Shown: positions 1-64,000 of the stretch, piece after piece
How positions within the stretch are numbered: the stretch's first letter is position 1
Layout of the letters: every line of letters begins with the position of its first letter
NCBI GenBank assembly: GCA_033854515.1
Contig: JAWOJY010000003.1
Span: forward strand, 2,254 to 66,253
Reading direction: 5' to 3'
Length of the DNA: 64,000 nt
Origin: Nitrospirota bacterium
GTDB lineage: Bacteria > Nitrospirota > UBA9217
Made by a program: the position numbers and the translations under genes
Notes under the pieces: generated by a model
Told to the model about the DNA's origin: nothing
What the model saw: the letters and a program-made list of their open reading frames with translations, nothing else
Database searches by the model: none

Positions 1-382
1 AAGACAGACTGACTCTTATGTTCTCGACCCACGCAGTATTACGTAACGCGGCGTCTTATAATCTTGACAGGTACAATTCTTCGTTGTATTCTTATTCAGT
101 ACGCACGTGTCCCTCAAAGGCGCCGAGCCGGACGATGAAAATCAACACAAAACGGGATTTGAAATTAACACAAAGAACAAATGATGCGTGCGGAGCATAG
201 ATTAGCCAGGATGGATACGCCTGTCGGGGCTAGAAATGTGCTGCTTCTTCACTACTTCGGCGTCTCGTTCGTATTTCTTTTCTTTGCTGCGCTCATCAAT
301 TATTTCTCCCGTAAGAGTATCAGACTGGTATTTGTCGAACAGTCGCTGGTGAGCGCTTCTGCTTCAATATCGCGATCAAAAC

Positions 383-763
383 GTGAATGACTGCGGAAAA
401 AAGTTTCAGGACCTTGAGAATTCTACGTTCGATGACGTGCAAGCGGCAATCAGCCGGAACAATCCGGAAGAACTCCCGCTCGTGTCGGTAACGGTCGCCC
501 TTTCTTCAGATGACCCTCTTCTTGCTCAGAATGTCTGCATCGCGCTGTCCCGCCACGAGCATTATCTCACCAGGGGCAACGCGGTAATGAGCCTCGGCTA
601 CCTTGCCCGGCGCTTTCGAAAACTCGACGAACATGCGGTCAAGCCCGTTATCGAAGCGGCTCTCAATGACCCGCAGGAATATGTACGAGTACGGGCGAAA
701 TCGGCCGCCGACGAGATACACCAATTTCTTCACTGGGACATATCGGGGCACGTGTACGGTTAA
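383..763 (+). CDS. Hypothetical protein with HEAT/armadillo-like helical repeats; starts with GTG at 383, no clear RBS, so the start is uncertain
   Basis: ORF of 126 aa with repeated helical units (PLVSVTVALSSDDPLLAQNVCIALS / VKPVIEAALNDPQEYVRVRA); coding-like GC content; convergent with the next gene. Confidence 0.35.
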   Translation: MNDCGKKFQDLENSTFDDVQAAISRNNPEELPLVSVTVALSSDDPLLAQNVCIALSRHEHYLTRGNAVMSLGYLARRFRKLDEHAVKPVIEAALNDPQEYVRVRAKSAADEIHQFLHWDISGHVYG

Positions 764-833
764 TGAAGTCGTAGACAGGGAAATTACCGATGACCCCAGT
801 CGAAATCCCCGGCTTCTTGTGCTGTGAAAGAAT

Positions 834-1916
834 TCATCCGCCTTCGAAATGGCTCACGAGCCTCTTAACCGCATCGATTTTCTCCTTGTTCCCTATTTTG
901 GCCGATTCCACGGCTTTCTTCATGACCTCAATCGTTTTATCGTAAGTCTTTCTGTCCACGGGATAGGGATGGCCGTCCTTGCCGCCGTGGGCGAAGCTGA
1001 ACCGCACGGGATCTTTGTAGCTGGGGGCCTTTCCATACACAAGTTCTGAGATCAGGCTCAGTGCCCGGATGGTCTTGGGCCCCACCCCTTCGACGGAAAG
1101 GAGCTGCTCAAAATTGTTCGGCCGTAAATCATATGTCTTCAGAAGTACTTTGTTCAGGTATTTGGGGTTGATATCAGCCATTTCTATATGATGCCGTGAG
1201 GGCATGGCAAGATTCTGTATGTTCTTGAGTTCTTTGAGGACGGCTTCGGGTTTTTCCTTTGACAGGTTCGTCGCTATTTCCCGGGCGTCGGCGCTCTCGT
1301 GGGCGACCATGTTCAACACTTCTTCCCTGCGGTCGCTGCAAATTGCGGAATGGGGCTCATCGACAAAGTCCTTTACCGCTTCGCCGAGCCAGTGGTACCG
1401 CCGGGCGGTCCTGTCGTTCACCCGCATTCCCTGCTGGATCACGGACCACGAGCCCGCTGCGGTAAATACAAAGACGTGATGGTACAACTGGTAGCCGTCC
1501 TGGAGCGCCGTATTATCGACCTTGGCACTCATTTTGCTCGCGTACACGAGCCGCGCAGGATCTACGTCGATTTTGTCGCCCACGCTTTCTATTTCCGACG
1601 GGGTTTTTCGCGACGCGGCTCCCTTGCCGCCAGCAATGAATACGCCGGTTTCCTTCTCGATCCCTTTTATTCCTTCCTTGAGCGCGCCGGTGACCGTGGT
1701 CGTGAGACCGCTCGAATGCCAGTCGAAGCCGAGGACACAGCCTAAGGCCTGGAACCAATAGGGATCGGAAAGCTTTCTGAGAAGCTCCAGCGGACCGAAC
1801 TCCGCCGCGATTGCCGCGATGATCTCTCTCGAAAGGAGCCGCATCCGTTCGAAGAGCCACCGCGGCGCTTTTCCGTAGTGGAGCGGCAGTGTTGCCATGC
1901 CTGTTCTTGTTGCCAT
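834..1916 (-). CDS. DUF763-family protein (conserved archaeal/bacterial hypothetical)
   Basis: The 385-aa ORF was trimmed to the internal ATG at MATRTGMATLPLHYGKAPRWLF, which matches the conserved DUF763 N-terminus as I recall it. The TATAAT-like element ends 6 nt before this ATG. The long uninterrupted ORF has conserved-looking blocks (GVGPKTIRAL, HGGKDGHPYPVDRKTYD). Confidence 0.55.
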   Translation of the reverse strand: MATRTGMATLPLHYGKAPRWLFERMRLLSREIIAAIAAEFGPLELLRKLSDPYWFQALGCVLGFDWHSSGLTTTVTGALKEGIKGIEKETGVFIAGGKGAASRKTPSEIESVGDKIDVDPARLVYASKMSAKVDNTALQDGYQLYHHVFVFTAAGSWSVIQQGMRVNDRTARRYHWLGEAVKDFVDEPHSAICSDRREEVLNMVAHESADAREIATNLSKEKPEAVLKELKNIQNLAMPSRHHIEMADINPKYLNKVLLKTYDLRPNNFEQLLSVEGVGPKTIRALSLISELVYGKAPSYKDPVRFSFAHGGKDGHPYPVDRKTYDKTIEVMKKAVESAKIGNKEKIDAVKRLVSHFEGG

Positions 1917-2271
1917 AAATTTATTATAAGCCTTTTTCCACGGAAAACGGAAGGGTAAATCGTACGGGAGCGATGGCCTGCTGCGCGGCACACATGAAGA
2001 GAAGAACCTGACCCGAACAAGCCGGAACTAAAAGTCTGCCACAAAGAAACCAAGACACGAAAGAATTCAATTGATTTCTTTATGGACATCGATGGATATC
2101 GCGACCTTCTCCGTCCCGTATCCTAATGATGTCGGAAACTGAGCGAGGGCGGGCCTTCGTGGTGAAAATTGTTTCCGTATTGAGTTGAATTTGACTTTTT
2201 AGTCACCAAGGAGGGTGAGATGACCTTCATCGCTCCTACAATTGTGGATGAGGCCCGGACGTGCAGCTGCT

Positions 2272-3129
2272 TTAAAATTTATAGACCAAGTGAATCAGGT
2301 TGAGAATCGATTTTTCGTTCGTTTTTTCTGCAGTTAAGGGGTCCCTCGTACGGGTAATGTCCCTTTCCACTTGAATATGGATGTCGGGGTCGATAACATA
2401 TTCCACCCCAAGGCTGTTGTCGTTATGATTGTCGAAGTCCACGCTGAAGAAAGAAGAAATTTTTCTGTACTCGGCCGCGGTCTCCGATATGAGACCCGGG
2501 GTTCCATCCTCAATCTTGACCCGCAATCCCGTTTTGAAGGACAGCTCGTCTTTGATAGCCCCATTTGTGGCTGCGAGCCCTTCCTCGCTTCTTTTGTCAG
2601 CCGTCTCCGCCCCGGCATTCTCATCGTACGTTCCGTTCGAAACCTCAAGTTTCAGCGCCTGAATCAGATTGTCCACTTCGGGAATCCGTTCCTGCGTAAA
2701 TTTCAAGGTCTCCTTCAAAACGAGCTTGCTTACTATCCTTCTTTCCTTTGCTTGTTCGTCAAGTTCGTTATCGCTCGGCAACCGGCCGTCGTCCACGAAG
2801 TCCGGCAGGCGCGGACCGGAATACATCCTTAATTTTTGGAATACGCGATCTCGCCAGTCCCCTATGAGGCCGGGCTCCGAAGTGTCGCTCCGCTTTGTTC
2901 CAGCGTAGAGCGCAGGAGCGGCAATGAATCTGGGCATGGCATTCATAGCATACCGTTCGATAACGTCATAATTGGCAGGATCTACGTACGCGATAAGCTG
3001 ACAGTGGCCGTCGGGTGTTTGAGAAGCGGTAAGAGCGGAATCACCGCCTGCATCAGCCGGTTTCGCGATACAGAATAGAAAAAGCAGGACAAAAAATCCC
3101 CTTTTTTCGAACTTCGACCGGAAGATCAT
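2272..3129 (-). CDS. Secreted hypothetical protein with an N-terminal signal peptide
   Basis: Internal ATG start gives MIFRSKFEKRGFFVLLFLFCIAKPADA, a signal peptide with an AxA cleavage site; the acidic, Asp/Glu-rich mature part has no recognisable catalytic motif. Confidence 0.5.
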   Translation of the reverse strand: MIFRSKFEKRGFFVLLFLFCIAKPADAGGDSALTASQTPDGHCQLIAYVDPANYDVIERYAMNAMPRFIAAPALYAGTKRSDTSEPGLIGDWRDRVFQKLRMYSGPRLPDFVDDGRLPSDNELDEQAKERRIVSKLVLKETLKFTQERIPEVDNLIQALKLEVSNGTYDENAGAETADKRSEEGLAATNGAIKDELSFKTGLRVKIEDGTPGLISETAAEYRKISSFFSVDFDNHNDNSLGVEYVIDPDIHIQVERDITRTRDPLTAEKTNEKSILNLIHLVYKF

Positions 3130-3506
3130 GAGTTGTCTGCAATTGAGTTTTCCTTTGGGTTTCACGTTAAGCTGCTTTCTTTCATGGATACCGATAAACC
3201 ATAATTCTTGATTTAAGGCTATCACTGGACCGAAGAATGTCAATCAGTTTAAAGTATTAAATTATTCTTGATTGAACCGCATCAAACTTCTGCACGGAAC
3301 CATGGAATGAAATTGAAATATATATTGTCGTTACCGCGAATTTGTACTATCTTTCCTGAGTTGACCTGCGAGAGTGTTGGACCGGCATGATCACAGCCGG
3401 GTGCCGTAGGGGAGGAGTCCGGAAAAACCTCGTCCTGGCTTGACAGCGCGAAGATGCGCGTAGTATGCTTTAACCAACATGATGGTCGATCGGACAGGAG
3501 CCCGTC

Positions 3507-3935
3507 ATGAATCCTCTGTTGGAAGAGTATCCGGTCGTAATCGAGATTCCCGTCGCCTGGGGCGAGATGGATGCCTTCAACCATGTCAACAATACGGTGT
3601 ATTTCCGCTATTTCGAGGCCGCGCGAATCGCCTATTTCGTCGAAATCCACATCATTGACTTTATGAAACAGACCGGCATCGGCCCCATACTCGCCTCGAT
3701 ATCCTGTACGTTCAAAGTCCCCCTCACCTACCCCGATACGATCGTGGTCGGCGCAAAAGTCACCGACATCAAAGAAGACCGCTTTACGATGAAGCATGCC
3801 GTTTTCAGCCGCCAGCACCAGAAGATGGCCGCTGAGGGGGAAGGCGTCATAGTCACGTACGACTACCGCGGGAATAAAAAAGTCGCGATTCCCGAAGAAT
3901 TAAAGAAGAGAATTCTGACTATGGAACGGCAATAG
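3507..3935 (+). CDS. Acyl-CoA thioesterase, 4HBT (hotdog) family, YbgC-like
   Basis: 142 aa; VAWGEMDAFNHVNNTVYFRYFEAARIAYF is the typical YbgC/4HBT catalytic region (D..H..N), followed by a hotdog-fold pattern. Confidence 0.8.
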   Translation: MNPLLEEYPVVIEIPVAWGEMDAFNHVNNTVYFRYFEAARIAYFVEIHIIDFMKQTGIGPILASISCTFKVPLTYPDTIVVGAKVTDIKEDRFTMKHAVFSRQHQKMAAEGEGVIVTYDYRGNKKVAIPEELKKRILTMERQ

Positions 3936-4005
3936 GCAGCCATACTGTCCTCCCCCTTCCTCCGTACACGGTTCGACAGGTCGATGATACACTGCGGATG
4001 ATCCT

Positions 4006-4962
4006 TTGTGCTTTTCCCGCAGGATATTGAACATTGTGCTCCTCGGCATTCTCTCCATTATAGTACTGACGCCCAAAGCCATCACCGGGTCGGAGGACCG
4101 GAGGCAGTACAGAAACACAACAAAAGAAACATCCGCTACCTCCGGCCCTTTGATCACCGATACCACGATCCCGCAACCGACGGGTACGGTAACCTTGTTC
4201 GTTCCCGTTTACTATGCGTTCAGCAGCAGAAATTTCGATTCACGGTGGCACAGCGTAAGCGCGCCCGCGAGGTCCGCCTCCACGACCATTCCCGCGCAGA
4301 TATTCTATGGTCTTGCAGAGCGATGGGAAACATATCTGACCGTCCCTTACAAATACAACCGGGTATGGGGCTCGAACGCGCCCGGTCCCGGTGGAGAACG
4401 TTCCGCTGAATACGGCGGGCTTGGAGATATCAGCATTGCCTTTAAATATCTGCTCTCGAACGAAAGACCGGAATTCCCTGCCGTCTCGGTCCTGATCAAT
4501 ACGGGATTTCCCACAGGCCGCCATGGCTCCCTCAATCCGCGTCTTCTCGGAACGGACAGCCTCGGCACCGGCGCGTATTCGTTCACTTCGGGCCTCAACC
4601 TGTACAAAGTGGTCGCGCCTGCAACCCTCTACGCCAACCTGTGGTACACTACGTCCACGGATGCGACGGTAAACGGCAAAAAGAAATATTACCGGGATGT
4701 CATAACGTTCAATGCGGCGGCCGAAATTCCCATTACCGGCAAATGGATTTTCCTGTCGGAGTTTGCGAGCACCTGGGGAGAGGAACGGCTGTTCGGCCAG
4801 AGATCGAATCAGCCGCGGCTAGTCCTGGCAAGCATACTTCCCGGCCTGGAATTCATAGCAAATAATACGTGGAACTTCGACGCGGCCGTAAAGATAGATA
4901 TCTTCGGCAAAAACACGGGCCATGGTTATGCACCGGTCATTGCGGTGTTTTACAATTTCTGA
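4006..4962 (+). CDS. Outer-membrane beta-barrel protein (MetA-pathway / transporter-family OMP)
   Basis: Signal-peptide-like N-terminus, alternating amphipathic beta-strand pattern and a C-terminal ...VFYNF ending in an aromatic residue, all typical of OMPs; Gly/Tyr-rich. Confidence 0.6.
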   Translation: MCFSRRILNIVLLGILSIIVLTPKAITGSEDRRQYRNTTKETSATSGPLITDTTIPQPTGTVTLFVPVYYAFSSRNFDSRWHSVSAPARSASTTIPAQIFYGLAERWETYLTVPYKYNRVWGSNAPGPGGERSAEYGGLGDISIAFKYLLSNERPEFPAVSVLINTGFPTGRHGSLNPRLLGTDSLGTGAYSFTSGLNLYKVVAPATLYANLWYTTSTDATVNGKKKYYRDVITFNAAAEIPITGKWIFLSEFASTWGEERLFGQRSNQPRLVLASILPGLEFIANNTWNFDAAVKIDIFGKNTGHGYAPVIAVFYNF

Positions 4963-5120
4963 CGAACCGCTTTTTTCTGCGAAACTGGGTTTTGCGTGAT
5001 TGGCATCTTGAACGGCGCAGTTTATTCGATTACGAAAAAAGTTGTATTGAGGTCCCGTGATAATGTGCTAAGCTTGTAATCAGGAGCAAGCGGTCAATAT
5101 TATCCCTCAAGGAGGCTTTC

Positions 5121-5336
5121 ATGGCTGTATCGGGGAAGTATGGCACGATCAATATTCCGAAAATCGGCGCAAACGAACCCGTTTTCATTCTTCGCGCACA
5201 GGACAAACTTGCTGAGGCTGCCATCCAGATGTACCGAGCGCTCGCCGCTTCCCACGGCTCCCGCGTTGCGGAGGGTCTCGAAAAAGAAATTGATTCCTTC
5301 AGAAAATGGAGCGGGAAGAGAAAAGTTCCCGACTGA
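5121..5336 (+). CDS. Small hypothetical protein (71 aa)
   Basis: Strong RBS AAGGAGG 7 nt upstream of the ATG; immediately precedes the ferritin-like gene. Confidence 0.5.
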   Translation: MAVSGKYGTINIPKIGANEPVFILRAQDKLAEAAIQMYRALAASHGSRVAEGLEKEIDSFRKWSGKRKVPD

Positions 5337-5431
5337 CGGGTCGGGCTCACGATCTGCACGGCCGCGGCTTTTCTATCAGGACGTTTATGATCCTGTCGTT
5401 TAGACCCGAAAGAATCAAACGCGAGGTGATT

Positions 5432-5716
5432 ATGCTCTCAGAACGACCCATTCGCATCGAGAAGATAAACCCCCTGGACAGGGACAAGGAGATATTGAGG
5501 ACTGCGATCATCGCGGAACTCGACGCTGTGAATCTTTATGAACAATTGGCCGACATGACCGATAACAAAGGCCTTCGGAAAGTCCTGCTCGATATAGCGC
5601 GAGAAGAGAAGACGCATATCGGAGAATTTCAGGCCCTCCTGTTGAGAGAAGACCGGGAACAGCAACAGGAACTCGAGGAGGGCAAAAAAGAGGTGAACAG
5701 AATCACGGGACAATGA
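5432..5716 (+). CDS. Ferritin-like domain protein of the EncFtn / rubrerythrin-like mini-ferritin family, about 94 aa
   Basis: RBS GAGGTGATT precedes the ATG at 5432. AIIAELDAVNLYEQLADMTD....IAREEKTHIGEFQALL carries the E-x-x-...-EExxH di-iron ligand pattern of encapsulated ferritin-like proteins, as I recall it from the R. rubrum EncFtn (ELEAVDWYDQ...EEKEHAAM). There is no C-terminal encapsulin targeting peptide. Confidence 0.6.
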   Translation: MLSERPIRIEKINPLDRDKEILRTAIIAELDAVNLYEQLADMTDNKGLRKVLLDIAREEKTHIGEFQALLLREDREQQQELEEGKKEVNRITGQ

Positions 5717-5780
5717 AGAGGTGGTTGCGCAGTCACCCTGCGCATCCGTAAGACCTGTATCTTTAATGAGGTGACCGGAA

Positions 5781-6803
5781 ATGAAATATAGTGAACTTGA
5801 GAAGACTGCACGCGACCTCGTGGCAAAAGGCAAAGGCCTGCTTGCAGCCGACGAGAGTCTGCCTACCATAAAGAAACGCTTCGCAGGCATCAACCTCGAA
5901 TCAACGGAAGAAACGCGACGATCCTACCGAGAGATGCTCTTTACGACGCCGGGGATTGAGGAATTCATCAGCGGCGTGATCATGTTCGACGAAACGCTCC
6001 GCCAGAAATCGTCGGACGGGGCGCCCTTTCCCGATGTGCTCAGACGTAATGGTATCATACCGGGGATCAAGGTCGACAAGGGGGCCTGGGCTTTACCCGG
6101 CTTTCCGGGCGAGAAAATAACAGAAGGCCTCGACGGCCTGCGCGACCGCTTCGCCGAATATCGCGACCTGGGAGCACGCTTTGCGAAGTGGCGCGCCGTG
6201 ATATTGATCGGACCCGGCATCCCGACGCGCTACTGCATCGACACCAACGCTCACCTGCTCGCCCGCTACGCGGCTCTAAGCCAGGAAGGCGGCCTGGTCC
6301 CCGTGGTGGAACCCGAAGTGCTCATGGACGGAGGTCATGATATCGGGCGCTGCGAAGAAACGACCACCGCAGTTTTAAAGAGCGTATTTTCCGAACTTCA
6401 TGAGGCCCGGGTAGCGCTCGAAGGCATGCTGCTCAAGCCCAATATGGTCGTGGCGGGCAAGGACTCTCCAAAACAGGCAAGCGCGCAGGAAGTGGCTGAA
6501 GCCACCATCAGGTGTTTGCGCCGGACGGTGCCTTCGGCTGTACCGGGCATTGTCTTCCTTTCCGGCGGCCAGAGCCCCGAACTTGCCACGGAACACCTGA
6601 ATGCCATGAACGCCATGGGTGTCCATCCGTGGGAGGTCAGCTTCTCATTTGCGCGGGCGCTCCAGGAGCCTCCGCTTAAAATATGGAAGGGATCGCCGGC
6701 CAGCGTACAGGCTGCGCAGAAACAATTTTATCACCGTGCGCGGTGCAACAGCGCCGCCCGCTACGGCAAGTACTCAAGGGCAATGGAGAAACTCGCGGCG
6801 TAA
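5781..6803 (+). CDS. fba: Fructose-bisphosphate aldolase, class I
   Basis: GKGLLAADES and IPGIKVDKG are class I FBA signatures; 340 aa; RBS GAGGTGA upstream. Confidence 0.85.
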   Translation: MKYSELEKTARDLVAKGKGLLAADESLPTIKKRFAGINLESTEETRRSYREMLFTTPGIEEFISGVIMFDETLRQKSSDGAPFPDVLRRNGIIPGIKVDKGAWALPGFPGEKITEGLDGLRDRFAEYRDLGARFAKWRAVILIGPGIPTRYCIDTNAHLLARYAALSQEGGLVPVVEPEVLMDGGHDIGRCEETTTAVLKSVFSELHEARVALEGMLLKPNMVVAGKDSPKQASAQEVAEATIRCLRRTVPSAVPGIVFLSGGQSPELATEHLNAMNAMGVHPWEVSFSFARALQEPPLKIWKGSPASVQAAQKQFYHRARCNSAARYGKYSRAMEKLAA

Positions 6804-6951
6804 CCCGGACAAGCCCGCTGAAGACGGACGCGAAGATTTTTGAAGCCTTTCGAGCCGGCACGGAAGTTAAATATGTTCTCTTCCCGTGAGTGGCGTTTAG
6901 AAAAAATTTTTTTGTCTTTTTGTAAAAATGCAATCCCGCCGATTCACTTCC

Positions 6952-6981
6952 TTGACAAAGCAAGAGCATTGATTGTATAGT
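6952..6981 (+). promoter_or_regulatory. Sigma-70-type promoter candidate (TTGACA-N18-TATAGT) upstream of the 7060 gene
   Basis: A perfect -35 hexamer and a near-consensus -10 preceded by TG, located in the 170-bp gap after fba. Confidence 0.35.
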
Positions 6982-7059
6982 GTCGTCGTAACTTTTCCGG
7001 TCGACGCAGCTTGCAGATGCATGCTCAAACGGATCACTGTTCAACATCCATGGAGAACA

Positions 7060-7710
7060 ATGAGCTCGATAACTGAATATCTCGAGAAGTACGCATTGAT
7101 TTCGCTCGAAAAACAGGAAAAGTTCGTTAAACTCGTGGGCGAACATACCCGGGAACTGGATCTCGACTCAGGAATGATCCGGTTTAATACAGAACTTGTA
7201 TTTCCCTTTCAGGTGCTCGGCACGGAATCGGACAACACCCTCACCTGGCTCTGGGCATGGTCAGAAGAACAGACCGAGATCCAGGAAACTCTCTTAAAGT
7301 CTTCCCGTGCGCTGAAAACCTGGGGCGAACGCGAAGGCGTCCATGAGTTCGTCGTTCCAGCGGTTGATCTCGATAAGACAGACGGCCGTGTCGTTTCCCT
7401 TATTGCCGCCGAGGTCTGCAAGGCAAGCTGTTATTATCGCGATCCCTACGAGGGCGGCGCCCTGTATGTGCTGATCTTCAGCAGAGCTATCGACGATCAA
7501 CAGCCTTTCGATTTCTTCGGCCTTTCCAGGCGGTTTTCCGAACTGCTGTCCCTTTACGACATCAACCATAAGAATGTGCTCGTGTCTTATTTCCGGATGA
7601 AAGGGCTGCCCATTGCCGAAAAAGACCGTTTCGTCGAAGCAGAGCTGGCGAATGGGGAAACACTCAAGGCGGAGTTCGACGAAGGGGGCCGCTTGAAGTC
7701 TTTTCGCTGA
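7060..7710 (+). CDS. Hypothetical cytoplasmic protein
   Basis: ORF trimmed to the ATG at 7060, which has GGAGA 4 nt upstream. A sigma-70-like promoter (TTGACA-N18-TATAGT at 6952..6981) overlaps the ATG of the longer ORF, which argues for the later start. Confidence 0.5.
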   Translation: MSSITEYLEKYALISLEKQEKFVKLVGEHTRELDLDSGMIRFNTELVFPFQVLGTESDNTLTWLWAWSEEQTEIQETLLKSSRALKTWGEREGVHEFVVPAVDLDKTDGRVVSLIAAEVCKASCYYRDPYEGGALYVLIFSRAIDDQQPFDFFGLSRRFSELLSLYDINHKNVLVSYFRMKGLPIAEKDRFVEAELANGETLKAEFDEGGRLKSFR

Positions 7711-7751
7711 AAGCAGGCAGTCACGACGCGCCGACAAGGAGTATAAAGATA

Positions 7752-8540
7752 ATGAGTGTACTTGACAGATTTGAGAGAAAATTGCGGCGATTCGCCGTGC
7801 CGAACGTGACGCTCTATGTCATAATGGGGCAGGTGTTCTTTTTCGTCATGTCGATGACGGGCAGGTTCGCAGTCGGACGGGTGCTTTTCGTGCCCGAACT
7901 CGTGCGCATGGGACAATGGTGGCGGCTCATCACCTTCCTCTTCGTACCGCCGACCACGAGCGTCATATTCGTATTTTTCGCATGGTATCTGTTCTACCTC
8001 ATGGGGAGCGCCTTGGAACACTACTGGGGCGCGTTCCGCTACAACCTGTTCCTCCTGACCGGGTATGTTGCCACTGTTGCCGTATCGTTCGTCACGCCTT
8101 TTTCGCCGTCCTCAAACCTGTTTCTCGGCGGTTCCGTGTTTCTCGCATTCGCATACCTGAACCCCGATTTCGTCCTTTACATATTCTTCATACTTCCCGT
8201 CAAGATAAAGTGGCTGGCCCTCGTCACATGGCTTGGTTACGGCTACCAGCTGGCGGTGGGCTCCTGGACGAGCCGCCTGCTTGTGCTCGCCTCTGTCAGC
8301 AATTTTCTTCTGTTCTTCGGCAGGGACATTTTTTTGACGATAAAATACGGCGGCCGCCGGATGACGGCGCAGGTCGTCGAGTTCTCGAAAAAGAAGGAGC
8401 CCTTTCACACGTGCGCGGCATGCGGCAAGACCGACATCTCGCACCCGACCATGGAGTTCCGTTACTGCCCCGAGTGCGGCGGCCTGGGCTACTGCAAGGA
8501 CCACATCTCCAACCACGAGCATGTAAAGAGAGCGAGATGA
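7752..8540 (+). CDS. Polytopic membrane protein with a C-terminal cytoplasmic zinc-ribbon
   Basis: At least 6 predicted TM helices, followed by CAACGKTDISHPTMEFRYCPECGGLGYCKDHISNHEH (a Cys4 plus His motif); RBS AGGAG present upstream. Confidence 0.55.
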   Translation: MSVLDRFERKLRRFAVPNVTLYVIMGQVFFFVMSMTGRFAVGRVLFVPELVRMGQWWRLITFLFVPPTTSVIFVFFAWYLFYLMGSALEHYWGAFRYNLFLLTGYVATVAVSFVTPFSPSSNLFLGGSVFLAFAYLNPDFVLYIFFILPVKIKWLALVTWLGYGYQLAVGSWTSRLLVLASVSNFLLFFGRDIFLTIKYGGRRMTAQVVEFSKKKEPFHTCAACGKTDISHPTMEFRYCPECGGLGYCKDHISNHEHVKRAR

Positions 8541-8697
8541 GCAATTCCGAATCTTGAGAAATCCCGGCTAAGCGAAGCTAAAGTCTGATGAAGCAGCTGA
8601 TAAGATGTTGACAACCGGGCTCTGATTATTTAATATTTCATCAATTGTTGTGATCGGATCTGTAGTACTTTATGCGGTATCGTTGTTTTTCAAGCTT

Positions 8698-9708
8698 ATG
8701 ACGAACCCTGTTGAACTAAAACGTGCAATCCGCAAATTTATTGTGCCTGCTCTCACCCTTCTTGCAGGGATCTCCATCGGATTCATGCTCAGAGATCTGA
8801 CCCCGGGAAAATCAAAACACGAATATTTCGAGATCAGGCAGGGTGGTTGGAAGTATATAAATCCCCTGTTGGAATGCGAGCAGGCTCGAAATACGATGGA
8901 AAACAATGAGCTCAAACCTTTTAGAGGTAATGTCGAAAAATTCATAAAAAATGATTTAAACAAAAAATGGGGTGACGACATCTCTGTATACTTTCGAGAA
9001 CTCAATAACGGGCTTTCATTCAGTATAGGAAGAACCGAACAGTTTTATCCTGCAAGCTTGCTCAAGGTCCCCCTGATGATCTCTGTTCTGAGACAAGCAG
9101 ACACTGACCCCAAGATCCTGACGAAAAAGATCGTTTACAACAATCCCGACTTTACATCAGCACAAAATACCGATGTGGCTCAAAAATTGGAGTTTGGTAA
9201 GTCCTATACAGTTGAGGATTTGCTGAAGAGAACGATTGAGTTTTCTGATAATGTTTCTTTTCTGCTTCTCGAAGGAGCTGTGGACCCTGTTTACCTCAAA
9301 GCGGTCTATGACGATCTGGGTATTCCGGACCCTTATTATCTGAATGACCAGAGCGGGTACGTGCTGTCGACGGAACAGTATTCATCTTTTTTCCGCATTC
9401 TTTTCAATGCCTCATACCTGAGTAAGGAAAAGTCCGAAAAAGCTTTGGAGCTTCTGTCAAAAACTGATTACACTAAAGGGTTGGTTGCGGGAGTGCCTCT
9501 CAATATTGCGGTCGCGCATAAGTTTGGGTTGCGGAAAATAAACGGAATCAAACAATTGCATGATTGCGGGATTGTTTATTATCCGAATCATCCCTACCTC
9601 TTGTGCGTGATGACCTCAGGTCCCACTCCCGAATATCTTGACAGTACCATCGCGGATATTTCCCGCTTTATATACAAAGAAATCGATCATCAGCACGGTA
9701 TTTATTGA
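8698..9708 (+). CDS. Membrane-anchored serine hydrolase of the class A beta-lactamase-like fold (paralog of 62573..63622)
   Basis: N-terminal TM helix; FYPASLLKVPLMI contains the S-x-x-K active-site motif; overall PenP-like layout. Start chosen by analogy with the paralog; the ORF could begin at GTG 8650. Confidence 0.6.
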   Translation: MTNPVELKRAIRKFIVPALTLLAGISIGFMLRDLTPGKSKHEYFEIRQGGWKYINPLLECEQARNTMENNELKPFRGNVEKFIKNDLNKKWGDDISVYFRELNNGLSFSIGRTEQFYPASLLKVPLMISVLRQADTDPKILTKKIVYNNPDFTSAQNTDVAQKLEFGKSYTVEDLLKRTIEFSDNVSFLLLEGAVDPVYLKAVYDDLGIPDPYYLNDQSGYVLSTEQYSSFFRILFNASYLSKEKSEKALELLSKTDYTKGLVAGVPLNIAVAHKFGLRKINGIKQLHDCGIVYYPNHPYLLCVMTSGPTPEYLDSTIADISRFIYKEIDHQHGIY

Positions 9709-9822
9709 CACAAAGGAACCGTGCATAAGGGACTATGGAATGTCCTCTATTCCCTCTTGTGCGTATCAAGCTCTCCATGATAGATACGACATCCCAAAGC
9801 AATAATTTGTCCTGTTGAAATC

Positions 9823-10173
9823 ATGATCACCCTCCCCTCGCCCCTGGGAAAATCCCTCCCTCGGGAAAAGGGAGGCCACGCAGGATTTATCGAGATCATA
9901 ATGCCCGACAAGCCTGTTGAATTTCCCATAAACGGCATTCTTGACCTCCACACCTTCCATCCGGGAGACGTGAAAGACCTCGTGCCCGATTATCTGGAGG
10001 CCTGCCGCGAGCGCGGCATCCTGCAGGTGCGCATTATCCACGGCAAGGGGAGCGGCACCCTGCGGCAGACAGTCCGTTCCATTCTTGAAAAACTGCCCTA
10101 TGTCGATTCTTATCGTACCGCGGGAGAAGATGAGGGAGGGTGGGGAGCAACAATCGTTATGTTGCGGGAATAA
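9823..10173 (+). CDS. Smr domain protein (MutS2 C-terminal-like small nuclease domain)
   Basis: [19 protein letters not shown]...[14 protein letters not shown] is a Smr-domain signature (LDLHG..., HGKG). The start is uncertain and the ATG at 9901 would give about 90 aa. Confidence 0.55.
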
Positions 10174-10229
10174 CCGGAGCCGGGCCGAAAGCGTCGGCGT
10201 GCACGGTTTCTCGTGTTGCGGGAACGTTC

Positions 10230-11687
10230 TTACGTAGTACTTCTAAGCGGGATCTTGAGCCGCTGCCCGACACGCAGGTAATGACCGCCCCGGAGTCTGT
10301 TTGCCTCGATGATCCGCCGGGCGCTTGTCCGGTACCTGAGTGCGATGAGCGAGAGGGTTTCGCCCCGCCGGACGCGATGGACCACGTATTCCACCTTGGG
10401 TGGAATCCACTTCGGCATCTGATCAAGGGCCGCGGTCAGCATTTCCGCCCTACCTACCGGAACCTTGAGGGCATAGGGCGTGTCGGGAGTGGCGCTGCGC
10501 CGCAACTCGGGATTGAGCGTCGTGAGGTCTTCAAGATCGACCCCCAGTTTATCAGCAATGGATTTTAAATGAATCGGCCGATCGACGGTGACGGTCTCGC
10601 AGGACAGGGGTTTGTCGGGATCTTCCAGCGTGAAGCCGTACTGGGCCGGGTCCTTGATTATGGCGAGGACCGCGAGAAATCTGGGAAAATACCGTGCAGT
10701 CTCCCTCGGAAGCCGCTCGTAGAGGTCCCAGAAGTTGTCGAGATAATCCACTTTCTGTTCTCTGATGACGCGGGCGACCGAACCCTCCCCGCAGTTGTAA
10801 GCAGCAAGCACCGTGGCCCAGTCGCCGAAGATATCATGCAGTTCCTTGAGGTAGTCGATTGCCGCTTCCGTGGACTTCGCCGGGTCGAGACGCTCATCGA
10901 TCCACGTGTTCCGCTTGAGCCCGTACTTGTACCCGGTCGATGGGATGAACTGCCAGAGTCCGAGGGCGCGCGAGCGGGACAAGGCCCTGACTTTGAACCC
11001 GCTTTCGATCAGGGGCAGCCACGAAAGCTCCTCGGGAAGGCCGGCCTCTTTCAATGCCTTCACGATATCTGCGCGGTATCTGCCCGATCGCTTGTAGGCT
11101 TCCATAAAGAAATCGCGCTCGATCGTTTGAAAGGACGCAATCTCGCGCTGCACGTGATCGTTCATGGTCATGGGGATTTCCTTGTGATTCCCCTTCACGG
11201 CAACGTGACGGGACGCGTAGATCTCCATAATCCGCTTCGAGATCAGGTACCTCAGGTCTTCTTTCTGCTGGGCCAGCTTCGGGTTCGTGTCGGGCACCTT
11301 CAATATCAAGGCATATGCCTCGTCCAAAGCATCGATGGCATCGTCCATGTCGCCGTCAGCCCAGTCATCTTGGGACGTTTCGGTGAGTTCAAGGGCCGTG
11401 TCGAGGCGGCTCTGATCATCGTCGCCGTTTTCCTTCTTTTTTGCGTCCTGGTTGCTTTTATTCTCGACCGGAGGCTGCGCAGCTTCGCCGTTCTCCGTTA
11501 CCATGGGCGTCGGTGACGTCGCGACGGGTTCGAGAGGTGCTTCGACCGCGGGCGCAGCAATTGCCCTTGGAGAAGGCCCTGTTACGATGGAGTCCTGATC
11601 GCTGATGAGATGGAGATTTTTGGGATGGCTGCAGCCGAAAAAGATGAGAAAGGGAAAAAGTATTACATATGTAAGGAGGGTTTTCAT
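10230..11687 (-). CDS. mltD: Membrane-bound lytic murein transglycosylase D-like lipoprotein (SLT domain plus C-terminal LysM)
   Basis: Signal peptide with Cys (LIFFGCS). The SLT catalytic region reads EAGLPEELSWLPLIESGF...GLWQFIPSTG. The C-terminal LysM is YVVHRVRRGETLSLIALRY...GQRLKIP. Confidence 0.8.
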   Translation of the reverse strand: MKTLLTYVILFPFLIFFGCSHPKNLHLISDQDSIVTGPSPRAIAAPAVEAPLEPVATSPTPMVTENGEAAQPPVENKSNQDAKKKENGDDDQSRLDTALELTETSQDDWADGDMDDAIDALDEAYALILKVPDTNPKLAQQKEDLRYLISKRIMEIYASRHVAVKGNHKEIPMTMNDHVQREIASFQTIERDFFMEAYKRSGRYRADIVKALKEAGLPEELSWLPLIESGFKVRALSRSRALGLWQFIPSTGYKYGLKRNTWIDERLDPAKSTEAAIDYLKELHDIFGDWATVLAAYNCGEGSVARVIREQKVDYLDNFWDLYERLPRETARYFPRFLAVLAIIKDPAQYGFTLEDPDKPLSCETVTVDRPIHLKSIADKLGVDLEDLTTLNPELRRSATPDTPYALKVPVGRAEMLTAALDQMPKWIPPKVEYVVHRVRRGETLSLIALRYRTSARRIIEANRLRGGHYLRVGQRLKIPLRSTT

Positions 11688-12062
11688 GATGACTTGCGGT
11701 CGATAATATACCAAAACAAAAGCAAATGCAAACGTTATTTATGAAAAACGCATCATTTTTTTAGACCGTAAAAAGTGTAACTTGAATCACATTTCCGGGT
11801 CCTGCATCAAACTAAGCGCCAAATGACGAGCAATATTCAATGAACAGATTTTCCTGCGAAAGACGGGGCGAACACAAACGCACAACGAGGAGAAATAAGA
11901 GCGCGGCGGCGGGGACTCGATCCGCAGTTCCGGGCACCGTATCAGCACGGGAACTGTACGCGGATATCGTGTTTCCTTCATTCACAATGGTCAACAATGA
12001 ATGCCCCGTGTCACGGCCGAAAAGCCATGAACGGGGCATTGAGGCGACAGGCGTTCATGAGA

Positions 12063-13235
12063 CTATTTTTTAGTCACCATAGAAAGCGCCATTTTGAGAC
12101 TTACTCTCATACGGTCGAATGAGCGGATCAACAAACCGATCTCATCCGTACGGTCGGATTCCATCTTCTTCTCGACATTGCCCATACTGACATCGATGGC
12201 GTGCCGGGACAGACCGATCAAAGGAACGATTATCGCTCCGTTGAGATAGCGGAAGGTGAAAAAGGAAGAGACAGCGAGCAACCCGAGTGCAGCTACGATA
12301 AGGTACAGGATACTGGCTTTTGAATGATTGACCTGGGCCGTAACATCGCTCAAGACCATCACCACGCCGACCGGTCTGTCGGCTGCATCGGTTACGGGAA
12401 ACGCGCCCTTCATCAAGACCCGCGTACCGCGCTTAACGGTACCCAGAAAGGTTGAGTTCTTGACCGACTGAACATCGTCTTCTTTGAAAACATTTGAAAT
12501 AAAGAACTTGCGATCACCGAAGGTTTCACTCACCAATACGAACTTTTTCAGATCGTCCCAGTCGTCGCGCTGCCTGGTGTTCCGCCTGACCAGCCGGTAA
12601 TCCTGCTCATTCAACAAATTTTTGCTGACGAGAACCAGTATATCGCTTGCCGTCTCGCTTTTCACTAATTCGTCGAAGTGGTTAATCTCTTCGCCGAACT
12701 CGATAAACCCGATCTGTTTGCCCTGGTAGCGGTAGGGAGATACGACCCTCAACGCGAATGCGGTCTTGCCCAGTTCTATCCCGCTCGACATCTTTCCCGT
12801 TTTCTTCGCCTGTTGATACGTAACGCGGTTTATGACATCGTCAGCGAGCTCGGGCTGGTGCATGCGCAAAAAGCAGGTATCATCGCTGTTGATGTAATAA
12901 AAGTGCGTTATACCGTAACGATCACGGTTGTTCAGAAACAACTCTTTCCCCGCCTCAAAGAGCTTGACGCGCTCCCGTTGGCTGTAGAGCTGTTTGCACG
13001 TCTCATTTCTCGAAAAAACATCAAGAGCGGCTGAGAGCATCTTGGTGTCGTTCCTCATGATGCTGTCGTAAATGCCGTGAATATTTGAAATCGTCTGGAG
13101 TGAGCTGATCTGAAGGTTTCTTTGAAAGGAATAGATAACAATTCCCACAAAAACGATCGTGAGGAGAATTTCCGACACTAAAATAATCCGGATAATTTTC
13201 CCTTTGATGCCTCCTTTGATTTCCTGGTCTTCCAT
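12063..13235 (-). CDS. Membrane sensor with a periplasmic Cache-like domain and a C-terminal HAMP domain; no recognisable output domain
   Basis: TM helix at the N-terminus, an extracytoplasmic region of about 250 aa, a second TM helix (ILYLIVAALGLLAVSSFFTF) and a HAMP-like segment (IVPLIGLSRHAIDVSMGNVEKKMESDRTDEIGLLIRSFDRMRVSL) after which the ORF ends. Confidence 0.6.
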   Translation of the reverse strand: MEDQEIKGGIKGKIIRIILVSEILLTIVFVGIVIYSFQRNLQISSLQTISNIHGIYDSIMRNDTKMLSAALDVFSRNETCKQLYSQRERVKLFEAGKELFLNNRDRYGITHFYYINSDDTCFLRMHQPELADDVINRVTYQQAKKTGKMSSGIELGKTAFALRVVSPYRYQGKQIGFIEFGEEINHFDELVKSETASDILVLVSKNLLNEQDYRLVRRNTRQRDDWDDLKKFVLVSETFGDRKFFISNVFKEDDVQSVKNSTFLGTVKRGTRVLMKGAFPVTDAADRPVGVVMVLSDVTAQVNHSKASILYLIVAALGLLAVSSFFTFRYLNGAIIVPLIGLSRHAIDVSMGNVEKKMESDRTDEIGLLIRSFDRMRVSLKMALSMVTKK

Positions 13236-13251
13236 GTACCTGTCCCCCTTT

Positions 13252-13803
13252 TTACGAAATTATTGCATTAATCTCTTTCACGAATTCGTCTCTATTTTTC
13301 GCGTCTTCTATTTTTTCTTTCAAGAGGCCGACGAGTTGGACTAGATTTTGTCTGGATGGAGGAGAAGCGGGGTTCCACTGTTCAAGAGCCGCTGAAAAAA
13401 TAATTTCTCCCACAGGGCCTACTTGCCGCATGAGGGCCACCTTCAATTTATTTTGTATGTCCGCAAAGTTGGTTGCCTCTCCCATGCCCCGGGGAGTTTC
13501 GTCAAGGTCCGCGCCCTTATCCAGCTTTTTTAATTGCTCGACGACCGTTGCAGTCGGGATGGCGCAGGTATCTTGTACGGTGACTTTCAAGTCGTTTGCA
13601 AAAAAACATTCCGACAATTCGAGCCCTTCACAATTAACCAGGCATTCAGCACCCCTGAGGTTTCCATACACCATGTGATAAATTTCTCCACCTGCAAAGA
13701 AGATCTTTAAATGGTGTTTGCCGTTTTTTACGACAGCGGAGAGCAGTCCTGTTTGTTTTTTTTGAATGATATCGGCAATGATATGGGAGAAAGTCTTCTT
13801 CAA
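13252..13803 (-). CDS. DUF4388-like domain protein
   Basis: FSHIIADIIQKKQTGLLSAVVKNGKHHLKIFFAGGEIYHMVYGNL fits the DUF4388 N-terminal pattern (L..lLQ.l...kkTG.L.v.....g.i.f.nGeiv.A); the gene is 17 bp upstream of the Cache-HAMP gene. Confidence 0.5.
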   Translation of the reverse strand: MKKTFSHIIADIIQKKQTGLLSAVVKNGKHHLKIFFAGGEIYHMVYGNLRGAECLVNCEGLELSECFFANDLKVTVQDTCAIPTATVVEQLKKLDKGADLDETPRGMGEATNFADIQNKLKVALMRQVGPVGEIIFSAALEQWNPASPPSRQNLVQLVGLLKEKIEDAKNRDEFVKEINAIIS

Positions 13804-14002
13804 GATTCATCCCCCCCTTTGCAATCGTTTCAGATGTGTCAAAGTTGAACGCATTATACTAAAGTTTTTTAAAAAGTCAATTTTTTCCTGCATTGTCAAT
13901 GTATTACGAAACTATTTCCTATAAAAACGCATTGTTATGCGCAATAAAACAATGTTATGCACCTTACTGCAAAAAACGTATCTGCCTTTTTGCAATATTT
14001 TT

Positions 14003-14755
14003 TTAAAGCGATTTTACAGAATGGAGGAATTCCATCGAGTCGAGCTTCTTGCCGAGAATATGAAAGGTATGGGCGGAGAAAGTCCGTTCGAGTTCCTGCA
14101 TGATGGCTGCGGATGGCTTGAGCCTGCACACGGTGTCCATGTCCATCCTGAGCGCCTGGTAGTAAAAACCGACCGCGCCGGCGGACAGCCGCACCTGCGG
14201 CTCTCCTGAAGAGACAACGCAATCCGGGCAGAGCACGCCGCCCTTCATGCCGTGGAAGACGATTTCCCCTTCCGGCTGCCTGCCGCACGAAAGGCAGCGG
14301 TCCAGCTTGGGCTGATAACCGAGGAGCGAGAGAAATTTTATCTCGAAGACGCGGAGCAGAAAATGAGGATCTTCACCGGCGTTCAGGAACTGCAGGACAC
14401 GAGCGAAGAGCCGGAATGCGGATTCGTTACACTCCCCTTCAGGCGCGAACTCTCCTACGAGTTCCAGCATCACCGCCCCTGCGGCCGTGCGGTCCAGGTC
14501 GCTGCAGATTCCCATGGCCGGCGCAATGATGTCCGATGACTCTATCCTCAAAAGTTCCTGGTGCTCCCGTTCGAAAAGAAGGAGCCTGCAGTGCGTAAAG
14601 AGCTCGAGCCCGGCGCCGAAACGCTTGAAGGACTTCCTCGCGTTCTTCGCAACGCCCTTAAGCTTGCCCCGTTCGAGGGAGAAAAAGGTAACGAGCTTGT
14701 CCGCCTCGCCCAGGTTCATGGTGCCGATGATGATCGCTTCGACTTTGGATTTCAT
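14003..14755 (-). CDS. recO: DNA repair protein RecO
   Basis: N-terminal OB-fold (AIIIGTMNLGEADKLVTFFSLERGKL) and a C-terminal Cys4 zinc motif (CLSCG...CPDC); lies immediately downstream of era, the classic arrangement. Confidence 0.85.
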   Translation of the reverse strand: MKSKVEAIIIGTMNLGEADKLVTFFSLERGKLKGVAKNARKSFKRFGAGLELFTHCRLLLFEREHQELLRIESSDIIAPAMGICSDLDRTAAGAVMLELVGEFAPEGECNESAFRLFARVLQFLNAGEDPHFLLRVFEIKFLSLLGYQPKLDRCLSCGRQPEGEIVFHGMKGGVLCPDCVVSSGEPQVRLSAGAVGFYYQALRMDMDTVCRLKPSAAIMQELERTFSAHTFHILGKKLDSMEFLHSVKSL

Positions 14756-14903
14756 GATTTATACAGCCAGCAGCCGCCCCGATAATCGGGACGCATATGC
14801 AAACTGAAGTCTCAACTGGCGATTATCAATTGCGATAGCAGATGGCAAGGGTCAGTCCGTCCCCGTCAAGCAAATTCATGTCCGACACGCCAGAAATCTC
14901 TCA

Positions 14904-15806
14904 TCATTCCTGCTCACCCAGGATCCCAAGATTTTTGAGCATGCGCTCATCCTCTCGCCAGCCTTTCTTGACCTTTACCCAGAGCTGAAGGAATATCCTG
15001 GTCCCGAGCAGTTTCTCCGCGTCCTGCCGAGCCATCGTGCCGATCTGTTTGAGCATGGCGCCTCCCTTGCCTATCAGGATGCCCTTTTGGGATTCCCGCT
15101 CCACGTAGATGATGGCGTTGATGCGCGTGAGGTCCGGTTCTTCCTTCATGTCCTCGATCACCACGGCTGTAGCATAGGGAATCTCTTCCTTTGTAAGGGT
15201 GAAGATCTTCTCGCGGATCAGTTCGGAGACGATGAACCGCTCGGGCTGGTCCGTCAGCTGGTCTTCGGGAAAATACCTGGGCCCTTCCGGGAGCCGCCTG
15301 ATAACGGAGTCGATCAGGTCCCCGATGTCGCCCACAAGCGCGGATATAGGGATGATCTCTGCGAAGGGATAAAGAGCGCTGTATTCCTGGATCAGGGGAA
15401 GGAGCAGATCTTTTTTCACGAGATCGACCTTGTTGATGAGCAGAAATGCCGGCGTCTTCACTTGCGCAAGGGTCTCGATAATGAACTTGTCGCCTGCCCC
15501 GGGCTCCTCCGTCGCCTCGACGAGCATGAGGATCACGTCCACCTCGTTATACGTCGCGAGGGCGGTACTCACCATGTATTCGTTCATCTTATGCAGAGGT
15601 TTGTGGATGCCCGGCGTGTCGATGAAGACCAGTTGCGCACCGGGACGGTTCACGATGCCGAGAATCCTGTTTCTCGTGGTCTGGGGCTTGTCGGAGATGA
15701 TGGCGATCTTTTCACCGAGCAGGTAATTGAGGAGCGTGGACTTGCCGACATTCGGCCGGCCGATGATGGCGATGAAGCCGGAGCGGAACTTCTGTACCTC
15801 GGTCAT
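14904..15806 (-). CDS. era: GTPase Era
   Basis: GFIAIIGRPNVGKSTLLN (G1), DTPG (G3), NKVD (G4) and a C-terminal KH domain; start set at MTEVQKFRSGF, matching the E. coli Era N-terminus. Confidence 0.9.
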   Translation of the reverse strand: MTEVQKFRSGFIAIIGRPNVGKSTLLNYLLGEKIAIISDKPQTTRNRILGIVNRPGAQLVFIDTPGIHKPLHKMNEYMVSTALATYNEVDVILMLVEATEEPGAGDKFIIETLAQVKTPAFLLINKVDLVKKDLLLPLIQEYSALYPFAEIIPISALVGDIGDLIDSVIRRLPEGPRYFPEDQLTDQPERFIVSELIREKIFTLTKEEIPYATAVVIEDMKEEPDLTRINAIIYVERESQKGILIGKGGAMLKQIGTMARQDAEKLLGTRIFLQLWVKVKKGWREDERMLKNLGILGEQE

Positions 15807-15931
15807 GGCGGTAGAATACCCGAATTCGTTCGTCGGCGCAACAGAAAAGCCGGCCGGGAAGAAGATGCTCGCAAAAGATGGAATCCACTGCACGGAGGGT
15901 TTCAGCGGATGACGTCAGAGCTGATTCGCTG

Positions 15932-17623
15932 TCATTGTTTGCGAAGCGTGAGTTGTCCGCATCCGTCTTCATTGCCTAACTCGCAGGCCTTCCGATAGTC
16001 TGCCATGGCAAGCTCCTTTCTGCCGGTTCGGGAATAAAAGATCCCGCGATTATAATACGCAACGGCGTACGTTTCATCTATAAGAATTGCCGCACTAAAA
16101 TCGTCTATCGCTTTGTCGTATGAACCCGTCAGCCCGTATATCACTCCCCGATTGTTATACGATCGAGAATCGGATGGATCCAGGGCGATTGCCATGTCGA
16201 AGTCCTCCATTGCCTTGTCGAACTGTCCGTTTTTTCCATAAGCCAGGCCCCGATTATAATAGGCAACGGGTGCTCTCGTAGGCTCTTGCTGAATAACAGA
16301 ACTCCAAAGGCTGATGCTGTTTTTCCAGATACCAATTTGTTTAATAGTTAAATAAGACAGAGGAACAATCAGGAGAACAACGGCAGCGACCGAGATCACC
16401 ATGCTGGACATCTCCCGACGTTTTACGATATGCAGTTTTCTCCAACTCAGCGCCGCCGTTAAACCTATGAGAAAGAATGGCCCGAGACTGGGCAAATAAG
16501 AATATCGATCGGCTATGAATTGATTTCCCACCTGAACAATGCCGAGCACGGGCATCAATGTTACCACATAATACCCCCAGACTGATAACCACAACTTCTG
16601 TTTCCGAGCAATAAAGACACAAGTCACGGTGATCCCGATCACCAGCGCAATTGCCGAAAGATATTCAAACGATAAAAGAGACACGTCCAGGGGATAGGGA
16701 TAAAATGGTATTAAGTTAAAAGGCGCCATCATCTTCACGAGATAGGCTATAAGGGCTTTCGCGGCTACGAGCAGCCGCGTTGACAAGGGTGCGAACTCGA
16801 TCGGCACAAGGGCCCCTCCCGAACGCTGCGCCAGCACGGTCAACACCGAAGAAATAAGGCTCAGAATAAGGAAAGGAAGTTTTTCGACAACTGCAGTAAC
16901 GCAGGTTTTCAGAGAGCGAATTTTACGGAAAGGATACCAGTCTAAAATCAGTAAAACAGCGGGAAGACTGACTGCCATCGGCTTACTGAACGAGGCAAAA
17001 ATAAAAAACACAAGAGAAAGAAAATAATGCTTGTTTGAAAAAGGCAGGATTGTCTTATTTTGAATGATGCTGTCGTCGGAAGCATACACATAACGCATAT
17101 ACTGAAGAATGCTGAGCATGAAAAAAAAAGCGCAGAGGACGTCTTTTCTTTCAGCAACCCATGCCACCGATTCGACATGCAGCGGGTGAAGGCCGAAAAG
17201 TATGCCTGTGACTCCCGCCGTTACCAATATCACACGCTCATCCTGCAAAACATCGTCCGCTCTTGTTTTCTCGCGTGCCAGTTCAAGAAGTCTTATTATC
17301 AGAAATACGGCCACATACGTATTGACTGCGTGAAAAAAAGCGTTTGTCAGGTGATGCCCGAGAGGATTGAGACCCCACACAGCATAATCAAGGGCATGAG
17401 ATATCCAGGTCAGTGGATGCCAGTTGCCTGCGTGAAAATCAAGAAATGCCCACTTGAGAAACGCGCCGTTTAATGAACGAATAGAAGGATTCTCGAAAAC
17501 ATATACGCCATCATCCCACTCGACAAATTCGTTGTTAAGAGACATCAAATATACTGCAAAAGTAAGAAAAGAAATTGCCGCTGCCAGATAATATCTTGCG
17601 CGCCCTGTTCTTTTCATATTCAC
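15932..17623 (-). CDS. Polytopic membrane protein with C-terminal TPR repeats (TMTC/PMT-like glycosyltransferase family 39-like, DUF1736-type)
   Basis: About 11 TM helices; HAGNWHPLTWISHALDYAVWGLNPLGHHLTNAFFH is a DUF1736/TMTC-like signature; the C-terminus carries at least 3 TPR units (YYNRGLAYGKNGQFDKAMEDFDMAIALDP ...). Confidence 0.7.
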   Translation of the reverse strand: MNMKRTGRARYYLAAAISFLTFAVYLMSLNNEFVEWDDGVYVFENPSIRSLNGAFLKWAFLDFHAGNWHPLTWISHALDYAVWGLNPLGHHLTNAFFHAVNTYVAVFLIIRLLELAREKTRADDVLQDERVILVTAGVTGILFGLHPLHVESVAWVAERKDVLCAFFFMLSILQYMRYVYASDDSIIQNKTILPFSNKHYFLSLVFFIFASFSKPMAVSLPAVLLILDWYPFRKIRSLKTCVTAVVEKLPFLILSLISSVLTVLAQRSGGALVPIEFAPLSTRLLVAAKALIAYLVKMMAPFNLIPFYPYPLDVSLLSFEYLSAIALVIGITVTCVFIARKQKLWLSVWGYYVVTLMPVLGIVQVGNQFIADRYSYLPSLGPFFLIGLTAALSWRKLHIVKRREMSSMVISVAAVVLLIVPLSYLTIKQIGIWKNSISLWSSVIQQEPTRAPVAYYNRGLAYGKNGQFDKAMEDFDMAIALDPSDSRSYNNRGVIYGLTGSYDKAIDDFSAAILIDETYAVAYYNRGIFYSRTGRKELAMADYRKACELGNEDGCGQLTLRKQ

Positions 17624-17829
17624 TCCCCCGGTCAGGTCATTACTCTGTTATCCTGACCCGGCCAGTGTTAAACTCTTTCCGGCGCTTACACGATCACCGG
17701 ACTAACGCATAATAACCGAATTCAAAGCACTATTCGACTCAAAATATATATCACAAAAAAACAATTTAGTACAGATTAAGTCATTCATTCTTGAACTCTT
17801 TTTGCGTCGACGTACAAACACTTTCCATT

Positions 17830-17859
17830 TGACAAGCACACGTAATTATCGGTATTATC
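17830..17859 (+). promoter_or_regulatory. Sigma-70-type promoter of nadA (TTGACA-N18-TATTAT), giving a near-leaderless transcript
   Basis: A perfect -35 hexamer and a good -10 sit 8 nt upstream of the nadA ATG at 17868; there is no Shine-Dalgarno between them. Confidence 0.4.
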
Positions 17860-17867
17860 ACATAGCC

Positions 17868-18860
17868 ATGGCTTTTCAGGAAATCAACGTTCTTCGCGAC
17901 AAGATATTGAAGCTCAAGAAAGACCTGAACGCGATAATCCTCGCCCACAATTACCAGCGTCCCGAGGTCCAGGACATCGCGGACATCACCGGCGACTCGC
18001 TCGAGCTTTCCCGCGCCGCCGCCAAAACCGACTACAAGGTGATCGTGTTCTGCGGCGTACACTTCATGGCCGAGAGCGCCTCGATCCTCTCGCCGGACAA
18101 GACCGTGCTCCTGCCCGAGATCAGCGCAGGCTGCCCCATGGCCGACATGGTTACGGTGCAAGGGCCGCGCAAAACGCGGAGGGATTTCTACACGGACGTG
18201 CTCGGGATCACCTTCGAGTTCGCTGACGAGTTCACGCTCCGGGATATGAAGAAAAGATATCCCGGCGTGCCCGTTGTGGCCTATGTAAACACATCGGCTG
18301 CGGTCAAGGCGGAAAGCGATATCTGCTGCACGTCGTCAAACGTCGTCAAAGTCGTCGAGTCCCTCAAAGAAGATACGGTGATCTGCATCCCGGACCGGAA
18401 CCTCTCCTCCTATGCAGCCAAAAGGACGAAGAAGAAAATCATCTCCTGGGACGGGTTCTGCAACGTTCACCATGCGCACCTCGATATCATAGACGTAAAA
18501 AATGCAAGGGCCGAGCACCCTGGCGCCCTTCTCGTCGTCCACCCGGAGTGTCCTCCCGCGGTGCAGGACCTGGCGGACCATATCACAAGCACCTCGGGCA
18601 TGCTCCGTTTTTGCAGGGAGTCGAACCACAAGGAATTCATCATCGGCACCGAGGAAGGCATCCTCCATCGTCTTAAAAAGGACAGCCCTGACAAAAGGTT
18701 CTACGTATTGAACAAGGAAATGGTCTGCCCGAACATGAAAAGGACGAAAATCGAAAGTGTTCTTCGGGCCATCGAAAAGATGGAATACGTAATAAAGGTG
18801 CCGGAAGAAATACGCGTCCCGGCCAAGCGGGCGCTGGACCGGATGCTGGAAATACAGTAA
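17868..18860 (+). CDS. nadA: Quinolinate synthase NadA
   Basis: [16 protein letters not shown]...[12 protein letters not shown]...PDRNL and the overall 3-repeat NadA layout, about 330 aa. Confidence 0.85.
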
Positions 18861-18934
18861 ATCAGTTCAGAGTTTGGAGCAATACATGCAAGAGCTTCAA
18901 AACTCTCAACTTCTGGCTCAATACGTTGAACTCT

Positions 18935-20038
18935 ATGCAGATAGCTATTCTCATAATCCTGGCGGCGGTTCTTCTCATCCTTTTCTGGTCGGTTCTGCAG
19001 TCGCAGAAGAAAGGGGCCGATCCCACGGTTTCTTTACTGCAGCAGGAAGTGCAGTCTCTCCGTGGCCAGCTTACCGAGGCGATGCTCAAAAGCCAATCCA
19101 CGGTCAACCAGCAGCTCGCCCAGATCACGTCGCAGGTCAATACCCAGCTCAACCAAGTGGCCCAGCAGCTCCAGAAGTCGACCGGTGATTTGAATTCACG
19201 GCTGGACAATGCCGCCCGTGTCGTCCAGGAAGTAAGCAAGGGGCTCGGCAGCCTGAGTGAAGCCACAAAAAAAGTATTCGACGTAGGAAAAGATATCGCA
19301 AGCCTGCAGGAGATCCTTCGCTCGCCCAAGCTGCGTGGCGGACTCGGTGAACTCTTTCTCGGCGACCTTCTGGCGCAGATATTCCCGCCGGCCCACTATT
19401 CGCTCCAGCACCGGTTCAAGAGCGGCGAAGTCGTGGACGCAGTGCTCAGGATCGGTCATAACCTCGTGCCCGTGGACGCGAAATTCCCGCTTGAAAATTT
19501 CAAACGAGTCGTGGAAACTTCAGTCGAAGAAGACCGTCGAACTGCGAAGAAAAAGTTTATCGCCGACGTAAAGAAGCACATCGACGCCATCGCCGTCAAG
19601 TACATCCTCCCCGATGAGGGGACCTTCGACTTCGCGCTCATGTACATCCCTGCGGAAAATGTGTACTACGAGCTCATCATCAGGGACGAAGCGGTAGACA
19701 CCGACAAGGCGCTCCTCAATTACGCTTTCGCCAAACGGGTCATCCCGGCCTCGCCGAACAGTTTCTACGCCTACCTCCAGACCATCCTCCTCGGGCTCAA
19801 GGGAATGCACATCGAGGAGCAGGCGCAGGAGATCTTAAAGAACCTCGCCAGGCTTTCGGGTGATTTCGAGAAGTTCAGGACCGATTTCGAACTGGTGGGA
19901 AAACATCTCACGAATACGAAGACGAAATACGAAGAGGCTGACAAGAGGCTTGCGAAGTTCGGCGACCGGCTGCAGGTCCTGAGCGGCGCCGAGCCCGAAA
20001 CCCTCATTGAAGAAGAGACCAAAAAACTGCCCTCGTGA
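18935..20038 (+). CDS. rmuC: DNA recombination protein RmuC
   Basis: N-terminal TM helix, a long coiled-coil, and a C-terminal RmuC domain (GELFLGDLLAQIFPPAHYSLQHRF...VPVDAKFPLENF) that aligns, from memory, with E. coli RmuC. Confidence 0.8.
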   Translation: MQIAILIILAAVLLILFWSVLQSQKKGADPTVSLLQQEVQSLRGQLTEAMLKSQSTVNQQLAQITSQVNTQLNQVAQQLQKSTGDLNSRLDNAARVVQEVSKGLGSLSEATKKVFDVGKDIASLQEILRSPKLRGGLGELFLGDLLAQIFPPAHYSLQHRFKSGEVVDAVLRIGHNLVPVDAKFPLENFKRVVETSVEEDRRTAKKKFIADVKKHIDAIAVKYILPDEGTFDFALMYIPAENVYYELIIRDEAVDTDKALLNYAFAKRVIPASPNSFYAYLQTILLGLKGMHIEEQAQEILKNLARLSGDFEKFRTDFELVGKHLTNTKTKYEEADKRLAKFGDRLQVLSGAEPETLIEEETKKLPS

Positions 20039-20118
20039 TCGACGGCACTGTGGGACCTAAAGGGTAAATCTCCCTATGACGCCTCGGAAGTGATTCCTCA
20101 ACGTCTAGAAGAGTCCTC

Positions 20119-20295
20119 TTAATTTCCCTTTCCCATCTTTTTTGGCGTCTCAGCAGAGTCGTCGTGAAGTCCTTTTTTGAACCCTTTTACCGCCTCGCCG
20201 AGGTTCCTGCCGAGCGACGGAAGCTTTGAAGGGCCGAAGACCACGAGAACGATGATGAGGATGAGTACCAGCTCAGGGAAACCGAGTCCGAACAT
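20119..20295 (-). CDS. tatA: Twin-arginine translocase subunit TatA/E
   Basis: MFGLGFPELVLILIIVLVVFGPSKLPSLGRNLGEAVKGFKKG is a canonical TatA N-terminus; RBS AGGAG 8 nt upstream of the internal ATG. Confidence 0.8.
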   Translation of the reverse strand: MFGLGFPELVLILIIVLVVFGPSKLPSLGRNLGEAVKGFKKGLHDDSAETPKKMGKGN

Positions 20296-20418
20296 GCAGA
20301 ATCTCCTGCTTTTTGTCACTATTATAGCCGCCCTCTTCATGACTTGTCAAACTTGTCAATACGCAGATCATGAAGCGGGCCGTCAATCGCGCCTTTTTGA
20401 CGAATTTTGGAAAATACG

Positions 20419-20610
20419 TCATGCGAGTTCAAATGCCACTGCCACGGCAAGCGACGACAGCAAAATCAGACCCGCGAGAAACACAAGGTCCGCTATCTTT
20501 TCATAAAGCTCTCCCCGCCGTCTCGCGCGCATCGAGGCGTATGACAGTATGCTTGCACAAAGGAAAATGAGTATCGTCACACCGTCCAGTTTGTCGATGA
20601 ACTTTATCAT
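20419..20610 (-). CDS. Small 2-TM membrane protein (63 aa)
   Basis: Good RBS GGAGAGGGG upstream of MIKFIDKL; two hydrophobic helices; sits between the PEP-utilizing enzyme gene and tatA. Confidence 0.4.
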   Translation of the reverse strand: MIKFIDKLDGVTILIFLCASILSYASMRARRRGELYEKIADLVFLAGLILLSSLAVAVAFELA

Positions 20611-20827
20611 GTCCCCCCCTCTCCACAACCTCTTGAGAGTAAGGATCAAAAAGCACAGGCCGAGGAGGTTCGATGATGTCGGCAGTATATGTTTCGATAT
20701 GTTTTTTTTATCATTGTTTGCAGGCATCGTTGATCTTCTCCATCTCAGCGACATTCTTGGCGCGGGCCGCCGGCTTGATGGGACCCCTGCACCGCTGTTG
20801 ACGTTTCAGCGTGCAATGAACAGCTCT

Positions 20828-23443
20828 TCACATCGAAAGATCGTACGATCCGGATAAAAAGTTCTTCACGTAGCGTTCAACTGCTCCGTCGTCATGCAGC
20901 ACGGCGTCGAGCTGCCGGGTATAGGCGATCAGCCTTCCGATCTGGTCGAGTATTTCGATCATCTCCTCGCGGCCGATCTGTGCGAGACGGGCGATGATGA
21001 GGTCGCCTTTTGACCTCAAATTGAACCCGTATTCCTTCAGCACCTCGGCGATGAAACGGATCCGCCGCGAGCGCTTCGTAATGTCCGTTGCTCCGCCGAC
21101 GAAACGGAAATAGATGTGGTTGTTTCTTCTGTTTTCACTGCAGTAGCAGTCGAGCATGTTGAAATGGTACCCGAACCGCAGGCTCATGTTCATGTAGTCT
21201 TTCGAGGCTACGGCAATGTTATATCCGACGAAGCTCTCGCCGTCGGAGACAATATCCGACATGCGCATCATGCTCGTCAGGAAGTCTCCAGCCTTGAGTG
21301 CGATCGCCTCCGAATGCCAGACGCCCTGATGCATCATGCCGGTAAGAACGGCCCTGAGCGGCACCGAGGAGACCTGTTCGAACCGCGCAGTGTCGTTACC
21401 GTCGTGCATATCGAGACCGCCTCCTATGTCGATCACTAAGATGCCGGTGGGAATGGGCAGATCGAGCTTCACGGTTTTACGGTTCTTGAACGCGCCGCTG
21501 CTTCGTGTACTCTCGACGAGTTCCGACACCGCCTTCTCGTGCATGAACCTTAAGATGTCGTGCATGGTCCTGCACTTTTCCAGAGAGAAGTCGTCGAGAA
21601 GCGGATCGACGAGATTGAGCAGCGAGATATAACGGAGGACGTACCGTTTTTTCCGATATTCGTAGAGGTCTTCGAGCCTCGAAAAATTCTGTCGCACGCT
21701 GTCGACGAGCCCCTTTATCCTTCCCCCGAAGACCCTGACCTTTCCCTCGTCCTCGACGGAGACCGTGACCTCCTGGCCCTGCTTCAGCACTTCCGTCGCG
21801 TTTTCTGCATTGACGATCGTCGGCACCCTGAACTCGCGGGAAAGGGACGCCATATGGCTCGTCGGCGCCCCGGTGTCCGTGATGATCGCCGACAGGGACG
21901 GCATGACCCTCACAAAATGAGGCGAATCGTGCTTTGCTACGAGAACGGCCCCCTTCGGTATGGTCTCCAGGTCTTCGAGACGCCGGAGGATGAAGACCCT
22001 GCCCACCCCGACGCCTTTCTGCACGATGACCCCCCGGTTTTCCAGAAGCACAGGGTACTTACCGTCGTCGGGTATCGCCTGGGGCGAAGAGATCGCCTCT
22101 TCTCCCGTAACCATCCTCAGCGGCCGGGCCTGGAGAACGTATATTCTGTTGTCCCTGCCGAGCGCCCATTCGATGTCCTGGGGTTTCCGGTAGTACCTTT
22201 CGATCACCACTGCCTGCCTCGACAATTCCCGTATCTGTTCGTCGGTAAGGCAGACGCGCTCCCTGAGGTCAACGGCCGTTTTCACCTCGCGGACACCGCC
22301 GGCGGGTGCGGTCTGCACCATGAGTTCCTTCGCGCCGCGCCGTATGTCGACGACCGCCGGTTCCGGGTCTTTCGTAACCGTGTAGAGGTCGGCATCGGTC
22401 CTGCCCTCGACAACGGACACGCCGAGTCCCCAGTTTGCGTTGATGAGCAGCCTGTCCCCGCCCTCGGGATCGGATGTATACGCCACACCGCTCGCTACGG
22501 CGTCGACCATAAGGACGCATCCCACGGCCATCGCCAGCGCGCCCGGCGTGTATCCCATCCGCTGTTGATACGCAAGCGCCTTGGGGGAAAAGAGGCTCGC
22601 GACTACTTTTTTGTACGCCGTAACCACATCATCTTTCGTACAGGCCACATTCAAAACGGTCTCAAACTGGCCTGCGAAGGAGTAGTCGCCGTCTTCTTCT
22701 TCCGCGCTGCTCCTGACGGCGAGCGAACACTCCCGGTGTCTATCCCGCATTCGCACGACGGCGGCCCCGATGGCCGCATCGAGTTCCGGAGGGACCTCAC
22801 CCGTGACGATCCGGTACTCAAGTGCACTACGCTCGGATTCAACGATTTCCCCGTCTTTTACAAGACGAGCGATCGCTTCCTCGAGTCCGTTGTACTTAAT
22901 GAATATGTCATAGGCGGCGGCGGAAACGGCGAAACCGTCGGGCACTGCGAGTTTTAATACCGATTTCATTTCTGCGAGATGGACGTTTTTGCCCCCCACG
23001 TCACGTGACCGTTCGGGTGTGATGTCCTCGAACGGCAGCACGAGGTCGGCCGGTGACGGCGTCTCTTCGATCATGCTCCTGATCCGGCCGTCGATGCGTG
23101 TGAACACGTCGTGGAGCGTCGGGTAGCGGTTTCCCGTAAGTACATCGAAGCTCTGGATGGAATTGGCGATGTGCGTGAACAAATCGGCGTAGGCGCTCCG
23201 CACATAGACCCTGTCAAAGAGATATTCGCCCCCGAGCTTTTCCCCGATGTCTGTGATGATCTCGAGCGCACGGTTGTTGCTGTCGAGCACTTCCCTGAAA
23301 CGGCGGAAAACGAGCGCAAAGTCCCTCTGTGCTCTGAAAAACCGCTGAAGCAGCGGCCTGCGCAAGACCCAGGCGGCGGCCGATTTGAGCAGCCCCGCTC
23401 CGTGCGCGAAGAATGCAGGTGCATGTTTCTTGACTGCGTTCAT
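20828..23443 (-). CDS. PEP-utilizing enzyme: pyruvate, water dikinase (PpsA)-like, with unusual N- and C-terminal extensions
   Basis: The PPDK_N / ATP-grasp PEP-pyruvate-binding region includes VGGKNVHLAEMKSVLKLAVPDGFAVSAAAYD. The PEP-utilizers mobile domain has a phospho-His in IITDTGAPTSHMASLSREFRVPTIV. No canonical C-terminal TIM-barrel PEP-binding motif was recognised. Confidence 0.7.
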   Translation of the reverse strand: MNAVKKHAPAFFAHGAGLLKSAAAWVLRRPLLQRFFRAQRDFALVFRRFREVLDSNNRALEIITDIGEKLGGEYLFDRVYVRSAYADLFTHIANSIQSFDVLTGNRYPTLHDVFTRIDGRIRSMIEETPSPADLVLPFEDITPERSRDVGGKNVHLAEMKSVLKLAVPDGFAVSAAAYDIFIKYNGLEEAIARLVKDGEIVESERSALEYRIVTGEVPPELDAAIGAAVVRMRDRHRECSLAVRSSAEEEDGDYSFAGQFETVLNVACTKDDVVTAYKKVVASLFSPKALAYQQRMGYTPGALAMAVGCVLMVDAVASGVAYTSDPEGGDRLLINANWGLGVSVVEGRTDADLYTVTKDPEPAVVDIRRGAKELMVQTAPAGGVREVKTAVDLRERVCLTDEQIRELSRQAVVIERYYRKPQDIEWALGRDNRIYVLQARPLRMVTGEEAISSPQAIPDDGKYPVLLENRGVIVQKGVGVGRVFILRRLEDLETIPKGAVLVAKHDSPHFVRVMPSLSAIITDTGAPTSHMASLSREFRVPTIVNAENATEVLKQGQEVTVSVEDEGKVRVFGGRIKGLVDSVRQNFSRLEDLYEYRKKRYVLRYISLLNLVDPLLDDFSLEKCRTMHDILRFMHEKAVSELVESTRSSGAFKNRKTVKLDLPIPTGILVIDIGGGLDMHDGNDTARFEQVSSVPLRAVLTGMMHQGVWHSEAIALKAGDFLTSMMRMSDIVSDGESFVGYNIAVASKDYMNMSLRFGYHFNMLDCYCSENRRNNHIYFRFVGGATDITKRSRRIRFIAEVLKEYGFNLRSKGDLIIARLAQIGREEMIEILDQIGRLIAYTRQLDAVLHDDGAVERYVKNFLSGSYDLSM

Positions 23444-23450
23444 AGATACT

Positions 23451-23816
23451 TTAAGCGGCCAGGGCCCGCTTGATGGATTCCTTGAGCTCCTTTATTTTTA
23501 CGGGCTTCGGGAAGAAATCGTGCACGTCCCCCCGCAGCGCCTCAATGGCCGCGTCGAGGTTGGCGAAGGCCGTGATCATGATGACCTTCGTCTGGGGATA
23601 CAGCTTTTTCACGGTCCTCAGGACCTCCATCCCGTCGATTCCCTTCATTTTGTAATCGGTAATGACTACGTCGAACTTCTCCTGTTTAAGCCGCGCCAGG
23701 GCGGGTTCCGCGTTCAGGAACGTCTCCACGGCATACCCTTCCTGCTCGAGCGACATCTTCGCCATGTCTCCCACGATCTTTTCGTCGTCAATTACCATGA
23801 TTCTGTAGTTGTTCAT
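23451..23816 (-). CDS. Single-domain response regulator (CheY-like receiver)
   Basis: MVIDDE, phospho-acceptor Asp in DVVITDYKMKGIDG, VIMITA, FFPKP; 121 aa; overlaps the upstream kinase by 29 nt. Confidence 0.85.
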   Translation of the reverse strand: MNNYRIMVIDDEKIVGDMAKMSLEQEGYAVETFLNAEPALARLKQEKFDVVITDYKMKGIDGMEVLRTVKKLYPQTKVIMITAFANLDAAIEALRGDVHDFFPKPVKIKELKESIKRALAA

Positions 23817-25221
23817 CTGCTCTCTCCTCTTTCTTGTAAATAGGGAATTCTATGGTAAACGTCGTGCCGACGCCGACCTTGCTCTCGACCCTGATATCGC
23901 CTTTGTGGTTCTTGATGATGCCGTAGCTCACGGATAGGCCGAGGCCGGTCCCCCCATCGCCTTTCGTGCTGAAAAAGGGGTCGAAGATATGGGGCAGGTA
24001 TTCGGGCGGAATGCCCTTGCCTGTGTCCATGACGGTCAACTCAACGGAGCTGCCGTTTTGCCCCCGCCGTGAACCTATGTAGAGACTGCCGCGGGACGAC
24101 ATGGCCTGGACGGCGTTGGTGATCAGATTTACCAGTACTTGCTGTATCTGGTGCTCGTCGATGTACACGTGTGGCAGTTTTTGAGCCAGATTCAACTTCG
24201 TATCTATATTGGACACGTCGAGCATGTTCTGAACGAGGCCCATGGTCTTGTAAATCACGGCATTGATGTCGGCCTCTTTCAGGTTCGCGTCCTTGGGTCT
24301 CGAAAAATCAAGGAGGTTTTTCACGATCTTCCGTATCCGCTCCGTCTCGCCTTCCACCTTGTTCATGAACTCTACCCGCTGATCGGCGCTCAGGTTTTCA
24401 TACAGCTCAGCGTACGTCTGGGCGATCATCGATATGTTGTTCAGAGGGTTCGTCAGTTCATGTGCCACGCCGGCCGTCAGGATGCCGAGGGAGGCGAGTT
24501 TCTTCGACTGGATGAGTTCATCCTCGCGGTGGCTCAGTTCTTCGGACATGGAATTGAGCGCTTGAATCACCGCTCCCATTTCGTCCTGAGGGACGTCCCC
24601 CTCGATCTTGTGAAAATTTCCTTCGGAGATGGATTTCGTAAGCCGCTCTATTTTTCTGAGAGACCGTATTATCTTCTGCGATATGAAATGGCTCGCCGCG
24701 ATCACCAAAAGGAGCACGGCGACAAAAGAGACGAGCATGACGTTCTTCGACGTTGCAATGATATCGTTGACCCGCCTCCTCTCGAGCTGCGTGATGGCAT
24801 CGGAAAATTCCTTCAGTTTCTTGCCCGCAGTCCTGAGGTCGGCCGCCAATTCCGCATTCCCGGGATCGCCCCTTCTGATCTCTTCTACGATGTCAGAATA
24901 CTTCGTCAGGTATGTTTTCAGCTGATCCAGATCGGTCTTTCCGATTGCACGGACGATGTCGCCGCTCACGGCATCGATCGACTGCATAGTCTTGTCTATT
25001 TTTTCCCTTATATCAAGGAGAGCGGTCTTGTCATGATAAAGAAAATAGTTCTTTTCCGAGAGCCTCAGCTCGAGGAATGAGGCGTTCAAGTCGTCCGCGA
25101 TTTCCACGAACCTGAGCTTTGTAAGAACGAGGTTCATGTTCTGATAGGCGAAAAGCCCTATCAGAATGATCAACGCCAGATTAAAGACGTTGGAGAATAT
25201 GATCTTATTTTCTATTTTCAT
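23788..25221 (-). CDS. Sensor histidine kinase (TM, sensor, TM, HAMP, HisKA, HATPase_c)
   Basis: H-box [13 protein letters not shown]; N, G1 and G2 boxes ([22 protein letters not shown]); N-terminal sensor module with the EKNYFLY motif. Confidence 0.85.
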
Positions 25222-25456
25222 ACTTCAGATATTATACTCTATTCCTGCGTTTTTGTGCTACCGTTCTCCGCCAGGACGCCGTTCCGCAATACGCTTCCCC
25301 GGCGTATCTGTGTTTTGCCGTTTTTCCCGCCCGCAGAGAGCAAAGAGAAATTCCCGAGGAGGAAGGACCTGGAGGAGTTGGCTAGGAAATCCTGAGAGCC
25401 GGCGTCCGGGTTATGCCGTTCGGACCCTTGTGCCCGTCGGCGTGCCGGCCTGAGGG

Positions 25457-25939
25457 TCAAAAATGCATGGTATCCATAATTGATACATCAATGTCATATC
25501 CGAATTCATGCATTGCCCTCATCACGAATTGGCGGATATCTCTGATGTCCGCCGATTCCTCGAAAAATATCTTCCGGGTTCCCTTTTCGGTTTTGACAAG
25601 AAAATTGTATCTTCCCCGAAAAACGCCTATCAAAAGCCACAGGCCTATTCCGACCATGGCCCAAAGGACAATAGGCGCCAAGGGAATTCTGATGGTAAAG
25701 GATTTTATCTGAACCGGGAAGACTCCGCCTTCGGCCATGATGAAAGCGGCAATAATCAGAACCAGTCCGGTGACGATCAGACCAAAACCCGCGAGAAACT
25801 GCAGAAAGGGGTGTCGTGATTTCGGGTCATAGGACAACGCGATTTTCCGGATCTCACCCTTCGGGACGGTCACCGTGATCATGTTCCCTTCGATCTGGCT
25901 GATGCCTGATCCCGAAATCTGTACCGTCGAGCATCTCAT
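25457..25939 (-). CDS. Hypothetical membrane protein (2 TM)
   Basis: ORF with two strong hydrophobic helices; may start at the internal ATG 25882, which has AAGGG upstream. Confidence 0.4.
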   Translation of the reverse strand: MRCSTVQISGSGISQIEGNMITVTVPKGEIRKIALSYDPKSRHPFLQFLAGFGLIVTGLVLIIAAFIMAEGGVFPVQIKSFTIRIPLAPIVLWAMVGIGLWLLIGVFRGRYNFLVKTEKGTRKIFFEESADIRDIRQFVMRAMHEFGYDIDVSIMDTMHF

Positions 25940-26256
25940 TAATTGGTATGCTGCAACTCCGTAGATAAAGAACGGTTCTTATAGATCGACCCCGGTGATC
26001 GGAAGGGCCCGCGAGAGCCTGAAGTCGGGGTTTTTTAAAATCACCATCGACACCGTTGAGCAAAAGTCCTTCGCGCCGGGTAAGAGCCCGGCGAGATGCC
26101 GTTCATTTCCGCGAAACGCATCCCGAAAATATGAGCAGGAATCGGGGAGCTGTCGGTAAAATCACCTGTCCGACTCACACCCGGAGATGACGGACTTTGG
26201 AGAAAACCCGCCCCCGGCTTAGCCAGGAGCGGGTTTGGAGAGTTCTTTCAATGATG

Positions 26257-27774
26257 TTAGATGCCTTCGAATTCCTTTGCTGCTTCGGCGGCCGCGGCGT
26301 CCACTTTCTTATGCTCCTTTTTGGCGGTAGAAAGGAACGCGGCGATTACATTCAACAGCATGAGCACACCGATCACCACGATGAAGCCCCGCATGAATGC
26401 ATGGTCTTTTACATCAATCGGGATACCGTTGTTGCGGAAGATGTGCTGTACGTTGGCATAGCCGCTGTCGGCCAGGTATTTATGCTCCAGCTTGGTGAAG
26501 ATCAACCCTGATATATCGACGCCGAAAATGAGGCCGAGGGACCTCATCATATTCAATACGCCGCCGGCGAGCCCCAGTTTTTCCTTGGGAGCGGCGCCCA
26601 TGATCGCGCTGTTGTTCGGCGGCGTGAACAGGCCCATGCCCACGCCCAGAAGGATCAATTCACCGACAAGGAGCGACAGATGCGTATGTACACCCAGGAA
26701 CAAGAGGGCAAAACAGGCGATCGCGGACACCAGCATGCCGCTCGTTGTCATGATCCTTGATCCGTATTTATCGGAAATATGCCCGGCAAAGGGCGCGACG
26801 AGCGCCATGGCAAGCGGAATCGGAGTAAGCAGGCTGCCGGTGAGCGCGGGGCTGTAATTGAGCACCTTTTCGAGATAGAAAGGCATCAGGAACAGGACCG
26901 CGAACAGGACGTAATAGGACATCATGCCCGTCAGGTTGCCGATCAGGAACGTGCTGTTCTTGAAAAGCTTGAGATCGATCAGCGGATGCTCGACTCTCAG
27001 TTCCGTGAGGACGAACAGGCTGAGCAGAATACAGGCGTGTATGAAATAGACCATGATGGTGTACGAACCCCATCCCAGGTTCACGACCTCGTTGAACGTC
27101 AGCACGAGGAAGGCAAGGCCCGAAGCGAAGAATATGGTGCCCAGGTAATCAATCGTTTCTTTTTTATCGGTCTTCTGGTTGGGCGGAAGAATATACAGAG
27201 CGGCAAGCGTGCCGAGTATGCCGATGGGGATATTGACGTAGAATACGGCCCGCCAGCCGATTGTGGCTATCAAGACGCCTCCTACAAAAGGCCCCACTGC
27301 CATGGCAATCGCCTGAACGGCGCCCTGAATGCCGATTGCCTTGCCCCGTTCATTCCCCGGGAAGGCCTGCGTGATCAGGGCGACTGAGTTCGCCTGCAGA
27401 AGGCCCGCTCCGACTGCCTGAAGCACACGGGCTGCAATGAGCATGAACGCGGATGTCGACATACCGCAAAACAGCGACCCTACGGTAAATACGACGAAAC
27501 CCGCATTGTACAGCTTCGACCTGCCGAACATGTCGGCGAGTCTTCCGAAGAAGGGAAGAAAAATGGTCAGCGTGAGCATATACGCCATAGCCACCCATTC
27601 GATGACGGACATCGACGTGTTGAACTCGGTCTTCAAAGTCGGCATGGCCACGTTCACGATGCTCACGTCCAAGGCCGACATGGTCGCGCCGATAAGAACG
27701 TTGATCAGGATAAACCACTTCCAGGTTGGCCTGGCGGAAAAGAACGGATGGGGAAACTGTAAGAACTTTTTCAT
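26257..27774 (-). CDS. MFS transporter, DHA2 (EmrB/QacA, 14-TMS) family
   Basis: 14 predicted TM helices and MFS motifs (GRLADMFGRSKL, the D-R/K-x-G-R motif A). Start set at the ATG with the AGAGGAGA RBS. Confidence 0.8.
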   Translation of the reverse strand: MKKFLQFPHPFFSARPTWKWFILINVLIGATMSALDVSIVNVAMPTLKTEFNTSMSVIEWVAMAYMLTLTIFLPFFGRLADMFGRSKLYNAGFVVFTVGSLFCGMSTSAFMLIAARVLQAVGAGLLQANSVALITQAFPGNERGKAIGIQGAVQAIAMAVGPFVGGVLIATIGWRAVFYVNIPIGILGTLAALYILPPNQKTDKKETIDYLGTIFFASGLAFLVLTFNEVVNLGWGSYTIMVYFIHACILLSLFVLTELRVEHPLIDLKLFKNSTFLIGNLTGMMSYYVLFAVLFLMPFYLEKVLNYSPALTGSLLTPIPLAMALVAPFAGHISDKYGSRIMTTSGMLVSAIACFALLFLGVHTHLSLLVGELILLGVGMGLFTPPNNSAIMGAAPKEKLGLAGGVLNMMRSLGLIFGVDISGLIFTKLEHKYLADSGYANVQHIFRNNGIPIDVKDHAFMRGFIVVIGVLMLLNVIAAFLSTAKKEHKKVDAAAAEAAKEFEGI

Positions 27775-27833
27775 GATATTGGCATCTCCTCTCATAGACA
27801 TAATATAAACCCGTCAAAGAAACAACTCAAGTG

Positions 27834-28181
27834 TCATATTTCGCCGCCATGCGAGATGCCTGGCGCACGGGCGAAACTTCGGTAGACGCTTTTGGGCTTG
27901 GGAATCCTGTTCATCCGCGGGACCGTAACGATCCCCGGCTTGAACCGGGATAAGACGTCGGGAGCCGGGCAATGGCCCGAATCCACGGCCGGGCCGGAAT
28001 ACTCCCCCAGGGCGACCGCGCCGCCGGGGTGGAACGAGCCGATGGCAACAGGGCGTTTCTTCGCCGCAGGCATGGCAGACGCCGGTTCGGAGCCGACGAG
28101 CTGGAGCAGGCTGAAGAGCAACATGAACAGCAGCGTGCCGAAGAAACGCGCATTACTGACCAGCAGTCTGGCATGTCTCAT
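27834..28181 (-). CDS. Possible small secreted Pro/Gly-rich protein
   Basis: Hydrophobic N-terminal segment ending AxA (SEPASA); weak translation signals; lies in a GC-rich region with a long antisense ORF, so it may not be real. Confidence 0.3.
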   Translation of the reverse strand: MRHARLLVSNARFFGTLLFMLLFSLLQLVGSEPASAMPAAKKRPVAIGSFHPGGAVALGEYSGPAVDSGHCPAPDVLSRFKPGIVTVPRMNRIPKPKSVYRSFARAPGISHGGEI

Positions 28182-28235
28182 ATAATGGATGAGGAAGTGG
28201 ATATGAATATGCATAAGTGTTTCCGCCTGTGCCGG

Positions 28236-29477
28236 TCACTCCGGATAGGCTATTCCCCTCGGGACCTCAGCCTGTTCCTTTCTTACCGGCCAGTACCAGA
28301 GGGCTCCGTCTATAAGCAGCAGAATGCCCGCAGCAATAAGCCAGAGGTTGAACGACGTAAGGAGACCAAAACCGAAATAGCTGATAATACCGATACCGAT
28401 GCTGAGGAACGACATGCCTGTGCGGATGAAAGCCAGCCCGGTCCGGGCACGGGCATAGATGGTGCGGTAACAGCCTGCGATCGTCCGCTGGGCCGCCAGG
28501 ACGTTCCGCTCGCGGGCGAACATGGTGCGCGTCTTGCTCGAAGGCGTGGGATTAAGATAGGTGCTGTGGTCTGCGAGGAAGTCGCCCATCCGCGCAAGCA
28601 TCGTCCCCTGGGACTCCCGCTTGATTCCCGTGTTCTCGATAAAATGATAATTTTCCAGGAACTGGATCGTGGCCGCGGACACCTCGACGAGGGTTTGATG
28701 CCCGGGCGGCGTCATCCTCGATTTCCGCACATTCAGGTATACCGGCAGGCCGTAAAAGGAAATCACGATCCCGATGATGAGCACGGAAAAATAGAGGACG
28801 GGATCGTACGCGATGTTCTTTGATTTGAGCAGGGCGTTGGAGAGCGCGATAGTGCCGAGGCCCCACCGCAGAAAGGCGAGGCCGGTCCTCGCTTTCGCCA
28901 TGTCCGTCCGGTAACAGGCCATCCGCGTCCGCCAGTGCGCCATCGTATTGCGCCAGAAGGCGAGGCCCGTGCGCTCGGTGCCGATCAAAAGGCCTACCCG
29001 TGCATGGAGAAAGTCCTGGATAAACCACTGGATGTCCGAATCGAGCGAGACCCGGAATTCGTATTGGTCCGCCCTGACATGTTTCTTCACGTCTTCCCGC
29101 ATCGCGGCGCTTTCCGGATTTCTCGCGGCGATGACGACTGTGCCCGATTTGTCCTTCATGACCGGCATCCACTGGTACGTTGAGAGCGAGTCAGGGCTGA
29201 GACCGGCAAGAAGCTCGGGCGGGATCGGCAAGCGTTCGTCGTATTCAATGGAGAGACAGTTGTAATATTTCGCAAGCGCCACGAGCAGGTCCTGCTTGGC
29301 TACTTTGTACTCGTCCAGCAGGACTTTTTCGAGATTGACGCCCCGCGCCTGTGCTCTGCTTGCCGCTTCTTCGAGATCAGCCTGGCTCAGCAGCCCCCGT
29401 TCGACCAGAAGGGAGAATTCCGAGCCGGCCCCAACCGCATTTTCGGCGAGATCGCCGTTCATCAGTTCATTTTTCAT
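28236..29477 (-). CDS. Membrane protein: N-terminal GspE/MshE-N-like (T2SSE_N) domain fused to two DUF202-like heptad-repeat/TM modules
   Basis: The N-terminus LLVERGLLSQADLEEAASRAQARGVNLEKVLLDEYKVAKQDLLVALAKYY resembles T2SSE_N/MshEN. Two blocks of R-T-x-x-A-x-x heptads (ERTGLAFWRNTMAHWRTRMACYRTDMAKARTGLAFLRWG and RERNVLAAQRTIAGCYRTIYARARTGLAFIRTG) are each followed by a TM helix. Confidence 0.6.
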   Translation of the reverse strand: MKNELMNGDLAENAVGAGSEFSLLVERGLLSQADLEEAASRAQARGVNLEKVLLDEYKVAKQDLLVALAKYYNCLSIEYDERLPIPPELLAGLSPDSLSTYQWMPVMKDKSGTVVIAARNPESAAMREDVKKHVRADQYEFRVSLDSDIQWFIQDFLHARVGLLIGTERTGLAFWRNTMAHWRTRMACYRTDMAKARTGLAFLRWGLGTIALSNALLKSKNIAYDPVLYFSVLIIGIVISFYGLPVYLNVRKSRMTPPGHQTLVEVSAATIQFLENYHFIENTGIKRESQGTMLARMGDFLADHSTYLNPTPSSKTRTMFARERNVLAAQRTIAGCYRTIYARARTGLAFIRTGMSFLSIGIGIISYFGFGLLTSFNLWLIAAGILLLIDGALWYWPVRKEQAEVPRGIAYPE

Positions 29478-31146
29478 GGTGGTTAAAAGATACCGTCCCC
29501 CATTCAGAGTTTGGTCTTCCGTAATCGGGAATCGTTATCTCCATATCCCCGTAACAGTACGGGTACTCCTTTCTCATGCGTTCGGTGGGAAGCATCCAGC
29601 GGTATCCGTCGACGATCAGTGCAAGCCCGCCGACGATCAGCAAGGCATTGAAGATCGTCCAGCCGGGTGAGGCAACGCCGAAATAGGCCATCAGTCCCGC
29701 CCCGACGGACGTAATGTTCATGCCCGTCCTGACGTACGCCATGCCCGTCCGCGACACTGCCATAACCGTCCGGAGCCTCGCCATGACGCCGCGACGGTCG
29801 GCAAGTACTGTCCGTTCCAAAGCGTGGCCTGTCGTGGCCCAGATGCCGGGCTTCTGGTTCACTGTAACCGGCGGACCGTCCTTGCCCGGTCCCGATCGTT
29901 TGTGTCCGAGCGGAAATACCAGGTCCCAGATCGTTTCCTTGTTCAGTGCCGCGAACACGGACCGTAACCCTTCGATTCCGGACTTGCGACCGCCGAAATA
30001 CCAGTAAAAGCCCTCGGCGGACATGAGAATGCCTGCAGCAATAAGCGCGACGTCGAAGACCGACCACGCTGACCACCTGCTCGTCTCAAACTGCCGCATC
30101 AACCCTATCCCGAGTCCGGTAAAGGTAATGCCGGTGCGCGTAAAGGCGAGTCCCGTCCGCGCTCGGGCGAGCTTCGTCCGGTGGCCGGCAAGCGAGGTCC
30201 GCTCCTCAGCCATGTCGGTCCGGTCGCTCGCGAGGTACCTTCGCCGCATTACCGGCGAGAGATTCTCCCAGTCGGCCCTGAGTTCGGCGGCGCCGTCCGT
30301 GACGGATCCCCGGCTGATAACAGGAGGGCGACCGTCGGATATCGCTGCTTCCAGCACGCAGGTGCCCCACGTCGGCTCCGTGCAGGTGGCATCAATTGGC
30401 TTCGCAGCGATCTTTCGTGAGGGCAGATACCATTTGATCCCGTCATAGACCATAATGATGCCGGCGACGAGGAGCGGCGCTTCGAGGACGAGATAAAAGC
30501 CGGAGCCCAGGACGCGCAGGAACAGGAGAGCGATGACGATGAAGGAGACGCCCGTCCGGACGAAAGCGAGGCCCGTTCTCCCCTTCGCGAAGAGCGTCCG
30601 GTAATGCGCAAAGGTCGATCGCCGGTACGCGAAGAAGGTCCTCACGCGCGCAAGGGGCGTCCGGCCGCCGAAGATGCGGAAATTGCAGTTCACGTCGAAA
30701 TTGTGTTCAATGATGCGGATGAGGTCCGCGGGAAAGGCGATTCGGAAATCGATCTGCTCCACTCCCAGAATTCTCTTAACGTCTTCGATCACGCGCTCAT
30801 CATCGGGACGGAAGGCGATGACCTCGGCCCTCTGCTCGCGCACGGAGAGCGGAAACCACAAAGCCTTCTTCTGGTGCTCGAGGTCGAGCCGCAGGACCAG
30901 AAAGTAGGACGCGGCCACGTTCTCATCGAATTCAACAAAAGGGCGGCCGTAATGTTCTGAAAGGCTGAACAAAATTTCGTGCTTCGGAACGCCTTTTTCA
31001 AGTAACCATTCCTCGGGATATTTACCCACGGTCGCTGACTTTTTTACAGCATCCTCTAATTCCACGTCGGTAAGAATCCCTCTTCTCACCAGCCGTTCAA
31101 ACTTTTTTTTGAACATGACATCAGACATTTTTTCAAAAACCTGCAC
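29467..31146 (-). CDS. Membrane protein: N-terminal GspE/MshE-N-like (T2SSE_N) domain fused to three DUF202-like heptad-repeat/TM modules (paralog of 28236..29477)
   Basis: FERLVRRGILTDVELEDAVKK...EHYGRPFVEF is the T2SSE_N-like part. Three RTxxAxx heptad blocks (RTPLARVRTFFAYRRSTFAHYRTLFAKGRTGLAFVRTG, RTDMAEERTSLAGHRTKLARARTGLAFTRTG and RRGVMARLRTVMAVSRTGMAYVRTG) are each followed by a TM helix. The gene overlaps its downstream paralog by 11 nt. The start is uncertain: GTG at 31146, or ATG at 31128 or 31116. Confidence 0.6.
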   Translation of the reverse strand: MQVFEKMSDVMFKKKFERLVRRGILTDVELEDAVKKSATVGKYPEEWLLEKGVPKHEILFSLSEHYGRPFVEFDENVAASYFLVLRLDLEHQKKALWFPLSVREQRAEVIAFRPDDERVIEDVKRILGVEQIDFRIAFPADLIRIIEHNFDVNCNFRIFGGRTPLARVRTFFAYRRSTFAHYRTLFAKGRTGLAFVRTGVSFIVIALLFLRVLGSGFYLVLEAPLLVAGIIMVYDGIKWYLPSRKIAAKPIDATCTEPTWGTCVLEAAISDGRPPVISRGSVTDGAAELRADWENLSPVMRRRYLASDRTDMAEERTSLAGHRTKLARARTGLAFTRTGITFTGLGIGLMRQFETSRWSAWSVFDVALIAAGILMSAEGFYWYFGGRKSGIEGLRSVFAALNKETIWDLVFPLGHKRSGPGKDGPPVTVNQKPGIWATTGHALERTVLADRRGVMARLRTVMAVSRTGMAYVRTGMNITSVGAGLMAYFGVASPGWTIFNALLIVGGLALIVDGYRWMLPTERMRKEYPYCYGDMEITIPDYGRPNSEWGTVSFNHHEK

Positions 31147-31546
31147 AGCGCTCCGAAAAGCAGACCACCAATCGACCTTTCACTGCGGTCTTATTCGTCA
31201 TTAATTTTTCAGGATTTTCCCTGGTCACGGGAGATCGGCTGCGATTTCAGTAAGGCCGCTGTAGGATGCAGGCGGCGCGCCTCCCGGCCTTTCCGTAAAT
31301 GCTTGGTTGACGGCAGGTGGTCAGGATTCGTCTCTTGCCTCAATACGAACGGAATCTATCGATTCGTTTTCAGAGCCTTCCTAATTCCTGAATGCTTTTA
31401 CCGAGCTTATCCCGCGGCCCGGGAGTCTTTTCAAACGGCCCTTGACAGGCACGTCCGCCTGCCATTATGACCGGTGCCTGGGTCCTTCACGACAGTATCG
31501 ATTTAGATACGCGTCTTTTCTCTGCTCCTTCTTTCATCGTTTACTT

Positions 31547-31969
31547 CTAAATTCCGACAACAAATACCGGACAGGGCGCCCGGTTGATGACTTTTTCGAC
31601 GACATGATCTCCGAAGAGACGGCTGAAAATGCTCTTCTTTTTCTTCGCACCCATGATAATCAGGTCACATTGTTCCTCTGCCGCCACTTCCACGATCTTT
31701 TCGGTTACGTCGCCCTGTTCCAGTCTCATCTTAACCAGTGCGCCTTCGGCTTCCGATGCATTTTGAATTTCCTCAACGGCCTTCCGTGCGCCGTTGTCGA
31801 GGACGTCGCCGATATTCTTGATCCCGGTCAGATTCAAGTCGCCCTCGTACGGCTGGATGACCTTCACGACCGTGATCCACGTTTTCTCGTCTCGGGCGAG
31901 TTGTATGCCTTTGTGCAAAACCTCCCGTGACCCGTTCATTGCGATGAGAACCTTTCTGTACCCTCTCAT
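31547..31969 (-). CDS. Universal stress protein (single UspA domain)
   Basis: KVLIAMNGS...DLIIMGAKKKKSIFSRLFGDHVVEKVINRAPCPVFVV carries the ATP-binding G-x2-G-x9-G-S-type motif of UspA-class Usp. Confidence 0.85.
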   Translation of the reverse strand: MRGYRKVLIAMNGSREVLHKGIQLARDEKTWITVVKVIQPYEGDLNLTGIKNIGDVLDNGARKAVEEIQNASEAEGALVKMRLEQGDVTEKIVEVAAEEQCDLIIMGAKKKKSIFSRLFGDHVVEKVINRAPCPVFVVGI

Positions 31970-31972
31970 GGC

Positions 31973-32830
31973 TCACCTCACCACCAGGATGGGGCAGGAA
32001 GCATTGGTGATTACGCTTCCCGTCGTGCTCCCCATGATGGCCTTGCTCACTCCCTTCCATCCGTGCGTACCCATGACGATAAGATCGTTTTCGAGCCTCT
32101 CGGCGGCCTTCACGATCTCGTCCCCTTCATGCCCTTCCCGGATTTCGGTTCGAACGGAAACACCATGCTCCGAGGCGATTGCTTTTGCCTCGCCGACGAC
32201 TTTCTCGGCTTCCCGATAAAGGCTCTTTTTGATGGAATCGGACCTGAAGAACTCCACCATCTCCTCATAGCGGGGGATTACGTAAAGGACCGTGACCGCC
32301 GCACCGTCCATCTTCGACAGCTCGCAGGCGCGGAGCAACGCTTTTTTGCTGAGTTCCGACTTGTCGAAGGGCAGCAACACGGACGTGTAATTGCCGGTAC
32401 ATTCGCTGCACGGCCGTTTCACCACCAGCACGTCACAGGGAGCATTGAGCACCACCTGCGACGTCACGCTTCCCATCAAGAGCCTCTTCAGGCCTTTTCT
32501 TCCGTAGGTGCCGAGGGCGATTAGGTCTGCGTTCTTCCCCTGGGCCGTTTCGACGATCACGTCGGGCGGCTCTCCTTCGCAGACCATGGACTCGGACTCA
32601 ACGCCTGTTTCCGATGAAATCTCCTGTTTTGCCTGCAGGCAGATCTTCGTACCTATCTCGAACCGTTTCTCCATCTGCGAGGGCAGGATGGCAAATTCCT
32701 CTTTATCGAAATACACGGCATGGACCATAAAAACCTTGCCCCCGTGTTTCTTTACCCAAAGTGACGATTCTTTCAGCGCAGCCTTGCTCGACTCCGATTC
32801 ATCATACCCCACGACGATTGAATTGTACAT
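31973..32830 (-). CDS. Universal stress protein with tandem Usp domains
   Basis: Two Usp repeats (IVVGYDESESS...LIALGTYGRKGLKRLLMGSVTSQVV and VLLPFDKSE...LIVMGTHGWKGVSKAIMGSTTGSVI). Confidence 0.85.
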   Translation of the reverse strand: MYNSIVVGYDESESSKAALKESSLWVKKHGGKVFMVHAVYFDKEEFAILPSQMEKRFEIGTKICLQAKQEISSETGVESESMVCEGEPPDVIVETAQGKNADLIALGTYGRKGLKRLLMGSVTSQVVLNAPCDVLVVKRPCSECTGNYTSVLLPFDKSELSKKALLRACELSKMDGAAVTVLYVIPRYEEMVEFFRSDSIKKSLYREAEKVVGEAKAIASEHGVSVRTEIREGHEGDEIVKAAERLENDLIVMGTHGWKGVSKAIMGSTTGSVITNASCPILVVR

Positions 32831-33642
32831 TAATGCGCTCCCCCGCCTTTTCTGAATATCAGTCCAACGCCGAAACCGGCCGACAGCGCGGCAAGTACGG
32901 ACAGCGCACCGTAGAGAACACCGTTGTTCCTGGCCATGCCGGCAAGGGATTTGACCATCCCGACCTGCTCAACATTCACTTTGGTTTCCGCCTGTTCCAC
33001 CACTTTCTTGTTCTTCACCGCATAAACCGTAACGAGATAATCGCCGGGTGTCGCCTGATACGGCCAGTCGGTCATGATGTAATATTCCTGCCTGCCGTTG
33101 TCGAGAGGCGTAGTGGATATCTTGTTCGAGGACATCGCATAGAGGCTCGACGCTTCTTTGAATTTCAGGAATTCATTGAACCATGCGGTCTTCTCTTCGT
33201 CGCCGGTGACCGGAGTAACTTCCACGTGATTTTTGAGCGACGAATAACCGATTGTGTATTTATCCATTTCTTCAGGGCTCAGGATATCTTCGAGCTTTCC
33301 CGTGCTGTAGACGCTGTAAAAGTTGGGCGCATGTTCGAACTTCAAATCGCCCACGTTCATCCACAGCAGCCCTCCCACCTTTCCTTTTTTCTTGAGCACC
33401 TGATGGCCTTCGGGCGAGGTTATCTTGATCACCAGATCCGTACCGGCGTCGGCCACGCCCTTTACGCTCACGGTGCTGCCGTGGTAAAAGAAGTCGATCT
33501 GGATGTGGTCATGATTCGCCTTGGCCGTCAACTCAGCAGCGGCGGTTCTATCAAATGTAAAATGTAAAACGAAAAATGCAAAAGCAAGGAATACCGTTAT
33601 TTCGAATTTTGGACTTTGAATTTTGAATTTCTTCATTATCAA
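32830..33642 (-). CDS. Secreted periplasmic protein with a C-terminal TM anchor, co-transcribed with the TSUP permease
   Basis: Signal peptide (VFLAFAFFVLHFTFDRTAAA), a soluble domain of about 220 aa and a C-terminal helix VLYGALSVLAALSAGFGVGLIF. Overlaps the upstream gene by 4 nt and abuts the downstream one. Confidence 0.5.
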   Translation of the reverse strand: MIMKKFKIQSPKFEITVFLAFAFFVLHFTFDRTAAAELTAKANHDHIQIDFFYHGSTVSVKGVADAGTDLVIKITSPEGHQVLKKKGKVGGLLWMNVGDLKFEHAPNFYSVYSTGKLEDILSPEEMDKYTIGYSSLKNHVEVTPVTGDEEKTAWFNEFLKFKEASSLYAMSSNKISTTPLDNGRQEYYIMTDWPYQATPGDYLVTVYAVKNKKVVEQAETKVNVEQVGMVKSLAGMARNNGVLYGALSVLAALSAGFGVGLIFRKGGGAH

Positions 33643-34610
33643 TGCCCTCCTGCCTGAGAGATGAGTAATGACGGACTTAAGGTGAGTTCAAAAATTATCT
33701 TGATCGTGACCACGAGAACGATGAGCGCAAGAAGTATCTTGAGCTGTTCGCCCTTCAGCTTCCTGCCGAAGACAGCGCCAACCTGCGCCCCGATTGTGGA
33801 GCCCAGGAGCAGGAGCACGGCAAGGATGAAATCCACGCTGTGGTTCGTATAGGCCTGGAGGAACGTGACCTCGATGCAGGTGAACAGTATCTGGAACAGG
33901 CTCGTGCCTACCACGACGTGCATCGGCATACGCAGGATATAGACCATCACCGGCACCATGAGGAACCCGCCGCCCACACCCATGATCGCAGCAAGGATGC
34001 CGACAAAGCCGCCGAGGATAACAGGCACGAGAGCAGAATGCGTGACGCCGGATTTTTCGAAATGGGTCTGGAGCGGCAAGGACTTCAGGAATTTGGCCAT
34101 ACCCGATTCTTTCTGCTGTTTGGACTCGGCAACGGACGGCTTTTTCTTCATGCTCATGATGCTCTCGACGAGCATATAGGAGCCGACGATGCCGAGCATG
34201 AGCACATAGGTCATTTTGATGACAAAGTCGGCGTTCCCCATGGCCTTGAGCACCTTGATGCCCTGGACGCCGACAAGGCCGCCGAGGAACCCGCCGAGAA
34301 GAAGGTAGAGCCCCATTTTGAAGTCAACGTTGCCCACCTTCCAGTGCGCATACGTGCCGGACGTCGATGCCGCAACGATCTGATTGGAGTCGGTGGCCGC
34401 GGCCACGGTCGACGGAATGCCGAACATGATCAGGAGCGGCGTCATCAGAAACCCTCCGCCTACGCCGAAAAGACCGGAAAGCAGCCCTACGGCGAGCCCG
34501 AGCCCCACGGGAATCAGGATGTTGATACTCGTTAACGCAACAGGCAAGTAAAGATACATTGCACCCACTCCTTTATCCGATATGATTATCTGTACAGGGT
34601 CCATGGCCAT
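33639..34610 (-). CDS. TauE/SafE (TSUP) family anion/sulfite-type permease
   Basis: Two internal repeats carrying the GxGGG signature (GLFGVGGGFLMTPLL and IMGVGGGFLMVPVMV); about 8 TM helices. Confidence 0.8.
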   Translation of the reverse strand: MAMDPVQIIISDKGVGAMYLYLPVALTSINILIPVGLGLAVGLLSGLFGVGGGFLMTPLLIMFGIPSTVAAATDSNQIVAASTSGTYAHWKVGNVDFKMGLYLLLGGFLGGLVGVQGIKVLKAMGNADFVIKMTYVLMLGIVGSYMLVESIMSMKKKPSVAESKQQKESGMAKFLKSLPLQTHFEKSGVTHSALVPVILGGFVGILAAIMGVGGGFLMVPVMVYILRMPMHVVVGTSLFQILFTCIEVTFLQAYTNHSVDFILAVLLLLGSTIGAQVGAVFGRKLKGEQLKILLALIVLVVTIKIIFELTLSPSLLISQAGGH

Positions 34611-34668
34611 GGAAAAACCCTATGCCGTACATTCATGCATGCATGGACAAAAAATCTTTGACCGTGTA

Positions 34669-35166
34669 TCAGGCCACGCAGCAGGCCTGTTTTGTCATGG
34701 TAACGATAGGCCGCGACGACGTCCTGACCAAGCGGTTGAGATCCTTGGACGATATATTGCCCTTCTCGGTCACAGCGGGGCTCAACAGAACCTTGTCGAT
34801 TCCCGAATTCTGCTTGAGAAAGGTCCTGATGCCCGAGACCGCGTCAAGTCCCGTGTTATGGACATGAACGTGAATGCCTTCCTTATGACACTTTTCTACC
34901 AGCTCGGCGAGTTTCTGATCGAGGCGCTTGCGTGCGTCGGGAGAATCCCCGGCCGCAACCTGTCGAGCCGTATCATGGTCATCTTCCTCTGCGAAACTCA
35001 CGGCGGTCATCAGATTTTCGATCTTGTCCATCAGGGTGTTTTTCTTGTGAACGAGCAGAAGCGCGATATCTTCATACATCGCCTTTGCAAGTTCAATGGC
35101 ATATGAAAGCCCATCTTCGAGATTCTCATCGCGGTATGTGACAAATAAAAGCTGTCTCTTTCCCAT
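34669..35166 (-). CDS. Divergent Usp-like protein carrying an inserted SFAEE-motif segment
   Basis: Strong RBS AAGGAGG. Usp-like beta-alpha pattern (LLFVTYRDENLEDGLSYAIELAKAMYEDIALLLV ... KVLLSPA). The insertion LMDKIENLMTAVSFAEEDDHDTARQ matches a motif in two genes of the second Usp operon. It is the first gene after the sigma-54 promoter. Confidence 0.5.
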   Translation of the reverse strand: MGKRQLLFVTYRDENLEDGLSYAIELAKAMYEDIALLLVHKKNTLMDKIENLMTAVSFAEEDDHDTARQVAAGDSPDARKRLDQKLAELVEKCHKEGIHVHVHNTGLDAVSGIRTFLKQNSGIDKVLLSPAVTEKGNISSKDLNRLVRTSSRPIVTMTKQACCVA

Positions 35167-35224
35167 TGGAATTGACCTCCTTGCATGTTCAAACTCCAGT
35201 ATGTTCGAACTTTGCCTTTACATA

Positions 35225-35241
35225 TTGCAATGAGAATGCCA
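35225..35241 (-). promoter_or_regulatory. Sigma-54 (RpoN) -24/-12 promoter: TGGCAT-TCTCA-TTGCAA
   Basis: On the minus strand the sequence reads TGGCATTCTCATTGCAA, with the conserved GG and GC spaced exactly as in the TGGCAC-N5-TTGCW consensus. It lies about 50 nt upstream of the 35166 start, in an AT-rich intergenic region next to a sigma-54 activator gene. Confidence 0.55.
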
Positions 35242-35638
35242 TTTTTTAAGTTATTGTTTTTAAAACATTTGATAACTTAATGCCAAATTATATTGTTTCA
35301 AATTTTAACTATTATGAACATCAGACAAATAATTTAGTATCAATTTCGAATTTCACGCGAAGCAGAAAGTCAGTTTCTACCCTTTATTTAGAGGGCAAAA
35401 CATCATTTTTTAGAGACAGCTAAGTAATAGCGAAATATACTATTTGGCATTTTCTTTCATGTTTCAAAACTGGACATGATTTGTATTTTTGAAATTTATT
35501 GAATAATCTGTTACTATAAGGTGCAATATACATAAAAAATATCTGTTTTTTGAAAAATTTTGCACCTCTTTACAGCAAAAAGTTAAGCGTGCATTCGCGT
35601 CTTTCGCGATTAAAATTGGTTTTAGACAAGGGGAAAAT

Positions 35639-36250
35639 ATGACTGAACCGAATAATCCCGGTGAAGAAAAAGCCTGGGAGATTCTGTCGACGCTGGATCC
35701 GGACAAGCTGTGCAAGGCCGCGTCCGCCTTCTATGACCGAGCGACGGAAAAATACGCTGTGACGTCGCTCGGAATGAGATTCGACGTTTCACCCAAGGAA
35801 AGGACGATTTCGAGCGCCTCACCCGGAAGCGAGGTGATCCTTCATAAACTCGGTTATTTCTTCAAGCTCTCAATCCTGTGGTATCTGGTAAGCGCAAAAG
35901 ACATTCGTTGCACGGAACGTCTCGTGAAGCTTCAGAACATCAAAGGCGGGGATATATTTACTAGGGGGTCGCACCTCCTGCCCCTTGACAGGCTGGAGCT
36001 GAAATACGGGACGAACAAGAGCGGGTTTATCGAGAAGGGGAAAACGCTTGCCGGAGAAATCATGAATTACGGCGACGCTTCGCTGAAGCTCTTCCCTTTT
36101 CCAAGGGTCCCGGTCGTTCTCACGCTCTGGATCGAGGATGAGGAGTTCCCGGCCCGCGTTGATCTGCTGTTCGATTCAACCTGCGATCTGCTGTTGCCGG
36201 TCGATATAATCTGGTCCACAGCCATGCTGACCGTGCTCGCCATGCTGTGA
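35639..36250 (+). CDS. DUF3786-like hypothetical protein
   Basis: 203 aa; RBS AAGGGGAAAA upstream; preceded by a 470-bp AT-rich region; the family assignment is from memory only. Confidence 0.45.
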   Translation: MTEPNNPGEEKAWEILSTLDPDKLCKAASAFYDRATEKYAVTSLGMRFDVSPKERTISSASPGSEVILHKLGYFFKLSILWYLVSAKDIRCTERLVKLQNIKGGDIFTRGSHLLPLDRLELKYGTNKSGFIEKGKTLAGEIMNYGDASLKLFPFPRVPVVLTLWIEDEEFPARVDLLFDSTCDLLLPVDIIWSTAMLTVLAML

Positions 36251-36268
36251 GCGATTGCAGCCTTCGGT

Positions 36269-37609
36269 CTAACTTTCTTCAGCCTCTTTCAGTATGCGCC
36301 ACAGGCTGGTTCTCGAAATGCCGAGCACTTCGGCCGTCTTGGATCTGTTGCCGCCGTACATATCGAGCACTTTTTCCGCGTATTCCTTGTTCAATTCATC
36401 GATGGTCTTGATCCTGTCCGGCTCGAGCGTATCGATCTGGAACATCTTGATGCTCTGGGGCAGGCTCGCGGGGGTAATGAGAGAATCCCGTTCGAGGATG
36501 ATCGCCCGCTCGATGATGTTCTCAAGCTCCCGCACGTTTCCCGGGAAGCTGTACGTCATGAAGATGTCCATTGCGTCTTTGGAGAACCCGCTTATCTTTT
36601 TGCGGGACTTTGGGAGGTGTTTTTCAAGGAAAAACCTGCACAGCGGAGAAATGTCCTCCCTGCGCTCCCGGAGCGGCGGGGTGAATATCTCCATGATGTT
36701 GAGCCGGTAGTAGAGGTCCTCCCTGAACCTCCCTTCCGAGATGAGCGCCCGCACGTTCTGGTTCGTCGCCGCAATAAACCGTACATCAACTTTGATGGGC
36801 CGTGTGCCGCCGACTCTGTAGAATTCGCCTTCCTCGATCACCTTGAGGAGCTTCGCCTGGAGGTTCGGAGACATCTCGGCGATCTCATCAAGGAACAGAG
36901 TGCCCGTGTCGGCGATCTCTACGAGACCCTGTTTGGTCCTGTGAGCTCCGGTGAACGCCCCTTTCTCGTGGCCGAACAGCTCGCTGGCGAGAAGTTCCTC
37001 GGTCAGCGTCGCGCAGTTTATGGAGAGGAATGGCATGTCTTGGCGCCTGCTCGTGAAATGAATGATCTTGGCCAGGAGACTCTTTCCCACGCCGGTCTCA
37101 CCCGTGAGAAGAACGTTGCAATCGGAGTCCTTGATCCCCTCGATGATGCTGAGGATGTTCTTCATGCTCTCGCTTTTCGCGATGATCGATGCCTTCTTAT
37201 CCATTCCGAGGTATGTTTTAAGGGCGATGTTCTCCTTTCTCAGGGTCTTCTGTTCCCGGATCTTGTTCACCTTCAGGATGAGTTCGTCCAGATCGTAGGG
37301 CTTCGTAATGTATTCGTATGCCCCTTTTTTCATTGCATCCACCGCCGACCCGATGCTCCCGAATCCGGTCACGATGATGACCTCCGTATCGAGCTGTTTT
37401 TCCTTGATTGTGTCGAGGAGTTCGATGCCGGTTAGACCCGGCATTTTTATATCGGCGATGAGCACGTCATAGGCGCGGGTTTCCATGTTCTCGAGCGCTT
37501 CCGTTCCGTTCGTTACGCCGGTCACGTCATACCCTTCCTTGGCAAGAGTATTCATGAGGTGCTTCAGGGTTATTTCTTCATCTTCAGCTACAAGTATCTT
37601 AAAAGCCAT
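36269..37609 (-). CDS. Sigma-54-dependent transcriptional activator, NtrC family (REC, AAA+ sigma-54 interaction domain, Fis-type HTH)
   Basis: REC domain (ILVAEDEE, DVLIADIKMPG); Walker A GETGVGKSLLA; GAFTGA motif (EKGAFTGA); the ESELFGHEKGAF region; C-terminal HTH (RSKTAEVLGISRTSLWRILK). Confidence 0.9.
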   Translation of the reverse strand: MAFKILVAEDEEITLKHLMNTLAKEGYDVTGVTNGTEALENMETRAYDVLIADIKMPGLTGIELLDTIKEKQLDTEVIIVTGFGSIGSAVDAMKKGAYEYITKPYDLDELILKVNKIREQKTLRKENIALKTYLGMDKKASIIAKSESMKNILSIIEGIKDSDCNVLLTGETGVGKSLLAKIIHFTSRRQDMPFLSINCATLTEELLASELFGHEKGAFTGAHRTKQGLVEIADTGTLFLDEIAEMSPNLQAKLLKVIEEGEFYRVGGTRPIKVDVRFIAATNQNVRALISEGRFREDLYYRLNIMEIFTPPLRERREDISPLCRFFLEKHLPKSRKKISGFSKDAMDIFMTYSFPGNVRELENIIERAIILERDSLITPASLPQSIKMFQIDTLEPDRIKTIDELNKEYAEKVLDMYGGNRSKTAEVLGISRTSLWRILKEAEES

Positions 37610-37710
37610 GGTTTTCCTTTCCTGGTTATGTTATATCCAGTGCGTTCATCCTCGAGTAAATTCCGTGTGTCTCCGGAAAGCAGACGGGGACCGGGGCGTG
37701 TATACGCAAG

Positions 37711-39300
37711 TCAATCGGAAAAAACAATAATAAACGTCGTTCCCCTGCCTTCTTCGCTTTCAACCAGTATTCCCGCATTGTGTTTTTGTATGATATTAAA
37801 CACGACGGCCAGTCCCAGACCGTTGCCTTTGTCCTTTGTGGTGAAAAAGGGCTCGAAAATCTTATCGAGAGAGTCTTTCGGGATTCCGCTGCCCGAATCG
37901 GACACCTTCACGGTCACTGATCCGTTCGACTTTCTGACGGATGTCCGGATGTCCCCTTCACCATGCATGGCTTCGACCGCGTTCGTAAACAGGTTGATGA
38001 AAACCTGCTCCAACTGCGCGGGATCGGCCTGTACGTAAACACGATGCGGATCGGCGTCGATAGAGAAACGGATGCCGTTCAGGACTTGAGGAGACACGGA
38101 GAGGCGTTTATAAGAGCTGCCGATCAACCCGATCAGTTCCACGTCCCGGAGCTGCGGCTTCTTGCCCCGCGCGAACTCAAGGAGATCTCCCACAATCTTT
38201 TTCACTCTGAGCGTTTCTCCTTCGATATCGTCCACGGCTTCTCTCGCTGCGGGCGGAAGGGCACCGCCGGCCTCTTTTGAAAGCACCTGAGCCGACAGAT
38301 AAATGTTATTGAGGGGGTTATTGAGTTCATGTGCCACCCCCGACGCAAGAGTGCCGATGGCGGCAAGCTTCTTACTCCGCATCAGCTCTTTGTTTTTCCG
38401 GTCGAGTTCTTCGTCTCTTCGTGCGAGTTGTCCCTGCAGGGTATTGAACTCGTCTATAAGCACCCCCACTTCATCGCGGACGTTGTCTTTTGACGGCGGA
38501 TCGTACAGATGCATGTACCATCCCGTGCCGGCCTTTTCCACTATCTTTATCAGGAGCATCAATCGTCGCACGACGTTGCCGCTGATAAAGAACAGCGTCC
38601 CTATGCCGACGATAAAGAACAGCGGGAAAAATATGATAATCGCCGTCTGCGAGACGCGGGTCACGGTCTTCGCATGTTCACGCGCTTCGATATCGAGGTC
38701 ATTGGCTATAACGACGATGTCCTCGCCGTTTTTTCTCAACGTGCCGACTTCCGCATCGAGTTTTCTGAGCCCCGTGACCAGATTGTGGTCCGGCGGCAGC
38801 ATGAACACCGTTTCGAGAATATCCGCCGCGTCCGACGGGCGATGCAAAAAATCCGATTCCATGAACAGGGAAAATTCGGCAGAGTTACGATATGAGGGTT
38901 TTATACGATCAAATGCAGTTGTCAGGCTCTCTCCAGACGCTTCTACTTCATCAAACCTCTGCTCGTACTTCTTCAACCGGTCCCGCAGGGCCAGTTCATC
39001 CTTCCAGTCGATGTGGGGGTTCGCTGCCAGGATATCCTGCATTTCCTTGGTACAGAGATGTACGGCCTTCGATTCTTCCGCGACCTGCTGGGGACTTTTG
39101 GCAAAGAAATAGTTGGTTTCATGCCGTCTCAGATCGAGGGCCTTCCTCATCACAAGGTCCGTTGTCTCCAGGTATCGTATCTCCCTCTTGATCTCCACAA
39201 AATTTATGTATTCGAATACCGTGAGGATGGCGATGATGGCGGCGCTGATGAGAAAACCGATGGTTATTTTCTTCTTAAGTGACACGGCTTTGGCAACCAC
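37711..39300 (-). CDS. Sensor histidine kinase (paralog 1 of a tandem pair)
   Basis: TM, sensor with RRHETNYFFA, TM, HAMP, H-box GVAHELNNPLNNI, HATPase boxes (NLFTNAVEA, DSGSGI, GNGLGLA); begins with GTG. Confidence 0.85.
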   Translation of the reverse strand: MVAKAVSLKKKITIGFLISAAIIAILTVFEYINFVEIKREIRYLETTDLVMRKALDLRRHETNYFFAKSPQQVAEESKAVHLCTKEMQDILAANPHIDWKDELALRDRLKKYEQRFDEVEASGESLTTAFDRIKPSYRNSAEFSLFMESDFLHRPSDAADILETVFMLPPDHNLVTGLRKLDAEVGTLRKNGEDIVVIANDLDIEAREHAKTVTRVSQTAIIIFFPLFFIVGIGTLFFISGNVVRRLMLLIKIVEKAGTGWYMHLYDPPSKDNVRDEVGVLIDEFNTLQGQLARRDEELDRKNKELMRSKKLAAIGTLASGVAHELNNPLNNIYLSAQVLSKEAGGALPPAAREAVDDIEGETLRVKKIVGDLLEFARGKKPQLRDVELIGLIGSSYKRLSVSPQVLNGIRFSIDADPHRVYVQADPAQLEQVFINLFTNAVEAMHGEGDIRTSVRKSNGSVTVKVSDSGSGIPKDSLDKIFEPFFTTKDKGNGLGLAVVFNIIQKHNAGILVESEEGRGTTFIIVFSD

Positions 39301-39448
39301 GGCATTACTTTACCATAATGGGTCCTCCTCATGCAACCCCAAAAGAAAAAGAACTTTTGAGCATGGTAAGAGCCGTGACCGTTGTAAAGAGGGCTTTTAT
39401 GGGCGGCCGGAGCCGGAAGAGATAAATGACCGCAAACCTCGGGTCGTT

Positions 39449-41086
39449 TCAGTTCTCCCCGGCGTCGTTAACGGACGTTCCGACGGCGCCGGAAACAACC
39501 CCTCCCGCCCCCGTCTGTTTCACCGGGAATATGATAATAAACGTTGTTCCCTTTTCCGGTTCGCTTTCAACCAGTATTTCAGCGTTATGCTTTTGCAGGA
39601 TATTGAACACGATTGCCAGCCCCAGCCCCGTGCCCCTGTCCTTCGTTGTAAAAAAAGGCTCGAAAATCTTGTCAAGGGAGTCCTTCGGGATGCCGCATCC
39701 TGAATCGGTTATTTTCATCGTTACTGATTCATCCGACTTTTTGATGGAGACCCGGAGACTGCCTTCATAGCGCATCGCTTCGACGGCATTCATAAAGAGA
39801 TTGATGAAAACCTGCTCCAACTGCGCGGGATCGGCCTGTACACACACGCGTTCGGGATAGGAGTCGACGGAAAAGCGTACCTTGTCCAGGGAGTGAGACA
39901 TTTTGAGATGCTTGAAGGAATGGTCGATCAGGCCTTGTAATTCCACGTCCTCCACCTGCGGTTTTCTGCCGCGCGCGAACTCGAGGAGGTCACCGACGAT
40001 CCTCTTCACCCGAAGCGTTTGGCCGACGATGTCGCCGAGGGCGTTTTTCACCGCAGGCTGAATATGTTCGTTCGCCTCTTTCAAAAGCACCTGGGCCGAC
40101 AGATAGATATTGTTGAGGGGGTTATTGAGTTCGTGCGCCACGCCCGACGCCAGCGTGCCGATTGCGGCCAGCTTCTTCGCTTGCATGAGTTCTCTGTTTT
40201 TCCGGTCGAGTTCTTCTTCTCTCCGGGCAAGCTGGTCCTCCATATCGTTAAATTTGTCGATCAGCAGTCCCACCTCGTCATGAGCGTTGCCTTCGGAAGA
40301 AGAAACGGAAATGTGCGGATAGTTTCCTTTGCCGGTCTTTTCGATTACCTTGATCAGGAGCATCAGTCTCTTGACGGCGCTGCCGCTGATGAAAAAAAGG
40401 GTCCCGATGCCGACGATGAAAAAAATGGGGAAGATCACAAGGATGGCCAGTTGGGAAATGCGGATAACCGTCTCCGTGTTTTCCCTTGCAACTTTGTCGA
40501 GTTCTTTGGAAATAATGAGGATATCTTCACCGTTTTTTCTGAGTGCGGCAATGTCGCCGTCGAGCCTCCTGAGCCCGAAGATTAGTGCGTGATTTGAGGG
40601 AAGCAGGAACCCCTTTTCGAGGACATCAGCCGCCTGAGACGGACGTTCGAGAAACGTCGACTCTATCATCGGGAAGAACTCGGCATGGCTCCGGTGCGCG
40701 GGTTTTATCCCTTCAAACGCCTTCGTCAGGCCGCGAACCGCGACTTCGATGGTGCTGAATCGTTGTTCATATTCGTTGATCCGGTCCCGCAAGGCGAGTT
40801 CATTCTTCCGGTCGATGTGCGGGTTTTTTGTCAGTATGTCCCTGAGCTGCCCCACGTAGTCATGTACCGCCTCTGATTCTTCCTTTGCCATCTGAGTACT
40901 GTAGAGGAAGTAATTCTTTTCGTGCCGCCGGAGTTGGAGGGACTTCCTCATAATCGTATCGGTCGTCTCAAGATACCGGGTTTCCTTTTTGATTTCTATG
41001 AAATTGACATATTCAAACGCCGTAAGCACGGCGATGATTGCGGCGCTTATCAAAAAACTGATTGCTATTTTTTTCTTGAGTGACAT
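39449..41086 (-). CDS. Sensor histidine kinase (paralog 2 of a tandem pair)
   Basis: Near-identical layout and many identical blocks relative to 37711..39300 (MSLKKKIAISFLISAAIIAVLTAFEYVNFIEIK..., GVAHELNNPLNNI, DSGCGI, GTGLGLA); start set at the ATG of MSLKKK. Confidence 0.85.
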   Translation of the reverse strand: MSLKKKIAISFLISAAIIAVLTAFEYVNFIEIKKETRYLETTDTIMRKSLQLRRHEKNYFLYSTQMAKEESEAVHDYVGQLRDILTKNPHIDRKNELALRDRINEYEQRFSTIEVAVRGLTKAFEGIKPAHRSHAEFFPMIESTFLERPSQAADVLEKGFLLPSNHALIFGLRRLDGDIAALRKNGEDILIISKELDKVARENTETVIRISQLAILVIFPIFFIVGIGTLFFISGSAVKRLMLLIKVIEKTGKGNYPHISVSSSEGNAHDEVGLLIDKFNDMEDQLARREEELDRKNRELMQAKKLAAIGTLASGVAHELNNPLNNIYLSAQVLLKEANEHIQPAVKNALGDIVGQTLRVKRIVGDLLEFARGRKPQVEDVELQGLIDHSFKHLKMSHSLDKVRFSVDSYPERVCVQADPAQLEQVFINLFMNAVEAMRYEGSLRVSIKKSDESVTMKITDSGCGIPKDSLDKIFEPFFTTKDRGTGLGLAIVFNILQKHNAEILVESEPEKGTTFIIIFPVKQTGAGGVVSGAVGTSVNDAGEN

Positions 41087-41213
41087 GGTTTTTTTGTTAC
41101 CGGTATGGTACTTTAACACAGAGACTTTCCCCGTGCAACACAAAAGAAAAAGGCCGAAGCAACGCATCGTCGGCGTCCCTGCTTCAGCCTGGCAAAATTC
41201 ACTGCGGCTGTTA

Positions 41214-42068
41214 TTACGACCTGACAATGAGCACGGGGCACCCGGCGTGTCCGATGACCTTTTCGGCCACGCTTCCCATGAGGAGCCTTCTCAAGCCGGT
41301 CCTTCCGTGGGACCCCATGACGATGATGTCCGCTTTTTTCCGCTGTGCGAGGTCGATGATCGCCTGGTACGCTTCTGCCTCGGCTATGAACGTCTCCGCC
41401 TTGATTCCTGCTTCTTCCGCCTGCTTCCGGATCCCCTCGACAAAGCTTTTCGCCTTTTTGACAAGGTCCTCCATGGCCTGCGGGGCCTCGGCGTAAAATT
41501 CTGACGGGACATCTACCACGCAGATGATAATGAGCCCGCCGTTGTATGATTCGGCGAGACTTATAGCCTTCGCGGCTGCAGTCATGCTGAATCGGGACCC
41601 ATCGGTCGCGATCAGGATTTTGTTCCATCCCACCGCTGTCCGAAGCGGCATGACGAGCACATCACGCTCGCTGTGGCCGATGACCCGCGCCGTGACGCTG
41701 CCGACCAGCGCCCGCTCGAAACCGGTCCGGCCTTTTCTGCCCATGATGATAAGATCGGCGTTTTCCGCAACGGCAAGGTCGACGATCCGCTCATGGGGAG
41801 GGCCTTCCTCACAGACGGTCTTGATAAGCGCGCCGTCCGCCTGGGCCATCTTCTGTGCTTCGGCAAGCGCGGCCTCGCAGGGCCTTCTCAGGGACTCCAG
41901 GATGTTTTTCGTGCCCACGAATTCCAGGTCACCCTCGAAGGGAGGAGCAACTGAAGTGACCGTTATCCAGCTCTTTTCATTGAGCGCGAGCTTGAAGGAT
42001 TCCCTCAATGCGTTCATGCTTGACTCCGAGCCGTCAACGGCCACCAGCAGTTTCCTATATCTTCCCAT
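41214..42068 (-). CDS. Universal stress protein with tandem Usp domains
   Basis: Two Usp repeats (KLLVAVDGSESS...LIIMGRKGRTGFERALVGSVTARVI and ILIATDGSRFS...IIVMGSHGRTGLRRLLMGSVAEKVI). Confidence 0.85.
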   Translation of the reverse strand: MGRYRKLLVAVDGSESSMNALRESFKLALNEKSWITVTSVAPPFEGDLEFVGTKNILESLRRPCEAALAEAQKMAQADGALIKTVCEEGPPHERIVDLAVAENADLIIMGRKGRTGFERALVGSVTARVIGHSERDVLVMPLRTAVGWNKILIATDGSRFSMTAAAKAISLAESYNGGLIIICVVDVPSEFYAEAPQAMEDLVKKAKSFVEGIRKQAEEAGIKAETFIAEAEAYQAIIDLAQRKKADIIVMGSHGRTGLRRLLMGSVAEKVIGHAGCPVLIVRS

Positions 42069-43146
42069 GCTCCAGCGCTCCCTCGGAGAGCCTGAGTTTT
42101 TCTTCCCTGCGCCCTTGCATCATGGCACGCAGCACGATGATGGCACCCAGCAGTAATGCGGCGATCATTATACCAAAGCTCGTGGTCTTGAGCAACCCGG
42201 CCGTGCCGTCGCCGAGCTTCTGGATGAGGCCGAGCTGGGACAGGTACACCGGGATCATGAGCCCGCGGCTGAAGAGCACGATGACCATGATCAGGCCCAT
42301 GACGACCTTGATCATGTACGGCTTGACGTAGGTGGTGCCGATGGCGCCGAGCTGAATGCCGAAGAGCGAGCCCGCGAGAATGATCAGGGCGAGCCGGATA
42401 TCGACGAGCCCGCTCATGGCGTACTTGAACGAGCCGCCGAGACCCATGACGAATGCGATCACAAGCTCAGTGGCCGAGGCCATGAGGCTGGGCGCGCCCA
42501 TGACGTAGATCATCGAAGGGACGCCGATGAAGCCGCCGACGGCGATCGTAGCCGCCAGCATGCCCGTCGCAAAACCGAGAGGAACGGTAAAGAGCACCGA
42601 AATGCGGGCGTTCAGGCTCTTGAAGTAGACCATCGTGCCCGGAATGTTGATTGACTGGACCCAGCGCGCCAGCTTGCCGGCCTTCTCTTCTTCGAGCACG
42701 TTGCCCGACTTGTAAGTCTTATAGGCGTCACGCAGCACAAAGCCGCCCACCAGCGCGAGGATCACGACAAAGGCCACGCTCACGTACAGGTTCGAACCTG
42801 CATCGCCGAAGGCTTTCTTGATGTTTTCCTGGATGTGGGCGCCGTAGAGCACCCCTGCTTCCGCCGAGATGCCGAGCACGATACCGAGTTTCACGTCGAC
42901 CTGGCCGTACTTGGCCCGTTTGATCGCCCCGACGAGCGCCTTGGGAAACTTGTGGCACATGTTGCTCGCGACCGCCACGAGCCCGGGGACCCCCAGGCTC
43001 ATCATGCCCGGCGTAAGCACGAAAGCCCCGCCCGATCCGATAAATCCGCTTACGAGACCCCCGACAAAGCCCACACCGAAAAGGTAGAGGACAGTGATGG
43101 TGTCGAGGTTGATGAAATTAGCCGCTGTTCCGATGACGTCGTGCAT
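42055..43146 (-). CDS. TauE/SafE (TSUP) family permease
   Basis: GxGGG-type signatures (GFIGSGGAFVLTPGMM and IAVGGFIGVPSMIYVMG); 8-10 TM helices. Confidence 0.8.
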   Translation of the reverse strand: MHDVIGTAANFINLDTITVLYLFGVGFVGGLVSGFIGSGGAFVLTPGMMSLGVPGLVAVASNMCHKFPKALVGAIKRAKYGQVDVKLGIVLGISAEAGVLYGAHIQENIKKAFGDAGSNLYVSVAFVVILALVGGFVLRDAYKTYKSGNVLEEEKAGKLARWVQSINIPGTMVYFKSLNARISVLFTVPLGFATGMLAATIAVGGFIGVPSMIYVMGAPSLMASATELVIAFVMGLGGSFKYAMSGLVDIRLALIILAGSLFGIQLGAIGTTYVKPYMIKVVMGLIMVIVLFSRGLMIPVYLSQLGLIQKLGDGTAGLLKTTSFGIMIAALLLGAIIVLRAMMQGRREEKLRLSEGALEHGKI

Positions 43147-43147
43147 G

Positions 43148-43402
43148 TTATTTTACCTCCTTCTTTTTTTTGGCCGCCTCGATACCCATGACCGTCCAGA
43201 AATGACCGGTGAATTGGCCATGTACAAACGAAAATACGAACGCCAGTGTTATGGGCAAAAAAGCATAGAGCCCGCCCCTGCCGAACGTGCCGTTCACCAT
43301 GTCCTGGTTGGACAGGAGCGCGGCGTACAGCGCCATGGAGACGACTCCCATGAACAGCATCTTGCCGACCGGTTTCTTTTTCGTGCTGCTGTGTGCCATC
43401 AC
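43148..43402 (-). CDS. Small 2-TM membrane protein encoded immediately upstream of the TSUP permease
   Basis: 84 aa; two hydrophobic helices; 1-nt gap to the permease gene. Confidence 0.5.
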   Translation of the reverse strand: MMAHSSTKKKPVGKMLFMGVVSMALYAALLSNQDMVNGTFGRGGLYAFLPITLAFVFSFVHGQFTGHFWTVMGIEAAKKKKEVK

Positions 43403-43456
43403 TGTGTTCCTCCTTGAATTATAGGGTTATGCTCCGAGATAAAGCCGTTTGCTCTC

Positions 43457-43948
43457 TCACGCGCGCATGCTGTCCGCAACCACCACGAGCGGGCACCTGA
43501 GGTCCTGCCACAGGTCGGAAAGCCTCCTGTCCCCGCTGTTGCAATCAACGTCGAGCCCTTCCGACGACTCGATGACGACGAAGAGTACGGAGCTCTTGGC
43601 ATTCGTGTAATCGATGATTTCCTGTTTCATGCAGCCGGTCCTGTGCGTCACCGCATACTCAATCCCCGCGGTCCTGAGTTCTGACAGGAAATCGCGGAGC
43701 AGCGGGTCCGAATCAGCGCCGGACGCGAGCTCCCGCGAAAGATACAGGATGTCAAGCCCCGCCCTGACCCGCATGCAGGTGTTCACGGCGTACTTCAACG
43801 TCCCGGCGTCCACCTGCCCGCGCCTCACGGCGAGCAGTACCCTTCGTTCCTGTTTCAGCAACTCTTCGGCCTGGCCGAACGCTCCTTCCTCGGCGAAGGA
43901 ACCCGCAGTCAGCGCCTTTTCAATTTTGTCGATCATTTTGTTGATCTT
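43457..43948 (-). CDS. Divergent Usp-like protein with an N-terminal SFAEEG motif
   Basis: Start at the ATG with GAGGT upstream. The N-terminus MVHKINKMIDKIEKALTAGSFAEEGAFGQAEELL carries the motif; a Usp-like C-terminal part follows (VLFVVIESSEGLD...LVVVAD). Confidence 0.5.
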   Translation of the reverse strand, partial: KINKMIDKIEKALTAGSFAEEGAFGQAEELLKQERRVLLAVRRGQVDAGTLKYAVNTCMRVRAGLDILYLSRELASGADSDPLLRDFLSELRTAGIEYAVTHRTGCMKQEIIDYTNAKSSVLFVVIESSEGLDVDCNSGDRRLSDLWQDLRCPLVVVADSMRA

Positions 43949-43998
43949 ATGTACCATTTTCCCTGCTACCTCGGGAGCGGCACAGGAAGCCTCCGCTC

Positions 43999-44175
43999 TT
44001 AGTCGGCCCTCAACACTTTCCTTTCCGACGGCCGCGTACGCTTGTGAGCGGACGGACGATCGGTCTTTCTCGACTGTATTTCTCTTATCAGCTGCCGCGC
44101 CGTCTCGAACTCGCCTTCTTCGGCGAATGCAACAGCAGCCATTTCCGTTTCGCGCCTTTTGATAAATTCTTTCAT
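43999..44175 (-). CDS. Small protein (58 aa) carrying the same AFAEEGEF motif
   Basis: Strong RBS AAGGGAAAGGAGGT 7 nt before the ATG; sequence MKEFIKRRETEMAAVAFAEEGEFETARQLIREIQ...; it is the first gene after the sigma-54-like promoter. Confidence 0.4.
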   Translation of the reverse strand: MKEFIKRRETEMAAVAFAEEGEFETARQLIREIQSRKTDRPSAHKRTRPSERKVLRAD

Positions 44176-44211
44176 GTTCGTGTACCTCCTTTCCCTTTTT
44201 ACTATTTCTGT

Positions 44212-44228
44212 TATCAAGTACCGTGCCA
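44212..44228 (-). promoter_or_regulatory. Sigma-54-like promoter candidate: TGGCAC-GGTAC-TTGATAA
   Basis: Perfect -24 element and correct spacing, but the -12 element reads TTGA rather than TTGC; about 25 nt upstream of the RBS of the small gene. Confidence 0.35.
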
Positions 44229-44568
44229 CAATGAAACAAACATATAAGTCATTGTATTCGCAGAATTAAAATTTTAAAATGAAGACCAACCTCAAGAAAA
44301 TATTGTTTCAAAAAGCAATAGTTCAATTTTAAATGCAACCATATTATTGAAAAAAAGAATAATTCTAATCGATACAAAAACGAACCTATATTGCAAAATG
44401 CAACAATTTTGTTTTTCTGCTCTTAAAACTAGACGCTTGCCGGAAAAAAGCGGCCCTGTTGTGGACGGCATTTTTTTGTGGTATAGTGAATTTTGTTGGA
44501 GAAAAAAGCTTTCTCTCGTCGAGTGCACATCACGGCTTCAATCGGGAAACTGCGAGGATGGGCGGACC

Positions 44569-46593
44569 GTGAAATTTTTCAAAAAATCGGACGACAGCCA
44601 GCAGGAAACAATCATCGAAGAGCTGCGCCAGAAGATCGCCGCGGCCGCTATGCCGCCGTCCGTCGAGAAGATTGCGGAGCAGGAACTTGAAATTCTGACA
44701 AAGATAAACTCTTCGTCTGCCGAATACACGATCGGGCTCACCTATATCGACTATCTCGTCTGCCTTCCGTGGAACAGAAAGACCGAGGACAATCTCGACA
44801 TCGCCCGCGCTGAAAGAATACTGAACGAGGACCATTACGGTCTGAGGAGGACCAAGGAGCGCGTTCTGGAGCACCTTGCGGTCAAAGTGCTGAATAGGGA
44901 CAGGAAGCCGCAGATTCTGGTCGTCGACGACGAAGAGATCGCGAGGAAAAACCTGGCCCATATCCTGACAAAGGAAACCTATGCCGTAACGACCGCTTCG
45001 AACGGCAAAGAAGCGCTCAGGGCGCTCGATGCCTTCGAGTTCGACGTCGTGGTCACCGATCTCAGAATGGGCTCCATCGACGGGATGGAACTTCTCGAAA
45101 AGATCACCGTGAAATATCCGGCCGCGAAAGTGATCATCGTAACCGGGTATGCCACGATCCCGTCGGCTATAGAGGCCACGAAAAAAGGGGCCTTCTCGTA
45201 TATCGCAAAACCGTTCCAGCTCGAAGAGGTCCGCGCAGCGGTCAAACAGGCGCTGGAAAAGAAAGCTCGCGTAAAGAGCACCAAGGGTTCCGTCCTCTGC
45301 TTTGTGGGCCCTCCGGGCACGGGGAAGACGTCGCTCGGCAGGTCTATTGCCGGAGCCCTGGGACGAAAATTCACAAGGATATCGCTGGGCGGTATGAAAG
45401 ACGAGGCCGAGATACGCGGCCACCGGCGGACTTACGTCGGCGCGAAACCCGGCAGGATCATCGAGGAAATCCGCAGAGTGGAATCCGCCAACCCGGTCAT
45501 CATGCTCGACGAGCTGGATAAGATCGGGCACGACTTCAAGGGAGACCCCGCCTCGGCGCTCCTCGAAGTGCTGGATCCGGAACAGAACCACAGTTTTGTC
45601 GACCACTATCTCGACGTGCCCTTCGACCTGTCGAGCGTCATGTTCATCCTCACGGCGAACATTATGGAACACATCCCCTCCCCGCTCAGGGACCGCATGG
45701 AACTCATCGAATTTTCCGGATATACCCATGAAGAGAAGGCCCGCATCGCCGAACTGTTCGTCATCCCGCGCCAGATACGGGAAAAGGGGCTGACTGAGCG
45801 CCCGCCCGTCTTCACGCGCGAGGCAGTGGACAGGATCATTCGCGAGTACACCCGCGAGGCTGGCATCCGGAACCTCGAAAGAAAGATTGCGTCGGTCTGC
45901 AGAAAAGTAGCCAAAGAACTGGTCGACACAAAAGGAAATCTAGGCGCCGTGACCATAACGCCGGATGCCGTAGAGCGCTACCTCGGCCGGAGAAAGTATT
46001 ACTTCGAAGTGGTCGAAGAAAAGGACCGAATCGGCGTCACGACCGGCCTGGTCTGGACCGAGGCGGGCGGGGACATCATTTTCGTCGAAGCAGCCATGAT
46101 GAGGGGAAAAAAAGAGCTCCTGTTGACAGGTTCGCTCGGGGACGTCATGAAGGAATCGGCGCAGGCCGCCCTGAGCTACGTGAGGAGCAACGCGGCTTCG
46201 CTCGGCATTCCTGAGGATTTTTTCGAGCGCTACGACATCCACATCCACGTGCCGTCAGGAGCGATCCAGAAGGACGGGCCCTCGGCCGGGCTCGCCATGG
46301 TCATCGCCCTTATATCCCTCCTTACAAAACGTCCGGCGAAACGGGACGCGGCCATGAGCGGTGAAATAACCCTCACCGGCAGGGTCCTCCCCGTGGGCGG
46401 GGTCAAGGAGAAAATCCTGGCCGCCCGGCGCGCCAACGTCAAGACCGTCATTCTTCCCGCCAAGAACCGGGTGGACGTTGAAGATTTAACCGACGAGGCT
46501 TCGAACGGCATCACCATCCGTCTGGTCGATACTGTAAACGAAGTGGCCGACCTGGTTGTCACGAGGGAAAAGGAATTACCGGGACAATCATAA
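44569..46593 (+). CDS. Lon-family ATP-dependent protease with a response-regulator receiver domain inserted before the AAA+ module and no canonical N-terminal LON substrate-binding domain
   Basis: A Lon pre-AAA helical segment ([21 protein letters not shown], which aligns with E. coli Lon DTDHYGLERVKDRILEYLAV) leads into a complete REC domain (ILVVDDEE...[15 protein letters not shown]...VIIVTGY...YIAKPF). Walker A (GPPGTGKTS), the Lon sensor region and the catalytic protease Ser (DGPSAG) and Lys (KEKILAA) follow. The low-GC 5' part of the long ORF looks non-coding, so the start was set at the in-frame GTG 44569 behind GAGGA; the ORF could start as early as 44347. Confidence 0.85.
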
Positions 46594-46751
46594 GTCAAAA
46601 GGCATGACGACTTACATTCCGTCATTCCGTCTGCATCCGCATATTGCAGGAGAGCAAGATGGGCTGACCCGCCTGCCCTGAACCATCCCTTCCTGATTTT
46701 TCCTTCCTGTTACGTTACGCAGATCGCGTCCTCTGTTGCTTTTTGCAATAG

Positions 46752-48344
46752 ATGATGGTAAAATCCACCATGTTTTCTTTCCCCCAGAGTATCCGCCAGA
46801 AGATCACGCTCGGCTACTACGCCATCATCGTCCTTATCGTCGGGCTGTCGCTGTTCATGTTCATCGAACTGAGGCTTGTTGAAAAGCGGATCATGTTCGG
46901 CGAGACCATATCGGATTTTTTTGATACCACCCTGGAGATCAGAAGGTTCGAGAAGAACTATTTCCTCTACGCCAAGGGACCCGATTACGAGGAGAACATA
47001 ACCTATGTAACCAGGGCGCAGGAAATCCTCGAGGAGAGCATTCCCGGTTTCAGCACCATCGCCAGCGCGGAGCAGATACAGACGCTGAGGGACAACCTCG
47101 GGTCGTACAAGGCCCTCATGGAACAGTATTCGGGAGCGAAGTCGAAGGGGCTTCACCTCGTTGTTCTGGAAGAGAGCATCAGGAAAAAGGGAAAAGACAT
47201 CATTACCGCTGCCGAGGCGATTTCAAAAAGCGAGCGGAAAAATCTCCAGGCCCTCCTCGCGCGGCACCAGGGCATCCTCGTCCTTTCGATCGCCGCTCTC
47301 TCCGTTCTGGCGATCATCATCGGCCAGGTGCTCTCGCGGATAGTGGTGCGGCCCCTGAAATCCCTGGAAGAGAGCATGGGCGTGATCGCCGAGGGAAAAT
47401 TCGAACGGGTATCGATCAACTCAAAAGATCGGGAGATCGTCTCGCTTACGAAGGCCTTCAATAAAATGCTGCGGGAACTCGAGCTCCACGAGCGGCACCT
47501 GATCCAGTCGGAGAAGCTCGCATCCCTCGGCACGCTCCTGTCTGGCGTAGCCCACGAGCTCAACAATCCCCTTTCCAACATTTCGTCGTCCAACCAGATC
47601 CTCACGGAAGAATTAAAAGAGTGCCTGGGATCGTGGGTCGCGGGCCCGGGAACAGGGAAAAGAGAACAGGAAAGCAAGGACAAACGTCCCTCCGCATCCC
47701 CGCCCGTGAACCCGCATTTCGTCATGGAACTCGTCGCGCAGATAAACGACCAGACCGACCGCGCCCGGAACATCGTCCGCTCCCTCCTCGATTTTTCGCG
47801 GGACAGGGAGTTCAAGAAGGAGACACTGTCGCTGAGAAAGCTTTTCGACGAAACCATCCAGTTCATCAGGGGCGACATTCCGACGAACATCACCGTTACC
47901 CTCGACGTGCCCGACGATATCTCCGTGTTCGTCGACAAGCAGCGGATCCAGCAGGCTTTCCTGAATCTGATAAAGAACGCCGTAGACGCTACGGCCCCGA
48001 AGGAAGGTAGGATATCGATCATCGCGCACCGGCAGCTTGCCATTGAAGACACCGAAGACGACAGGATCGGGATCTACAATTACCTGAAGTACCGCGGCGA
48101 ATGCCCTTTTGAGGAGGACACCGTAGACATCGAAATCCAGGACACCGGTTCGGGCATACCGATCGAGATAATCCCGAAGATCTTCGATCCCTTCTTCACC
48201 ACAAAGGAGGTGGGCAAGGGATCGGGGCTCGGTCTCTTTATCGTCCATGAGATTGTAAAGGAGCACGACGGCTGCATCGCGGTGGACAGCGAACCGGGCA
48301 AAGGAACATCATTTCTCATACGATTGCCGATGAAGGAGTCATAA
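46752..48344 (+). CDS. Sensor histidine kinase (TM, EKNYFLY-type sensor, TM, HAMP, HisKA, HATPase_c)
   Basis: RRFEKNYFLY sensor motif; H-box GVAHELNNPLSNI; N-box NLIKNAVDA; G-boxes DTGSGI and GSGLGLF. Its stop abuts the downstream sigma-54 activator (1-nt gap). Confidence 0.85.
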   Translation: MMVKSTMFSFPQSIRQKITLGYYAIIVLIVGLSLFMFIELRLVEKRIMFGETISDFFDTTLEIRRFEKNYFLYAKGPDYEENITYVTRAQEILEESIPGFSTIASAEQIQTLRDNLGSYKALMEQYSGAKSKGLHLVVLEESIRKKGKDIITAAEAISKSERKNLQALLARHQGILVLSIAALSVLAIIIGQVLSRIVVRPLKSLEESMGVIAEGKFERVSINSKDREIVSLTKAFNKMLRELELHERHLIQSEKLASLGTLLSGVAHELNNPLSNISSSNQILTEELKECLGSWVAGPGTGKREQESKDKRPSASPPVNPHFVMELVAQINDQTDRARNIVRSLLDFSRDREFKKETLSLRKLFDETIQFIRGDIPTNITVTLDVPDDISVFVDKQRIQQAFLNLIKNAVDATAPKEGRISIIAHRQLAIEDTEDDRIGIYNYLKYRGECPFEEDTVDIEIQDTGSGIPIEIIPKIFDPFFTTKEVGKGSGLGLFIVHEIVKEHDGCIAVDSEPGKGTSFLIRLPMKES

Positions 48345-48345
48345 C

Positions 48346-49707
48346 GTGGAAAACCAGGCAAAGATACTGATCGTCGACGATGAGAGGGTCGCCCTCAAGA
48401 ACCTCGAGCACGTCATGAAAAAAGAGGGCTATGACGTGACCGCGACACAGAGCGGGGCGAACGCCGTCAAGCTCCTCGAAGAGCAGCAGTTCGACATTGT
48501 GCTTACCGACCTGCGCATGGAAAAGGTCGACGGCATGCAGATTCTGAAGCGGTGCCATGAGCTGTATCCCGACACGGAGGTGATCATGATAACCGGCTAC
48601 GCCACTCTCGAATCCGCGGTCAACACCATGAAGCACGGCGCGTTCCATTACATCGCGAAACCCTTCAAGCTCGACGAGGTGAGAAAGATAGTCAAGGACG
48701 CCGCGGAAAAGATCAGGCTGAAGAAGGAGAACCGGCAACTCAGGGAGCAGCTCGAAACCTACCAGGGAAAGGTCAAGATCATCACCCAGGATCCCACGAT
48801 GCAGCGACTGCTCGACACCGCGCGCCAGATCGCGCCGACCGACTGCAACGTCATCATCACCGGCGAGAGCGGCACGGGCAAGGAGCTCTTCGCCCGCTAC
48901 ATCCATTTCAACAGCAAGCGCTCGGGGGGCCCTTTCTTCGCCGTGAACTGCGGCGCCTTTACCGAGGAACTGCTGTCGAACGAACTCTTCGGACACGAGA
49001 AGGGCGCGTTCACCGGCGCGAACGCCATGAAGAAAGGCCTCATCGAGATGGCGTCCGGCGGGACCCTGTTCCTCGACGAGGTGACCGAGATGCCCGCGTC
49101 GGCGCAGGTAAAGCTCCTTCGGGTCATTCAGGAGAAGGAAGTCATGCGCGTCGGCGGGACCGAGGCCCTGAAAGTGGACGTCCGCTTCATTGCAGCGACG
49201 AACCGCGACATCCACGACACGATGAAGAGCGGCAAGTTCCGGCAGGACCTGTACTTCAGGCTGAACGTCGTCTCCCTGAACATCCCTCCCCTGTCCGAGC
49301 GCAAGGACGATATCCCGCTTCTCACGTACTACTTCCTGAAGAAGTACTCCGTGCTCATGAAAAAAGAGATCACGGAGGTATCGCACGAAGTGCTCAACCT
49401 TCTGATGAACTATGATTTCCCCGGCAACGTCCGGGAACTCGAGAACATTATCGAACGGGGAGTGGCCCTCGCGAGCGGCGCGAGGATCGAGATCGCCCAC
49501 CTGCCGGAAGACCTGCGGGAGCTGAGCATCCGCACGTTCAGGAAGAAGGACGGAAAGATCCCGTCGCTCGAAGACCAGGAAATGGCCTATATCCAGTGGG
49601 TCCTGCAGGAGGTCGCCGGGAACAAGACCGTTGCGGCCCAGTTTCTCGGGATCGACCGCGTATCGCTGTGGAGGAAGCTCAAGAAGTACGGATTGGAGGA
49701 GGAGTAG
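48346..49707 (+). CDS. Sigma-54-dependent transcriptional activator, NtrC family
   Basis: GTG start; REC domain (ILIVDDE, DIVLTDLRMEKVDG); Walker A GESGTGKELFA; GAFTGA motif (EKGAFTGA); C-terminal HTH (KTVAAQFLGIDRVSLWRKLKK). Confidence 0.9.
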   Translation: MENQAKILIVDDERVALKNLEHVMKKEGYDVTATQSGANAVKLLEEQQFDIVLTDLRMEKVDGMQILKRCHELYPDTEVIMITGYATLESAVNTMKHGAFHYIAKPFKLDEVRKIVKDAAEKIRLKKENRQLREQLETYQGKVKIITQDPTMQRLLDTARQIAPTDCNVIITGESGTGKELFARYIHFNSKRSGGPFFAVNCGAFTEELLSNELFGHEKGAFTGANAMKKGLIEMASGGTLFLDEVTEMPASAQVKLLRVIQEKEVMRVGGTEALKVDVRFIAATNRDIHDTMKSGKFRQDLYFRLNVVSLNIPPLSERKDDIPLLTYYFLKKYSVLMKKEITEVSHEVLNLLMNYDFPGNVRELENIIERGVALASGARIEIAHLPEDLRELSIRTFRKKDGKIPSLEDQEMAYIQWVLQEVAGNKTVAAQFLGIDRVSLWRKLKKYGLEEE

Positions 49708-50070
49708 AAGCGGTTCAATTGTCTCTCCTGCCCTTTCTTGACATACCGTATTCTGCAGTGTCGGTACTTTCCGCAAGCTTGCCCGAAAAGATGTCCCTCG
49801 AATATGCACGTTCATACCATCGTATGAACATTTCTAAGCCACTTTTATCTTCATCCACCTATTCCTTCATCATCTCGAAAAAAAAGGTACAATAGATTTA
49901 TTAGCAGGATCCTGAAAAAATCGCACAATGTCATCGCGAGGAGACGGCTCAAAGACTATTTCCACAACCTGTTAAAGCTATATTGAGCAGCGGCGAACCG
50001 GTCTCCGGATGGGGGCATATCATTTTGACATCGATTCATATGACGCATAAGCGTTCTACGGAGGTCAACC

Positions 50071-50991
50071 ATGACAACCACCAGAAAGATACGCAAGGTC
50101 TTGAAAGGCAAACCCGTGATCGAAGGGGCCGGCGTCCACCTCCACCGGGTGTTCGGGAACAGCCATGTCCCGATGTTCGACCCCTTCCTGCTTCTCGATG
50201 ATTTCCGCAACAACGATCCCTATCAATACATCAAGGGATTCCCGTGGCACCCGCATCGCGGCATCGAGACGATCACCTATGTTCTTACGGGCGACGTTGA
50301 GCATGGCGACAGCATGGGGAACAAGGGCGTCATCACCTCGGGCGACACGCAGTGGATGACAGCGGGAAGCGGGATCATTCACCAGGAAATGCCCCGGGGA
50401 GACGACAACGGGGTGATGGAGGGATTTCAGCTTTGGGCCAATCTCCCGAAGTCACACAAGATGATGGACCCACGGTACCGGGACGTAAAAAGCGCGCAGG
50501 TCCCCGAGGTCGTGCTGAAGAACGAAGCAAAGATCAGGATCATCTGCGGCACGGTGGACGGAAAACAGGGGCCGGTCCGGGACATTGTAACCGACCCGGA
50601 GTATCTCGACGTGACAGTCCCCGCCCATTCCGAATTCGTCCACACAACCAAGCGCGGGCACACGGCGTTCGCCTACGTCATCGATGGAAAGGGCCTCTTC
50701 TGCAATGAGAAGGATCCCTTTGCTTACCACGTCGAAGGAGTGAACTATTTTGACATGCAGCGGGATTCCTTTGTGCGAAACGGGATGCTCGTCCTTTTTG
50801 ACGACGGCGACCAGGTCACCGTCTCGACGCAAGGCGATGCCGTCCGCTTCCTTCTCATAACGGCAAAACCCATCAATGAGCCCGTGGCCTGGTATGGCCC
50901 AATCGTGATGAATACAGAAGAGGAATTGCGGACCGCTTTTGAAGAGTACCGGGACGGCACGTTCATCAAATACGGGAAAAAACGATCTTAA
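50071..50991 (+). CDS. Pirin-family bicupin protein
   Basis: HPHRGIETITYVLTGDVEHGDSMGNKGVI...QWMTAGSGIIHQEMP is the pirin metal-binding cupin signature; RBS GGAGG 7 nt upstream. Confidence 0.85.
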   Translation: MTTTRKIRKVLKGKPVIEGAGVHLHRVFGNSHVPMFDPFLLLDDFRNNDPYQYIKGFPWHPHRGIETITYVLTGDVEHGDSMGNKGVITSGDTQWMTAGSGIIHQEMPRGDDNGVMEGFQLWANLPKSHKMMDPRYRDVKSAQVPEVVLKNEAKIRIICGTVDGKQGPVRDIVTDPEYLDVTVPAHSEFVHTTKRGHTAFAYVIDGKGLFCNEKDPFAYHVEGVNYFDMQRDSFVRNGMLVLFDDGDQVTVSTQGDAVRFLLITAKPINEPVAWYGPIVMNTEEELRTAFEEYRDGTFIKYGKKRS

Positions 50992-51403
50992 GACAACTTG
51001 AGCTACCAGGCCCCCGCTCTTTTAAGTTGTAATATAATATTTGATCTGATTTCAATACTCGTCTTTGACCGGAGGGCGACTGTCGCTGTCACGAAAGTCG
51101 CTCAGGACTGATTGTAGTCGGCGTCTGGGCGGGAATGGAGCCTAAGAACGGCTGGAATTGCAGATGTAATGTGAAGCGTATGTTTCATAGCAGAATTCTG
51201 CATACCCAAAAAATATCCTTCTTTTCCACTTTATCTTACTGAAAATTTCCGTTATAATTTTTTTTGTCGATCAATGGATCTTCTGAAGTTATGAGCGACA
51301 GGCTGCGTTGAAAATTGAAGATTACAATCAGAAATTCTGAGGAGATAAACTGTTAGATCGCCGGTGCAGGTTACATCCGGTAATCGAAGGTAGAGCATTT
51401 GCT

Positions 51404-52177
51404 ATGCGAAAACGATCTACTTCCGGCGCCAGGTTTATATCGAAAGGGCTCGTGGTACTTTACGAGGATAAAGACATTCTTGTTGTGGACAAACCAGCGG
51501 GCCTTTTGACGGTCGCTACGGAGAGGGAAAAATCGCGCACGGCTCAATCCATATTAACGGACTATATCCGCAAGGGTTGCGGCAGATGTCGAAAACGTCT
51601 ATTCGTCGTACACCGGCTGGACAGGGACACGTCCGGGACGCTCATCTTTGCAAAAAGCGAAGACGCGATGCACCGCTTGAAGGCGCAATGGAAACAGACA
51701 GAGAAGAAATATCTTGCAGTGGTTCACGGCAGGTGCGAGAAGAACTCGGAAACTATTACGACATACCTGGCTGAGGACAAAGGTTATAACGTTTACTCTA
51801 CGTCTGACAGCACAAAGGGCAAGCTGTCTCAAACGGCCTATAAAGTACTCAGGATGACGAAAAGAGTTTCCCTGCTGGAAGTCGTCCTGTTAACGGGCAG
51901 GAAGAATCAGATACGAGTACATCTCGCCGGTATCGGACACCCGATTGTGGGCGACACAAAGTATGGGAAAGAAGATGACTCGCAGCCGCGCTTGGCGCTT
52001 CATGCCAGATCGATTTCCTTCAGACATCCCTTCAGCGGCAAGCAACTCACGATCAAATCAGAAGTGCCGGTATTTTTTACAACGCTCGTGGGTCGTTTTG
52101 ACCGGCAGAGCGACCGCGCAAAACCCTCAACCGTATCGCTGAAATCCATGCAGACACGGATCCCATCGGCGGATTAG
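51404..52177 (+). CDS. RluA-family pseudouridine synthase
   Basis: VVDKPAGLLTV and the catalytic HRLDRDTSGTLIFAK motif; 257 aa. Confidence 0.8.
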   Translation: MRKRSTSGARFISKGLVVLYEDKDILVVDKPAGLLTVATEREKSRTAQSILTDYIRKGCGRCRKRLFVVHRLDRDTSGTLIFAKSEDAMHRLKAQWKQTEKKYLAVVHGRCEKNSETITTYLAEDKGYNVYSTSDSTKGKLSQTAYKVLRMTKRVSLLEVVLLTGRKNQIRVHLAGIGHPIVGDTKYGKEDDSQPRLALHARSISFRHPFSGKQLTIKSEVPVFFTTLVGRFDRQSDRAKPSTVSLKSMQTRIPSAD

Positions 52178-52203
52178 ACACACGCTGTCTCCATGCGATT
52201 GTT

Positions 52204-52560
52204 TTGTTTACATCGAAGCCGCACTACGCTATAATGAGAGCCGTCGAAATGGACATGATGAGATTTAAAATTTTCAATTCAAGCTTAAAGTTCTGTACGA
52301 GCATCCATCTCGTGCTGTTCTTTGCCGCTATCATCTGGTTCATGCCGCCAGGGTCTGTAGCCGGGGTGATCGACCAATTGGATGAAATACTTGAATTCAT
52401 ATTTAGCACGGTTCCTCTTAAAAATTTTTACATGCTCAACGATTTAACTGCAAACATGAACGCAGCACGATTGATCGCGATATTTTTTGTCACAGTTCTA
52501 CCCGGTTATGTGATTGGGTACCTACTGTTTTTGCGATTTTTCAAGAAACAGATTCAATAA
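52204..52560 (+). CDS. Possible small membrane protein in a lower-GC stretch
   Basis: ORF with two or three hydrophobic segments; no clear RBS; low confidence. Confidence 0.3.
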   Translation: MFTSKPHYAIMRAVEMDMMRFKIFNSSLKFCTSIHLVLFFAAIIWFMPPGSVAGVIDQLDEILEFIFSTVPLKNFYMLNDLTANMNAARLIAIFFVTVLPGYVIGYLLFLRFFKKQIQ

Positions 52561-52652
52561 GGCAGCGCTGCTTCATGAATATAATGTGCTGATTTTTGGG
52601 GACATCCAATGGTCCCCTATGCTTTCCAGGCATCTAATAAGGAGGAAACATT

Positions 52653-52955
52653 ATGAAGAGCAGAGAGGAATATATCGATAAGTTGGCAGCGCAGCTCAAA
52701 GAGTGGTCCGCCAAGGTCGATGAACTTGAGTCCAAGGCCCGTGCGGCCAAGGCCGATATGAAAACTGAGTACGAAAACCAGATCGGGCAACTCAAAGCCA
52801 AGCGGGATGCCGCGACGAAGAAACTTCAGGAGCTTAAGGGTGCGAGCGGCGAAGCCTGGGACACTCTGAAGGCGGGCGCAGAAACAGCATGGGCAGACCT
52901 GAAGAAAGCCGTCACTGCGGCAAAAGAGAGGTTTAAAAAGCCGGGCGGGGGGTAA
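52653..52955 (+). CDS. Small coiled-coil protein (100 aa)
   Basis: Strong RBS TAAGGAGGAAACATT; Ala/Lys/Glu-rich heptad sequence ending in GGG. Confidence 0.55.
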   Translation: MKSREEYIDKLAAQLKEWSAKVDELESKARAAKADMKTEYENQIGQLKAKRDAATKKLQELKGASGEAWDTLKAGAETAWADLKKAVTAAKERFKKPGGG

Positions 52956-53063
52956 TCAAGTATAACAAGGAACGAGAAGTGACCCCCAATAGCCCACCTA
53001 ACCAGTGGACGAGTCCGGGCTGAGAATCGCGCGGCTCGCCGCCCGTTTGATCAAAGAGAGCAT

Positions 53064-53864
53064 ATGGGTAACATTCTTCTTTGCCAACTGACACTTATAA
53101 TATTTATACCGGCTCTTCCAAGCTGTGACCTGCAAACCAAGATGCTCTATTACCCAAATTCATATATCCCCTCGCAAGAATCGCTCGCTGCCGACAATAT
53201 TCAATTCTGGCCTTCGGGTCCCAACGGCTATCGGGGCTTTCTCAGCACCGCATCGCTCAACAACGGCAAAGGCACCCTCATAGTTTTTCACGGAAACGCT
53301 GGGACCGCGTCGGATAGGATATTTTATGTGAAAGCCTTGTCGTCTCTCGGGTTTCGGGTGGTACTCGCCGAATATCCGGCATATGGAGGGCGGAAAGGAG
53401 AACTGGGTGAGACCGCATTCGTGAACGACGCAAAGGAGACACTGCGCCTCGTATTAGAAAAATACGGGAAACCGGTTTTCCTGCTGGGGGAATCCCTTGG
53501 GTGCGGAGTGGCGGCGTCGGTCGTCAGGGACGCACCCGTTCCCATAGAAGGGATTATTCTTATTACGCCTTGGGATACGCTCATGTCAGTCGCAAAGGAG
53601 AAATTTCCATGGTTTCCGGCCCGTTTGTTCCTTAGGGATAAATATGACACCGTCGAGAATCTGAAGACGTTTCTGGGAAGAGTCGCAGTTGTCGGGGTCG
53701 AGCGGGACGAGGTCATTCCGGTACAGCACGCGCTGGCGTTGTTTGAATCATTGCCGGGGAACAAAAAGATGTGGACTATTAAAGGTGCAGGACATAACGA
53801 TTGGCCTGCTCTCGTAGGGCCCTCGTTGTGGAAAGAACTCACGGAATTCATCGTAGGGAAATAG
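53064..53864 (+). CDS. Alpha/beta-hydrolase fold protein (predicted secreted or lipoprotein)
   Basis: Hydrophobic N-terminus with Cys; nucleophile elbow GESLG; downstream Asp/His candidates (VERDEVIPV, GAGHNDW). Confidence 0.7.
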   Translation: MGNILLCQLTLIIFIPALPSCDLQTKMLYYPNSYIPSQESLAADNIQFWPSGPNGYRGFLSTASLNNGKGTLIVFHGNAGTASDRIFYVKALSSLGFRVVLAEYPAYGGRKGELGETAFVNDAKETLRLVLEKYGKPVFLLGESLGCGVAASVVRDAPVPIEGIILITPWDTLMSVAKEKFPWFPARLFLRDKYDTVENLKTFLGRVAVVGVERDEVIPVQHALALFESLPGNKKMWTIKGAGHNDWPALVGPSLWKELTEFIVGK

Positions 53865-54006
53865 AATATTATAGAGAAAGGAATTTGTCAGATATATTTC
53901 GGACGGTGAATACTTCAGAGAAGGGTCCCACGCGTAGTTCTTCCTTTTATGTTAAAGGTGTTGTGGTTTCCATTTTCATTAATTCACGATGTTTCATTCG
54001 TTTCGT

Positions 54007-56364
54007 TCACGAGACTGACCTAGACCTGATAGTCGGCTTGCACCCGGTCGATATCGAATCGGGACGGTCTACGGGCAATTTTGGCCTGTGAGGAAAATAG
54101 AGGCTGAACGATGAGCCTGTTCCAATCCTACTTTCAACAGAAATAAACCCTCCATGATCTTCTACAATCTTCTTCGCAATGGAAAGACCCAGCCCGGTCC
54201 CTTTCAGAAGTAATTTTGTAGTAAAAAAAGGCTCGAAAATCTTGCTCAAATCCTCTTCCGGTATGCCTTTACCCGTGTCTTTGATTTTTACCGATACATA
54301 TCGTGATCCTCTAACTACTTCAGTATCTGTAACGACAGTAAGTGTGCCCCCATCGGGCATTGCATCTATGGCATTGGATATAAGGTTCTCGATTGCCTCT
54401 AGGATTTGTTCCTTATCTCCATCCATAGGAGAAACGTCGTAAAATGACCTCTCCGCAACTATAGACTGTTCTATGCACATGTCTTCGTAACTCTTTAATG
54501 CCGTCTCAATTATTTCATGGACATTACATTCCTTCATAAGAGGACCCGTACCCCGCGAGAAGGAAAGGATATTGCGCAAAATCCTCTCCAGTCTATTGAC
54601 TTCCGCGATTACGATTCCAGTATATGTTTTCTCTTTCGTCTCTTTGGCCAATTTGTTGTCGAGTCTCCTTGAGAACCCACCGATTATCGTGAGTGGATTC
54701 CTGATCTGATGTGCAACATTGGCCGTGAACCTCCCGAGTGCTGAGAATTTTTCAGATTCAGCGAGCTGTTTCCTAAGCTGATGTTTTTCCATTTCAACCT
54801 TATGGCGCTCGATGATGCCGGCAAGTGTATTCGCTACGGAAGACAGCATCCTCTCCTCTTCCGTACTCCGTTTATGCCCCTTTTCAACATAGACGTTCAT
54901 TGCTCCGATTGCACGCGCACCTGAGACAATCGGAACGCAATAATGTCCGTGAGGAGGCAAATCGTCATGCTCTATTTCGTGGCAGCTGTCACTGCTATCA
55001 GCGAATATGACTTCACGCGCAGACGCAGTCAGCCCGCAGAGACATTTCCCGAAAGGGACTTTCGCGCAGTCAGCCCGCATTGATTCGGGTAGCCCGTGTT
55101 GGGCCTTCATCACCAAGAGCTCAGGGTCGTCCTCAACGAGATATATGCAGCCTCTCGATTGGGAGGAAAGAAAGGGCAGGGTAAGGATGGCATCTATTAT
55201 GCGCTCCATTTGTTCATCGAGAGAGATCGGTTCCAACGAACTCTGCAAAATTGAACTTATAATGCTTTGAAAATGGAAGTCCCTGCTAATAATTTCTTGT
55301 GAGGAAACGACCTCCTCTGTCAGGCGATGGAACCTTTCTTCTAATATATCCAATTCATCTCCGTGTGCGGGACTGTGCACCTTCCCGTGCAACACCTGCT
55401 CAGAAAAGTCGGCAATACGCTGGGCCAACCGGCCGGTACGCCTCGTAATCCAGAGCATTATCGACACGAAAACCGATATCAGAATGAGGACGGCTATTGC
55501 CCTTTGCTCCCTCCCCGCAAAAAGGATGGCCCTACTTATCTTATCGTACTCGTCATTGGATACGAGTGAGAGGAACTGCACGAGCAGGTCCGAGGAGCCC
55601 GTATCGAAAAATGATTTGCCCGTTATGTGATAGCGGCGCCTTATCTCGCCGAGCGAAGTACCGGCAGGCAGGTCGTCGGGCCTGTTGCTGGCAAGAATCA
55701 CGGGTTCGCCGCCTGAAACGAGGACCACCGTTATCCGCTCGTTCGACAGCCCCTGCGAAGCGATGAGGAAATCGTCATTAAGGGGACTGGCCATCATCAA
55801 TATGGCTATTATCTTCTTCTGCCGGCTGAAGACAGGTTGGGCCGTGATGACAAAGGGCGCTCCATCGATGTTGGTCATTAAGCTCTGGTTGAAACTCAGT
55901 TGTGTCAAGAGGTTGTCGGGGTGTAGCAGTGAAGGCGGTGGGGGGTTGGGAAGACTCTGATAGACCTCTCTCACATTCCCTTCACCGTCCATGAGAAGGG
56001 CATAGGATATCTGCACCAGGCTCCTCAGCGCGGAGGGATCCGGCAGCCACGGGGGTACATTCCTGTAATACTTGATCCCGGTGCCTGCCCTGATATCATT
56101 CCGGGCGAGGTAGTCGCTGAACCGTTTCTGCGATACAGAGAGTTTGACGGCGTTGTGATGCGCCTCCACATAGTTATCAAAGCGCACTCTCGCTTCTTGC
56201 GCCCGGATATTTAATTGTTCGGTAAGCTTTGCATTAAAAATTGCCTTCAATTGCCGGCTCTGGACATAGTCAAGAATTCCCCAGGAAAGAAGCCCGACCG
56301 TAACCGCCAGAATCAGCATCTTGTAAGTAAGCGGGATACGCCTTAAGGTCGAGATATCATCCAT
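54007..56364 (-). CDS. Sensor histidine kinase with a periplasmic sensor region and a cytoplasmic GAF domain
   Basis: Two TM helices flank a periplasmic region of about 280 aa; a GAF-like segment follows (…CGLTASAREVIFADSSDS…HGHYCVPIVSGARAIGAMNVY); H-box ANVAHQIRNPLTII; HATPase boxes (ISNAIDA, DTGKGI, GTGLGLS). Confidence 0.85.
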   Translation of the reverse strand: MDDISTLRRIPLTYKMLILAVTVGLLSWGILDYVQSRQLKAIFNAKLTEQLNIRAQEARVRFDNYVEAHHNAVKLSVSQKRFSDYLARNDIRAGTGIKYYRNVPPWLPDPSALRSLVQISYALLMDGEGNVREVYQSLPNPPPPSLLHPDNLLTQLSFNQSLMTNIDGAPFVITAQPVFSRQKKIIAILMMASPLNDDFLIASQGLSNERITVVLVSGGEPVILASNRPDDLPAGTSLGEIRRRYHITGKSFFDTGSSDLLVQFLSLVSNDEYDKISRAILFAGREQRAIAVLILISVFVSIMLWITRRTGRLAQRIADFSEQVLHGKVHSPAHGDELDILEERFHRLTEEVVSSQEIISRDFHFQSIISSILQSSLEPISLDEQMERIIDAILTLPFLSSQSRGCIYLVEDDPELLVMKAQHGLPESMRADCAKVPFGKCLCGLTASAREVIFADSSDSCHEIEHDDLPPHGHYCVPIVSGARAIGAMNVYVEKGHKRSTEEERMLSSVANTLAGIIERHKVEMEKHQLRKQLAESEKFSALGRFTANVAHQIRNPLTIIGGFSRRLDNKLAKETKEKTYTGIVIAEVNRLERILRNILSFSRGTGPLMKECNVHEIIETALKSYEDMCIEQSIVAERSFYDVSPMDGDKEQILEAIENLISNAIDAMPDGGTLTVVTDTEVVRGSRYVSVKIKDTGKGIPEEDLSKIFEPFFTTKLLLKGTGLGLSIAKKIVEDHGGFISVESRIGTGSSFSLYFPHRPKLPVDRPDSISTGCKPTIRSRSVS

Positions 56365-56367
56365 CTT

Positions 56368-57363
56368 TTAATCGGGCTCGCCGATGAGCTCGTCCTCCTT
56401 AAACTTCCAGCCGGCCTTACGGAGCTTCGATGCCGGGACAAACCCGAGCCCGGGACCAAGGGTGTCCGCCTCCTTCATCAGGTAATCGACAAGCGCCCTG
56501 GCCCTGAGGTTCTCCACGCCTTTGCCTTCCCAGGTCGTAATGTTATACGTGCGATAGAAAGGATACTTCTTTGCAGCGATGGCAGCGACATCAGTCGCGG
56601 AGTAGCCGTTGATCCTGAGCGGCTTCACCTTGCCAACGTTGCTGTAATGCTCGACCATGCCGAGCACTTCCCAGCCGATCGCCCCCTTGTTGGCCGAGAC
56701 CTGCGCTATCATGTCCGGCATGGAGCCGACCTCATACAACCTCGGGCTGAAGCGGTCTTCGTTGTCAAGGAGCAGCCTCCAGTGGCCAGGCCTCAGAGGG
56801 CAATGAAACCTTCCTATGGGCCTTATCACCCACTGAGGCCCTGGTTTGCCGTCCCTGTCCTTGAGTTCAGACCATCGGTACAGTTTCCCCTGGAAGATGC
56901 CTTCCAGTTCTTTTGCGGATATGGATTCGATCGGATTATCGAGATGAACGAGGAATGCCTTCGCGACGATCCCGAGCGTATGAAACTTGAGCCCCGGCAG
57001 CCTGTCTTCCTTACCCGGGGGACAGCAGAACCCTCCGATGTCGACTACTTTGCGGTTTAACATCCCGGCAGAAATTCCACAGGTCCCTTCTTTTACTGCT
57101 ATTTTGAGGCCGTGTAGCTTTGCATATTTTTGTATGAGCGGCGATATCAGCTGATATACATCCTGCTCGAGTGTCACGGAAATGTCCGCATTGTCTGCCC
57201 ACTTTTCATACCTGATCGGCTTTTTCTTCCACTCAGAGGGCATCTCAAATGTCTGTCTGGGGTCGGTGAATGACGGGCCTTTTAGAGGCTCAGCAGCGCG
57301 CACGGCGACTCCGAATAAAAGTGCAATGACTGGAATGAGAAAGCCCGGCACAAAATGTTTCAT
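56368..57363 (-). CDS. Periplasmic substrate-binding protein (PstS-like / PBP_like_2), co-transcribed with the GAF histidine kinase
   Basis: Signal peptide MKHFVPGFLIPVIALLFGVAVRA; type-2 periplasmic-binding-fold length and pattern; 4-nt gap to the kinase gene. Confidence 0.5.
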   Translation of the reverse strand: MKHFVPGFLIPVIALLFGVAVRAAEPLKGPSFTDPRQTFEMPSEWKKKPIRYEKWADNADISVTLEQDVYQLISPLIQKYAKLHGLKIAVKEGTCGISAGMLNRKVVDIGGFCCPPGKEDRLPGLKFHTLGIVAKAFLVHLDNPIESISAKELEGIFQGKLYRWSELKDRDGKPGPQWVIRPIGRFHCPLRPGHWRLLLDNEDRFSPRLYEVGSMPDMIAQVSANKGAIGWEVLGMVEHYSNVGKVKPLRINGYSATDVAAIAAKKYPFYRTYNITTWEGKGVENLRARALVDYLMKEADTLGPGLGFVPASKLRKAGWKFKEDELIGEPD

Positions 57364-57726
57364 AAATCAATTTACCACTTTAAGCCACTCTTGTCCAAAA
57401 TAGATTTTCAAACGAACTCGGACTTCAGAGGGTAAGGGGCTACTTTTTTGTTTTTGACATTAATATCAAGAATAAAGAGAAGACTCATTAACATAACCAT
57501 TCGGCTCGAGCGGGTCGCGAAAACCGCGCCCTTCAGCCTTCCGGCCAAGCACGCGCAGCCTCACCTGCCACTCGTTCGAGCAGAATCTGCTATAATCAAA
57601 CATAAAGACTTGACATGATGCGCAAAAGTTTTAACAACAAAAAGGCGCAAAAAGCGCAAGAAAAAATATTGCTGCGGTTATAAATTCTTTTATGGATTCT
57701 GCGCTTCTTTGCGGCAAAATGTCTTA

Positions 57727-57742
57727 TGGTTTTTGATTTGCG
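57727..57742 (+). promoter_or_regulatory. Sigma-54-like promoter candidate: TGGTTT-TTGAT-TTGCG
   Basis: GG and GC dinucleotides are at the consensus 11-nt spacing, and the site is about 30 nt upstream of the tandem Usp start (RBS GGAGAG). The -24 hexamer departs from TGGCAC at 3 positions. Confidence 0.3.
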
Positions 57743-57772
57743 GCTAACAGGCCGCGCCATGGAGAGACTCCG

Positions 57773-58618
57773 ATGAGTTCTGCAGAATTTTGTCCCATAT
57801 CGAAACTTGACAGGCTGCTTTTGGCGACGGACCGTTCCGTGTTCAGTAAAGGGGCTGAAAGAGAGGCGATAAACTTCGCCAAAAAGTGTTCAAGCGTGCT
57901 CTACATCATGTCGGTCCTTGAAACGAACCCCGTATATGAGTCTATCGGCGCCAGTGCCTATCAAAAAGAAGAGCAGGAAGCGATAAAATATCTCGAATCC
58001 GTAAAATCAAGGGCGTTGCAGGAAGGGTTATACTACTGTGATACTGTCCTTCACTACGGTGAAGAACCCTATCGACTTATAGTCAATGAAGCCGTTGATA
58101 AAAATGTCGACATGATAATCATCGGCAGACGCGGCCGCAGCGGATTGATGAAGGTGTTGATGGGACAGGTGGCCGCAAAGGTCATAGGTCACGCGCCCTG
58201 CAAGGTCCTCGTTGTTCCAAAGGCTGCACGGATTGAATTCAGGAATATATTGGTCGCCACGGACGGTTCAGCGCACAGTATTGCCGCGGCGTCGGAAGCA
58301 ATCGGAATTGCAAAACGCTGTGGAAGCAGCATTATTGCGGTTTCCACAATGCACACGGAAGTAGAATTCGAAGAAGCAAAGGCAAATATCGGAAGCGTCG
58401 TTGAAATGGCGCAAAAGGAAGGCGTACCCGTGGAAGCATTGACCCCTATAGGCAAATCTCACGATGTTATCGTCGAAACGGCAGGCGGCAGGGGCGTCGA
58501 TCTGATAGTTATGGGGACCTACGGGAAAACAGGCCTTAAAAAACTTCTCATGGGAAGCTCAACGGAAAAGGTCATCGGGCATGCAAGTTGCGCAGTTCTG
58601 GTCGTCAGGGCGCAGTAA
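57773..58618 (+). CDS. Universal stress protein with tandem Usp domains
   Basis: Two Usp repeats (RLLLATDRSVFS...MIIIGRRGRSGLMKVLMGQVAAKVI and ILVATDGSAHS...LIVMGTYGKTGLKKLLMGSSTEKVI). Confidence 0.85.
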   Translation: MSSAEFCPISKLDRLLLATDRSVFSKGAEREAINFAKKCSSVLYIMSVLETNPVYESIGASAYQKEEQEAIKYLESVKSRALQEGLYYCDTVLHYGEEPYRLIVNEAVDKNVDMIIIGRRGRSGLMKVLMGQVAAKVIGHAPCKVLVVPKAARIEFRNILVATDGSAHSIAAASEAIGIAKRCGSSIIAVSTMHTEVEFEEAKANIGSVVEMAQKEGVPVEALTPIGKSHDVIVETAGGRGVDLIVMGTYGKTGLKKLLMGSSTEKVIGHASCAVLVVRAQ

Positions 58619-58705
58619 ACCCGCGCTATTAACTTACATCACGGAGAAGATCAGGCAGACGACGGCGGTCAATTCCCCCCTGTGACAGGGATGGAGCCAT
58701 TTCCC

Positions 58706-59731
58706 TCACTTCGTGAAAAAGAATTCGGCCACGTACATGAGCAGCAGTATGAACCAGCCGGCGAGGATGATGAACTCAAGGGTCGCGCGGTACGAGACGC
58801 TGAAGTTCTCCGTGGCCATGGTGTAGACGTCTTCGAGGGTGTCGAGCTTTTCCTTGATGTCCGTGGCCCACGTATCGAGATGGAACTTCTTTGAGACCAG
58901 CAAATAGAGCCGGGCGGAATACCAGTCGCCGATGAGTTTGATCTTATGCTCCACGGCCTCGGATTCGAGGATGGACTGGGTCCGGATCTCGACGATCTCC
59001 TTGAGCACCTTCCTGACCTCGCTCGACCTGAGGACCGGAACGCGCCTCGGCGTCCCGATGAGGCGGAGCGTCTTTTCCAGGCGTTCGTCAAGGTCATCGT
59101 CGAGGATGCGGGACTTCAGGAGCTGGAGGTTGGCGATCTCGAACAGCTCTATGTTGCTCTGAAAGTCCCCGGCGGAATCGAAAATGAACGCGCCGTCCCA
59201 ATCCACGATTGTGATGTCGTCCTTGCCGTATTTGAGCGATGACGAGAGGGTCGCCTGCACTTCTTCTTCGTCGAGAAGAATGTTCTCGTTCTTGAGGAGC
59301 GCGGCGATCTTTTCGCCGTACAAAGAAAGGTATATCTCAGGGTCGCCGGTGTAGCCGGAAATGCAGTACACGCTGTATTCCTCGTCGAATTCTTTGTCGC
59401 AATCGAATTCCGCGGTAATCGTCCTGCATTCGCCGATAAGGCGGCGCTTGAAATCGAGCGTGACGTCGGACAAAATATCGTCGATATCCACGGAGGCCTC
59501 GACCACGACGGCATCGGGCAGATAGGCCTTGACGAGAAACCCGACCTCTATCCCCTCGACCCCGCGTTTGTCCATTCTGATGACTTTCTGTTTCGGGATG
59601 ACGTCGAGATAACTCGGGGCGCTCTTCAGCGTCCTGCTCTCGACCGTCTCGGTGGTCTCGAGGTTTTTGTCCGTCCGTCCGACCAGGAACACAACCAGCC
59701 TGCCTGGAATCTGTTTTTCATCGGGTCCCAC
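58706..59731 (-). CDS. Hypothetical protein with an acidic coiled-coil cytoplasmic domain and a single C-terminal TM helix (possibly DUF155/CorA-like fold)
   Basis: 341-aa ORF; C-terminal LEFIILAGWFILLLMYVAEFFF; no GMN motif; the family guess is weak. Confidence 0.45.
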   Translation of the reverse strand: MGPDEKQIPGRLVVFLVGRTDKNLETTETVESRTLKSAPSYLDVIPKQKVIRMDKRGVEGIEVGFLVKAYLPDAVVVEASVDIDDILSDVTLDFKRRLIGECRTITAEFDCDKEFDEEYSVYCISGYTGDPEIYLSLYGEKIAALLKNENILLDEEEVQATLSSSLKYGKDDITIVDWDGAFIFDSAGDFQSNIELFEIANLQLLKSRILDDDLDERLEKTLRLIGTPRRVPVLRSSEVRKVLKEIVEIRTQSILESEAVEHKIKLIGDWYSARLYLLVSKKFHLDTWATDIKEKLDTLEDVYTMATENFSVSYRATLEFIILAGWFILLLMYVAEFFFTK

Positions 59732-59803
59732 GGAGTCACCTGTTGTTCTGTGAATTGAATGAAAATTCAGGTTCTTTCAAAAAGTTGAAAGGAACGGATA
59801 GCG

Positions 59804-60526
59804 TCAGCGCCTGAAAACGGTCTTCAACAGTTCTGTCACCCGCGCGGAAGGATTGGTCCTGATCTTCTGTTCTTCCCGGCCTACCATGAGGAAAAGTCCG
59901 TCGAGCGCCTTGCCGGTCACATACTGGTCGAGGTCAACCGTCTCCTTTTTCAGGAACGGTACGGAACGGGCCTTGTCCATCATGTGCTTGAATGTCTGCG
60001 TGACGCCCACCTCGTTCATCGAGGCGGAGATAACGGGCATGAACGATTGATACAACCTGTCGAACGTTTTCGACTTCAAATAATCCGTCGCAGCCGTGTC
60101 GTCGCCTTTCAGGATCTTCATGGCGTCGTGAATGGTCATTTCCCTTATCGCGTCTCTGAACATTGAAAGCGCCTGAGGTGCGGCCTTTTCCGCGGCCCGG
60201 TTCATGCTGAGGATGAACTTGTCCGCTTCCTTGCCCAGACCGATCTTCCTGAGCGCCTTCTCCGTCTTCCGGATTTTTTCCGGCATCATGATCTTTATCA
60301 TCTGGTTCCCGAAATAACCGTCAACCTGAGAGACCTCTTTTATCCCGTTTTTAGCGCCTATCGAGAGCGCTTCCTTCAACCCGGACGCTACGGTGTCGGC
60401 GTCGAGATCGCTGCCGGAGCGCAGATTCCTGTCCCGGAATTCCTGTACCTTTTCGAGCAATCCCGCGTGCGCTCCGGACGAGACAAAAAAGCCGATGATA
60501 AAAACAACCATTGTCGTTCGCTTCAT
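59804..60526 (-). CDS. Periplasmic DUF4197-like protein
   Basis: Start at the ATG behind AAGGAG; signal peptide MKRTTMVVFIIGFFVSSGAHA; all-helical mature protein; the family name is from memory. Confidence 0.5.
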   Translation of the reverse strand: MKRTTMVVFIIGFFVSSGAHAGLLEKVQEFRDRNLRSGSDLDADTVASGLKEALSIGAKNGIKEVSQVDGYFGNQMIKIMMPEKIRKTEKALRKIGLGKEADKFILSMNRAAEKAAPQALSMFRDAIREMTIHDAMKILKGDDTAATDYLKSKTFDRLYQSFMPVISASMNEVGVTQTFKHMMDKARSVPFLKKETVDLDQYVTGKALDGLFLMVGREEQKIRTNPSARVTELLKTVFRR

Positions 60527-60613
60527 ACGCCGCTCCTTGTAATCGTTTTTGTGTGGAACCATCTTATCGTGCAAAAATGATCCGCCCCGCCGTCATATCG
60601 TTTCATCGTGTAA

Positions 60614-61183
60614 TCATTCCGGCACTTCGGGTGAATAATGAAATTTGTCCGAAGTAAAGGCAAACAGGCTGAAAATGATCAGGGAAACAAGGCCCCAGAT
60701 CAGCCCGAGCACCACGCTGGCATCAACGATGCCTCGCCACGGCTGAGGAAGAAAACGAACGAGGATGATCAGGACGACGATCCCCGCCGTAAGTGAAAGC
60801 GAGGTAATCTTTCTTCTTCTCGTCGCACAGCAGTACCCCATGCAGAAGAAAGGACCGAGCAGCGCGTTCCGGGTGCGGGGATGGTCTTTCAGATATCGCG
60901 CCCGGGCAGCTACGCGTGGGGAAAACCTCTGCTGGAATCCCTTAAAGCCCTCTGCATAAGCCATGAACAGCGCCGTGAATGCCAGCGCGAGCCAATGGTA
61001 CCAGAGGAAATCGTACGAAAAAGCCTGGACGGCAAGCGGCGTCAACCGATATATGGCGCTTGCGAGAAGCAGGATAATGCCTGCCAGTCCCCAGAATGCC
61101 CCGAAGATTCCGATCATTGCGTTCAAAGCACGCGGCATTGAATGTAACTGCGTATCGATGGTTCGATTGCCGGGCAGATGCAT
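60614..61183 (-). CDS. Hypothetical polytopic membrane protein (4-5 TM)
   Basis: 189-aa ORF with several hydrophobic helices; no motif recognised. Confidence 0.45.
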   Translation of the reverse strand: MHLPGNRTIDTQLHSMPRALNAMIGIFGAFWGLAGIILLLASAIYRLTPLAVQAFSYDFLWYHWLALAFTALFMAYAEGFKGFQQRFSPRVAARARYLKDHPRTRNALLGPFFCMGYCCATRRRKITSLSLTAGIVVLIILVRFLPQPWRGIVDASVVLGLIWGLVSLIIFSLFAFTSDKFHYSPEVPE

Positions 61184-61258
61184 AACCCGACACGCTAAGA
61201 CTATAACAATTTATTCGCTGCAGTTCAAGCTTTTCTTTAGCCGGAGAGTTCCGACGGG

Positions 61259-62287
61259 TCAAACGATCTTCAGGACCTTTGCTCCCCGGATCTTTCGTTC
61301 CTTCAGCTCGATCAAGGCCCTGTTCGCCTCGTCAAGGCGGTATTCCTGGACTTCGGGTCTGATGGGAATATCGGCGGCGAGCTGCAAAAACTCCGCGACG
61401 TCGCGGCGGGTGATGTTGGCGACGCTTTTTATTTCCTTCTCCATCCAAAGGTCCCGCGAATAATCGAGTGCGAGCAGCGCGTCCTTATCGGCGTCTTCCT
61501 TCCTGATTGCGTTGATGACGAGTCTTCCGCCCTTCTCGAGGTTCTTCAATGCCTCGACTACCGGCCTCCACGCCGGCGTGGTGTCGATGATCGAGTGGAG
61601 TTTATCAGGAGAATGTTCTTCTGCGCTGCCCGCCCATGCCGCGCCCAGTTCTTTCGCGAACTCCTTTTCCCTGTCCGTCCTGGAGAACACGAAGACTTTG
61701 GAGTGCGGATATGTATGCCGCACCATCTTAAGAACAAGATGGCCCGACGCGCCGAATCCGGTCAGCCCGATGTTTTCGCCGTCCTTCATGTCTGTGAGCT
61801 TGAGAGAGCGGTACCCTATCGCTCCCGCGCAGAGCAGCGGCGCAGCCTCGGAATCGGTAAAGACTGCCGGAACGGCATAAGCGAACCCCTCATTGACGGT
61901 CATGTACTCGGCGTATCCGCCGTTGACGTCCCTGCCTGTGGCCCTGAACTCATCGCACAGATTTTCCATACCTTCACGGCAGAACTTGCACGTGCCGCAT
62001 GCAAAATGTATCCATGCCACGCCTACCCGGTCGCCGATCTCGAATCTCCGCGCGTCCTTCCCGGTCTTTTCCACTCTTCCCACGACCTGGTGGCCGGGAA
62101 CAATGGGAAACCGGGACGGGGGCGTCCTTCCTTCGATTTCATCGAGCTCGGTGTGGCATACGCCGCATGCCGAGACCTTTATGAGAATTTCCCGGCCCTC
62201 GGGCCGCGGGGTCGGCAGGTCAGCCGCCTCGAGCGGAGAGCGGTTTTCTGCAAGATCGACGACGTTCTTGAGTATCATCGCTTTCAT
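61259..62287 (-). CDS. Zinc-dependent alcohol dehydrogenase (MDR superfamily)
   Basis: Catalytic Zn ligands (GVCHTELDEIEG, GHQVVGRV), a structural Zn Cys cluster (CGTCKFCREGMENLC) and Rossmann GxGxxG (GLTGFGASGHL); start set at the ATG behind GAGAGG. Confidence 0.8.
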   Translation of the reverse strand: MKAMILKNVVDLAENRSPLEAADLPTPRPEGREILIKVSACGVCHTELDEIEGRTPPSRFPIVPGHQVVGRVEKTGKDARRFEIGDRVGVAWIHFACGTCKFCREGMENLCDEFRATGRDVNGGYAEYMTVNEGFAYAVPAVFTDSEAAPLLCAGAIGYRSLKLTDMKDGENIGLTGFGASGHLVLKMVRHTYPHSKVFVFSRTDREKEFAKELGAAWAGSAEEHSPDKLHSIIDTTPAWRPVVEALKNLEKGGRLVINAIRKEDADKDALLALDYSRDLWMEKEIKSVANITRRDVAEFLQLAADIPIRPEVQEYRLDEANRALIELKERKIRGAKVLKIV

Positions 62288-62572
62288 GAGTTCCACGCGC
62301 CTCTCAGCCTACCGCACCACGCTGCATTCTTCATCCTCTATAAGGATAAGGCCATCTGCGGGCGTGTGCATATAAATTTCAGCCAGCCTTTTTAGAAGCC
62401 GATGAACGCCCCGTCCAACCGGTAACGAGGGCTTGAACTCATTATAGCAGAACCGTATGCCTGGGCCGTGACAGCGATTGTTTCATGCCGCGAACGAGGG
62501 CGGAGAGGCGGGGAAATCATGCTGCCGTCATTCCCGACAGGATGTACGCGGCAGGATGGAAAAGTGACGCCT

Positions 62573-63622
62573 TTACTGCAGCATCGATTGCCGGTCTACT
62601 TCTTCATAAACGAGGCGGGAAATGTCTCTGATGACTTTTTCGAGTTTTTTGAAATCGTCCCCACGGGTCATGATCCCTAAAAGATAAGGCCGGTTGGTAT
62701 AATAGACGATGCCGAACTCATGGAGCTGTTTTACGTCCTTCGGGCCCGTTCCATCATCGGTCTGAATCGTCCGCTCGCCGAATTTGCTCGCGATATCCAC
62801 GTCGGGCGGTATGGAGGCGACCATGCCTTCCTTGAAGGTCACGTGCGAGAGGTAGCTCAAGGCCTTCTCAGACATTTCTCTACTCAGATACGAAGCGTTG
62901 AAGAGCACGCGAAAGAAGGAAGCATAGCCGTTGATTGTCATGGAATCCTCCACTTTTGTGGGATCGTAATCCACATAAAGGTCCTGGTACACCTTATCGA
63001 GATGACGCGCCGGTATATTGGCCGACAGAAGCGCGAAGGCGTTGTCGTCGGCATAGGCGACCATCCGATAGATCAGGTCCTCCACGGTATAAGATTTGCC
63101 CGGCTCCAGTGATTTTATCGGTTTGATGTATTGGAGCTTCGTGAGATCCTCTCCGCCCGTATAGGTCAGCTTCCTGCTCAGTACAAGCGGGTCGTTCTCG
63201 GTCCATTTGAAGTAAGCGATCATCAGGGGGATCTTGAGAAGGCTTGCAGGCGAGAACTTCTCGTTCTCGTTTACCCCGAACCGGTTCCCATTGTTCAGAT
63301 CCCTGAAATAGACGGCAACGTCCGTCGCCTCTTGTTCTTTGATTTGCTTTTCTACAAGTGCTTTGACTTTATACCGGAACGGCTTGAGTTCCGCCGTTGG
63401 AAGATGTTGAGAAGGCTGTTCGCCGCCCACCAGCGGGCTTATGAACTTGTATTCTCCCACCCGCGCATCGACGGCTCCACTGTCTCCAGTATCCTGATCG
63501 GCATCAGTCGGCGTGACGACCCGCCCGAGAATTATTCCCATGAGGAACGCGACTGTTACGAAGAACAGCAGCACGTAGATGTTGATTGTTACGTTCTGTT
63601 TCTTTTTGATTTTAAACAACAT
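62573..63622 (-). CDS. Membrane-anchored serine hydrolase of the class A beta-lactamase-like fold (paralog of 8698..9708)
   Basis: N-terminal TM helix; FSPASLLKIPLMIAYF carries S-x-x-K; same domain order and many shared blocks with the first paralog (YTVEDL, LNDQ/INGY, FFRVLFNASYLS, HKFG/SKFG, LCVMTSG/LGIMTRG). Confidence 0.6.
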   Translation of the reverse strand: MLFKIKKKQNVTINIYVLLFFVTVAFLMGIILGRVVTPTDADQDTGDSGAVDARVGEYKFISPLVGGEQPSQHLPTAELKPFRYKVKALVEKQIKEQEATDVAVYFRDLNNGNRFGVNENEKFSPASLLKIPLMIAYFKWTENDPLVLSRKLTYTGGEDLTKLQYIKPIKSLEPGKSYTVEDLIYRMVAYADDNAFALLSANIPARHLDKVYQDLYVDYDPTKVEDSMTINGYASFFRVLFNASYLSREMSEKALSYLSHVTFKEGMVASIPPDVDIASKFGERTIQTDDGTGPKDVKQLHEFGIVYYTNRPYLLGIMTRGDDFKKLEKVIRDISRLVYEEVDRQSMLQ

Positions 63623-63824
63623 GACTTTTATTCGTCCTCATTGCGCTGTATTTTAACGCAATTCACACTCAAAGACAAGACTATTATGAGGAAAGACACG
63701 GATCAAACGACTGTGCAGAATTCTCGGTGCGCGAGTAGGAATTGATTCAATGATGGTCCATCACGGAGTGATCGCGGAAAGGGACGTGCCGGACGCGCAT
63801 TCTCGCCTGCGGCGCTACCCCTTG

Positions 63825-64000
63825 ACGGCCTTTAGGATGCCCTGAAGCAGGGCAGTGGGCGTGGGAGGGCACCCGGGTATGCACGCGTTTACGGGAATGA
63901 CCTTGTCGATGCCGCCAAGGGATGCATAGCTTTCACCGAATATGCCGCCCGTGCAGCCGCAGTCGCCCACAGCCACGATGAGTTTCGGAGGCGGCGTGGC
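63825..64000 (-). CDS. Partial CDS (C-terminal end only): NuoB / [NiFe]-hydrogenase small-subunit-like Fe-S protein
   Basis: Reverse-strand translation reads ...KLIVAVGDCGCTGGIFGESYASLGGIDKVIPVNACIPGCPPTPTALLQGILKAVKG, then a stop; the C..C......PGCPP cluster-binding motifs are typical of complex I NuoB / group 4 hydrogenase small subunits. The gene continues beyond the window edge. Confidence 0.6.

Follow-up and report, generated by a model that had tools for sequence, protein, structure and literature searches.

Genes A and B, which overlap on the minus strand of the window (the whole 64,000-nucleotide stretch of Nitrospirota DNA analysed here), most likely encode co-translated, paralogous inner-membrane proteins that would assemble into one heteromeric complex. 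Each protein joins an N-terminal domain of the MshEN/GSPII fold, whose c-di-GMP site, judging from its sequence, has been lost, to tandem DUF202 hairpin modules carrying long, strictly conserved arginine ladders. By analogy with the yeast VTC polyphosphate channel, we tentatively propose, as a possible rather than an established reading, that A and B form a 3+2 heteromeric, arginine-lined conduit or track for anions or polyanions under two-component control.

The overlapping paralogues A and B

The maximal reading frame of A (Table 1) is probably longer than the gene: translation is likely to begin at the ATG at nucleotide 31116, which is M11 of that frame, gives a protein of 549 aa and is the start used in public annotation and in the family alignment. 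The public proteins P0001 (549 aa) and P0121 are 100% identical to A and B, respectively. The overlap reported in the first-pass annotation is exactly 11 nt, with the TGA stop of A sitting within the ATG AAA AAT GAA of B, and in related loci under maximal-ORF calling the commonest A/B spacings are all overlaps. The two genes had also been taken for tandem paralogues, and their comparison confirms this (32% identity over 394 aa, E = 7e-47); among 80 genome loci, B directly follows A in nearly every one. Both proteins score above the Pfam cutoffs for MshEN (PF05157; cutoff 23.1 bits; A 34.6 bits, B 43.2 bits) and for DUF202 (PF02656; cutoff 23.4 bits; A 56.9 bits in three stretches, B 30.3 bits in two stretches), and the HMM scan proposed earlier thus upheld both the likeness of the N-domain to type II secretion and type IV pilus ATPases and the tandem DUF202 modules. 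By phmmer, the N-domain of B matches the GSPII domains of PilF. AlphaFold2 (AF2) models reached a pLDDT of 79.7 and a pTM of 0.72 for A and a pLDDT of 71.1 for B.

Table 1. Features of the A/B locus and its neighbours, in positions of the window
Feature	Position	Strand	Details
Gene A: MshEN-like domain and three DUF202 arginine-ladder hairpin modules	29467-31146	minus	maximal GTG ORF, 559 aa
Gene B: MshEN-like domain and two DUF202 arginine-ladder hairpin modules	28236-29477	minus	413 aa
A/B overlap ATGAAAAATGA, stop of A with start of B	29467-29477	minus	11 nt, read from sequence
A N-domain, MshEN/GSPII fold, degenerate c-di-GMP motif	30676-31116	minus	ORF residues 11-157
A module 1: ladder R162-R197 (6 Arg) continuous with TM1, then TM2	30412-30675	minus	isolated-module Pfam DUF202 29.1 bits
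A module 2: ladder R302-R337 (6 Arg) and TM hairpin	29983-30255	minus	Pfam DUF202 33.3 bits
A module 3: ladder R445-R473 (5 Arg) and TM hairpin	29569-29826	minus	Pfam DUF202 31.9 bits
B N-domain, MshEN/GSPII fold, degenerate c-di-GMP motif	28998-29423	minus	residues 19-160
B module 1: ladder R169-R204 (6 Arg) and TM hairpin	28722-28997	minus	isolated-module Pfam DUF202 23.2 bits vs cutoff 23.4
B module 2: ladder R317-R352 (6 Arg) and TM hairpin	28278-28541	minus	Pfam DUF202 26.0 bits
TauE/SafE-family anion permease, upstream neighbour	33639-34610	minus	Pfam
Alph_Pro_TM membrane protein, upstream neighbour	32830-33642	minus	Pfam
MFS transporter, between B and kinase	26257-27801	minus	Pfam MFS_1
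Membrane ORF, between B and kinase	25457-25939	minus	160 aa
Membrane HAMP-HisKA-HATPase histidine kinase	23788-25221	minus	477 aa; Pfam
Single-domain response regulator, REC only	23451-23816	minus	121 aa; Pfam Response_reg 98.8 bits
PEP-synthase-like dikinase	20828-23443	minus	871 aa; Pfam PPDK_N and PEP-utilizers

The N-terminal domains and c-di-GMP

The N-domain had been put forward as a binder of c-di-GMP or another nucleotide second messenger, and it might accordingly be a receptor whose ligand, c-di-GMP or a related cyclic dinucleotide, gates or activates the DUF202 membrane module. It is a true MshEN fold that retains the hydrophobic core of the two helix hairpins (L24, L35, L53, L64 and L68 in B); 28 of 56 B homologues give a sub-threshold match to the NCBIfam c-di-GMP_motif model (for B itself 26.3 bits against a cutoff of 38, over model positions 5-52 only); and c-di-GMP-binding MshEN domains on non-ATPase outputs are reported, for example that of the glycosyltransferase NfrB (PMC8669469). 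The ligand-binding consensus, however, was found neither in its strict form nor in the relaxed form of Wang et al. 2016 (PMC5013675) in A or B, in any of 56 B and 59 A homologues (0/115 aligned) or in any of 151 A/B proteins from the 80 genome loci. Both motifs of A and B have no Arg at position 1 and no Gly at position 3, the glycine singled out by the authors of a study of the motif (PMC12002112). The “RLG” triads have become conserved x-E-F and [D/E]-L-E in the B alignment and K-K-F and x-x-E in the A alignment, with position 3 occupied either by Phe (53-54 members of each family) or by Glu (55/56 and 59/59). PilF GSPII-A (PMC12002112) and XpsE-N (PMC5013675) deviate less from the motif and yet bind no c-di-GMP, and in Desulfobulbales A proteins the N-domain is shorter by ~35-45 residues. 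A search of positions 20000-36000 of the window found no c-di-GMP riboswitch, and the ~45 window ORFs scanned include none with a GGDEF or EAL domain. The proposal of a c-di-GMP receptor fails because the N-domains lack the MshEN consensus, the outcome that the first-pass annotation had itself named as decisive against it, and we give it hardly any credence.

A and B differ from the c-di-GMP receptors V. cholerae MshE (5htl) and T. thermophilus PilF GSPII-B/C in that both 24-residue motifs are degenerate at ligand-contacting positions, in that they carry no T2SSE ATPase domain, and in that the N-domain is joined to a polytopic membrane module. PilF GSPII-A (9g1w), XpsE-N (2d28) and X. citri PilB-N with PilZ (7lkm) resemble A and B in having the fold without a competent c-di-GMP motif, and in the PDB the sequence of B is matched best by PilF entries, the alignment covering their GSPII-A segment. 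In this group, whose members sit on secretion or pilus ATPases, unlike the N-domains of A and B, the same fold is able to act as a protein-protein interface. The N-domains of A and B are probably cytoplasmic and would have a protein-docking or regulatory role.

Arginine ladders and the parallel with VTC

The ladders are exact R-T-x-[L/M]-A-x-x heptads with an Arg spacing of 7 (6, 6 and 5 in A; 6 and 6 in B), and they are conserved across Nitrospirota and Desulfobulbales. In 365 arrays drawn from 151 members of the family, the five heptads nearest the membrane invariably have Arg at position a (100%). Position e holds Ala in 90-100%, Thr predominates at b and Leu or Met occupies d, whereas c, f and g are variable; therefore one helical face is under selection. 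The heptad arrays noted in the first pass are thus real and strongly selected, not low-complexity noise. Each array does precede a membrane segment, as had been described, but this segment is a two-helix TM hairpin and not a single helix. In the AF2 models each ladder and its TM1 form one continuous helix of 48-55 residues, after which comes a return helix: 154-203 and 209-237 in A module 1 (549-aa numbering), which has a basic R-K pair at the cytoplasmic end of TM2, 288-342 and 350-391 in A module 2, 430-479 and 484-517 in A module 3, 171-218 and 226-252 in B module 1, and 314-368 and 376-404 in B module 2. The ladders of A and B together contain 29 arginines; each ladder has a net charge of +5 to +9, and the five ladder segments amount to ~+33, with no intrahelical neutralisation because the i±3/4 neighbours of Arg are Leu and Ala. 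The 3+2 module pattern occurs in 48 of the 80 loci; most of the others appear to reflect contig ends or ORF-calling problems, and some loci encode three paralogues with 3+3+2 modules.

The yeast VTC complex (Vtc1/Vtc3/Vtc4; 8i6v, 7ytj) belongs to the same Pfam family. Vtc1, whose sequence was verified as 8i6v_A, scores 63.9 bits against DUF202 with residue 24 on profile position 1, and all five A/B modules begin at this profile position on a ladder Arg; therefore Vtc1 K24, R31 and N38 fall on the last three ladder positions, K24 and R31 coinciding with two ladder arginines, and this register is the same in two independent alignments. In VTC, five TM1 helices make the channel, which is lined by K24/R31, K622/R629 and K698/R705 at a spacing of 7, and mutating these residues abolishes vacuolar polyP (PMC9911596). 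Vtc1 K24 and R31 line the upper channel, with R31 in the constriction. VTC and A/B also have in common an R-T-x-L-[A/S]-[W/F] motif where TM1 starts, basic residues at every seventh position of TM1, a total of five DUF202 units, and the placement of these units alongside an ATP-using cytoplasmic enzyme and a regulatory domain. The two systems nevertheless differ in many respects. The A/B modules have two TM helices and Vtc1 has three; the basic stripe comprises 2 positions in Vtc1 and Vtc4 and 4 basic residues in Vtc3, compared with 5-6 Arg in A/B, where it reaches far into the cytoplasm, unlike in VTC; and the A/B modules are concatenated in two chains, whereas VTC consists of five separate subunits. 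The regulatory domain is MshEN-like in A/B and SPX in VTC, the partner enzyme is a phospho-His dikinase in the former and a TTM polymerase in the latter, and the location is the bacterial inner membrane as opposed to the vacuole, a tie to polyphosphate being known for VTC alone. The link to Vtc1 rests on joint Pfam membership and register, and direct similarity falls short of significance: a PDB search with the 5-module profile retrieved no VTC chain, the 359-module HMM gave Vtc1 4.4 bits, equalled by 81/2000 shuffles, and hhalign against Vtc1 returned probabilities of 1% (5-module profile) and 0.4% (profile-profile).

Bacterial relatives also share the DUF202 hairpin and the R-T heptad motif with A/B, namely single-module proteins of the E. 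coli YidH type and the proteins P0301, P0365 and P0311. YidH-type proteins have only two R-T heptads and three TM helices. The long-ladder relatives (P0301, P0365 and P0311) have one hairpin and no MshEN, and the stalks of single-hairpin relatives vary widely in length, a visual count giving far longer arrays, of up to ~25 or more heptads. E. coli YidH was a screen candidate only, D-alanine accumulation being unchanged in a follow-up transport assay (PMC10299036), and for bacterial DUF202 proteins in general no measurement of a ligand, an oligomeric state or transport is reported.

Conserved partners and possible function

Of the 43 loci with >6 kb of downstream sequence, to which the partner counts are restricted, 33 have a histidine kinase gene that lies downstream of B and in the same orientation, 31 a single-domain response regulator and 30 the dikinase. 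The dikinase consists of an ATP-grasp and a phospho-His swivel domain without the PEP/pyruvate TIM barrel; its T-S-H motif is kept (TSH at residue 528), and no domain is assigned to the N-terminal ~130 aa or the C-terminal ~290 aa. It aligns with the NCBIfam PEP synthase model at positions 5-472 of 798 only and with PDB 2ols at residues 6-468 only, and the relatives matched are PEP synthase, rifamycin phosphotransferase and the prodigiosin ligases PigC/RedH. The kinase directly follows B in most other loci, and the MFS gene and the 160-aa ORF (25457-27801) are a lineage-specific insert; a similar order, B, MFS, small ORF (cluster c11), is found in the loci L006, L009, L010, L013 and L070. The TauE/SafE and Alph_Pro_TM neighbours recur in about 30 loci, and BON and Usp genes are present in related neighbourhoods.

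Similar surroundings are seen for ladder proteins that have no MshEN domain. The gene for P0311, in which ladder and hairpin are fused to REC, ends 2 nt before a PPDK_N/PEP-utilizers gene (864 aa) and has HK and RR genes as neighbours, and P0301 is accompanied by an 874-aa dikinase, REC, HAMP-HK, TauE and Alph_Pro_TM; both have the dikinase/REC/HK neighbourhood of A/B. No dikinase, REC or HK was found near P0351 on its 31-kb contig. In the metagenomic P0303, the N-terminal half of A is joined directly to the dikinase C-terminal domain, and this protein, encoded on one contig of 4.7 kb, could have arisen by deletion or be an artefact of chimeric assembly.

A feasible model of the conduit may be as follows. 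In every hairpin the pore-type helix, TM1, continues unbroken for ~30 residues on the cytoplasmic side, and the five ladder helices would stand in a parallel bundle, their Arg/Thr faces bordering an extended cationic lumen or groove. This lumen would run on into a TM1-lined pore, as with the five DUF202 TM1 helices of yeast VTC. The complex would bind or conduct anionic species, probably polymeric or multiply charged, while the conserved phospho-histidine dikinase would work together with it and the adjacent HAMP kinase would control it via the single-domain response regulator. Several observations speak against this model: the 3+3+2 loci misfit a simple count of five, the P0351 neighbourhood has no such partners, the ~45 window ORFs scanned include no gene for a TTM polymerase, SPX, ppk or ppx, and the differences from Vtc1 in TM helix number and direct similarity remain.

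Alternatively, the ladders could be structural or signalling coiled-coil stalks, with A/B serving as a scaffold or co-sensor of the adjacent two-component system without any transport or binding, and buried polar Arg layers setting the register and partner specificity. Strict heptads with Leu/Met at d and Ala at e are typical of coiled coils, g is often acidic in distal heptads and could pair with the Arg of a neighbouring helix, the association with HK and RR is tight and extends to the REC fusion in one relative, and variable stalk length is a feature of spacer or ruler proteins. We consider this explanation unlikely, though worth retaining. Invariant Arg in five heptads across phyla, together with near-invariant Thr and Ala, far exceeds the usual need for register setting, the net charge of +33 meets few compensating acidic residues, the last one or two Arg lie inside TM1 at the pore-lining profile positions of VTC, and a scaffold role leaves the conserved dikinase unexplained.

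The ladder could also be a substrate or docking platform for the dikinase, the R-T sites being phosphorylated or bound so that charge is neutralised and assembly or gating of the membrane module is switched. The 29 invariant Arg-Thr dipeptides, the conserved adjacency to an enzyme with an intact catalytic motif and no assigned substrate-binding region, and the fusion in P0303 are consistent with this idea. It is improbable, however: we know of no PEP-synthase-type dikinase that phosphorylates protein threonines, the matched relatives act on small molecules, some heptads have Asn, Ser or Trp at position b, and P0303 carries the doubt mentioned above. It is distinctly improbable that the ladders are amphipathic, lipid-binding helices resting along the cytoplasmic face of the membrane, where they would recognise anionic lipids or curvature. 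Membrane anchoring of the modules, the presence of Arg, Leu/Met and Ala on a common helical face, and the BON and Usp genes would suit such a role; yet the ladders have a low hydrophobic moment (0.09-0.31) and only about one strongly hydrophobic residue in each heptad, which speaks against amphipathic helices lying on the surface, and the AF2 helices run straight into TM1 with no kink at the membrane boundary and a pLDDT mostly of 83-93 in the ladder heptads.

The view of the pair as an uncharacterised membrane effector holds. The A/B proteins constitute an uncharacterised family from sulfur-cycling anaerobes, whose members may conduct negatively charged molecules through a channel or bind them along a track.

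Paralogous genes with DUF202 hairpin modules

The minus-strand genes A and B overlap by 11 nt (ATGAAAAATGA), as read directly from the sequence, and the TGA stop of A falls within the first codons of B. Judging by the family alignment and by a public protein of identical sequence, A probably starts at Met11 of the maximal ORF (nt 31116), which gives a protein of 549 aa. The two proteins are paralogues (32% identity over 394 residues, E = 7e-47), and A is essentially B with a third C-terminal module. In an HMM scan, both Pfam families scored above the cutoff in both proteins, namely MshEN (PF05157; 43.2 bits in B and 34.6 bits in A, cutoff 23.1) and DUF202 (PF02656; 56.9 bits over three stretches of A and 30.3 bits over two stretches of B, cutoff 23.4); the isolated modules scored 29.1, 33.3, 31.9, 23.2, and 26.0 bits against DUF202. 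No T2SSE AAA+ ATPase domain was found in A or B by the Pfam scan, only ladder/TM modules follow the N-domain, and the NCBIfam PilB model was matched over positions 5-137 of 564 only. Since the ORFs, the overlap, the paralogy, and the Pfam domains were all confirmed, the first-pass annotation was accurate in describing tandem, overlapping paralogues that join an MshEN-like domain to repeated DUF202 modules.

In all five modules, an R-T-x-L-A-[W/F]-x-R-T motif runs into a first TM helix (TM1), which is followed by a second (TM2); the family-wide consensus at the entry of TM1 is ...ARTGLAFxRTG.... This motif is the end of a longer heptad array, R-T-x-[L/M]-A-x-x, referred to here as the ladder. 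The arginines are spaced by exactly seven residues in A (R162-R197, six; R302-R337, six; R445-R473, five) and in B (R169-R204 and R317-R352, six each), amounting to 29 ladder arginines per A+B pair. Among 80 related loci that were fetched, with ORFs called crudely, nearly all A-type proteins have ladders of 6, 6, and 5 arginines and nearly all B-type proteins have ladders of 6 and 6. The 3+2 module pattern is present at 48 of these loci, and the exceptions appear to be mostly contig ends or artefacts of the crude ORF calling. Four loci (L029, L031, L032, and L034) carry three consecutive paralogues of about 547, 568, and 401-425 aa, that is, 3+3+2 modules, which precede the same histidine kinase, response regulator, and dikinase genes as do A and B; L027 is arranged likewise, with one copy split. 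The three-paralogue loci suggest alternative A subunits for one B.

A tally of 365 arrays from 151 proteins, anchored on the last arginine, showed that heptad position a is Arg in 100% of cases in the five membrane-proximal heptads, position b is Thr (59-98%; otherwise Asn or Ser), position d is Leu/Met, and position e is Ala (90-100%), with positions c, f, and g variable. On a helical wheel, positions d, a, e, and b are contiguous and give a Leu/Arg/Ala/Thr face; thus, one face of the ladder helix is under strong selection. Because the i±3/4 neighbours of each Arg are Leu and Ala, the ladder has no intrahelical charge compensation, and the net charges of the five ladder segments in the window are +9, +6, +5, +5, and +8.

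AlphaFold2 models (A, pLDDT 79.7 and pTM 0.72; B, pLDDT 71.1) predict that each ladder continues into its TM1 as a single unbroken helix of 48-55 residues, from which a short loop leads to a return helix. The last ladder arginine lies within the hydrophobic stretch of TM1, and the penultimate one probably does so too. The heptad arrays of the first-pass annotation are real, but what comes after each array is a two-helix hairpin, not the single TM helix placed there by that annotation. YidH is a three-TM unit; in A and B no three-TM DUF202 unit was found, each module having two helices before the next cytoplasmic linker.

The MshEN-like N-terminal domain

The N-domain has the two-subdomain MshEN/GSPII fold, with an N-terminal four-helix bundle and a C-terminal alpha/beta subdomain, and its Foldseek target-normalised TM scores are 0.65-0.75 to MshE and the GSPII domains of PilF and mostly 0.63-0.70 to XpsE-N and PilB-N. 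The stretch before the first ladder arginine of A comprises 107-118 residues in Desulfobulbales versus 151 in Nitrospirota. A further protein, P0283 (1003 aa), has six stretches matched to an MshEN-containing profile; by eye, several tandem MshEN-like domains follow its unassigned N-terminal region, with no ATPase or DUF202 module.

The c-di-GMP receptor motif consists of two tandem 24-residue segments, RLGxx(L/V/I)(L/V/I)xxG(L/V/I)(L/V/I)xxxxLxxxLxxQ, placed 5 residues apart, for which a relaxed pattern has also been described (PMC5013675). In MshEN, the Arg at position 1 stacks on guanine, which is also bound through the backbone NH groups of Gly3 and its successor, and the Gln contacts the ribose-phosphate (PMC5013675); the importance of the glycine at position 3 is stressed in another study as well (PMC12002112). 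Neither the strict nor the relaxed motif occurs in any of the 56 B and 59 A homologues aligned (0/115) or of the 151 A/B proteins from the 80 loci. At position 3, B has Phe in the first motif (54/56) and Glu in the second (55/56), as does A (53/59 and 59/59, respectively). At position 1, B has Ser/Ala/Pro in the first motif and Asp/Glu in the second, and A has Lys/Gln/Asn and Tyr/Pro/Ala, respectively. The replacements of the RLG triad are themselves conserved, as x-E-F and [D/E]-L-E in B and as K-K-F and x-x-E in A. The NCBIfam c-di-GMP_motif model (NF053729) stayed below its cutoff (26.3 versus 38 bits), covering model positions 5-52 only and skipping the RLG positions; its best E-value among the 56 B homologues was 1.1e-6, and A gave no match to it.

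The c-di-GMP receptor proposed in the first-pass annotation was rejected on these motif tests together with literature precedent (PMC5013675; PMC12002112), and canonical c-di-GMP binding by the N-domains of A and B is, from their sequences, very unlikely. By analogy, the N-domain is more probably a docking or regulatory module, like the non-binding XpsE-N and PilB-N (for example PilB-N/PilZ, 7lkm). A/B is also a clear example of a Pfam MshEN match that must not be read as a c-di-GMP receptor in annotation, and the name 'type II secretion protein' that some public records give to B is a wrong label.

Distribution, ladder relatives, and gene neighbourhood

Word-indexed searches gave 868 matches for A and 1196 for B. 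The best 120 of each were full-length and 59-100% identical; their annotations go no further than 'DUF202/YidH', 'hypothetical' or, erroneously, 'type II secretion protein.' When 1.84 billion 50%-identity representatives were searched exhaustively with a profile, only 54 proteins were retrieved at E ≤ 1e-30. Most of the loci are from Nitrospirota (Thermodesulfovibrionales, Candidatus Sulfobium), Desulfobulbales (Candidatus Electronema cable bacteria, Desulfurivibrionaceae, Hydrosulfovibrio), Dissulfuribacterales, and Dissulfurispiraceae. The locus of Hydrosulfovibrio ferrireducens CB1MN (L049) was a tblastn match at which the crude ORF calling missed A and B.

The conserved gene order is A, B, a HAMP histidine kinase, a single-domain response regulator, and a PPDK_N plus PEP-utilizers protein of ~862 aa (the dikinase). 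Where more than 6 kb of sequence follows B (43 loci), the kinase is found on the same strand at 33, the regulator at 31, and the dikinase at 30. In the window, B and the kinase are separated by an MFS transporter gene and a small membrane ORF, and several relatives are organised similarly, with an MFS gene and a small ORF after B. Upstream, many Nitrospirota loci contain two Usp genes, an Alph_Pro_TM protein, and a TauE/SafE permease. The dikinase of the window scores 264.6 bits to PPDK_N and 68 bits to PEP-utilizers and has an intact T-S-H motif. It matches the PEP synthase model over positions 5-472 of 798 only, and 2ols over residues 6-468 only; this part consists of the ATP-grasp and phospho-His swivel domains, and the protein lacks the PEP/pyruvate-binding TIM barrel. 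The N-terminal ~130 and C-terminal ~290 residues have no match in Pfam, NCBIfam or PDB. Several Desulfobulbales-type loci (e.g., L044 from Desulfurivibrionaceae, L045, L050, and L052) contain up to three further dikinase copies, which accompany another histidine kinase/response regulator pair upstream of A.

Features of the window (nucleotide positions)
Feature	Position	Strand	Remarks
PEP-synthase-like dikinase	20828-23443	-	871 aa
Single-domain response regulator	23451-23816		
HAMP histidine kinase	23788-25221		
Gene B	28236-29477	-	ORF
Gene A	29467-31146	-	Maximal ORF of 559 aa
Usp x2, Alph_Pro_TM, TauE	31547-34610	-	
165-aa ORF	34669-35166	-	No Pfam or NCBIfam match
Second Usp/TauE set	41214-43146	-	Tandem-Usp protein and TauE
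Lon-type protease	44347-46593	+	AAA, Lon_lid, Lon_C; receiver domain at residues 190-300
Periplasmic protein with a weak PBP_like_2 (phosphate-binding-protein-type) match, and GAF histidine kinase	54007-57363	-	Periplasmic protein immediately upstream of the kinase

Homologues of the 165-aa ORF occur at 26 related loci by BLAST (21 in clustering), just upstream of TauE/Alph_Pro_TM. Histidine kinases (seven with kinase domains and, in addition, a dCache/HAMP sensor ORF) and Usp proteins (at least four) are unusually numerous in the window as a whole. The Lon-type protein looks like a phosphorylation-controlled protease architecture, and the PBP_like_2 protein and GAF histidine kinase may form a solute-sensing pair. 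The former of this pair, about 25 kb away from A and B, is the only phosphate-related item in the window: no ppk, ppx, pst, SPX or TTM polymerase was found among the ~45 window ORFs scanned, nor in A or B themselves. Within positions 20000-36000, every Rfam family stayed below its gathering score; promoter-like and terminator-like sites occurred at chance frequency.

The representative search also retrieved a wider class of small MshEN-less membrane proteins (P0301, P0307, P0325, P0344, P0350, P0351, P0365, and P0367; loci L082-L084 and L087-L089), in which one DUF202 hairpin follows a much longer R-T-x-L-A-x-x stalk of, by eye, a handful to ~25 or more heptads. The neighbourhood of P0301 includes an 874-aa dikinase, a receiver (REC) protein, a HAMP kinase, TauE, and Alph_Pro_TM. 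P0311 (L081:6001-7092) is composed of a ladder, a DUF202 hairpin, and a C-terminal REC domain detected by Pfam; a gap of 2 nt separates it from the 864-aa PPDK_N/PEP-utilizers gene downstream, with histidine kinase, response regulator, Kup, and Usp genes beside it. In P0305 (L086), a truncated receiver domain is apparent by eye, and Pfam reports DUF202 only. P0351, on a 31-kb contig, is without dikinase, REC, and histidine kinase partner genes, and the contigs of the other MshEN-less relatives are too short to judge context. A Cytidylate_kin2 gene adjoins P0301 and P0365, the one beside P0301 also having a BON domain. In three architectures, those of A/B, P0301, and P0311, a ladder/DUF202 protein is thus accompanied by a REC domain and a dikinase of this type; this recurrence in gene context is the strongest evidence from which we infer that they act together. 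The REC fusion and the gene context also suggest a direct action of the response regulator on the membrane protein.

In P0303 (L085:3015-4103; 362 aa), the N-terminal half of A, with MshEN and the first ladder, is joined directly to the last ~165 residues of the dikinase C-terminal domain, which may reflect a genuine fusion, loss of the whole cassette by in-frame deletion, or a chimera created in assembly. Because it lies on one 4.7-kb contig, these are indistinguishable, and P0303 was set aside as a Rosetta-stone fusion of A and the dikinase, deletion or chimera fitting equally well.

Comparison with VTC and candidate functions

The DUF202 family is a widespread membrane family, the only understood members of which are the subunits of the eukaryotic VTC polyphosphate channel; literature searches on DUF202 and YidH yielded no bacterial member with an established function. 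In VTC, five subunits with three TM helices each contribute TM1 to the channel, the upper wall of which contains K24/R31 (Vtc1), K694/K698/R705/R709 (Vtc3), and K622/R629 (Vtc4); R31, R709, and R629 form the constriction, and mutations of channel residues abolish vacuolar polyphosphate (PMC9911596). Pfam aligns residues 24-85 of Vtc1, the sequence of which was verified against PDB 8i6v_A, to DUF202 profile positions 1-67. Profile position 1 is K24 in Vtc1 and a ladder arginine in all five window modules, and R31 aligns with the Arg of ARTGLAF; from this shared position, K24, R31, and N38 of Vtc1 therefore correspond to the last three ladder positions. The same register was obtained in two separate alignments (FANERTFLSW versus lAk(a/g)RTgLAf). 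Thus, as far as alignment to a common profile indicates, the A/B modules and the VTC subunits share membership of Pfam DUF202 and its register, and the ladder is, in that register, an extension of the basic stripe that is functional in VTC.

Four sequence/profile attempts at direct homology were all non-significant. A 5-module profile found no VTC chain among PDB sequences; an HMM of 359 modules scored 4.4 bits against Vtc1, which was equalled by 81 of 2000 shuffles; and hhalign gave probabilities of 1% (5-module profile versus Vtc1) and 0.4% (profile versus profile, with 33 Vtc1 homologues). Fold searches with the membrane part returned generic helical bundles only. Because the direct comparisons were non-significant, membership of the VTC-channel family is not claimed. 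A+B resembles VTC in having five modules (3+2; 48/80 loci), the VTC subunit number, but differs in having two rather than three TM helices per unit and in its enzyme partner, a PEP-synthase-like dikinase instead of the TTM polymerase and SPX associated with VTC.

The best-supported reading, to which we give tentative preference, is that A and B assemble into one heteromer. In this complex, the five ladder helices would bundle with their Arg/Thr face inward, forming a cationic lumen or groove that runs on into a TM1-lined pore; the complex would bind or conduct an anion or polyanion and would work with the dikinase under the control of the kinase and response regulator. Several observations stand against such a conduit, namely the non-significant comparison with VTC, the two TM helices per module, the existence of 3+3+2 loci, and the lack of nearby polyphosphate genes among the window ORFs scanned. 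The heptad pattern would fit ladders that serve purely as a structural or signalling coiled-coil stalk, which we regard as rather unlikely; the invariance and charge of the ladders do not fit it. Highly improbable is a ladder acting as a phospho-acceptor or docking site for the dikinase, as we know of no precedent for protein-Thr phosphorylation by PEP-synthase-type dikinases. Ladders lying on the membrane surface as lipid-binding helices are less probable still, because the hydrophobic moments of the window ladders are low (0.09-0.31), which disfavours an in-plane amphipathic helix. Least probable of all is the c-di-GMP-gated effector of the first-pass annotation, given the absence of the motif; what stands is its more general idea of a novel membrane effector, for which the heteromeric conduit now provides a concrete, testable structural hypothesis.

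It is also tempting to speculate, as an improbable elaboration, that A/B is a bacterial counterpart of the VTC channel built as a pseudo-pentamer (3+2). Here, a long arginine-lined tube would accept a linear polyanion that is made or primed by the barrel-less dikinase, the most plausible candidates being polyphosphate and other phosphorylated or sulfur-oxyanion polymers; the polymer would be passed across or held at the inner membrane, and the tube would be gated by the response regulator via the degenerate MshEN domains.

The component domains of A and B are already known. No paper with both MshEN and DUF202 was found in a literature search, and the fusion of the two appears to be undescribed, as do the ladder of five to six invariant arginine rungs with its fixed 3+2 modular arrangement and the conserved association with a two-component system and with a PEP-synthase-like dikinase devoid of the barrel. 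The A/B family exaggerates the one feature of VTC known to matter, extending the basic stripe of TM1 into an invariant arginine ladder, and the 3+2 concatenation and the conserved two-component/dikinase block offer testable handles on the role of bacterial DUF202 proteins. The carriers, which include Thermodesulfovibrionia, Sulfobium, Desulfobulbales with the Electronema cable bacteria, and sulfur disproportionators, are environmentally important. If the pseudo-pentameric reading were true, A/B and the dikinase would represent a new prokaryotic coupled synthase-translocase system, so far found mainly in sulfur-cycling anaerobes, including cable bacteria.

What the first reader, a model, noticed from the sequence alone, without database searches (positions are those of the whole stretch)
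31547..35241. Sigma-54-promoted operon: Usp-like, TSUP permease, periplasmic anchor protein, tandem Usp, Usp
Five co-directional minus-strand genes have gaps of -4 to +58 nt. They sit behind a textbook -24/-12 element (TGGCAT-N5-TTGCAA) located 50 nt upstream of a strong RBS. An NtrC-type activator gene lies about 1 kb away. The operon couples three Usp domains and a divergent Usp-like protein to a TauE/SafE-type anion permease and a secreted, C-terminally anchored protein. A second operon with the same logic sits 6 kb away. This looks like a dedicated sigma-54-controlled stress/export module rather than scattered stress genes.
Basis: partly seen in the sequence, partly recalled or inferred. 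Interest (0 to 1): 0.55.

Follow-up and report, generated by a model that had tools for sequence, protein, structure and literature searches.

The report
Sigma-54 operon for TSUP transporter and Usps
This is a real five-gene operon for a membrane anion-type transporter and stress-protein-like regulators, switched on by a sigma-54 promoter and a neighbouring two-component activator; the control logic is textbook, the cargo is uncharacterised, and its first gene carries a short helical module not found in Pfam or the searched literature that recurs at the head of similar operons.

Summary
Five co-directional minus-strand genes (31547..35166) sit behind TGGCATtctcaTTGCA (35241..35226). They encode a 165-aa protein with no family hit, a TSUP/TauE permease, a PF09608 periplasmic protein with a C-terminal anchor, a tandem Usp and a single Usp.

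The promoter is not a chance match. In 31 of 34 Nitrospirota loci a GGCAY-N5-NTGCW element lies 41-77 nt upstream of the first gene's ATG. Background is 0.004 per 150 nt. The surrounding bases vary.

Four further conserved blocks complete a classic enhancer-dependent architecture: two 16-bp palindromic sites (GTTCCAnATTTAAACA type), an A-rich IHF-like box and a mid block.

A histidine kinase and an NtrC-type activator with GAFTGA lie upstream in most loci that extend far enough. The second operon is real too. It has a conserved TGGCAC-N5-TTGA(A/T) promoter but a different palindrome (GTTGCA-N3-TGCAAC), which tracks a second activator (48346..49707).

Gene 1 is Usp-like by predicted fold only. 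It shares a ~35-aa 'FAEAGE' module with both lead genes of operon 2. Proteins with 3-4 such modules head sigma-54 operons elsewhere, ahead of TSUP or DASS transporters.

Sigma-54-controlled TSUP operons are already known in Desulfovibrio. I file this as a new member of a known kind, substrate unknown.

The parts
35460..35475 (-). Distal enhancer site (UAS1), GTCCAGTTTTGAAACA
   Evidence: 11.7 bits on a PWM built from 43 orthologous sites. The equivalent site lies 216-246 nt upstream of TGGCA in 27 loci.
35380..35396 (-). Conserved mid block (gcCTGyAAAyAAAGG type), function unknown
   Evidence: Conserved column block between the two UAS in a 28-sequence MAFFT alignment.
35294..35319 (-). Proximal enhancer site: GTTCA half-site (35319..35315) plus 16-mer GTTAAAATTTGAAACA (35309..35294)
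   Evidence: The 16-mer scores 19.5 bits, the top PWM hit in the whole window. It sits at a fixed 68-70 nt upstream of TGGCA in relatives.
35247..35261 (-). A-rich box AAAAACAataacTTA, IHF-like (AACAR-N4-TTR)
   Evidence: Invariant AAAAACA in fixed register 13 nt upstream of TGGCA in 32 aligned promoters. Assignment to IHF is inference from the WATCAR-N4-TTR consensus.
35226..35241 (-). Sigma-54 -24/-12 promoter TGGCATtctcaTTGCA (GG 35240-35239, GC 35228-35227); predicted start about 35215
   Evidence: Unique in the window. Conserved in 31 of 34 loci against a background of 0.004 per 150 nt.
34669..35166 (-). Gene 1: 165-aa Nitrospirota-specific protein with a Usp-like predicted fold and an inserted FAEAGE helical module (residues 39-75)
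   Evidence: 690 homologues, none with a Pfam domain. Fold results. Module shared with operon 2 proteins.
33639..34559 (-). TSUP/TauE-SafE family permease, 306 aa
   Evidence: PF01925, E 1e-49. 82-88% identical in relatives. Start supported by the RBS and by the independent gene call.
32830..33636 (-). PF09608 (Alph_Pro_TM) protein: signal peptide, two Ig-like beta-sandwich domains, C-terminal TM anchor
31973..32830 (-). Tandem Usp; both halves carry the G-2x-G-9x-G(S/T) ATP motif
31547..31969 (-). Single-domain Usp without the ATP motif
36269..37609 (-). EBP1: NtrC-type response regulator (REC, AAA+ with GAFTGA, HTH_8; recognition helix GISRTSLWRI); proposed activator of operon 1
   Evidence: A 75-82% ortholog lies upstream of gene 1 in most loci that extend far enough.
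37711..39300 (-). HK1: sensor kinase with 2 TM segments and a ~195-aa unassigned periplasmic domain; recent duplicate of HK2
   Evidence: 66% identical to HK2.
39449..41086 (-). HK2: sensor kinase, the copy conserved in relatives; true start probably M28 at 41086
41141..41190 (-). Terminator-like hairpin plus UUUUCUUUU after operon 2
41214..44175 (-). Operon 2: 58-aa FAEAGE protein (43999..44175), FAEEG + divergent Usp 166 aa (43457..43957), 83-aa 2-TM protein (43148..43399), TSUP2 (42055..43146), tandem Usp (41214..42068)
44213..44228 (-). Operon 2 sigma-54-type promoter TGGCACggtacTTGAT (non-canonical -12)
   Evidence: TGGCAY-N5-TTG(A/T)(A/T) lies about 50-65 nt upstream of the small ORF in all 5 loci examined.
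44321..44403 (-). UAS2 sites: TTGCATTTTGCAA (44403..44391) and GGTTGCATTTAAAATTGAAC (44340..44321)
   Evidence: The TTGCA-N3-TGCAA palindrome is unique in the window. The same motif lies upstream of operon 2 in L007, L015 and L016. It also follows the stop of EBP2 orthologs in L038 and L042.
44347..49707 (+). Divergent Lon protease with receiver domain (44347..46593, start uncertain), HK3 (46752..48344), EBP2 (48346..49707, GAFTGA, helix GIDRVSLWRK); proposed regulators of operon 2

Best explanation
Operon 1 (gene 1, TSUP, PF09608 protein, tandem Usp, Usp) is transcribed from a sigma-54 promoter at 35241..35226. The proposed chain runs as follows.

1. A membrane histidine kinase (HK2, with its duplicate HK1) has an unassigned ~195-aa periplasmic sensor domain and senses an extracytoplasmic signal.
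2. The kinase phosphorylates the NtrC-type activator EBP1.
3. EBP1 binds the two GTTCCAnATTTAAACA-type palindromes about 70 and 230 nt upstream of the -24 element.
4. An A-rich, IHF-like box between enhancer and promoter helps DNA looping.
5. The AAA+ domain, through GAFTGA, remodels the closed sigma-54 holoenzyme complex.

The products form a membrane transport unit. It consists of a TSUP permease and a periplasmic, Ig-like, C-terminally anchored partner. Its activity is probably tuned by nucleotide-binding Usp proteins and by the FAEAGE/Usp-like lead protein.

The most likely substrate class is a small anion, possibly a sulfur oxyanion.

Operon 2 is a distant paralogous module (TSUP 30% identical). 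It has its own sigma-54-type promoter and a different enhancer, most likely served by EBP2.

Status of each step:
- Shown by sequence and comparison: gene content, promoter and enhancer conservation, synteny with HK and EBP.
- Inferred: which EBP binds which site, IHF involvement, transporter substrate and direction, and a regulatory role for the Usps and for gene 1.
For: - Promoter: unique in the window. Conserved in 31 of 34 loci at 41-77 nt from the ATG, against 0.004 expected per 150 nt. Information content is high only at TGGCA, TTGC and the AAAAACA box, and low in the spacer and UTR.
- Enhancer: two sites at fixed distances. PWM hits of at least 15 bits in 515 kb of loci fall almost exclusively upstream of gene 1. 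The proximal site is the best hit in the window.
- Regulators: EBP1 has REC, Sigma54_activat, HTH_8 and GAFTGA. The HK-EBP1 pair is syntenic upstream of gene 1 in most loci that extend far enough, and immediately adjacent in L005, L016 and L030-L032.
- Operon structure: junctions of +2, -1 and +3 nt between genes 2-5. Gene 1 and TSUP are co-directional with 26-212 nt gaps in relatives.
- EBP2 and UAS2 link: EBP2 orthologs (68% and 78% identical) are followed directly by GTTGCA...TGCAAC palindromes and a canonical -24/-12. The same palindrome is unique in the window, upstream of operon 2.
- Precedent: sigma-54-dependent TSUP operons bound by two-component EBPs in Desulfovibrio vulgaris (PMC4641369).
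- Substrate hint: TauE/SafE and its 'co-occurring transmembrane protein' rise during thiosulfate disproportionation in Dissulfuribacter (PMC13490349). FAEAGE lead proteins also precede DASS/CitMHS-TrkA_C anion transporters.
Against: - There is no transcript or protein data for this organism, so the start site is only predicted.
- rpoN was not seen. It is not in the window, and the genome could not be scanned.
- The distal UAS in the window is weak (11.7 bits).
- In Nitrospiraceae loci L023-L025 both paralogous EBPs sit upstream of similar GTTC...AAAC sites. Site-to-EBP assignment is therefore not exclusive.
- The 109-nt gene1-TSUP gap contains a weak hairpin at the stop codon, so partial termination is possible.
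- TSUP substrates are notoriously unpredictable (PMC5840216).
- The g3 fold is a generic Ig-like sandwich and gives no substrate clue.
- The IHF assignment rests on a consensus resemblance with one mismatch.
Confidence: 0.72

Rival explanations
1. The promoter is sigma-54-dependent, but it is activated by a different enhancer-binding protein (EBP2 or one encoded elsewhere). On this view EBP1 controls other targets.
For: Two EBPs lie within 15 kb. In L023-L025 paralogous EBPs sit next to similar sites. In D. vulgaris two EBPs share one motif upstream of a TSUP operon (PMC4641369).
Against: EBP1 orthologs, not EBP2 orthologs, lie upstream of gene 1 wherever the UAS1 sites are found. EBP2 orthologs are followed by a different palindrome. 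The HTH recognition helices differ: GISRTSLWRI against GIDRVSLWRK.
Confidence: 0.1
2. The genes are mainly transcribed from sigma-70-type promoters in the AT-rich 470-nt intergenic region. On this view the -24/-12 look-alike is conserved for another reason, for example as a repressor site.
For: Nine sigma-70-like matches in 31000..36400 against 4.5 expected.
Against: No -35/-10-like block is conserved in the 28-sequence alignment. The blocks that are conserved are TGGCA-N5-TTGC, the A-box and the palindromes. GG and GC keep exact 10-nt spacing in 31 loci. Adjacent EBPs have no known role without sigma-54 (established knowledge of bEBPs).
Confidence: 0.05
3. The module is not a stress exporter. 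It is an uptake or exchange system for a respiratory or assimilatory sulfur oxyanion (sulfate, sulfite or thiosulfate). The Usps would act as energy-state (ATP) gates.
For: TSUP proteins are candidate sulfate transporters in sulfate reducers (PMC5840216). In Dissulfuribacter the TauE + TM pair and the adjacent PEP synthase rise in thiosulfate disproportionation, while a nearby Usp and a SAC1-like DASS change in the opposite direction (PMC13490349). FAEAGE lead genes also precede DASS/Na_sulph_symp transporters. Relatives include Dissulfurispiraceae.
Against: No sulfur-metabolism gene is in the window. No substrate can be read from a TSUP sequence. It is not shown that the Dissulfuribacter TM protein belongs to PF09608.
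Confidence: 0.3
4. Gene 1 and the other FAEAGE-module proteins are feedback regulators of the activator or kinase, in the manner of PspA-PspF. On this view they are not transporter partners.
For: They are always the first gene behind the sigma-54 promoter and next to an EBP: the window (both operons), the 31 related loci with a promoter, and four unrelated contigs. Gene 1 is highly conserved, with 59 invariant positions among 20 sequences. Stand-alone 56-58-aa versions exist.
Against: There is no interaction evidence. Three orphan gene 1 paralogs lie away from any EBP or TSUP. The Usp-like fold fits transporter regulation as well; TeaD of the TeaABC TRAP transporter is among the fold hits.
Confidence: 0.12

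Closest known systems
Sigma-54-dependent TSUP permease operon DVU0132-DVU0133 of Desulfovibrio vulgaris Hildenborough, bound by the two-component EBPs DVU0110 and DVUA0057 (PMC4641369)
   Same: A TSUP transporter operon behind a -24/-12 promoter, activated by NtrC-type response regulators with GAFTGA. A conserved upstream motif was found there by comparative genomics. The substrate is unknown. That organism has nine sigma-54 operons for TSUP or PSE transporters.
   Different: Different phylum and a different enhancer motif. The paper does not mention Usp genes, a PF09608 partner or a FAEAGE lead gene. I could not compare the sequences.
Classical NtrC/XylR-type enhancer-dependent promoters (glnAp2, Pu): tandem UAS + IHF site + -24/-12 (established knowledge)
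   Same: Two palindromic activator sites upstream, an intervening A/T-rich IHF-like element, TGGCAY-N5-TTGCW, and a cognate HK/REC-AAA+-HTH_8 regulator encoded next door.
   Different: The two UAS are about 150 bp apart rather than adjacent. The A-box sits unusually close to -24, in a fixed 13-nt register. Nothing here has been tested experimentally.
TeaD, the Usp encoded with and regulating the TeaABC TRAP transporter of Halomonas elongata (PDB 3hgm)
   Same: An ATP-binding Usp co-encoded with a transporter. 3hgm is among the fold hits of gene 1.
   Different: TRAP rather than TSUP transporter, one Usp rather than four Usp or Usp-like units, and not known to depend on sigma-54. The regulatory role of TeaD is recalled from memory and was not checked here.
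Dissulfuribacter thermophilus cluster DITHS69_1988-1990: PEP synthase, 'transmembrane protein co-occurring with sulfite exporter TauE/SafE', TauE/SafE (PMC13490349)
   Same: A TauE permease paired with a dedicated membrane protein, with Usp and PEP-synthase-like genes nearby. The window has a PPDK_N/PEP-utilizers gene at 20828..23443 on the same strand, and L040 has one directly after the tandem Usp.
   Different: Desulfobacterota. The regulation is not described. Family membership of the partner protein was not verified.
NmpR (NtrC-like) regulon of Myxococcus xanthus, which includes the Usp MXAN_3966 (PMC11841059)
   Same: A Usp gene under an NtrC-type, sigma-54-dependent response regulator.
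   Different: A single Usp and an oxygen-related regulon. The paper's text does not mention TauE or a permease.

Membership tests
Sigma-54 (-24/-12) promoter | GG and GC dinucleotides 10 nt apart within TGGCAC-N5-TTGCW | tested here: met
Sigma-54 (-24/-12) promoter | Correct orientation and distance to a gene start, conserved in orthologous loci | tested here: met
   31 of 34 loci, 41-77 nt from the ATG, against a background of 0.004 per 150 nt.
Sigma-54 (-24/-12) promoter | A cognate bEBP with GAFTGA and upstream activator sites | tested here: met
   EBP1 GAFTGA at residue 217. Two conserved palindromes.
Sigma-54 (-24/-12) promoter | rpoN present in the genome; transcription start about 12 nt downstream of GC; rpoN dependence | not testable with these tools
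   rpoN is not in the window. No expression data exist.
NtrC-family two-component enhancer-binding protein (EBP1, EBP2) | REC domain with acceptor Asp + AAA+ Sigma54_activat with GAFTGA + C-terminal HTH_8 | tested here: met
   No NCBIfam equivalog cut-off is reached (best hit AtoC, 439 bits against a cut-off of 714). It is therefore not an ortholog of any named EBP.
TSUP / TauE-SafE (PF01925, TC 2.A.102) | Match to PF01925 above the gathering score; multi-pass membrane protein | tested here: met
   169.9 bits against a cut-off of 32.6. Seven hydrophobic segments by a simple hydropathy scan.
TSUP / TauE-SafE (PF01925, TC 2.A.102) | Sulfite or organosulfonate export activity (TauE/SafE proper) | not testable with these tools
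   The substrate cannot be inferred from sequence (PMC5840216).
Alph_Pro_TM (PF09608) / TIGR02186 | Pfam model match above the gathering score | tested here: met
   174.5 bits against a cut-off of 24.5.
Alph_Pro_TM (PF09608) / TIGR02186 | NCBIfam TIGR02186 hypothetical-equivalog cut-off | tested here: not met
   83.2 bits against a cut-off of 255. It is a family relative, not the alphaproteobacterial equivalog.
Universal stress protein (PF00582) | Pfam match; G-2x-G-9x-G(S/T) ATP motif for the ATP-binding class | tested here: met
   Genes 4 and 5 match PF00582. Both halves of gene 4 have the motif; gene 5 lacks it.
Universal stress protein (PF00582), applied to gene 1 | Sequence-level match to the Usp family | tested here: not met
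   No Pfam or NCBIfam hit. hhalign probability 0.2%. No Usp among PDB sequence hits. Only the predicted fold resembles Usp.

The most novel reading that the evidence does not exclude
The ~35-aa FAEAGE helical module occurs alone, in tandem repeats, or attached to or inserted in a divergent Usp-like domain. It may mark a previously undescribed class of lead proteins of sigma-54/EBP-controlled anion-transporter operons (TSUP or DASS) in several lineages. Such proteins might couple the transporter's state back to the activator or kinase, or gate the transporter.
Probability: 0.2. Interest if true: 0.6.

Novelty: new member of a known kind. Interest (0 to 1): 0.4.

Why it matters
This locus gives a complete, testable regulatory map for two uncharacterised transporter modules in uncultured Nitrospirota. 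The map covers sensor kinase, activator, two enhancer sites, a bending box and the promoter. Many members of this phylum are sulfur-cycling organisms.

TSUP permeases are abundant and almost entirely without assigned substrates. A tightly regulated TSUP with a fixed periplasmic partner and four Usp-type proteins is a good entry point for finding a substrate and for asking what Usps do at transporters.

The recurring FAEAGE lead protein is a small, new handle on sigma-54 operons that no family database describes.

Tried and rejected
- Rfam scan of the whole window at gathering thresholds: no RNA family.
- Folding of the gene1-TSUP gap: no more stable than shuffles (z = 0.12). No case for an RNA element.
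- tblastn of the PF09608 protein against plasmids, to test TSUP pairing outside Nitrospirota: no match. The homolog search listed only close Nitrospirota relatives. Generality of the TSUP-PF09608 pairing therefore rests on a SEED-style annotation quoted in PMC13490349.
- HK2 periplasmic domain: no Pfam hit at E <= 10 and no PDB sequence hit. The signal is unknown.
- Orphan gene 1 paralogs (L019, L026, L028) lack the promoter. Where examined (L019, L028) they sit among unrelated genes such as OmpA, FtsX, ThrRS and CLC. Uninformative.
- Sigma-54 promoter ahead of the downstream MshEN-DUF202 genes: rejected. The few matches in relatives fall inside a tatA-like coding sequence, and the window's candidate has the wrong spacing.
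- Literature searches for Alph_Pro_TM, TIGR02186 and PF09608 and for the FAEAGE motif: nothing relevant.
- Idea that HK2-HK1-EBP1 are co-transcribed with operon 2 as a cascade: weakened by a terminator-like hairpin plus U-run at 41190..41141.

Full report
**1. What is in the sequence.**

On the minus strand between 31547 and 35166 lie five ORFs. An independent gene caller found the same genes on the source contig, GCA_037932185.1.
- Gene 2 is a TSUP/TauE-SafE permease (PF01925, E 1e-49).
- Gene 3 is a PF09608 Alph_Pro_TM protein (E 4e-51).
- Gene 4 is a tandem Usp.
- Gene 5 is a single Usp.
- Gene 1 has no hit in Pfam or NCBIfam.

Gene 3 has an N-terminal signal-like hydrophobic segment ending in AAA-E. 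It also has a C-terminal hydrophobic segment followed by RKGGGAH. Its AF2 model shows two Ig-like beta-sandwiches.

Junctions between genes 2-5 are +2, -1 and +3 nt. The TSUP start with a ribosome-binding site is ATG 34559, not 34610. The gene1-TSUP gap is therefore 109 nt, not 58.

**2. The promoter is real.**

TGGCATTCTCATTGCA (35241..35226) is the only exact match to TGGCAT-N5-TTGCA in the window; 0.03 are expected.

I aligned 20 gene 1 homologues and used the alignment to fetch 34 loci from GTDB species genomes. All are Nitrospirota.
- In 31 of the 34 loci a .GGCAY-N5-.TGCW element lies 41-77 nt upstream of the gene 1 ATG.
- The density of the same pattern elsewhere in these loci is 0.004 per 150 nt.
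- Column-wise information is high at TGGCA and TTGC. It is near zero in the N5 spacer and the 5' UTR. The element is therefore kept by selection, not only by shared ancestry.
- The three exceptions (L019, L026, L028) have no TSUP, Usp or EBP match nearby. Pfam scans around two of them show unrelated genes.

**3. The promoter sits in a full enhancer architecture.**

Anchoring the upstream regions on TGGCA reveals four further conserved blocks.
- An invariant AAAAACA-N5-TTA box lies 13 nt upstream of TGGCA. It resembles the IHF consensus WATCAR-N4-TTR with one mismatch. That reading is my inference.
- A proximal site GTTCA-N5-GTTCAAATATGAAACA starts 68-70 nt upstream.
- A mid block gcCTGyAAAyAAAGG has no assigned function.
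- A distal GTTCCAtATTTAAACA lies 216-246 nt upstream.

A PWM built from 43 such 16-mers finds hits of at least 15 bits almost only at these two places in 515 kb of loci. In the window the proximal site (35309..35294) is the best hit at 19.5 bits. The distal site (35475..35460) scores 11.7 bits.

**4. The regulators.**

The gene at 36269..37609 encodes a REC + AAA+ (GAFTGA at residue 217) + HTH_8 protein, EBP1. Upstream of it are two 2-TM histidine kinases, HK1 and HK2. Their ~195-aa periplasmic domains match nothing. HK1 and HK2 are 66% identical. Relatives mostly show a single kinase match upstream of EBP1.

In most loci that extend far enough, an HK2 ortholog and a 75-82% EBP1 ortholog lie upstream of gene 1. 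In L005, L016 and L030-L032 they are directly adjacent. In L030 the distal site scores 22 bits inside the 3' coding end of the EBP gene. L031 and L032 have only a weak look-alike there. Sigma-54 itself is not encoded in the window and I could not search the genome for it.

**5. The second operon.**

The second operon spans 41214..44175 and contains five genes:
- a 58-aa protein;
- a 166-aa protein, some relatives of which are annotated as Usp or hit PF00582;
- an 83-aa 2-TM protein;
- a second TSUP, 30% identical to the first;
- a second tandem Usp, 31% identical to the first.

Its candidate promoter TGGCACggtacTTGAT has a non-canonical -12. The same TGGCAY-N5-TTG(A/T)(A/T) lies about 50-65 nt upstream of the small ORF in all five loci examined.

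The upstream palindromes differ from those of operon 1. They are GTTGCATTTTACAAC in relatives and TTGCATTTTGCAA in the window at 44403..44391, where it is unique.

Divergent from operon 2 lie a Lon protease with a receiver domain, a HAMP kinase (HK3) and a second activator, EBP2 (48346..49707). EBP2 has GAFTGA and is 45% identical to EBP1.

Two unrelated metagenomic contigs carry EBP2 orthologs (68% and 78% identical). Each is followed directly by GTTGCAcTTTGCAAC-type palindromes and a canonical TGGCAT-N5-TTGCW. LonREC or HK3 orthologs are divergent from operon 2 in L015, L016 and L030. The HTH recognition helices differ: GISRTSLWRI in EBP1 types and GIDRVSLWRK in EBP2 types.

I therefore assign EBP1 to operon 1 and EBP2 to operon 2. 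This is inference, not shown. In L023-L025 both paralogous EBPs precede similar GTTC...AAAC sites.

A strong hairpin followed by UUUUCUUUU (41190..41141) separates operon 2 from HK2. It also implies that HK2 starts at M28, coordinate 41086.

**6. Gene 1 and the FAEAGE module.**

Gene 1 belongs to a small family.
- There are 690 homologues at 90% clustering. Every hit that carries a taxon name is Nitrospirota.
- Only 256 representatives out of 1.84 billion reach E <= 1e-3.
- The AF2 model (pLDDT 72) finds only Usp structures at the top of the PDB list (E 3e-5, TM 0.5-0.57).
- Sequence profiles do not connect it to Usp.
- It lacks the ATP motif that both halves of the tandem Usps have.

Profile comparison of gene 1 with the 166-aa protein of operon 2 is significant only over 37 columns (probability 97%, E 3.5e-11). 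That stretch is the module K..M..IE..M.A.SFAE(A/E)GE..TAR.

The module occurs in several arrangements:
- inserted in the fold of gene 1;
- N-terminal in the operon 2 protein;
- alone in the 58-aa ORF;
- duplicated in the 201-aa gene 1 variants.

It occurs nowhere else in the six-frame translation of the window.

The representative search also returned proteins with 3-4 tandem modules ahead of a Usp-like domain. All four contexts I could fetch have an EBP gene next door and a -24/-12 element 50-90 nt upstream.
- In two of them a DASS/CitMHS-TrkA_C transporter follows the lead gene.
- In one, REC-REC-HK-TauE-247 aa-tandem Usp-PPDK-like genes follow.
- The fourth is a fragmentary contig in which a receiver-domain gene follows.

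No paper in the library mentions the motif.

**7. Function.**

The regulatory logic is well supported. The cargo function is not.

The best reading is a TSUP permease working with a periplasmic Ig-like partner. ATP-binding Usps and the FAEAGE/Usp-like protein would modulate it. TeaD of the TeaABC TRAP transporter is among the fold hits.

A sulfur-oxyanion substrate is plausible but unproven.
- TSUPs are candidate sulfate transporters in sulfate reducers (PMC5840216).
- In Dissulfuribacter, TauE/SafE, its 'co-occurring transmembrane protein' and the adjacent PEP synthase rise during thiosulfate disproportionation (PMC13490349).
- A PPDK_N/PEP-utilizers gene lies at 20828..23443 in the window. 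One also lies right after the tandem Usp in L040.

Direction of transport (export or uptake) and the inducing signal are unknown.

**8. Comparison with what is known.**

- Sigma-54-dependent TSUP operons bound by two-component EBPs are documented in Desulfovibrio vulgaris. Nine sigma-54 operons there encode TSUP or PSE transporters, and DVU0132-0133 is bound by DVU0110 and DVUA0057 (PMC4641369).
- NtrC-type control of a Usp is documented in Myxococcus (PMC11841059).
- A cross-phylum survey predicts sigma-54-regulated Usp genes in Planctomycetia (PMC12316311).

The finding is thus a new, well-resolved member of a known kind. The FAEAGE lead-protein module is the one element I could not find described anywhere.

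**9. Verdict.**

It is unproven for 'stress/export'. Interest is moderate (0.4): ordinary regulation, uncharacterised cargo, and one small novel motif worth a follow-up.

Noticed in passing
window 35004 (gene 1), 43906 and 44136 (operon 2); L021-L025; L038, L040-L042: A ~35-aa FAEAGE helical module is shared by the lead genes of both operons. It is duplicated in 201-aa variants. In other metagenomic proteins it occurs in 3-4 tandem copies, always next to sigma-54 activators.
   Followed up: partly
L010 9480..12300, L017 9490..12720, L018 9480..12520: An MFS transporter gene (about 505 aa) lies between gene 1 and TSUP. In L010 and L018 it is followed by a degraded second copy of the gene 1 3' end (L017 keeps only a short remnant). 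L010 also carries an extra UAS1 copy there (26.5 bits at 11939). This looks like an insertion with partial duplication inside the operon.
   Followed up: partly
L001-L004, L006, L007, L010, L012, L016, L018, between gene 5 and the MshEN genes: A small tatA-like gene (MFEGLFQPMHLILILLIVLIIFGPGKLPELG...) follows the single Usp in many relatives. It is absent from the window.
   Followed up: no
window 28236..31146 (-): Two paralogous MshEN + DUF202 membrane proteins (32% identical) follow the operon in about two thirds of the related loci. MshEN domains bind c-di-GMP in other systems (recalled from memory). No sigma-54 promoter or UAS1 was found ahead of them.
   Followed up: partly
window 35380..35396 (-): A conserved block gcCTGyAAAyAAAGG lies midway between the two enhancer sites and has no assigned function.
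   Followed up: no
window 1523..1538 (+): A perfect TGGCACtcattTTGCT lies antisense inside the DUF763 gene (834..1991, minus strand) with no downstream plus-strand gene. It is probably a chance match.
   Followed up: no
L030 8711..8726: The distal enhancer site lies inside the 3' coding end of the EBP gene, at codons for K-L-F-H-I-E-T. One stretch of DNA would serve both as coding sequence and as activator site. L031 and L032 have only a weak look-alike at the same place.
   Followed up: no
window 44347..46593 (+): A Lon-type protease (AAA + Lon_C) carries an embedded response-regulator receiver domain. It is divergent from operon 2 and ahead of HK3-EBP2. It is conserved in L015 and L016. Its start codon is uncertain, because the mechanical ORF overlaps the UAS2 sites.
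   Followed up: no
window 20828..23443 (-); L040 10305..; L008 10409..11503: A PPDK_N + PEP-utilizers protein (about 860 aa) recurs near TauE-Usp modules. This echoes the PEP synthase adjacent to TauE in Dissulfuribacter (PMC13490349).
   Followed up: partly
window 54007..58618: A further tandem Usp (57773..58618, +) lies near a GAF histidine kinase (54007..56364, -) and a PBP-like protein (56368..57363, -). The region is rich in Usp and signalling genes.
   Followed up: no

Follow-up and report, generated by a model that had tools for sequence, protein, structure and literature searches.

The minus strand of the window (the whole 64,000-nt stretch analysed) carries a Usp/TSUP operon, here operon 2, followed by two histidine kinase genes and an activator gene. 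The question raised by this order is whether the operon reads through into these genes, which would make the activator the last gene of the operon that it controls, in a positive-feedback loop, as a first-pass annotation had proposed. We favour another model, to which as a whole we assign a probability of roughly 0.65: operon 2 would be self-contained, driven by a second activator (EBP2) and terminated, and HK1-HK2-EBP1 would have its own promoter, with EBP1 acting on a second Usp/TSUP operon, operon 1. A self-reinforcing loop is unlikely because operon 2 likely ends at a terminator and the second activator lies on its other side. All assignments are computational, and the features to which they refer are collected in Table 1.

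Table 1. Features of the operon 2 region, the kinase/activator genes and the operon 1 promoter, in window coordinates.
Feature	Coordinates	Strand	Description
Operon 1 sigma-54 promoter	35226..35241	-	TGGCATtctcaTTGCA; canonical -12
Operon 1 class B upstream site (predicted)	35295..35320	-	tGTTCAtaataGTTAAAatttGAAAC; core at -68
EBP1	36269..37609	-	REC-AAA+(GAFTGA)-HTH_8 activator; HTH ...AEVLGISRTSLWRILK
HK2	37711..39300	-	Tandem paralogue of HK1, 66% identity
HK1	39449..41086	-	Membrane histidine kinase; N-terminus MSLKKK, shared with orthologues
Candidate sigma-70-like promoter for kinase genes	41110..41138	-	TTGCAC-17 nt-(TGt)TAAAGT
Intrinsic-terminator-like element	41142..41189	-	Hairpin GGCUGAAGCAG...CGUUGCUUCGGCC (41152-41189), then U-tract UUUUUCUUUU (41142-41151)
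Tandem Usp	41214..42068	-	PF00582 twice, E 1.6e-65
TSUP/TauE-family permease (TSUP2)	42055..43146	-	PF01925 (TauE), E 1.5e-35, residues 22-291
2-TM protein	43148..43399	-	83 aa; two hydrophobic spans
p166	43457..43957	-	Divergent protein with a probable Usp fold
sp58	43999..44175	-	58 aa; AVAFAEEGEFETAR alpha-hairpin motif and basic tail; first gene of operon 2
Operon 2 sigma-54 -24/-12 promoter	44213..44228	-	TGGCACggtacTTGAT (= TGGCACGGTACTTGAT); A replaces C at -12
A/T-rich element	44245..44257	-	ATACAAtgacTTA; between upstream sites and -24; CAA-N4-TTA core, IHF-consensus-like
Proximal upstream site (predicted)	44305..44319	-	ATTGCTTTTTGAAAC; -91; left half class A, right half TGAAAC
Extra half-site-like element	44325..44339	-	GTTGCATTTAAAATT; -111; weak; position not conserved in other loci
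Distal class A upstream activator site (predicted)	44390..44404	-	GTTGCATTTTGCAAT; -176 from first T of TGGCA
REC-Lon protease	44569..46593	+	First gene of divergent operon; annotated elsewhere as 674 aa
Class A site (predicted)	46735..46749	+	GTTGCTTTTTGCAAT; 3 nt before HK3 start codon
HK3	46752..48344	+	HAMP histidine kinase
EBP2	48346..49707	+	REC-AAA+(GAFTGA)-HTH_8 activator; HTH ...AQFLGIDRVSLWRKLKKYGLE

Genes and products of operon 2

Operon 2 comprises five minus-strand genes running from 44175 to 41214 (sp58, p166, the 2-TM protein, the TSUP permease and the tandem Usp), and both the gene order and the tight packing described in the first-pass annotation hold, with gaps of 41, 57 and 1 nt followed by a 14-nt overlap; the 57-nt gap between p166 and the 2-TM gene is counted from the ATG at 43399. 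An sp58-like ORF of 53-65 aa with the same motif is kept in most loci, and sp58 is annotated as a gene in public assemblies, with no family found for it in Pfam or NCBIfam. The second product, p166, had been called Usp-like, a description that has some support at the level of profile and fold but none in Pfam, where no match was obtained at E<=0.01. A profile of 28 p166 homologues matches Usp structures (PDB chains) with E-values of 0.005-0.05, and the top Foldseek matches of the p166 AF2 model (pLDDT 68) are nearly all Usp structures (best E 2e-5, TM 0.4-0.6); PF00582 is present in a few homologues. The protein has an N-terminal SFAEEG hairpin, three invariant cysteines and no ATP motif. The G-2x-G-9x-G(S/T) motif of the ATP-binding (UspFG) class is absent from p166 and p165, and occurs as G-2x-G-9x-GS in both halves of the tandem Usp.

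Present in essentially all loci at 48-76% identity, the 2-TM protein is likely an accessory subunit. A full-length PF01925 match places TSUP2 in the TSUP/TauE-SafE family, and its amino acid identity is 76-88% across the 80 loci kept out of 581 confirmed relatives; NCBIfam gave no equivalog match for it that would point to a known TSUP substrate (sulfite, sulfoacetate, toluene sulfonate or sulfate). From family membership, we guess that its substrate is a sulfur oxyanion or an organosulfonate.

A conserved sigma-54 promoter lacking the -12 C

The sequence TGGCAC-N5-TTGATAA, previously described as having a perfect -24 and a weak -12, is present as stated: TGGCAC at 44223-44228 contains the GG of the -24 element, and at -12 the canonical TTGCW, with GC ten bases after GG, is replaced by TTGAT, in which the G is kept and the C is changed to A. 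The promoter is properly oriented, its -12 position being 39 nt from the sp58 ATG with GGAGG as an intervening ribosome-binding site, and there are class A palindromes upstream and two EBP genes less than 8 kb away. The pattern TGGCAY-N5-TTGM has three matches in the 64-kb window against 0.39 expected; two are correctly placed upstream of the two Usp/TSUP operons, and the third (at 1523) is antisense inside an ORF.

Equivalent promoters were found in approximately 75 related Thermodesulfovibrionia/Nitrospirota loci (58 by strict regular expression and about 16 more when ATG/GTG variants were allowed), and these nearly always have no C at -12, so that the "weak -12" is itself conserved. A base other than C occupies that position in 52/58 orthologous sites and in 14 further sites among the matches listed. 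All 58 have TGG and A, and 56 have C4; a few orthologous sites found later begin with CGGCA or AGGCA. With promoter, upstream sites and gene order kept throughout the approximately 75 loci, the earlier designation as a sigma-54 operon is supported, and operon 2 and its promoter are, judged by their sequences, real and conserved.

Upstream sites of operons 1 and 2

Inverted repeats were sought upstream of both -24/-12 sites and were found at -176 and -91 from TGGCA for operon 2 and at -68 for operon 1. Those of operon 2 have the form GTTGCA-N3-TGCAAC (class A), the distal one being the sole class A match at <=1 mismatch within the 64-kb window. The proximal site has three mismatches to the strict class A consensus and is assigned to its class by position; the -91/-92 sites of five other loci (L002, L012, L019, L021 and L023) share its place and hybrid form. 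Its right half is a class B half-site (class B consensus GTTCAN-N3-NGAAAC), and a 12-mer, TTGAAACAATAT, is common to it and the operon 1 site. Operon 1 runs from 35166 downwards and includes a TSUP and Alph_Pro_TM pair; TGC at -12 is kept in 16/16 op1-type promoters. The A/T-rich element of operon 2 is a putative IHF-like site. Of the class A promoters, 10/25 have CAA-N4-TTR at a constant distance (-25/-26); the pattern lies near -15 in 6/15 class B promoters and in 11/16 of the op1 type.

The divergent REC-Lon/HK3/EBP2 cluster

From the same intergenic region as operon 2, a REC-Lon/HK3/EBP2 cluster (44569-49707) that was absent from the first-pass annotation diverges on the plus strand. The REC-Lon gene probably starts at GTG 44569 (MKFFKKSDD). 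A class A site is located 15-27 nt (mostly 18) before HK3 in 20/32 loci and <=150 nt upstream in 23/32, as would be expected if the regulator encoded there used it as its operator, and the window's own copy is a candidate for EBP2 autoregulation.

On the operon 2 strand, two tandem kinases (66% identical) followed by an NtrC-type activator were confirmed, with the HK1/HK2 duplication seen, among the loci surveyed, only in the window's organism; an RRxEKNYFLY sensor motif is common to HK1, HK2 and HK3. Both EBPs have the composition of NtrC-family response regulators, with REC, AAA+ and Fis-type HTH domains (PF00072, PF00158 and PF02954 in both) and GAFTGA at residues 217 and 220. When compared with the NCBIfam equivalogs AtoC, NtrC, ZraR and GlrR, their best scores were 439 and 467 bits (AtoC), below the cut-off of 714. 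Among NCBIfam models the two-component proteins match AtoS/AtoC and ZraS/ZraR best but, as every score is under its equivalog cut-off, they are not AtoC, NtrC or ZraR orthologues.

Activator type covaries with site class

Class A sites, mostly within a few nucleotides of -178 and -91, were found in 25/25 loci with Lon/HK3/EBP2 adjacent (19/19 where the cluster is divergent, 6/6 where Lon is encoded on the same strand), and among the loci surveyed they occur only where the REC-Lon/kinase/activator cluster adjoins, an association drawn from shared location and covariation in genomes that are related and not independent of one another. None of the 25 loci contained a class B site at <=1 mismatch. 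Where an HK1/EBP1-like pair lies upstream, class B is at exactly -69 in all matching promoters (10/15), and in op1-type promoters it is at -64 to -69; the window fits this pattern at both operons. The DNA-binding helix varies in step with the site class: approximately 35 EBP2-type proteins share an almost invariant LGIDRVSLWRKLKK helix, 41 EBP1-type proteins have LGISRT(S/T)LW(R/K)(I/V/L)LK, and the EBP1 HTH class occurs with class B sites only. Lon/HK3/EBP2 stays beside operon 2 in many loci without HK1/EBP1 following, and HK1/EBP1 accompanies operon 1. What the computation shows directly is the presence of the sequence elements, how they are conserved, their fixed offsets and the covariation of helix with site class.

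From these patterns EBP2 is predicted to regulate operon 2, and EBP1 to regulate operon 1 and not operon 2. The earlier suggestion of EBP1 acting on the operon 2 promoter, and with it that of an activator encoded last in the operon that it activates, is not supported in silico, since the operon 2 sites are class A and tied to EBP2, and the EBP1 HTH class co-occurs with class B, as at operon 1. The two site classes are related, and cross-binding of EBP1 at operon 2 is conceivable because the -91 site has a class B half and the shared 12-mer.

A terminator-like element and a candidate kinase promoter

The 127-bp gap between the tandem Usp and the first kinase (ATG 41086), correctly given in the first-pass annotation, contains at 41142-41189 the arrangement of a Rho-independent terminator, a G+C-rich hairpin followed by a U-tract, beginning 25 nt after the tandem Usp stop codon. 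The hairpin alone has a free energy of -21.9 kcal/mol and the whole 66-nt stretch -24.4 kcal/mol (z -2.2), and an equivalent hairpin is found in 10/13 loci where HK1 follows. A generic terminator scan did not report the element, whose loop is longer than 8 nt. Rfam gave a weak ctRNA-like match at 41140-41183. By its position between 41214 and 41086, the hairpin and U-tract argue in silico against the proposed read-through into the kinases and activator. Intrinsic terminators leak, and in L039, L041 and L055 the kinase gene follows 6-46 nt after the Usp gene with no hairpin, so co-transcription exists in some relatives; the L039 kinase starts 6 nt past the Usp stop, behind GGAGG. The candidate sigma-70-like promoter of HK1 is a modest match that a generic consensus promoter scan did not report, and TGn-extended -10 boxes lie 7-25 nt before the HK1-type ATG in many loci, irrespective of upstream context.

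Proposed mechanism and alternatives

In the favoured model, operon 2 would be a self-contained sigma-54-dependent transcription unit: HK3 would phosphorylate EBP2, EBP2 would bind the GTTGCA-N3-TGCAAC palindromes at -176 and -91, and the phosphorylated activator would remodel sigma-54 polymerase at TGGCAC-N5-TTGAT, with transcription mostly ending at the intrinsic terminator past the tandem Usp. HK1-HK2-EBP1 would be transcribed from its own sigma-70-type extended -10 promoter, and EBP1 would act on the class B site (-68) of operon 1. Autoregulation of EBP2 is probable as well, by way of the class A site that immediately precedes HK3. What we infer in this model is the binding itself, how efficiently transcription terminates and which kinase pairs with which regulator.

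Read-through from operon 2 into HK1-HK2-EBP1, with EBP1 activating the operon 2 promoter in a positive-feedback loop, would suit the placement of all eight genes on one strand across a gap of only 127 bp and the three terminator-free relatives with 6-46-nt gaps; in addition, the right half of the -91 site, TGAAACAATAT, recurs unchanged within the operon 1 site, and EBP genes within sigma-54 operons are known (e.g. DVU2960). We nevertheless consider it very improbable, given the strong terminator-like element kept in most comparable loci, the extended -10 promoter after it, the absence of class B sites (<=1 mismatch) upstream of any class A-type promoter, the tracking of class B sites only by the EBP1 HTH class, and the failure of the in-operon EBP of the closest studied analogue to bind. 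A cascade, which is an add-on to the favoured model and not an alternative to it, is unlikely but plausible: EBP2 would drive operon 2, and partial read-through of the terminator would raise HK1/HK2/EBP1 and prime operon 1, such that the two Usp/TSUP modules fire in sequence, with complete co-transcription in the terminator-free relatives. The order operon 2 - HK1 - EBP1 - operon 1 is found on one strand in at least 11 loci, and the closely coupled L039 kinase and the sensor motif common to kinases of both systems point the same way, but most loci have the terminator, HK1 has its own (putative) promoter, and the two modules are non-adjacent or otherwise arranged in many genomes.

Conceivably, the -24/-12 match could be non-functional without the -12 C, and operon 2 could instead depend on sigma-70-like promoters within the AT-rich intergenic region, where two matches are found (44353-44326 and 44278-44251); the -12 GC has been described as one of the main features that determine sigma-54 promoter recognition and the stability of the closed complex (PMC5095919). 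These matches, however, score 9/12 in AT-rich DNA, in a region with 16 such matches against 8.4 expected by chance, whereas TGGCA and the -12 TG are kept at fixed spacing in approximately 75 loci and at a fixed offset to the upstream palindromes despite diverging surroundings. As the D. vulgaris DVU2957 promoter also combines the same TTGT-type -12 with an EMSA-verified EBP site, we regard a non-functional promoter as extremely unlikely.

Relation to known systems

Operon 2 belongs with known sigma-54-dependent TSUP operons such as Desulfovibrio vulgaris DVU2957. The DVU2957-DVU2967 TSUP operon of D. vulgaris Hildenborough has the promoter TGGCACGGAACTTGTT (Kazakov et al. 2015, PMC4641369), also without C at -12, and EMSA showed that the divergent EBP DVU2956 binds palindromes upstream of DVU2957 and that the in-operon EBP DVU2960 does not (PMC4641369). 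In both systems a sigma-54 promoter precedes genes for a short hypothetical protein, a TSUP permease and a membrane protein, and of the two EBP candidates one is divergent, the other being encoded downstream, in the operon's orientation, beside a histidine kinase; this comparison covers promoter and architecture as given in that paper's tables. The systems differ in the divergent EBP, since a receiver domain is missing from DVU2956 but present in EBP2, a response regulator accompanied by a kinase of its own and a REC-Lon protease; in the operator (GCGGCAA-N4-TTGCCGC in D. vulgaris, GTTGCA-N3-TGCAAC here); and in the downstream EBP, described as an operon member in D. vulgaris but separated here, as EBP1, by the predicted terminator. 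The NtrB/NtrC system (the glnAp2 paradigm) is similar in its REC-AAA+(GAFTGA)-HTH_8 activators beside membrane kinases, in having palindromic enhancer sites in pairs, 70-180 bp ahead of a -24/-12 promoter, and in an operator located inside the operon of the regulator itself, which points to autoregulation. Here, however, the targets are Usp/TSUP genes, and one of the two promoter classes consistently lacks the -12 C.

A TauE/SafE permease and "co-occurring transmembrane protein" of the sulfur-disproportionating Dissulfuribacter thermophilus, the same pair as in operon 1, are more abundant during thiosulfate disproportionation (PMC13490349). The highly conserved TSUP clade B of sulfate reducers has been proposed as a possible sulfate transporter, with the substrates of these TSUP clades stated as unknown (PMC5840216); the two papers cover operon-1-like genes or unspecified TSUP clades.

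A joint reading, in which a -12-C-less sigma-54 promoter class with a weak closed complex is combined with proteolytic gating of the circuit by REC-Lon, is a long shot. If true, the conserved loss of the -12 C would define a distinct promoter class spanning approximately 75 Nitrospirota loci and D. vulgaris DVU2957, and the closed complex would be deliberately weak, such that output depends on two phased enhancer sites. The same kinase would also phosphorylate REC-Lon, whose targets would be the two proteins with an AFAEEGEF hairpin, sp58 and p166; these in turn would control a TSUP transporter for sulfur anions that is core to sulfate-reducing and disproportionating Nitrospirota.

A Usp encoded in a transporter operon is also seen with TeaD, which modulates transporter activity. 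TeaD (PDB 3hgm) is the Usp of the Halomonas elongata TRAP transporter TeaABC, as opposed to a TSUP permease here, and is among the Foldseek fold matches of p166, from which it differs in that p166 has three invariant cysteines and an N-terminal hairpin and no ATP-binding motif.

Genes and products of operon 2

Gene reading and the public gene calls for identical contigs gave the same five genes in operon 2, one of two Usp/TSUP operons in the window (see table), confirming the gene order and tight packing proposed in the first-pass annotation: 41, 57 and 1 nt separate the first four genes in turn, and the permease and tandem Usp genes overlap by 14 nt. For comparison, we kept 80 loci out of 581 confirmed relatives of the permease (76-88% identity) in Nitrospirota/Thermodesulfovibrionia genomes. 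Nearly all 80 retain the set of a protein like p166 or like p165 (encoded in operon 1, the other Usp/TSUP operon), a 2-TM protein, the permease and a tandem Usp, and most have an ORF of the sp58 type.

None of sp58, p166, p165 and the 2-TM protein had a significant Pfam or NCBIfam match; likenesses among them to FimV-C-term, PPR and IraP (E 0.03-0.09) were weak and not taken as evidence. The earlier label of p166 as "Usp-like" thus gained nothing from Pfam, yet a few of 433 homologues carry PF00582 or the name "universal stress protein", a 28-sequence p166 profile matched Usp structures at E 0.005-0.05, and an AF2 model with a beta-alpha-beta pattern (pLDDT 68, pTM 0.64) gave Usp structures as nearly all top Foldseek matches (best E 2e-5). 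Because of these annotation, profile and fold matches, p166 can reasonably be called Usp-like, but divergent. The G-2x-G-9x-G(S/T) ATP motif, kept in both halves of the tandem Usp, is missing from p166. Three cysteines are invariant in the p166 family (C109 in GC[LM]KQ, C139 in DxxC and C155 in CPLVVV), and given these and the absent ATP motif, the family may represent a form of the Usp fold that senses redox state or metals.

Three proteins across both operons, and all their orthologues, share the motif A-x-[AS]-F-A-E-E-[GD]-x-F/H-x-T/Q-A. Carriers of this AFAEEGEF-type motif are either stand-alone proteins of 53-65 aa or fusions to Usp-like domains; we found no family assignment for it, with a faint TPR/FimV-C-term likeness at most.

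Features of the two Usp/TSUP operons, the divergent operon and related loci (site offsets counted from the first T of TGGCA)
Feature	Positions	Strand	Details
Terminator-like hairpin	41142-41189		GGCUGAAGCAG...CGUUGCUUCGGCC, then UUUUUCUUUU; within the 127-nt gap 41087-41213; folding
Tandem Usp	41214-42068	-	PF00582 twice, E 1.6e-65
TauE/TSUP permease	42055-43146	-	PF01925, E 1.5e-35
2-TM protein	43148-43399	-	83 aa, two hydrophobic spans
p166	43457-43957	-	gene reading; motif at residues 18-30
sp58	43999-44175	-	58 aa; gene reading; motif at residues 14-26
Sigma-54 promoter, operon 2	44213-44228		TGGCACggtacTTGAT; 39 nt upstream of sp58 ATG, GGAGG in between
Proximal site, operon 2			ATTGCTTTTTGAAAC; exactly -91
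Distal class A site, operon 2	44390-44404		GTTGCATTTTGCAAT; -176; sole match with at most 1 mismatch in the window
REC-Lon protease	44569-46593	+	probable start 44569; first gene of HK3-EBP2 operon
Class A palindrome	46735-46749	+	GTTGCTTTTTGCAAT; 3 nt upstream of HK3 start codon
HK3	46752-48344	+	HAMP kinase
EBP2	48346-49707	+	second NtrC-type activator
p165	34669-35166		motif at residues 55-67
Class B site, operon 1			GTTAAAATTTGAAAC; -68
Short-gap relative L039	11963-11970		HK1-type kinase after tandem Usp, no terminator
Short-gap relatives L041, L055	~11949-11996		HK1-type kinase after tandem Usp, no terminator

A conserved promoter class with a non-canonical -12 element

The sigma-54-like promoter proposed upstream of sp58 is supported by its placement and its conservation across related loci. 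The 64 kb contain three matches to TGGCAY-N5-TTGM, where 0.39 would be expected, and two of these matches front the two Usp/TSUP operons. The third, a perfect consensus (TGGCACtcattTTGCT, 1523-1538, plus strand), was dropped as an operon promoter because it lies antisense within an ORF (834-1991); chance or an antisense promoter probably accounts for it. A strict pattern found a site at the equivalent position in 58 loci. That pattern demanded [TC]TG at -14 to -12 and left out about 16 loci with ATG or GTG there; 14 more sites have ATG or GTG for TTG (L013, L016, L018, L020, L025, L039, L041, L045, L049, L050, L055, L056, L075 and L079). Also outside it fell a TGC site (L024), an operon-1-like case (L047) and weaker variants (L068, L078).

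The -12 base among the 58 sites is C in 6, A in 21, G in 21 and T in 10, whereas operon-1-type promoters retain TGC in 16/16. With 52/58 sites lacking C, the weak -12 element noted on first pass is therefore, by this alignment, a conserved character of the operon 2 promoter class, not decay. The -12 GC is known to contribute to the stability of the closed complex (PMC5095919); any effect of the conserved absence of C here would be an inference.

A predicted terminator between operon 2 and the kinases

Downstream of operon 2 lie two tandem kinases, HK1 and HK2, and an NtrC-type activator, EBP1, and the first-pass annotation had proposed read-through into them. Continuity of the transcript from 41214 to 41086 is contradicted in silico by a terminator-like hairpin in the gap, with a folding energy of -24.4 kcal/mol for a 66-nt stretch (z -2.2) and -21.9 for the hairpin by itself. 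A generic terminator scan did not report it because of a loop limit of 8 nt. No Rfam family reached its gathering threshold anywhere in the window, and the sole sub-threshold match in 40900-44700, ctRNA-like, merely reflects this hairpin. Among 13 loci (window included) with an HK1-type kinase after the tandem Usp, a hairpin and T-tract recur in 10, at -19 to -33 kcal/mol; L039, L041 and L055, with gaps of 6, 46 and 44 nt, have no hairpin, and in these the kinase/activator pair is probably, or at least plausibly, co-transcribed with the permease operon.

In the window the terminator is followed by a sigma-70-like element, TTGCAC-17-TGtTAAAGT, and a TGn-extended -10 box lies 7-25 nt upstream of the ATG of HK1-type genes in many contexts. 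With a terminator in the gap and an extended -10 before HK1, the kinase-activator unit looks independently transcribed in the window.

HK1 and HK2 (37711-41086, minus strand) are tandem paralogues, 66% identical; every other locus surveyed has just one kinase at this place. Public calls give HK1 572 aa, beginning within the terminator region, versus a start at MSLKKK (545 aa) in orthologues.

The divergent REC-Lon operon

Operon 2 shares the intergenic region before sp58 with a divergent operon, found here and absent from the first-pass account, that encodes a REC-Lon protease, the kinase HK3 and EBP2, an activator 45% identical to EBP1. A REC domain replaces the usual N-terminal domain of the Lon protease. 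Most related loci have REC-Lon next to the permease operon, in some cases downstream of it or in the same orientation, which suggests phosphorylation-controlled proteolysis linked to operon 2; a literature search on REC-Lon fusions found nothing useful. A search for a sigma-54 promoter ahead of the Lon operon was negative; what seems to be conserved there is a TGn-extended -10.

Two operator classes and their probable activators

Upstream sites were located by mismatch-tolerant, position-anchored scans with all promoters aligned on the first T of TGGCA, a perfect-palindrome dyad count being too strict. Class A sites (GTTGCA-N3-TGCAAC), most of them no more than a few nt from -178 and -91, occur in 19/19 loci with a divergent Lon/HK3/EBP2 cluster and in 6/6 where Lon lies upstream in the same orientation, and none of these loci has a class B site at one mismatch or fewer. 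Class B sites (GTTCAN-N3-NGAAAC) stand exactly at -69 in loci with an HK1/EBP1-like pair immediately upstream, and at -64 to -69 in operon-1-type promoters (14/16). The window fits this rule, class A with operon 2 and class B with operon 1. The DNA-binding helices of the activators covary with the site classes, with LGIDRVSLWRKLKK in about 35 EBP2-type proteins and LGISRT(S/T)LW(R/K)(I/V/L)LK in 41/41 of the EBP1 type. Lon/HK3/EBP2 also stays with operon 2 in many loci lacking HK1/EBP1-like genes after it, and in the neighbourhood survey HK1/EBP1 remains with operon 1. In 20/32 loci the HK3 start is preceded, at a distance of 15-27 nt (mostly 18), by a class A site; with the palindrome before HK3 in the window, this fits a predicted EBP2 operator, probably for autoregulation of the HK3-EBP2 genes.

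Proposed regulatory wiring

We put at roughly 65% the probability of a four-part wiring read from sequence comparison throughout: EBP2 would activate operon 2, operon 2 transcription would end at the terminator, HK1-HK2-EBP1 would form its own transcription unit, and EBP1 would activate operon 1. The first-pass model, in which operon 2 is read through into HK1-HK2-EBP1 and EBP1 acts back on the operon 2 promoter in a self-amplifying loop, can draw on the leakiness of terminators, on the three relatives without one, and on the small difference between the operator classes: the right half of the -91 site is a class B half-site, and the 12-mer TTGAAACAATAT is common to that site and the operon 1 site. 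It is not supported, since the predicted terminator and separate extended -10 promoter speak against continuity, and the sites at the operon 2 promoter are of class A, which together with the helix covariation points to EBP2; in silico, the loop thus fails for both transcript continuity and activator binding. A possible addition to the four-part wiring is a cascade in which EBP2 activates operon 2, and read-through then raises HK1/EBP1 and so operon 1.

The two look-alike adjacent operons thus appear to fall into two distinct two-component/sigma-54 regulons, which differ in operator and in DNA-binding helix, rather than into one self-amplifying unit, and the plausible wiring first proposed is probably wrong. 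The analysis also yields ready operator and promoter predictions for the uncultured but widespread Thermodesulfovibrionia, and draws attention to a small protein and a non-canonical -12 element, both of them conserved. Modestly unusual features are the conservation of a base other than C at -12, the sp58/AFAEEGEF hairpin proteins and the presence of REC-Lon in a regulatory operon.

Comparison with known systems

Sigma-54-dependent TSUP operons under co-localised EBPs have been described in Desulfovibrio vulgaris, where nine sigma-54 operons encode TSUP or PSE transporters of unknown substrate (PMC4641369). The closest case, DVU2957-DVU2967, encodes the TSUP DVU2958 and the EBP DVU2960 along with a hypothetical protein, a membrane protein, a kinase and other products (PMC4641369), and its predicted promoter (TGGCACGGAACTTGTT) likewise lacks the -12 C. 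DVU2958 falls in a TSUP clade that is highly conserved and has been discussed as a possible sulfate transporter (PMC5840216). Of its two candidate EBPs, EMSA showed upstream binding for the divergent DVU2956 but not for the in-operon DVU2960 (PMC4641369), a pattern that would closely parallel EBP2 rather than EBP1 acting on operon 2. The likeness is one of promoter and architecture; the D. vulgaris operator and EBP domain make-up differ. It links operon 2 to the only experimentally probed analogue, DVU2956/DVU2957. A literature search on TSUP, Usp and sigma-54 together found nothing useful. Operon 1 resembles the TauE and co-occurring membrane protein pair of Dissulfuribacter, which rose during thiosulfate disproportionation (PMC13490349).

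Between EBP1 and operon 1 a DUF3786 gene (35639-36250, plus strand) is inserted on the opposite strand; it has its control region in common with operon 1, and a distal class B-like site (35461-35475) lies in that region. The gene is absent at the equivalent position in the other loci surveyed. Downstream of operon 1 (28236-31146, minus strand) are two adjacent genes with an MshEN domain and DUF202 membrane segments.
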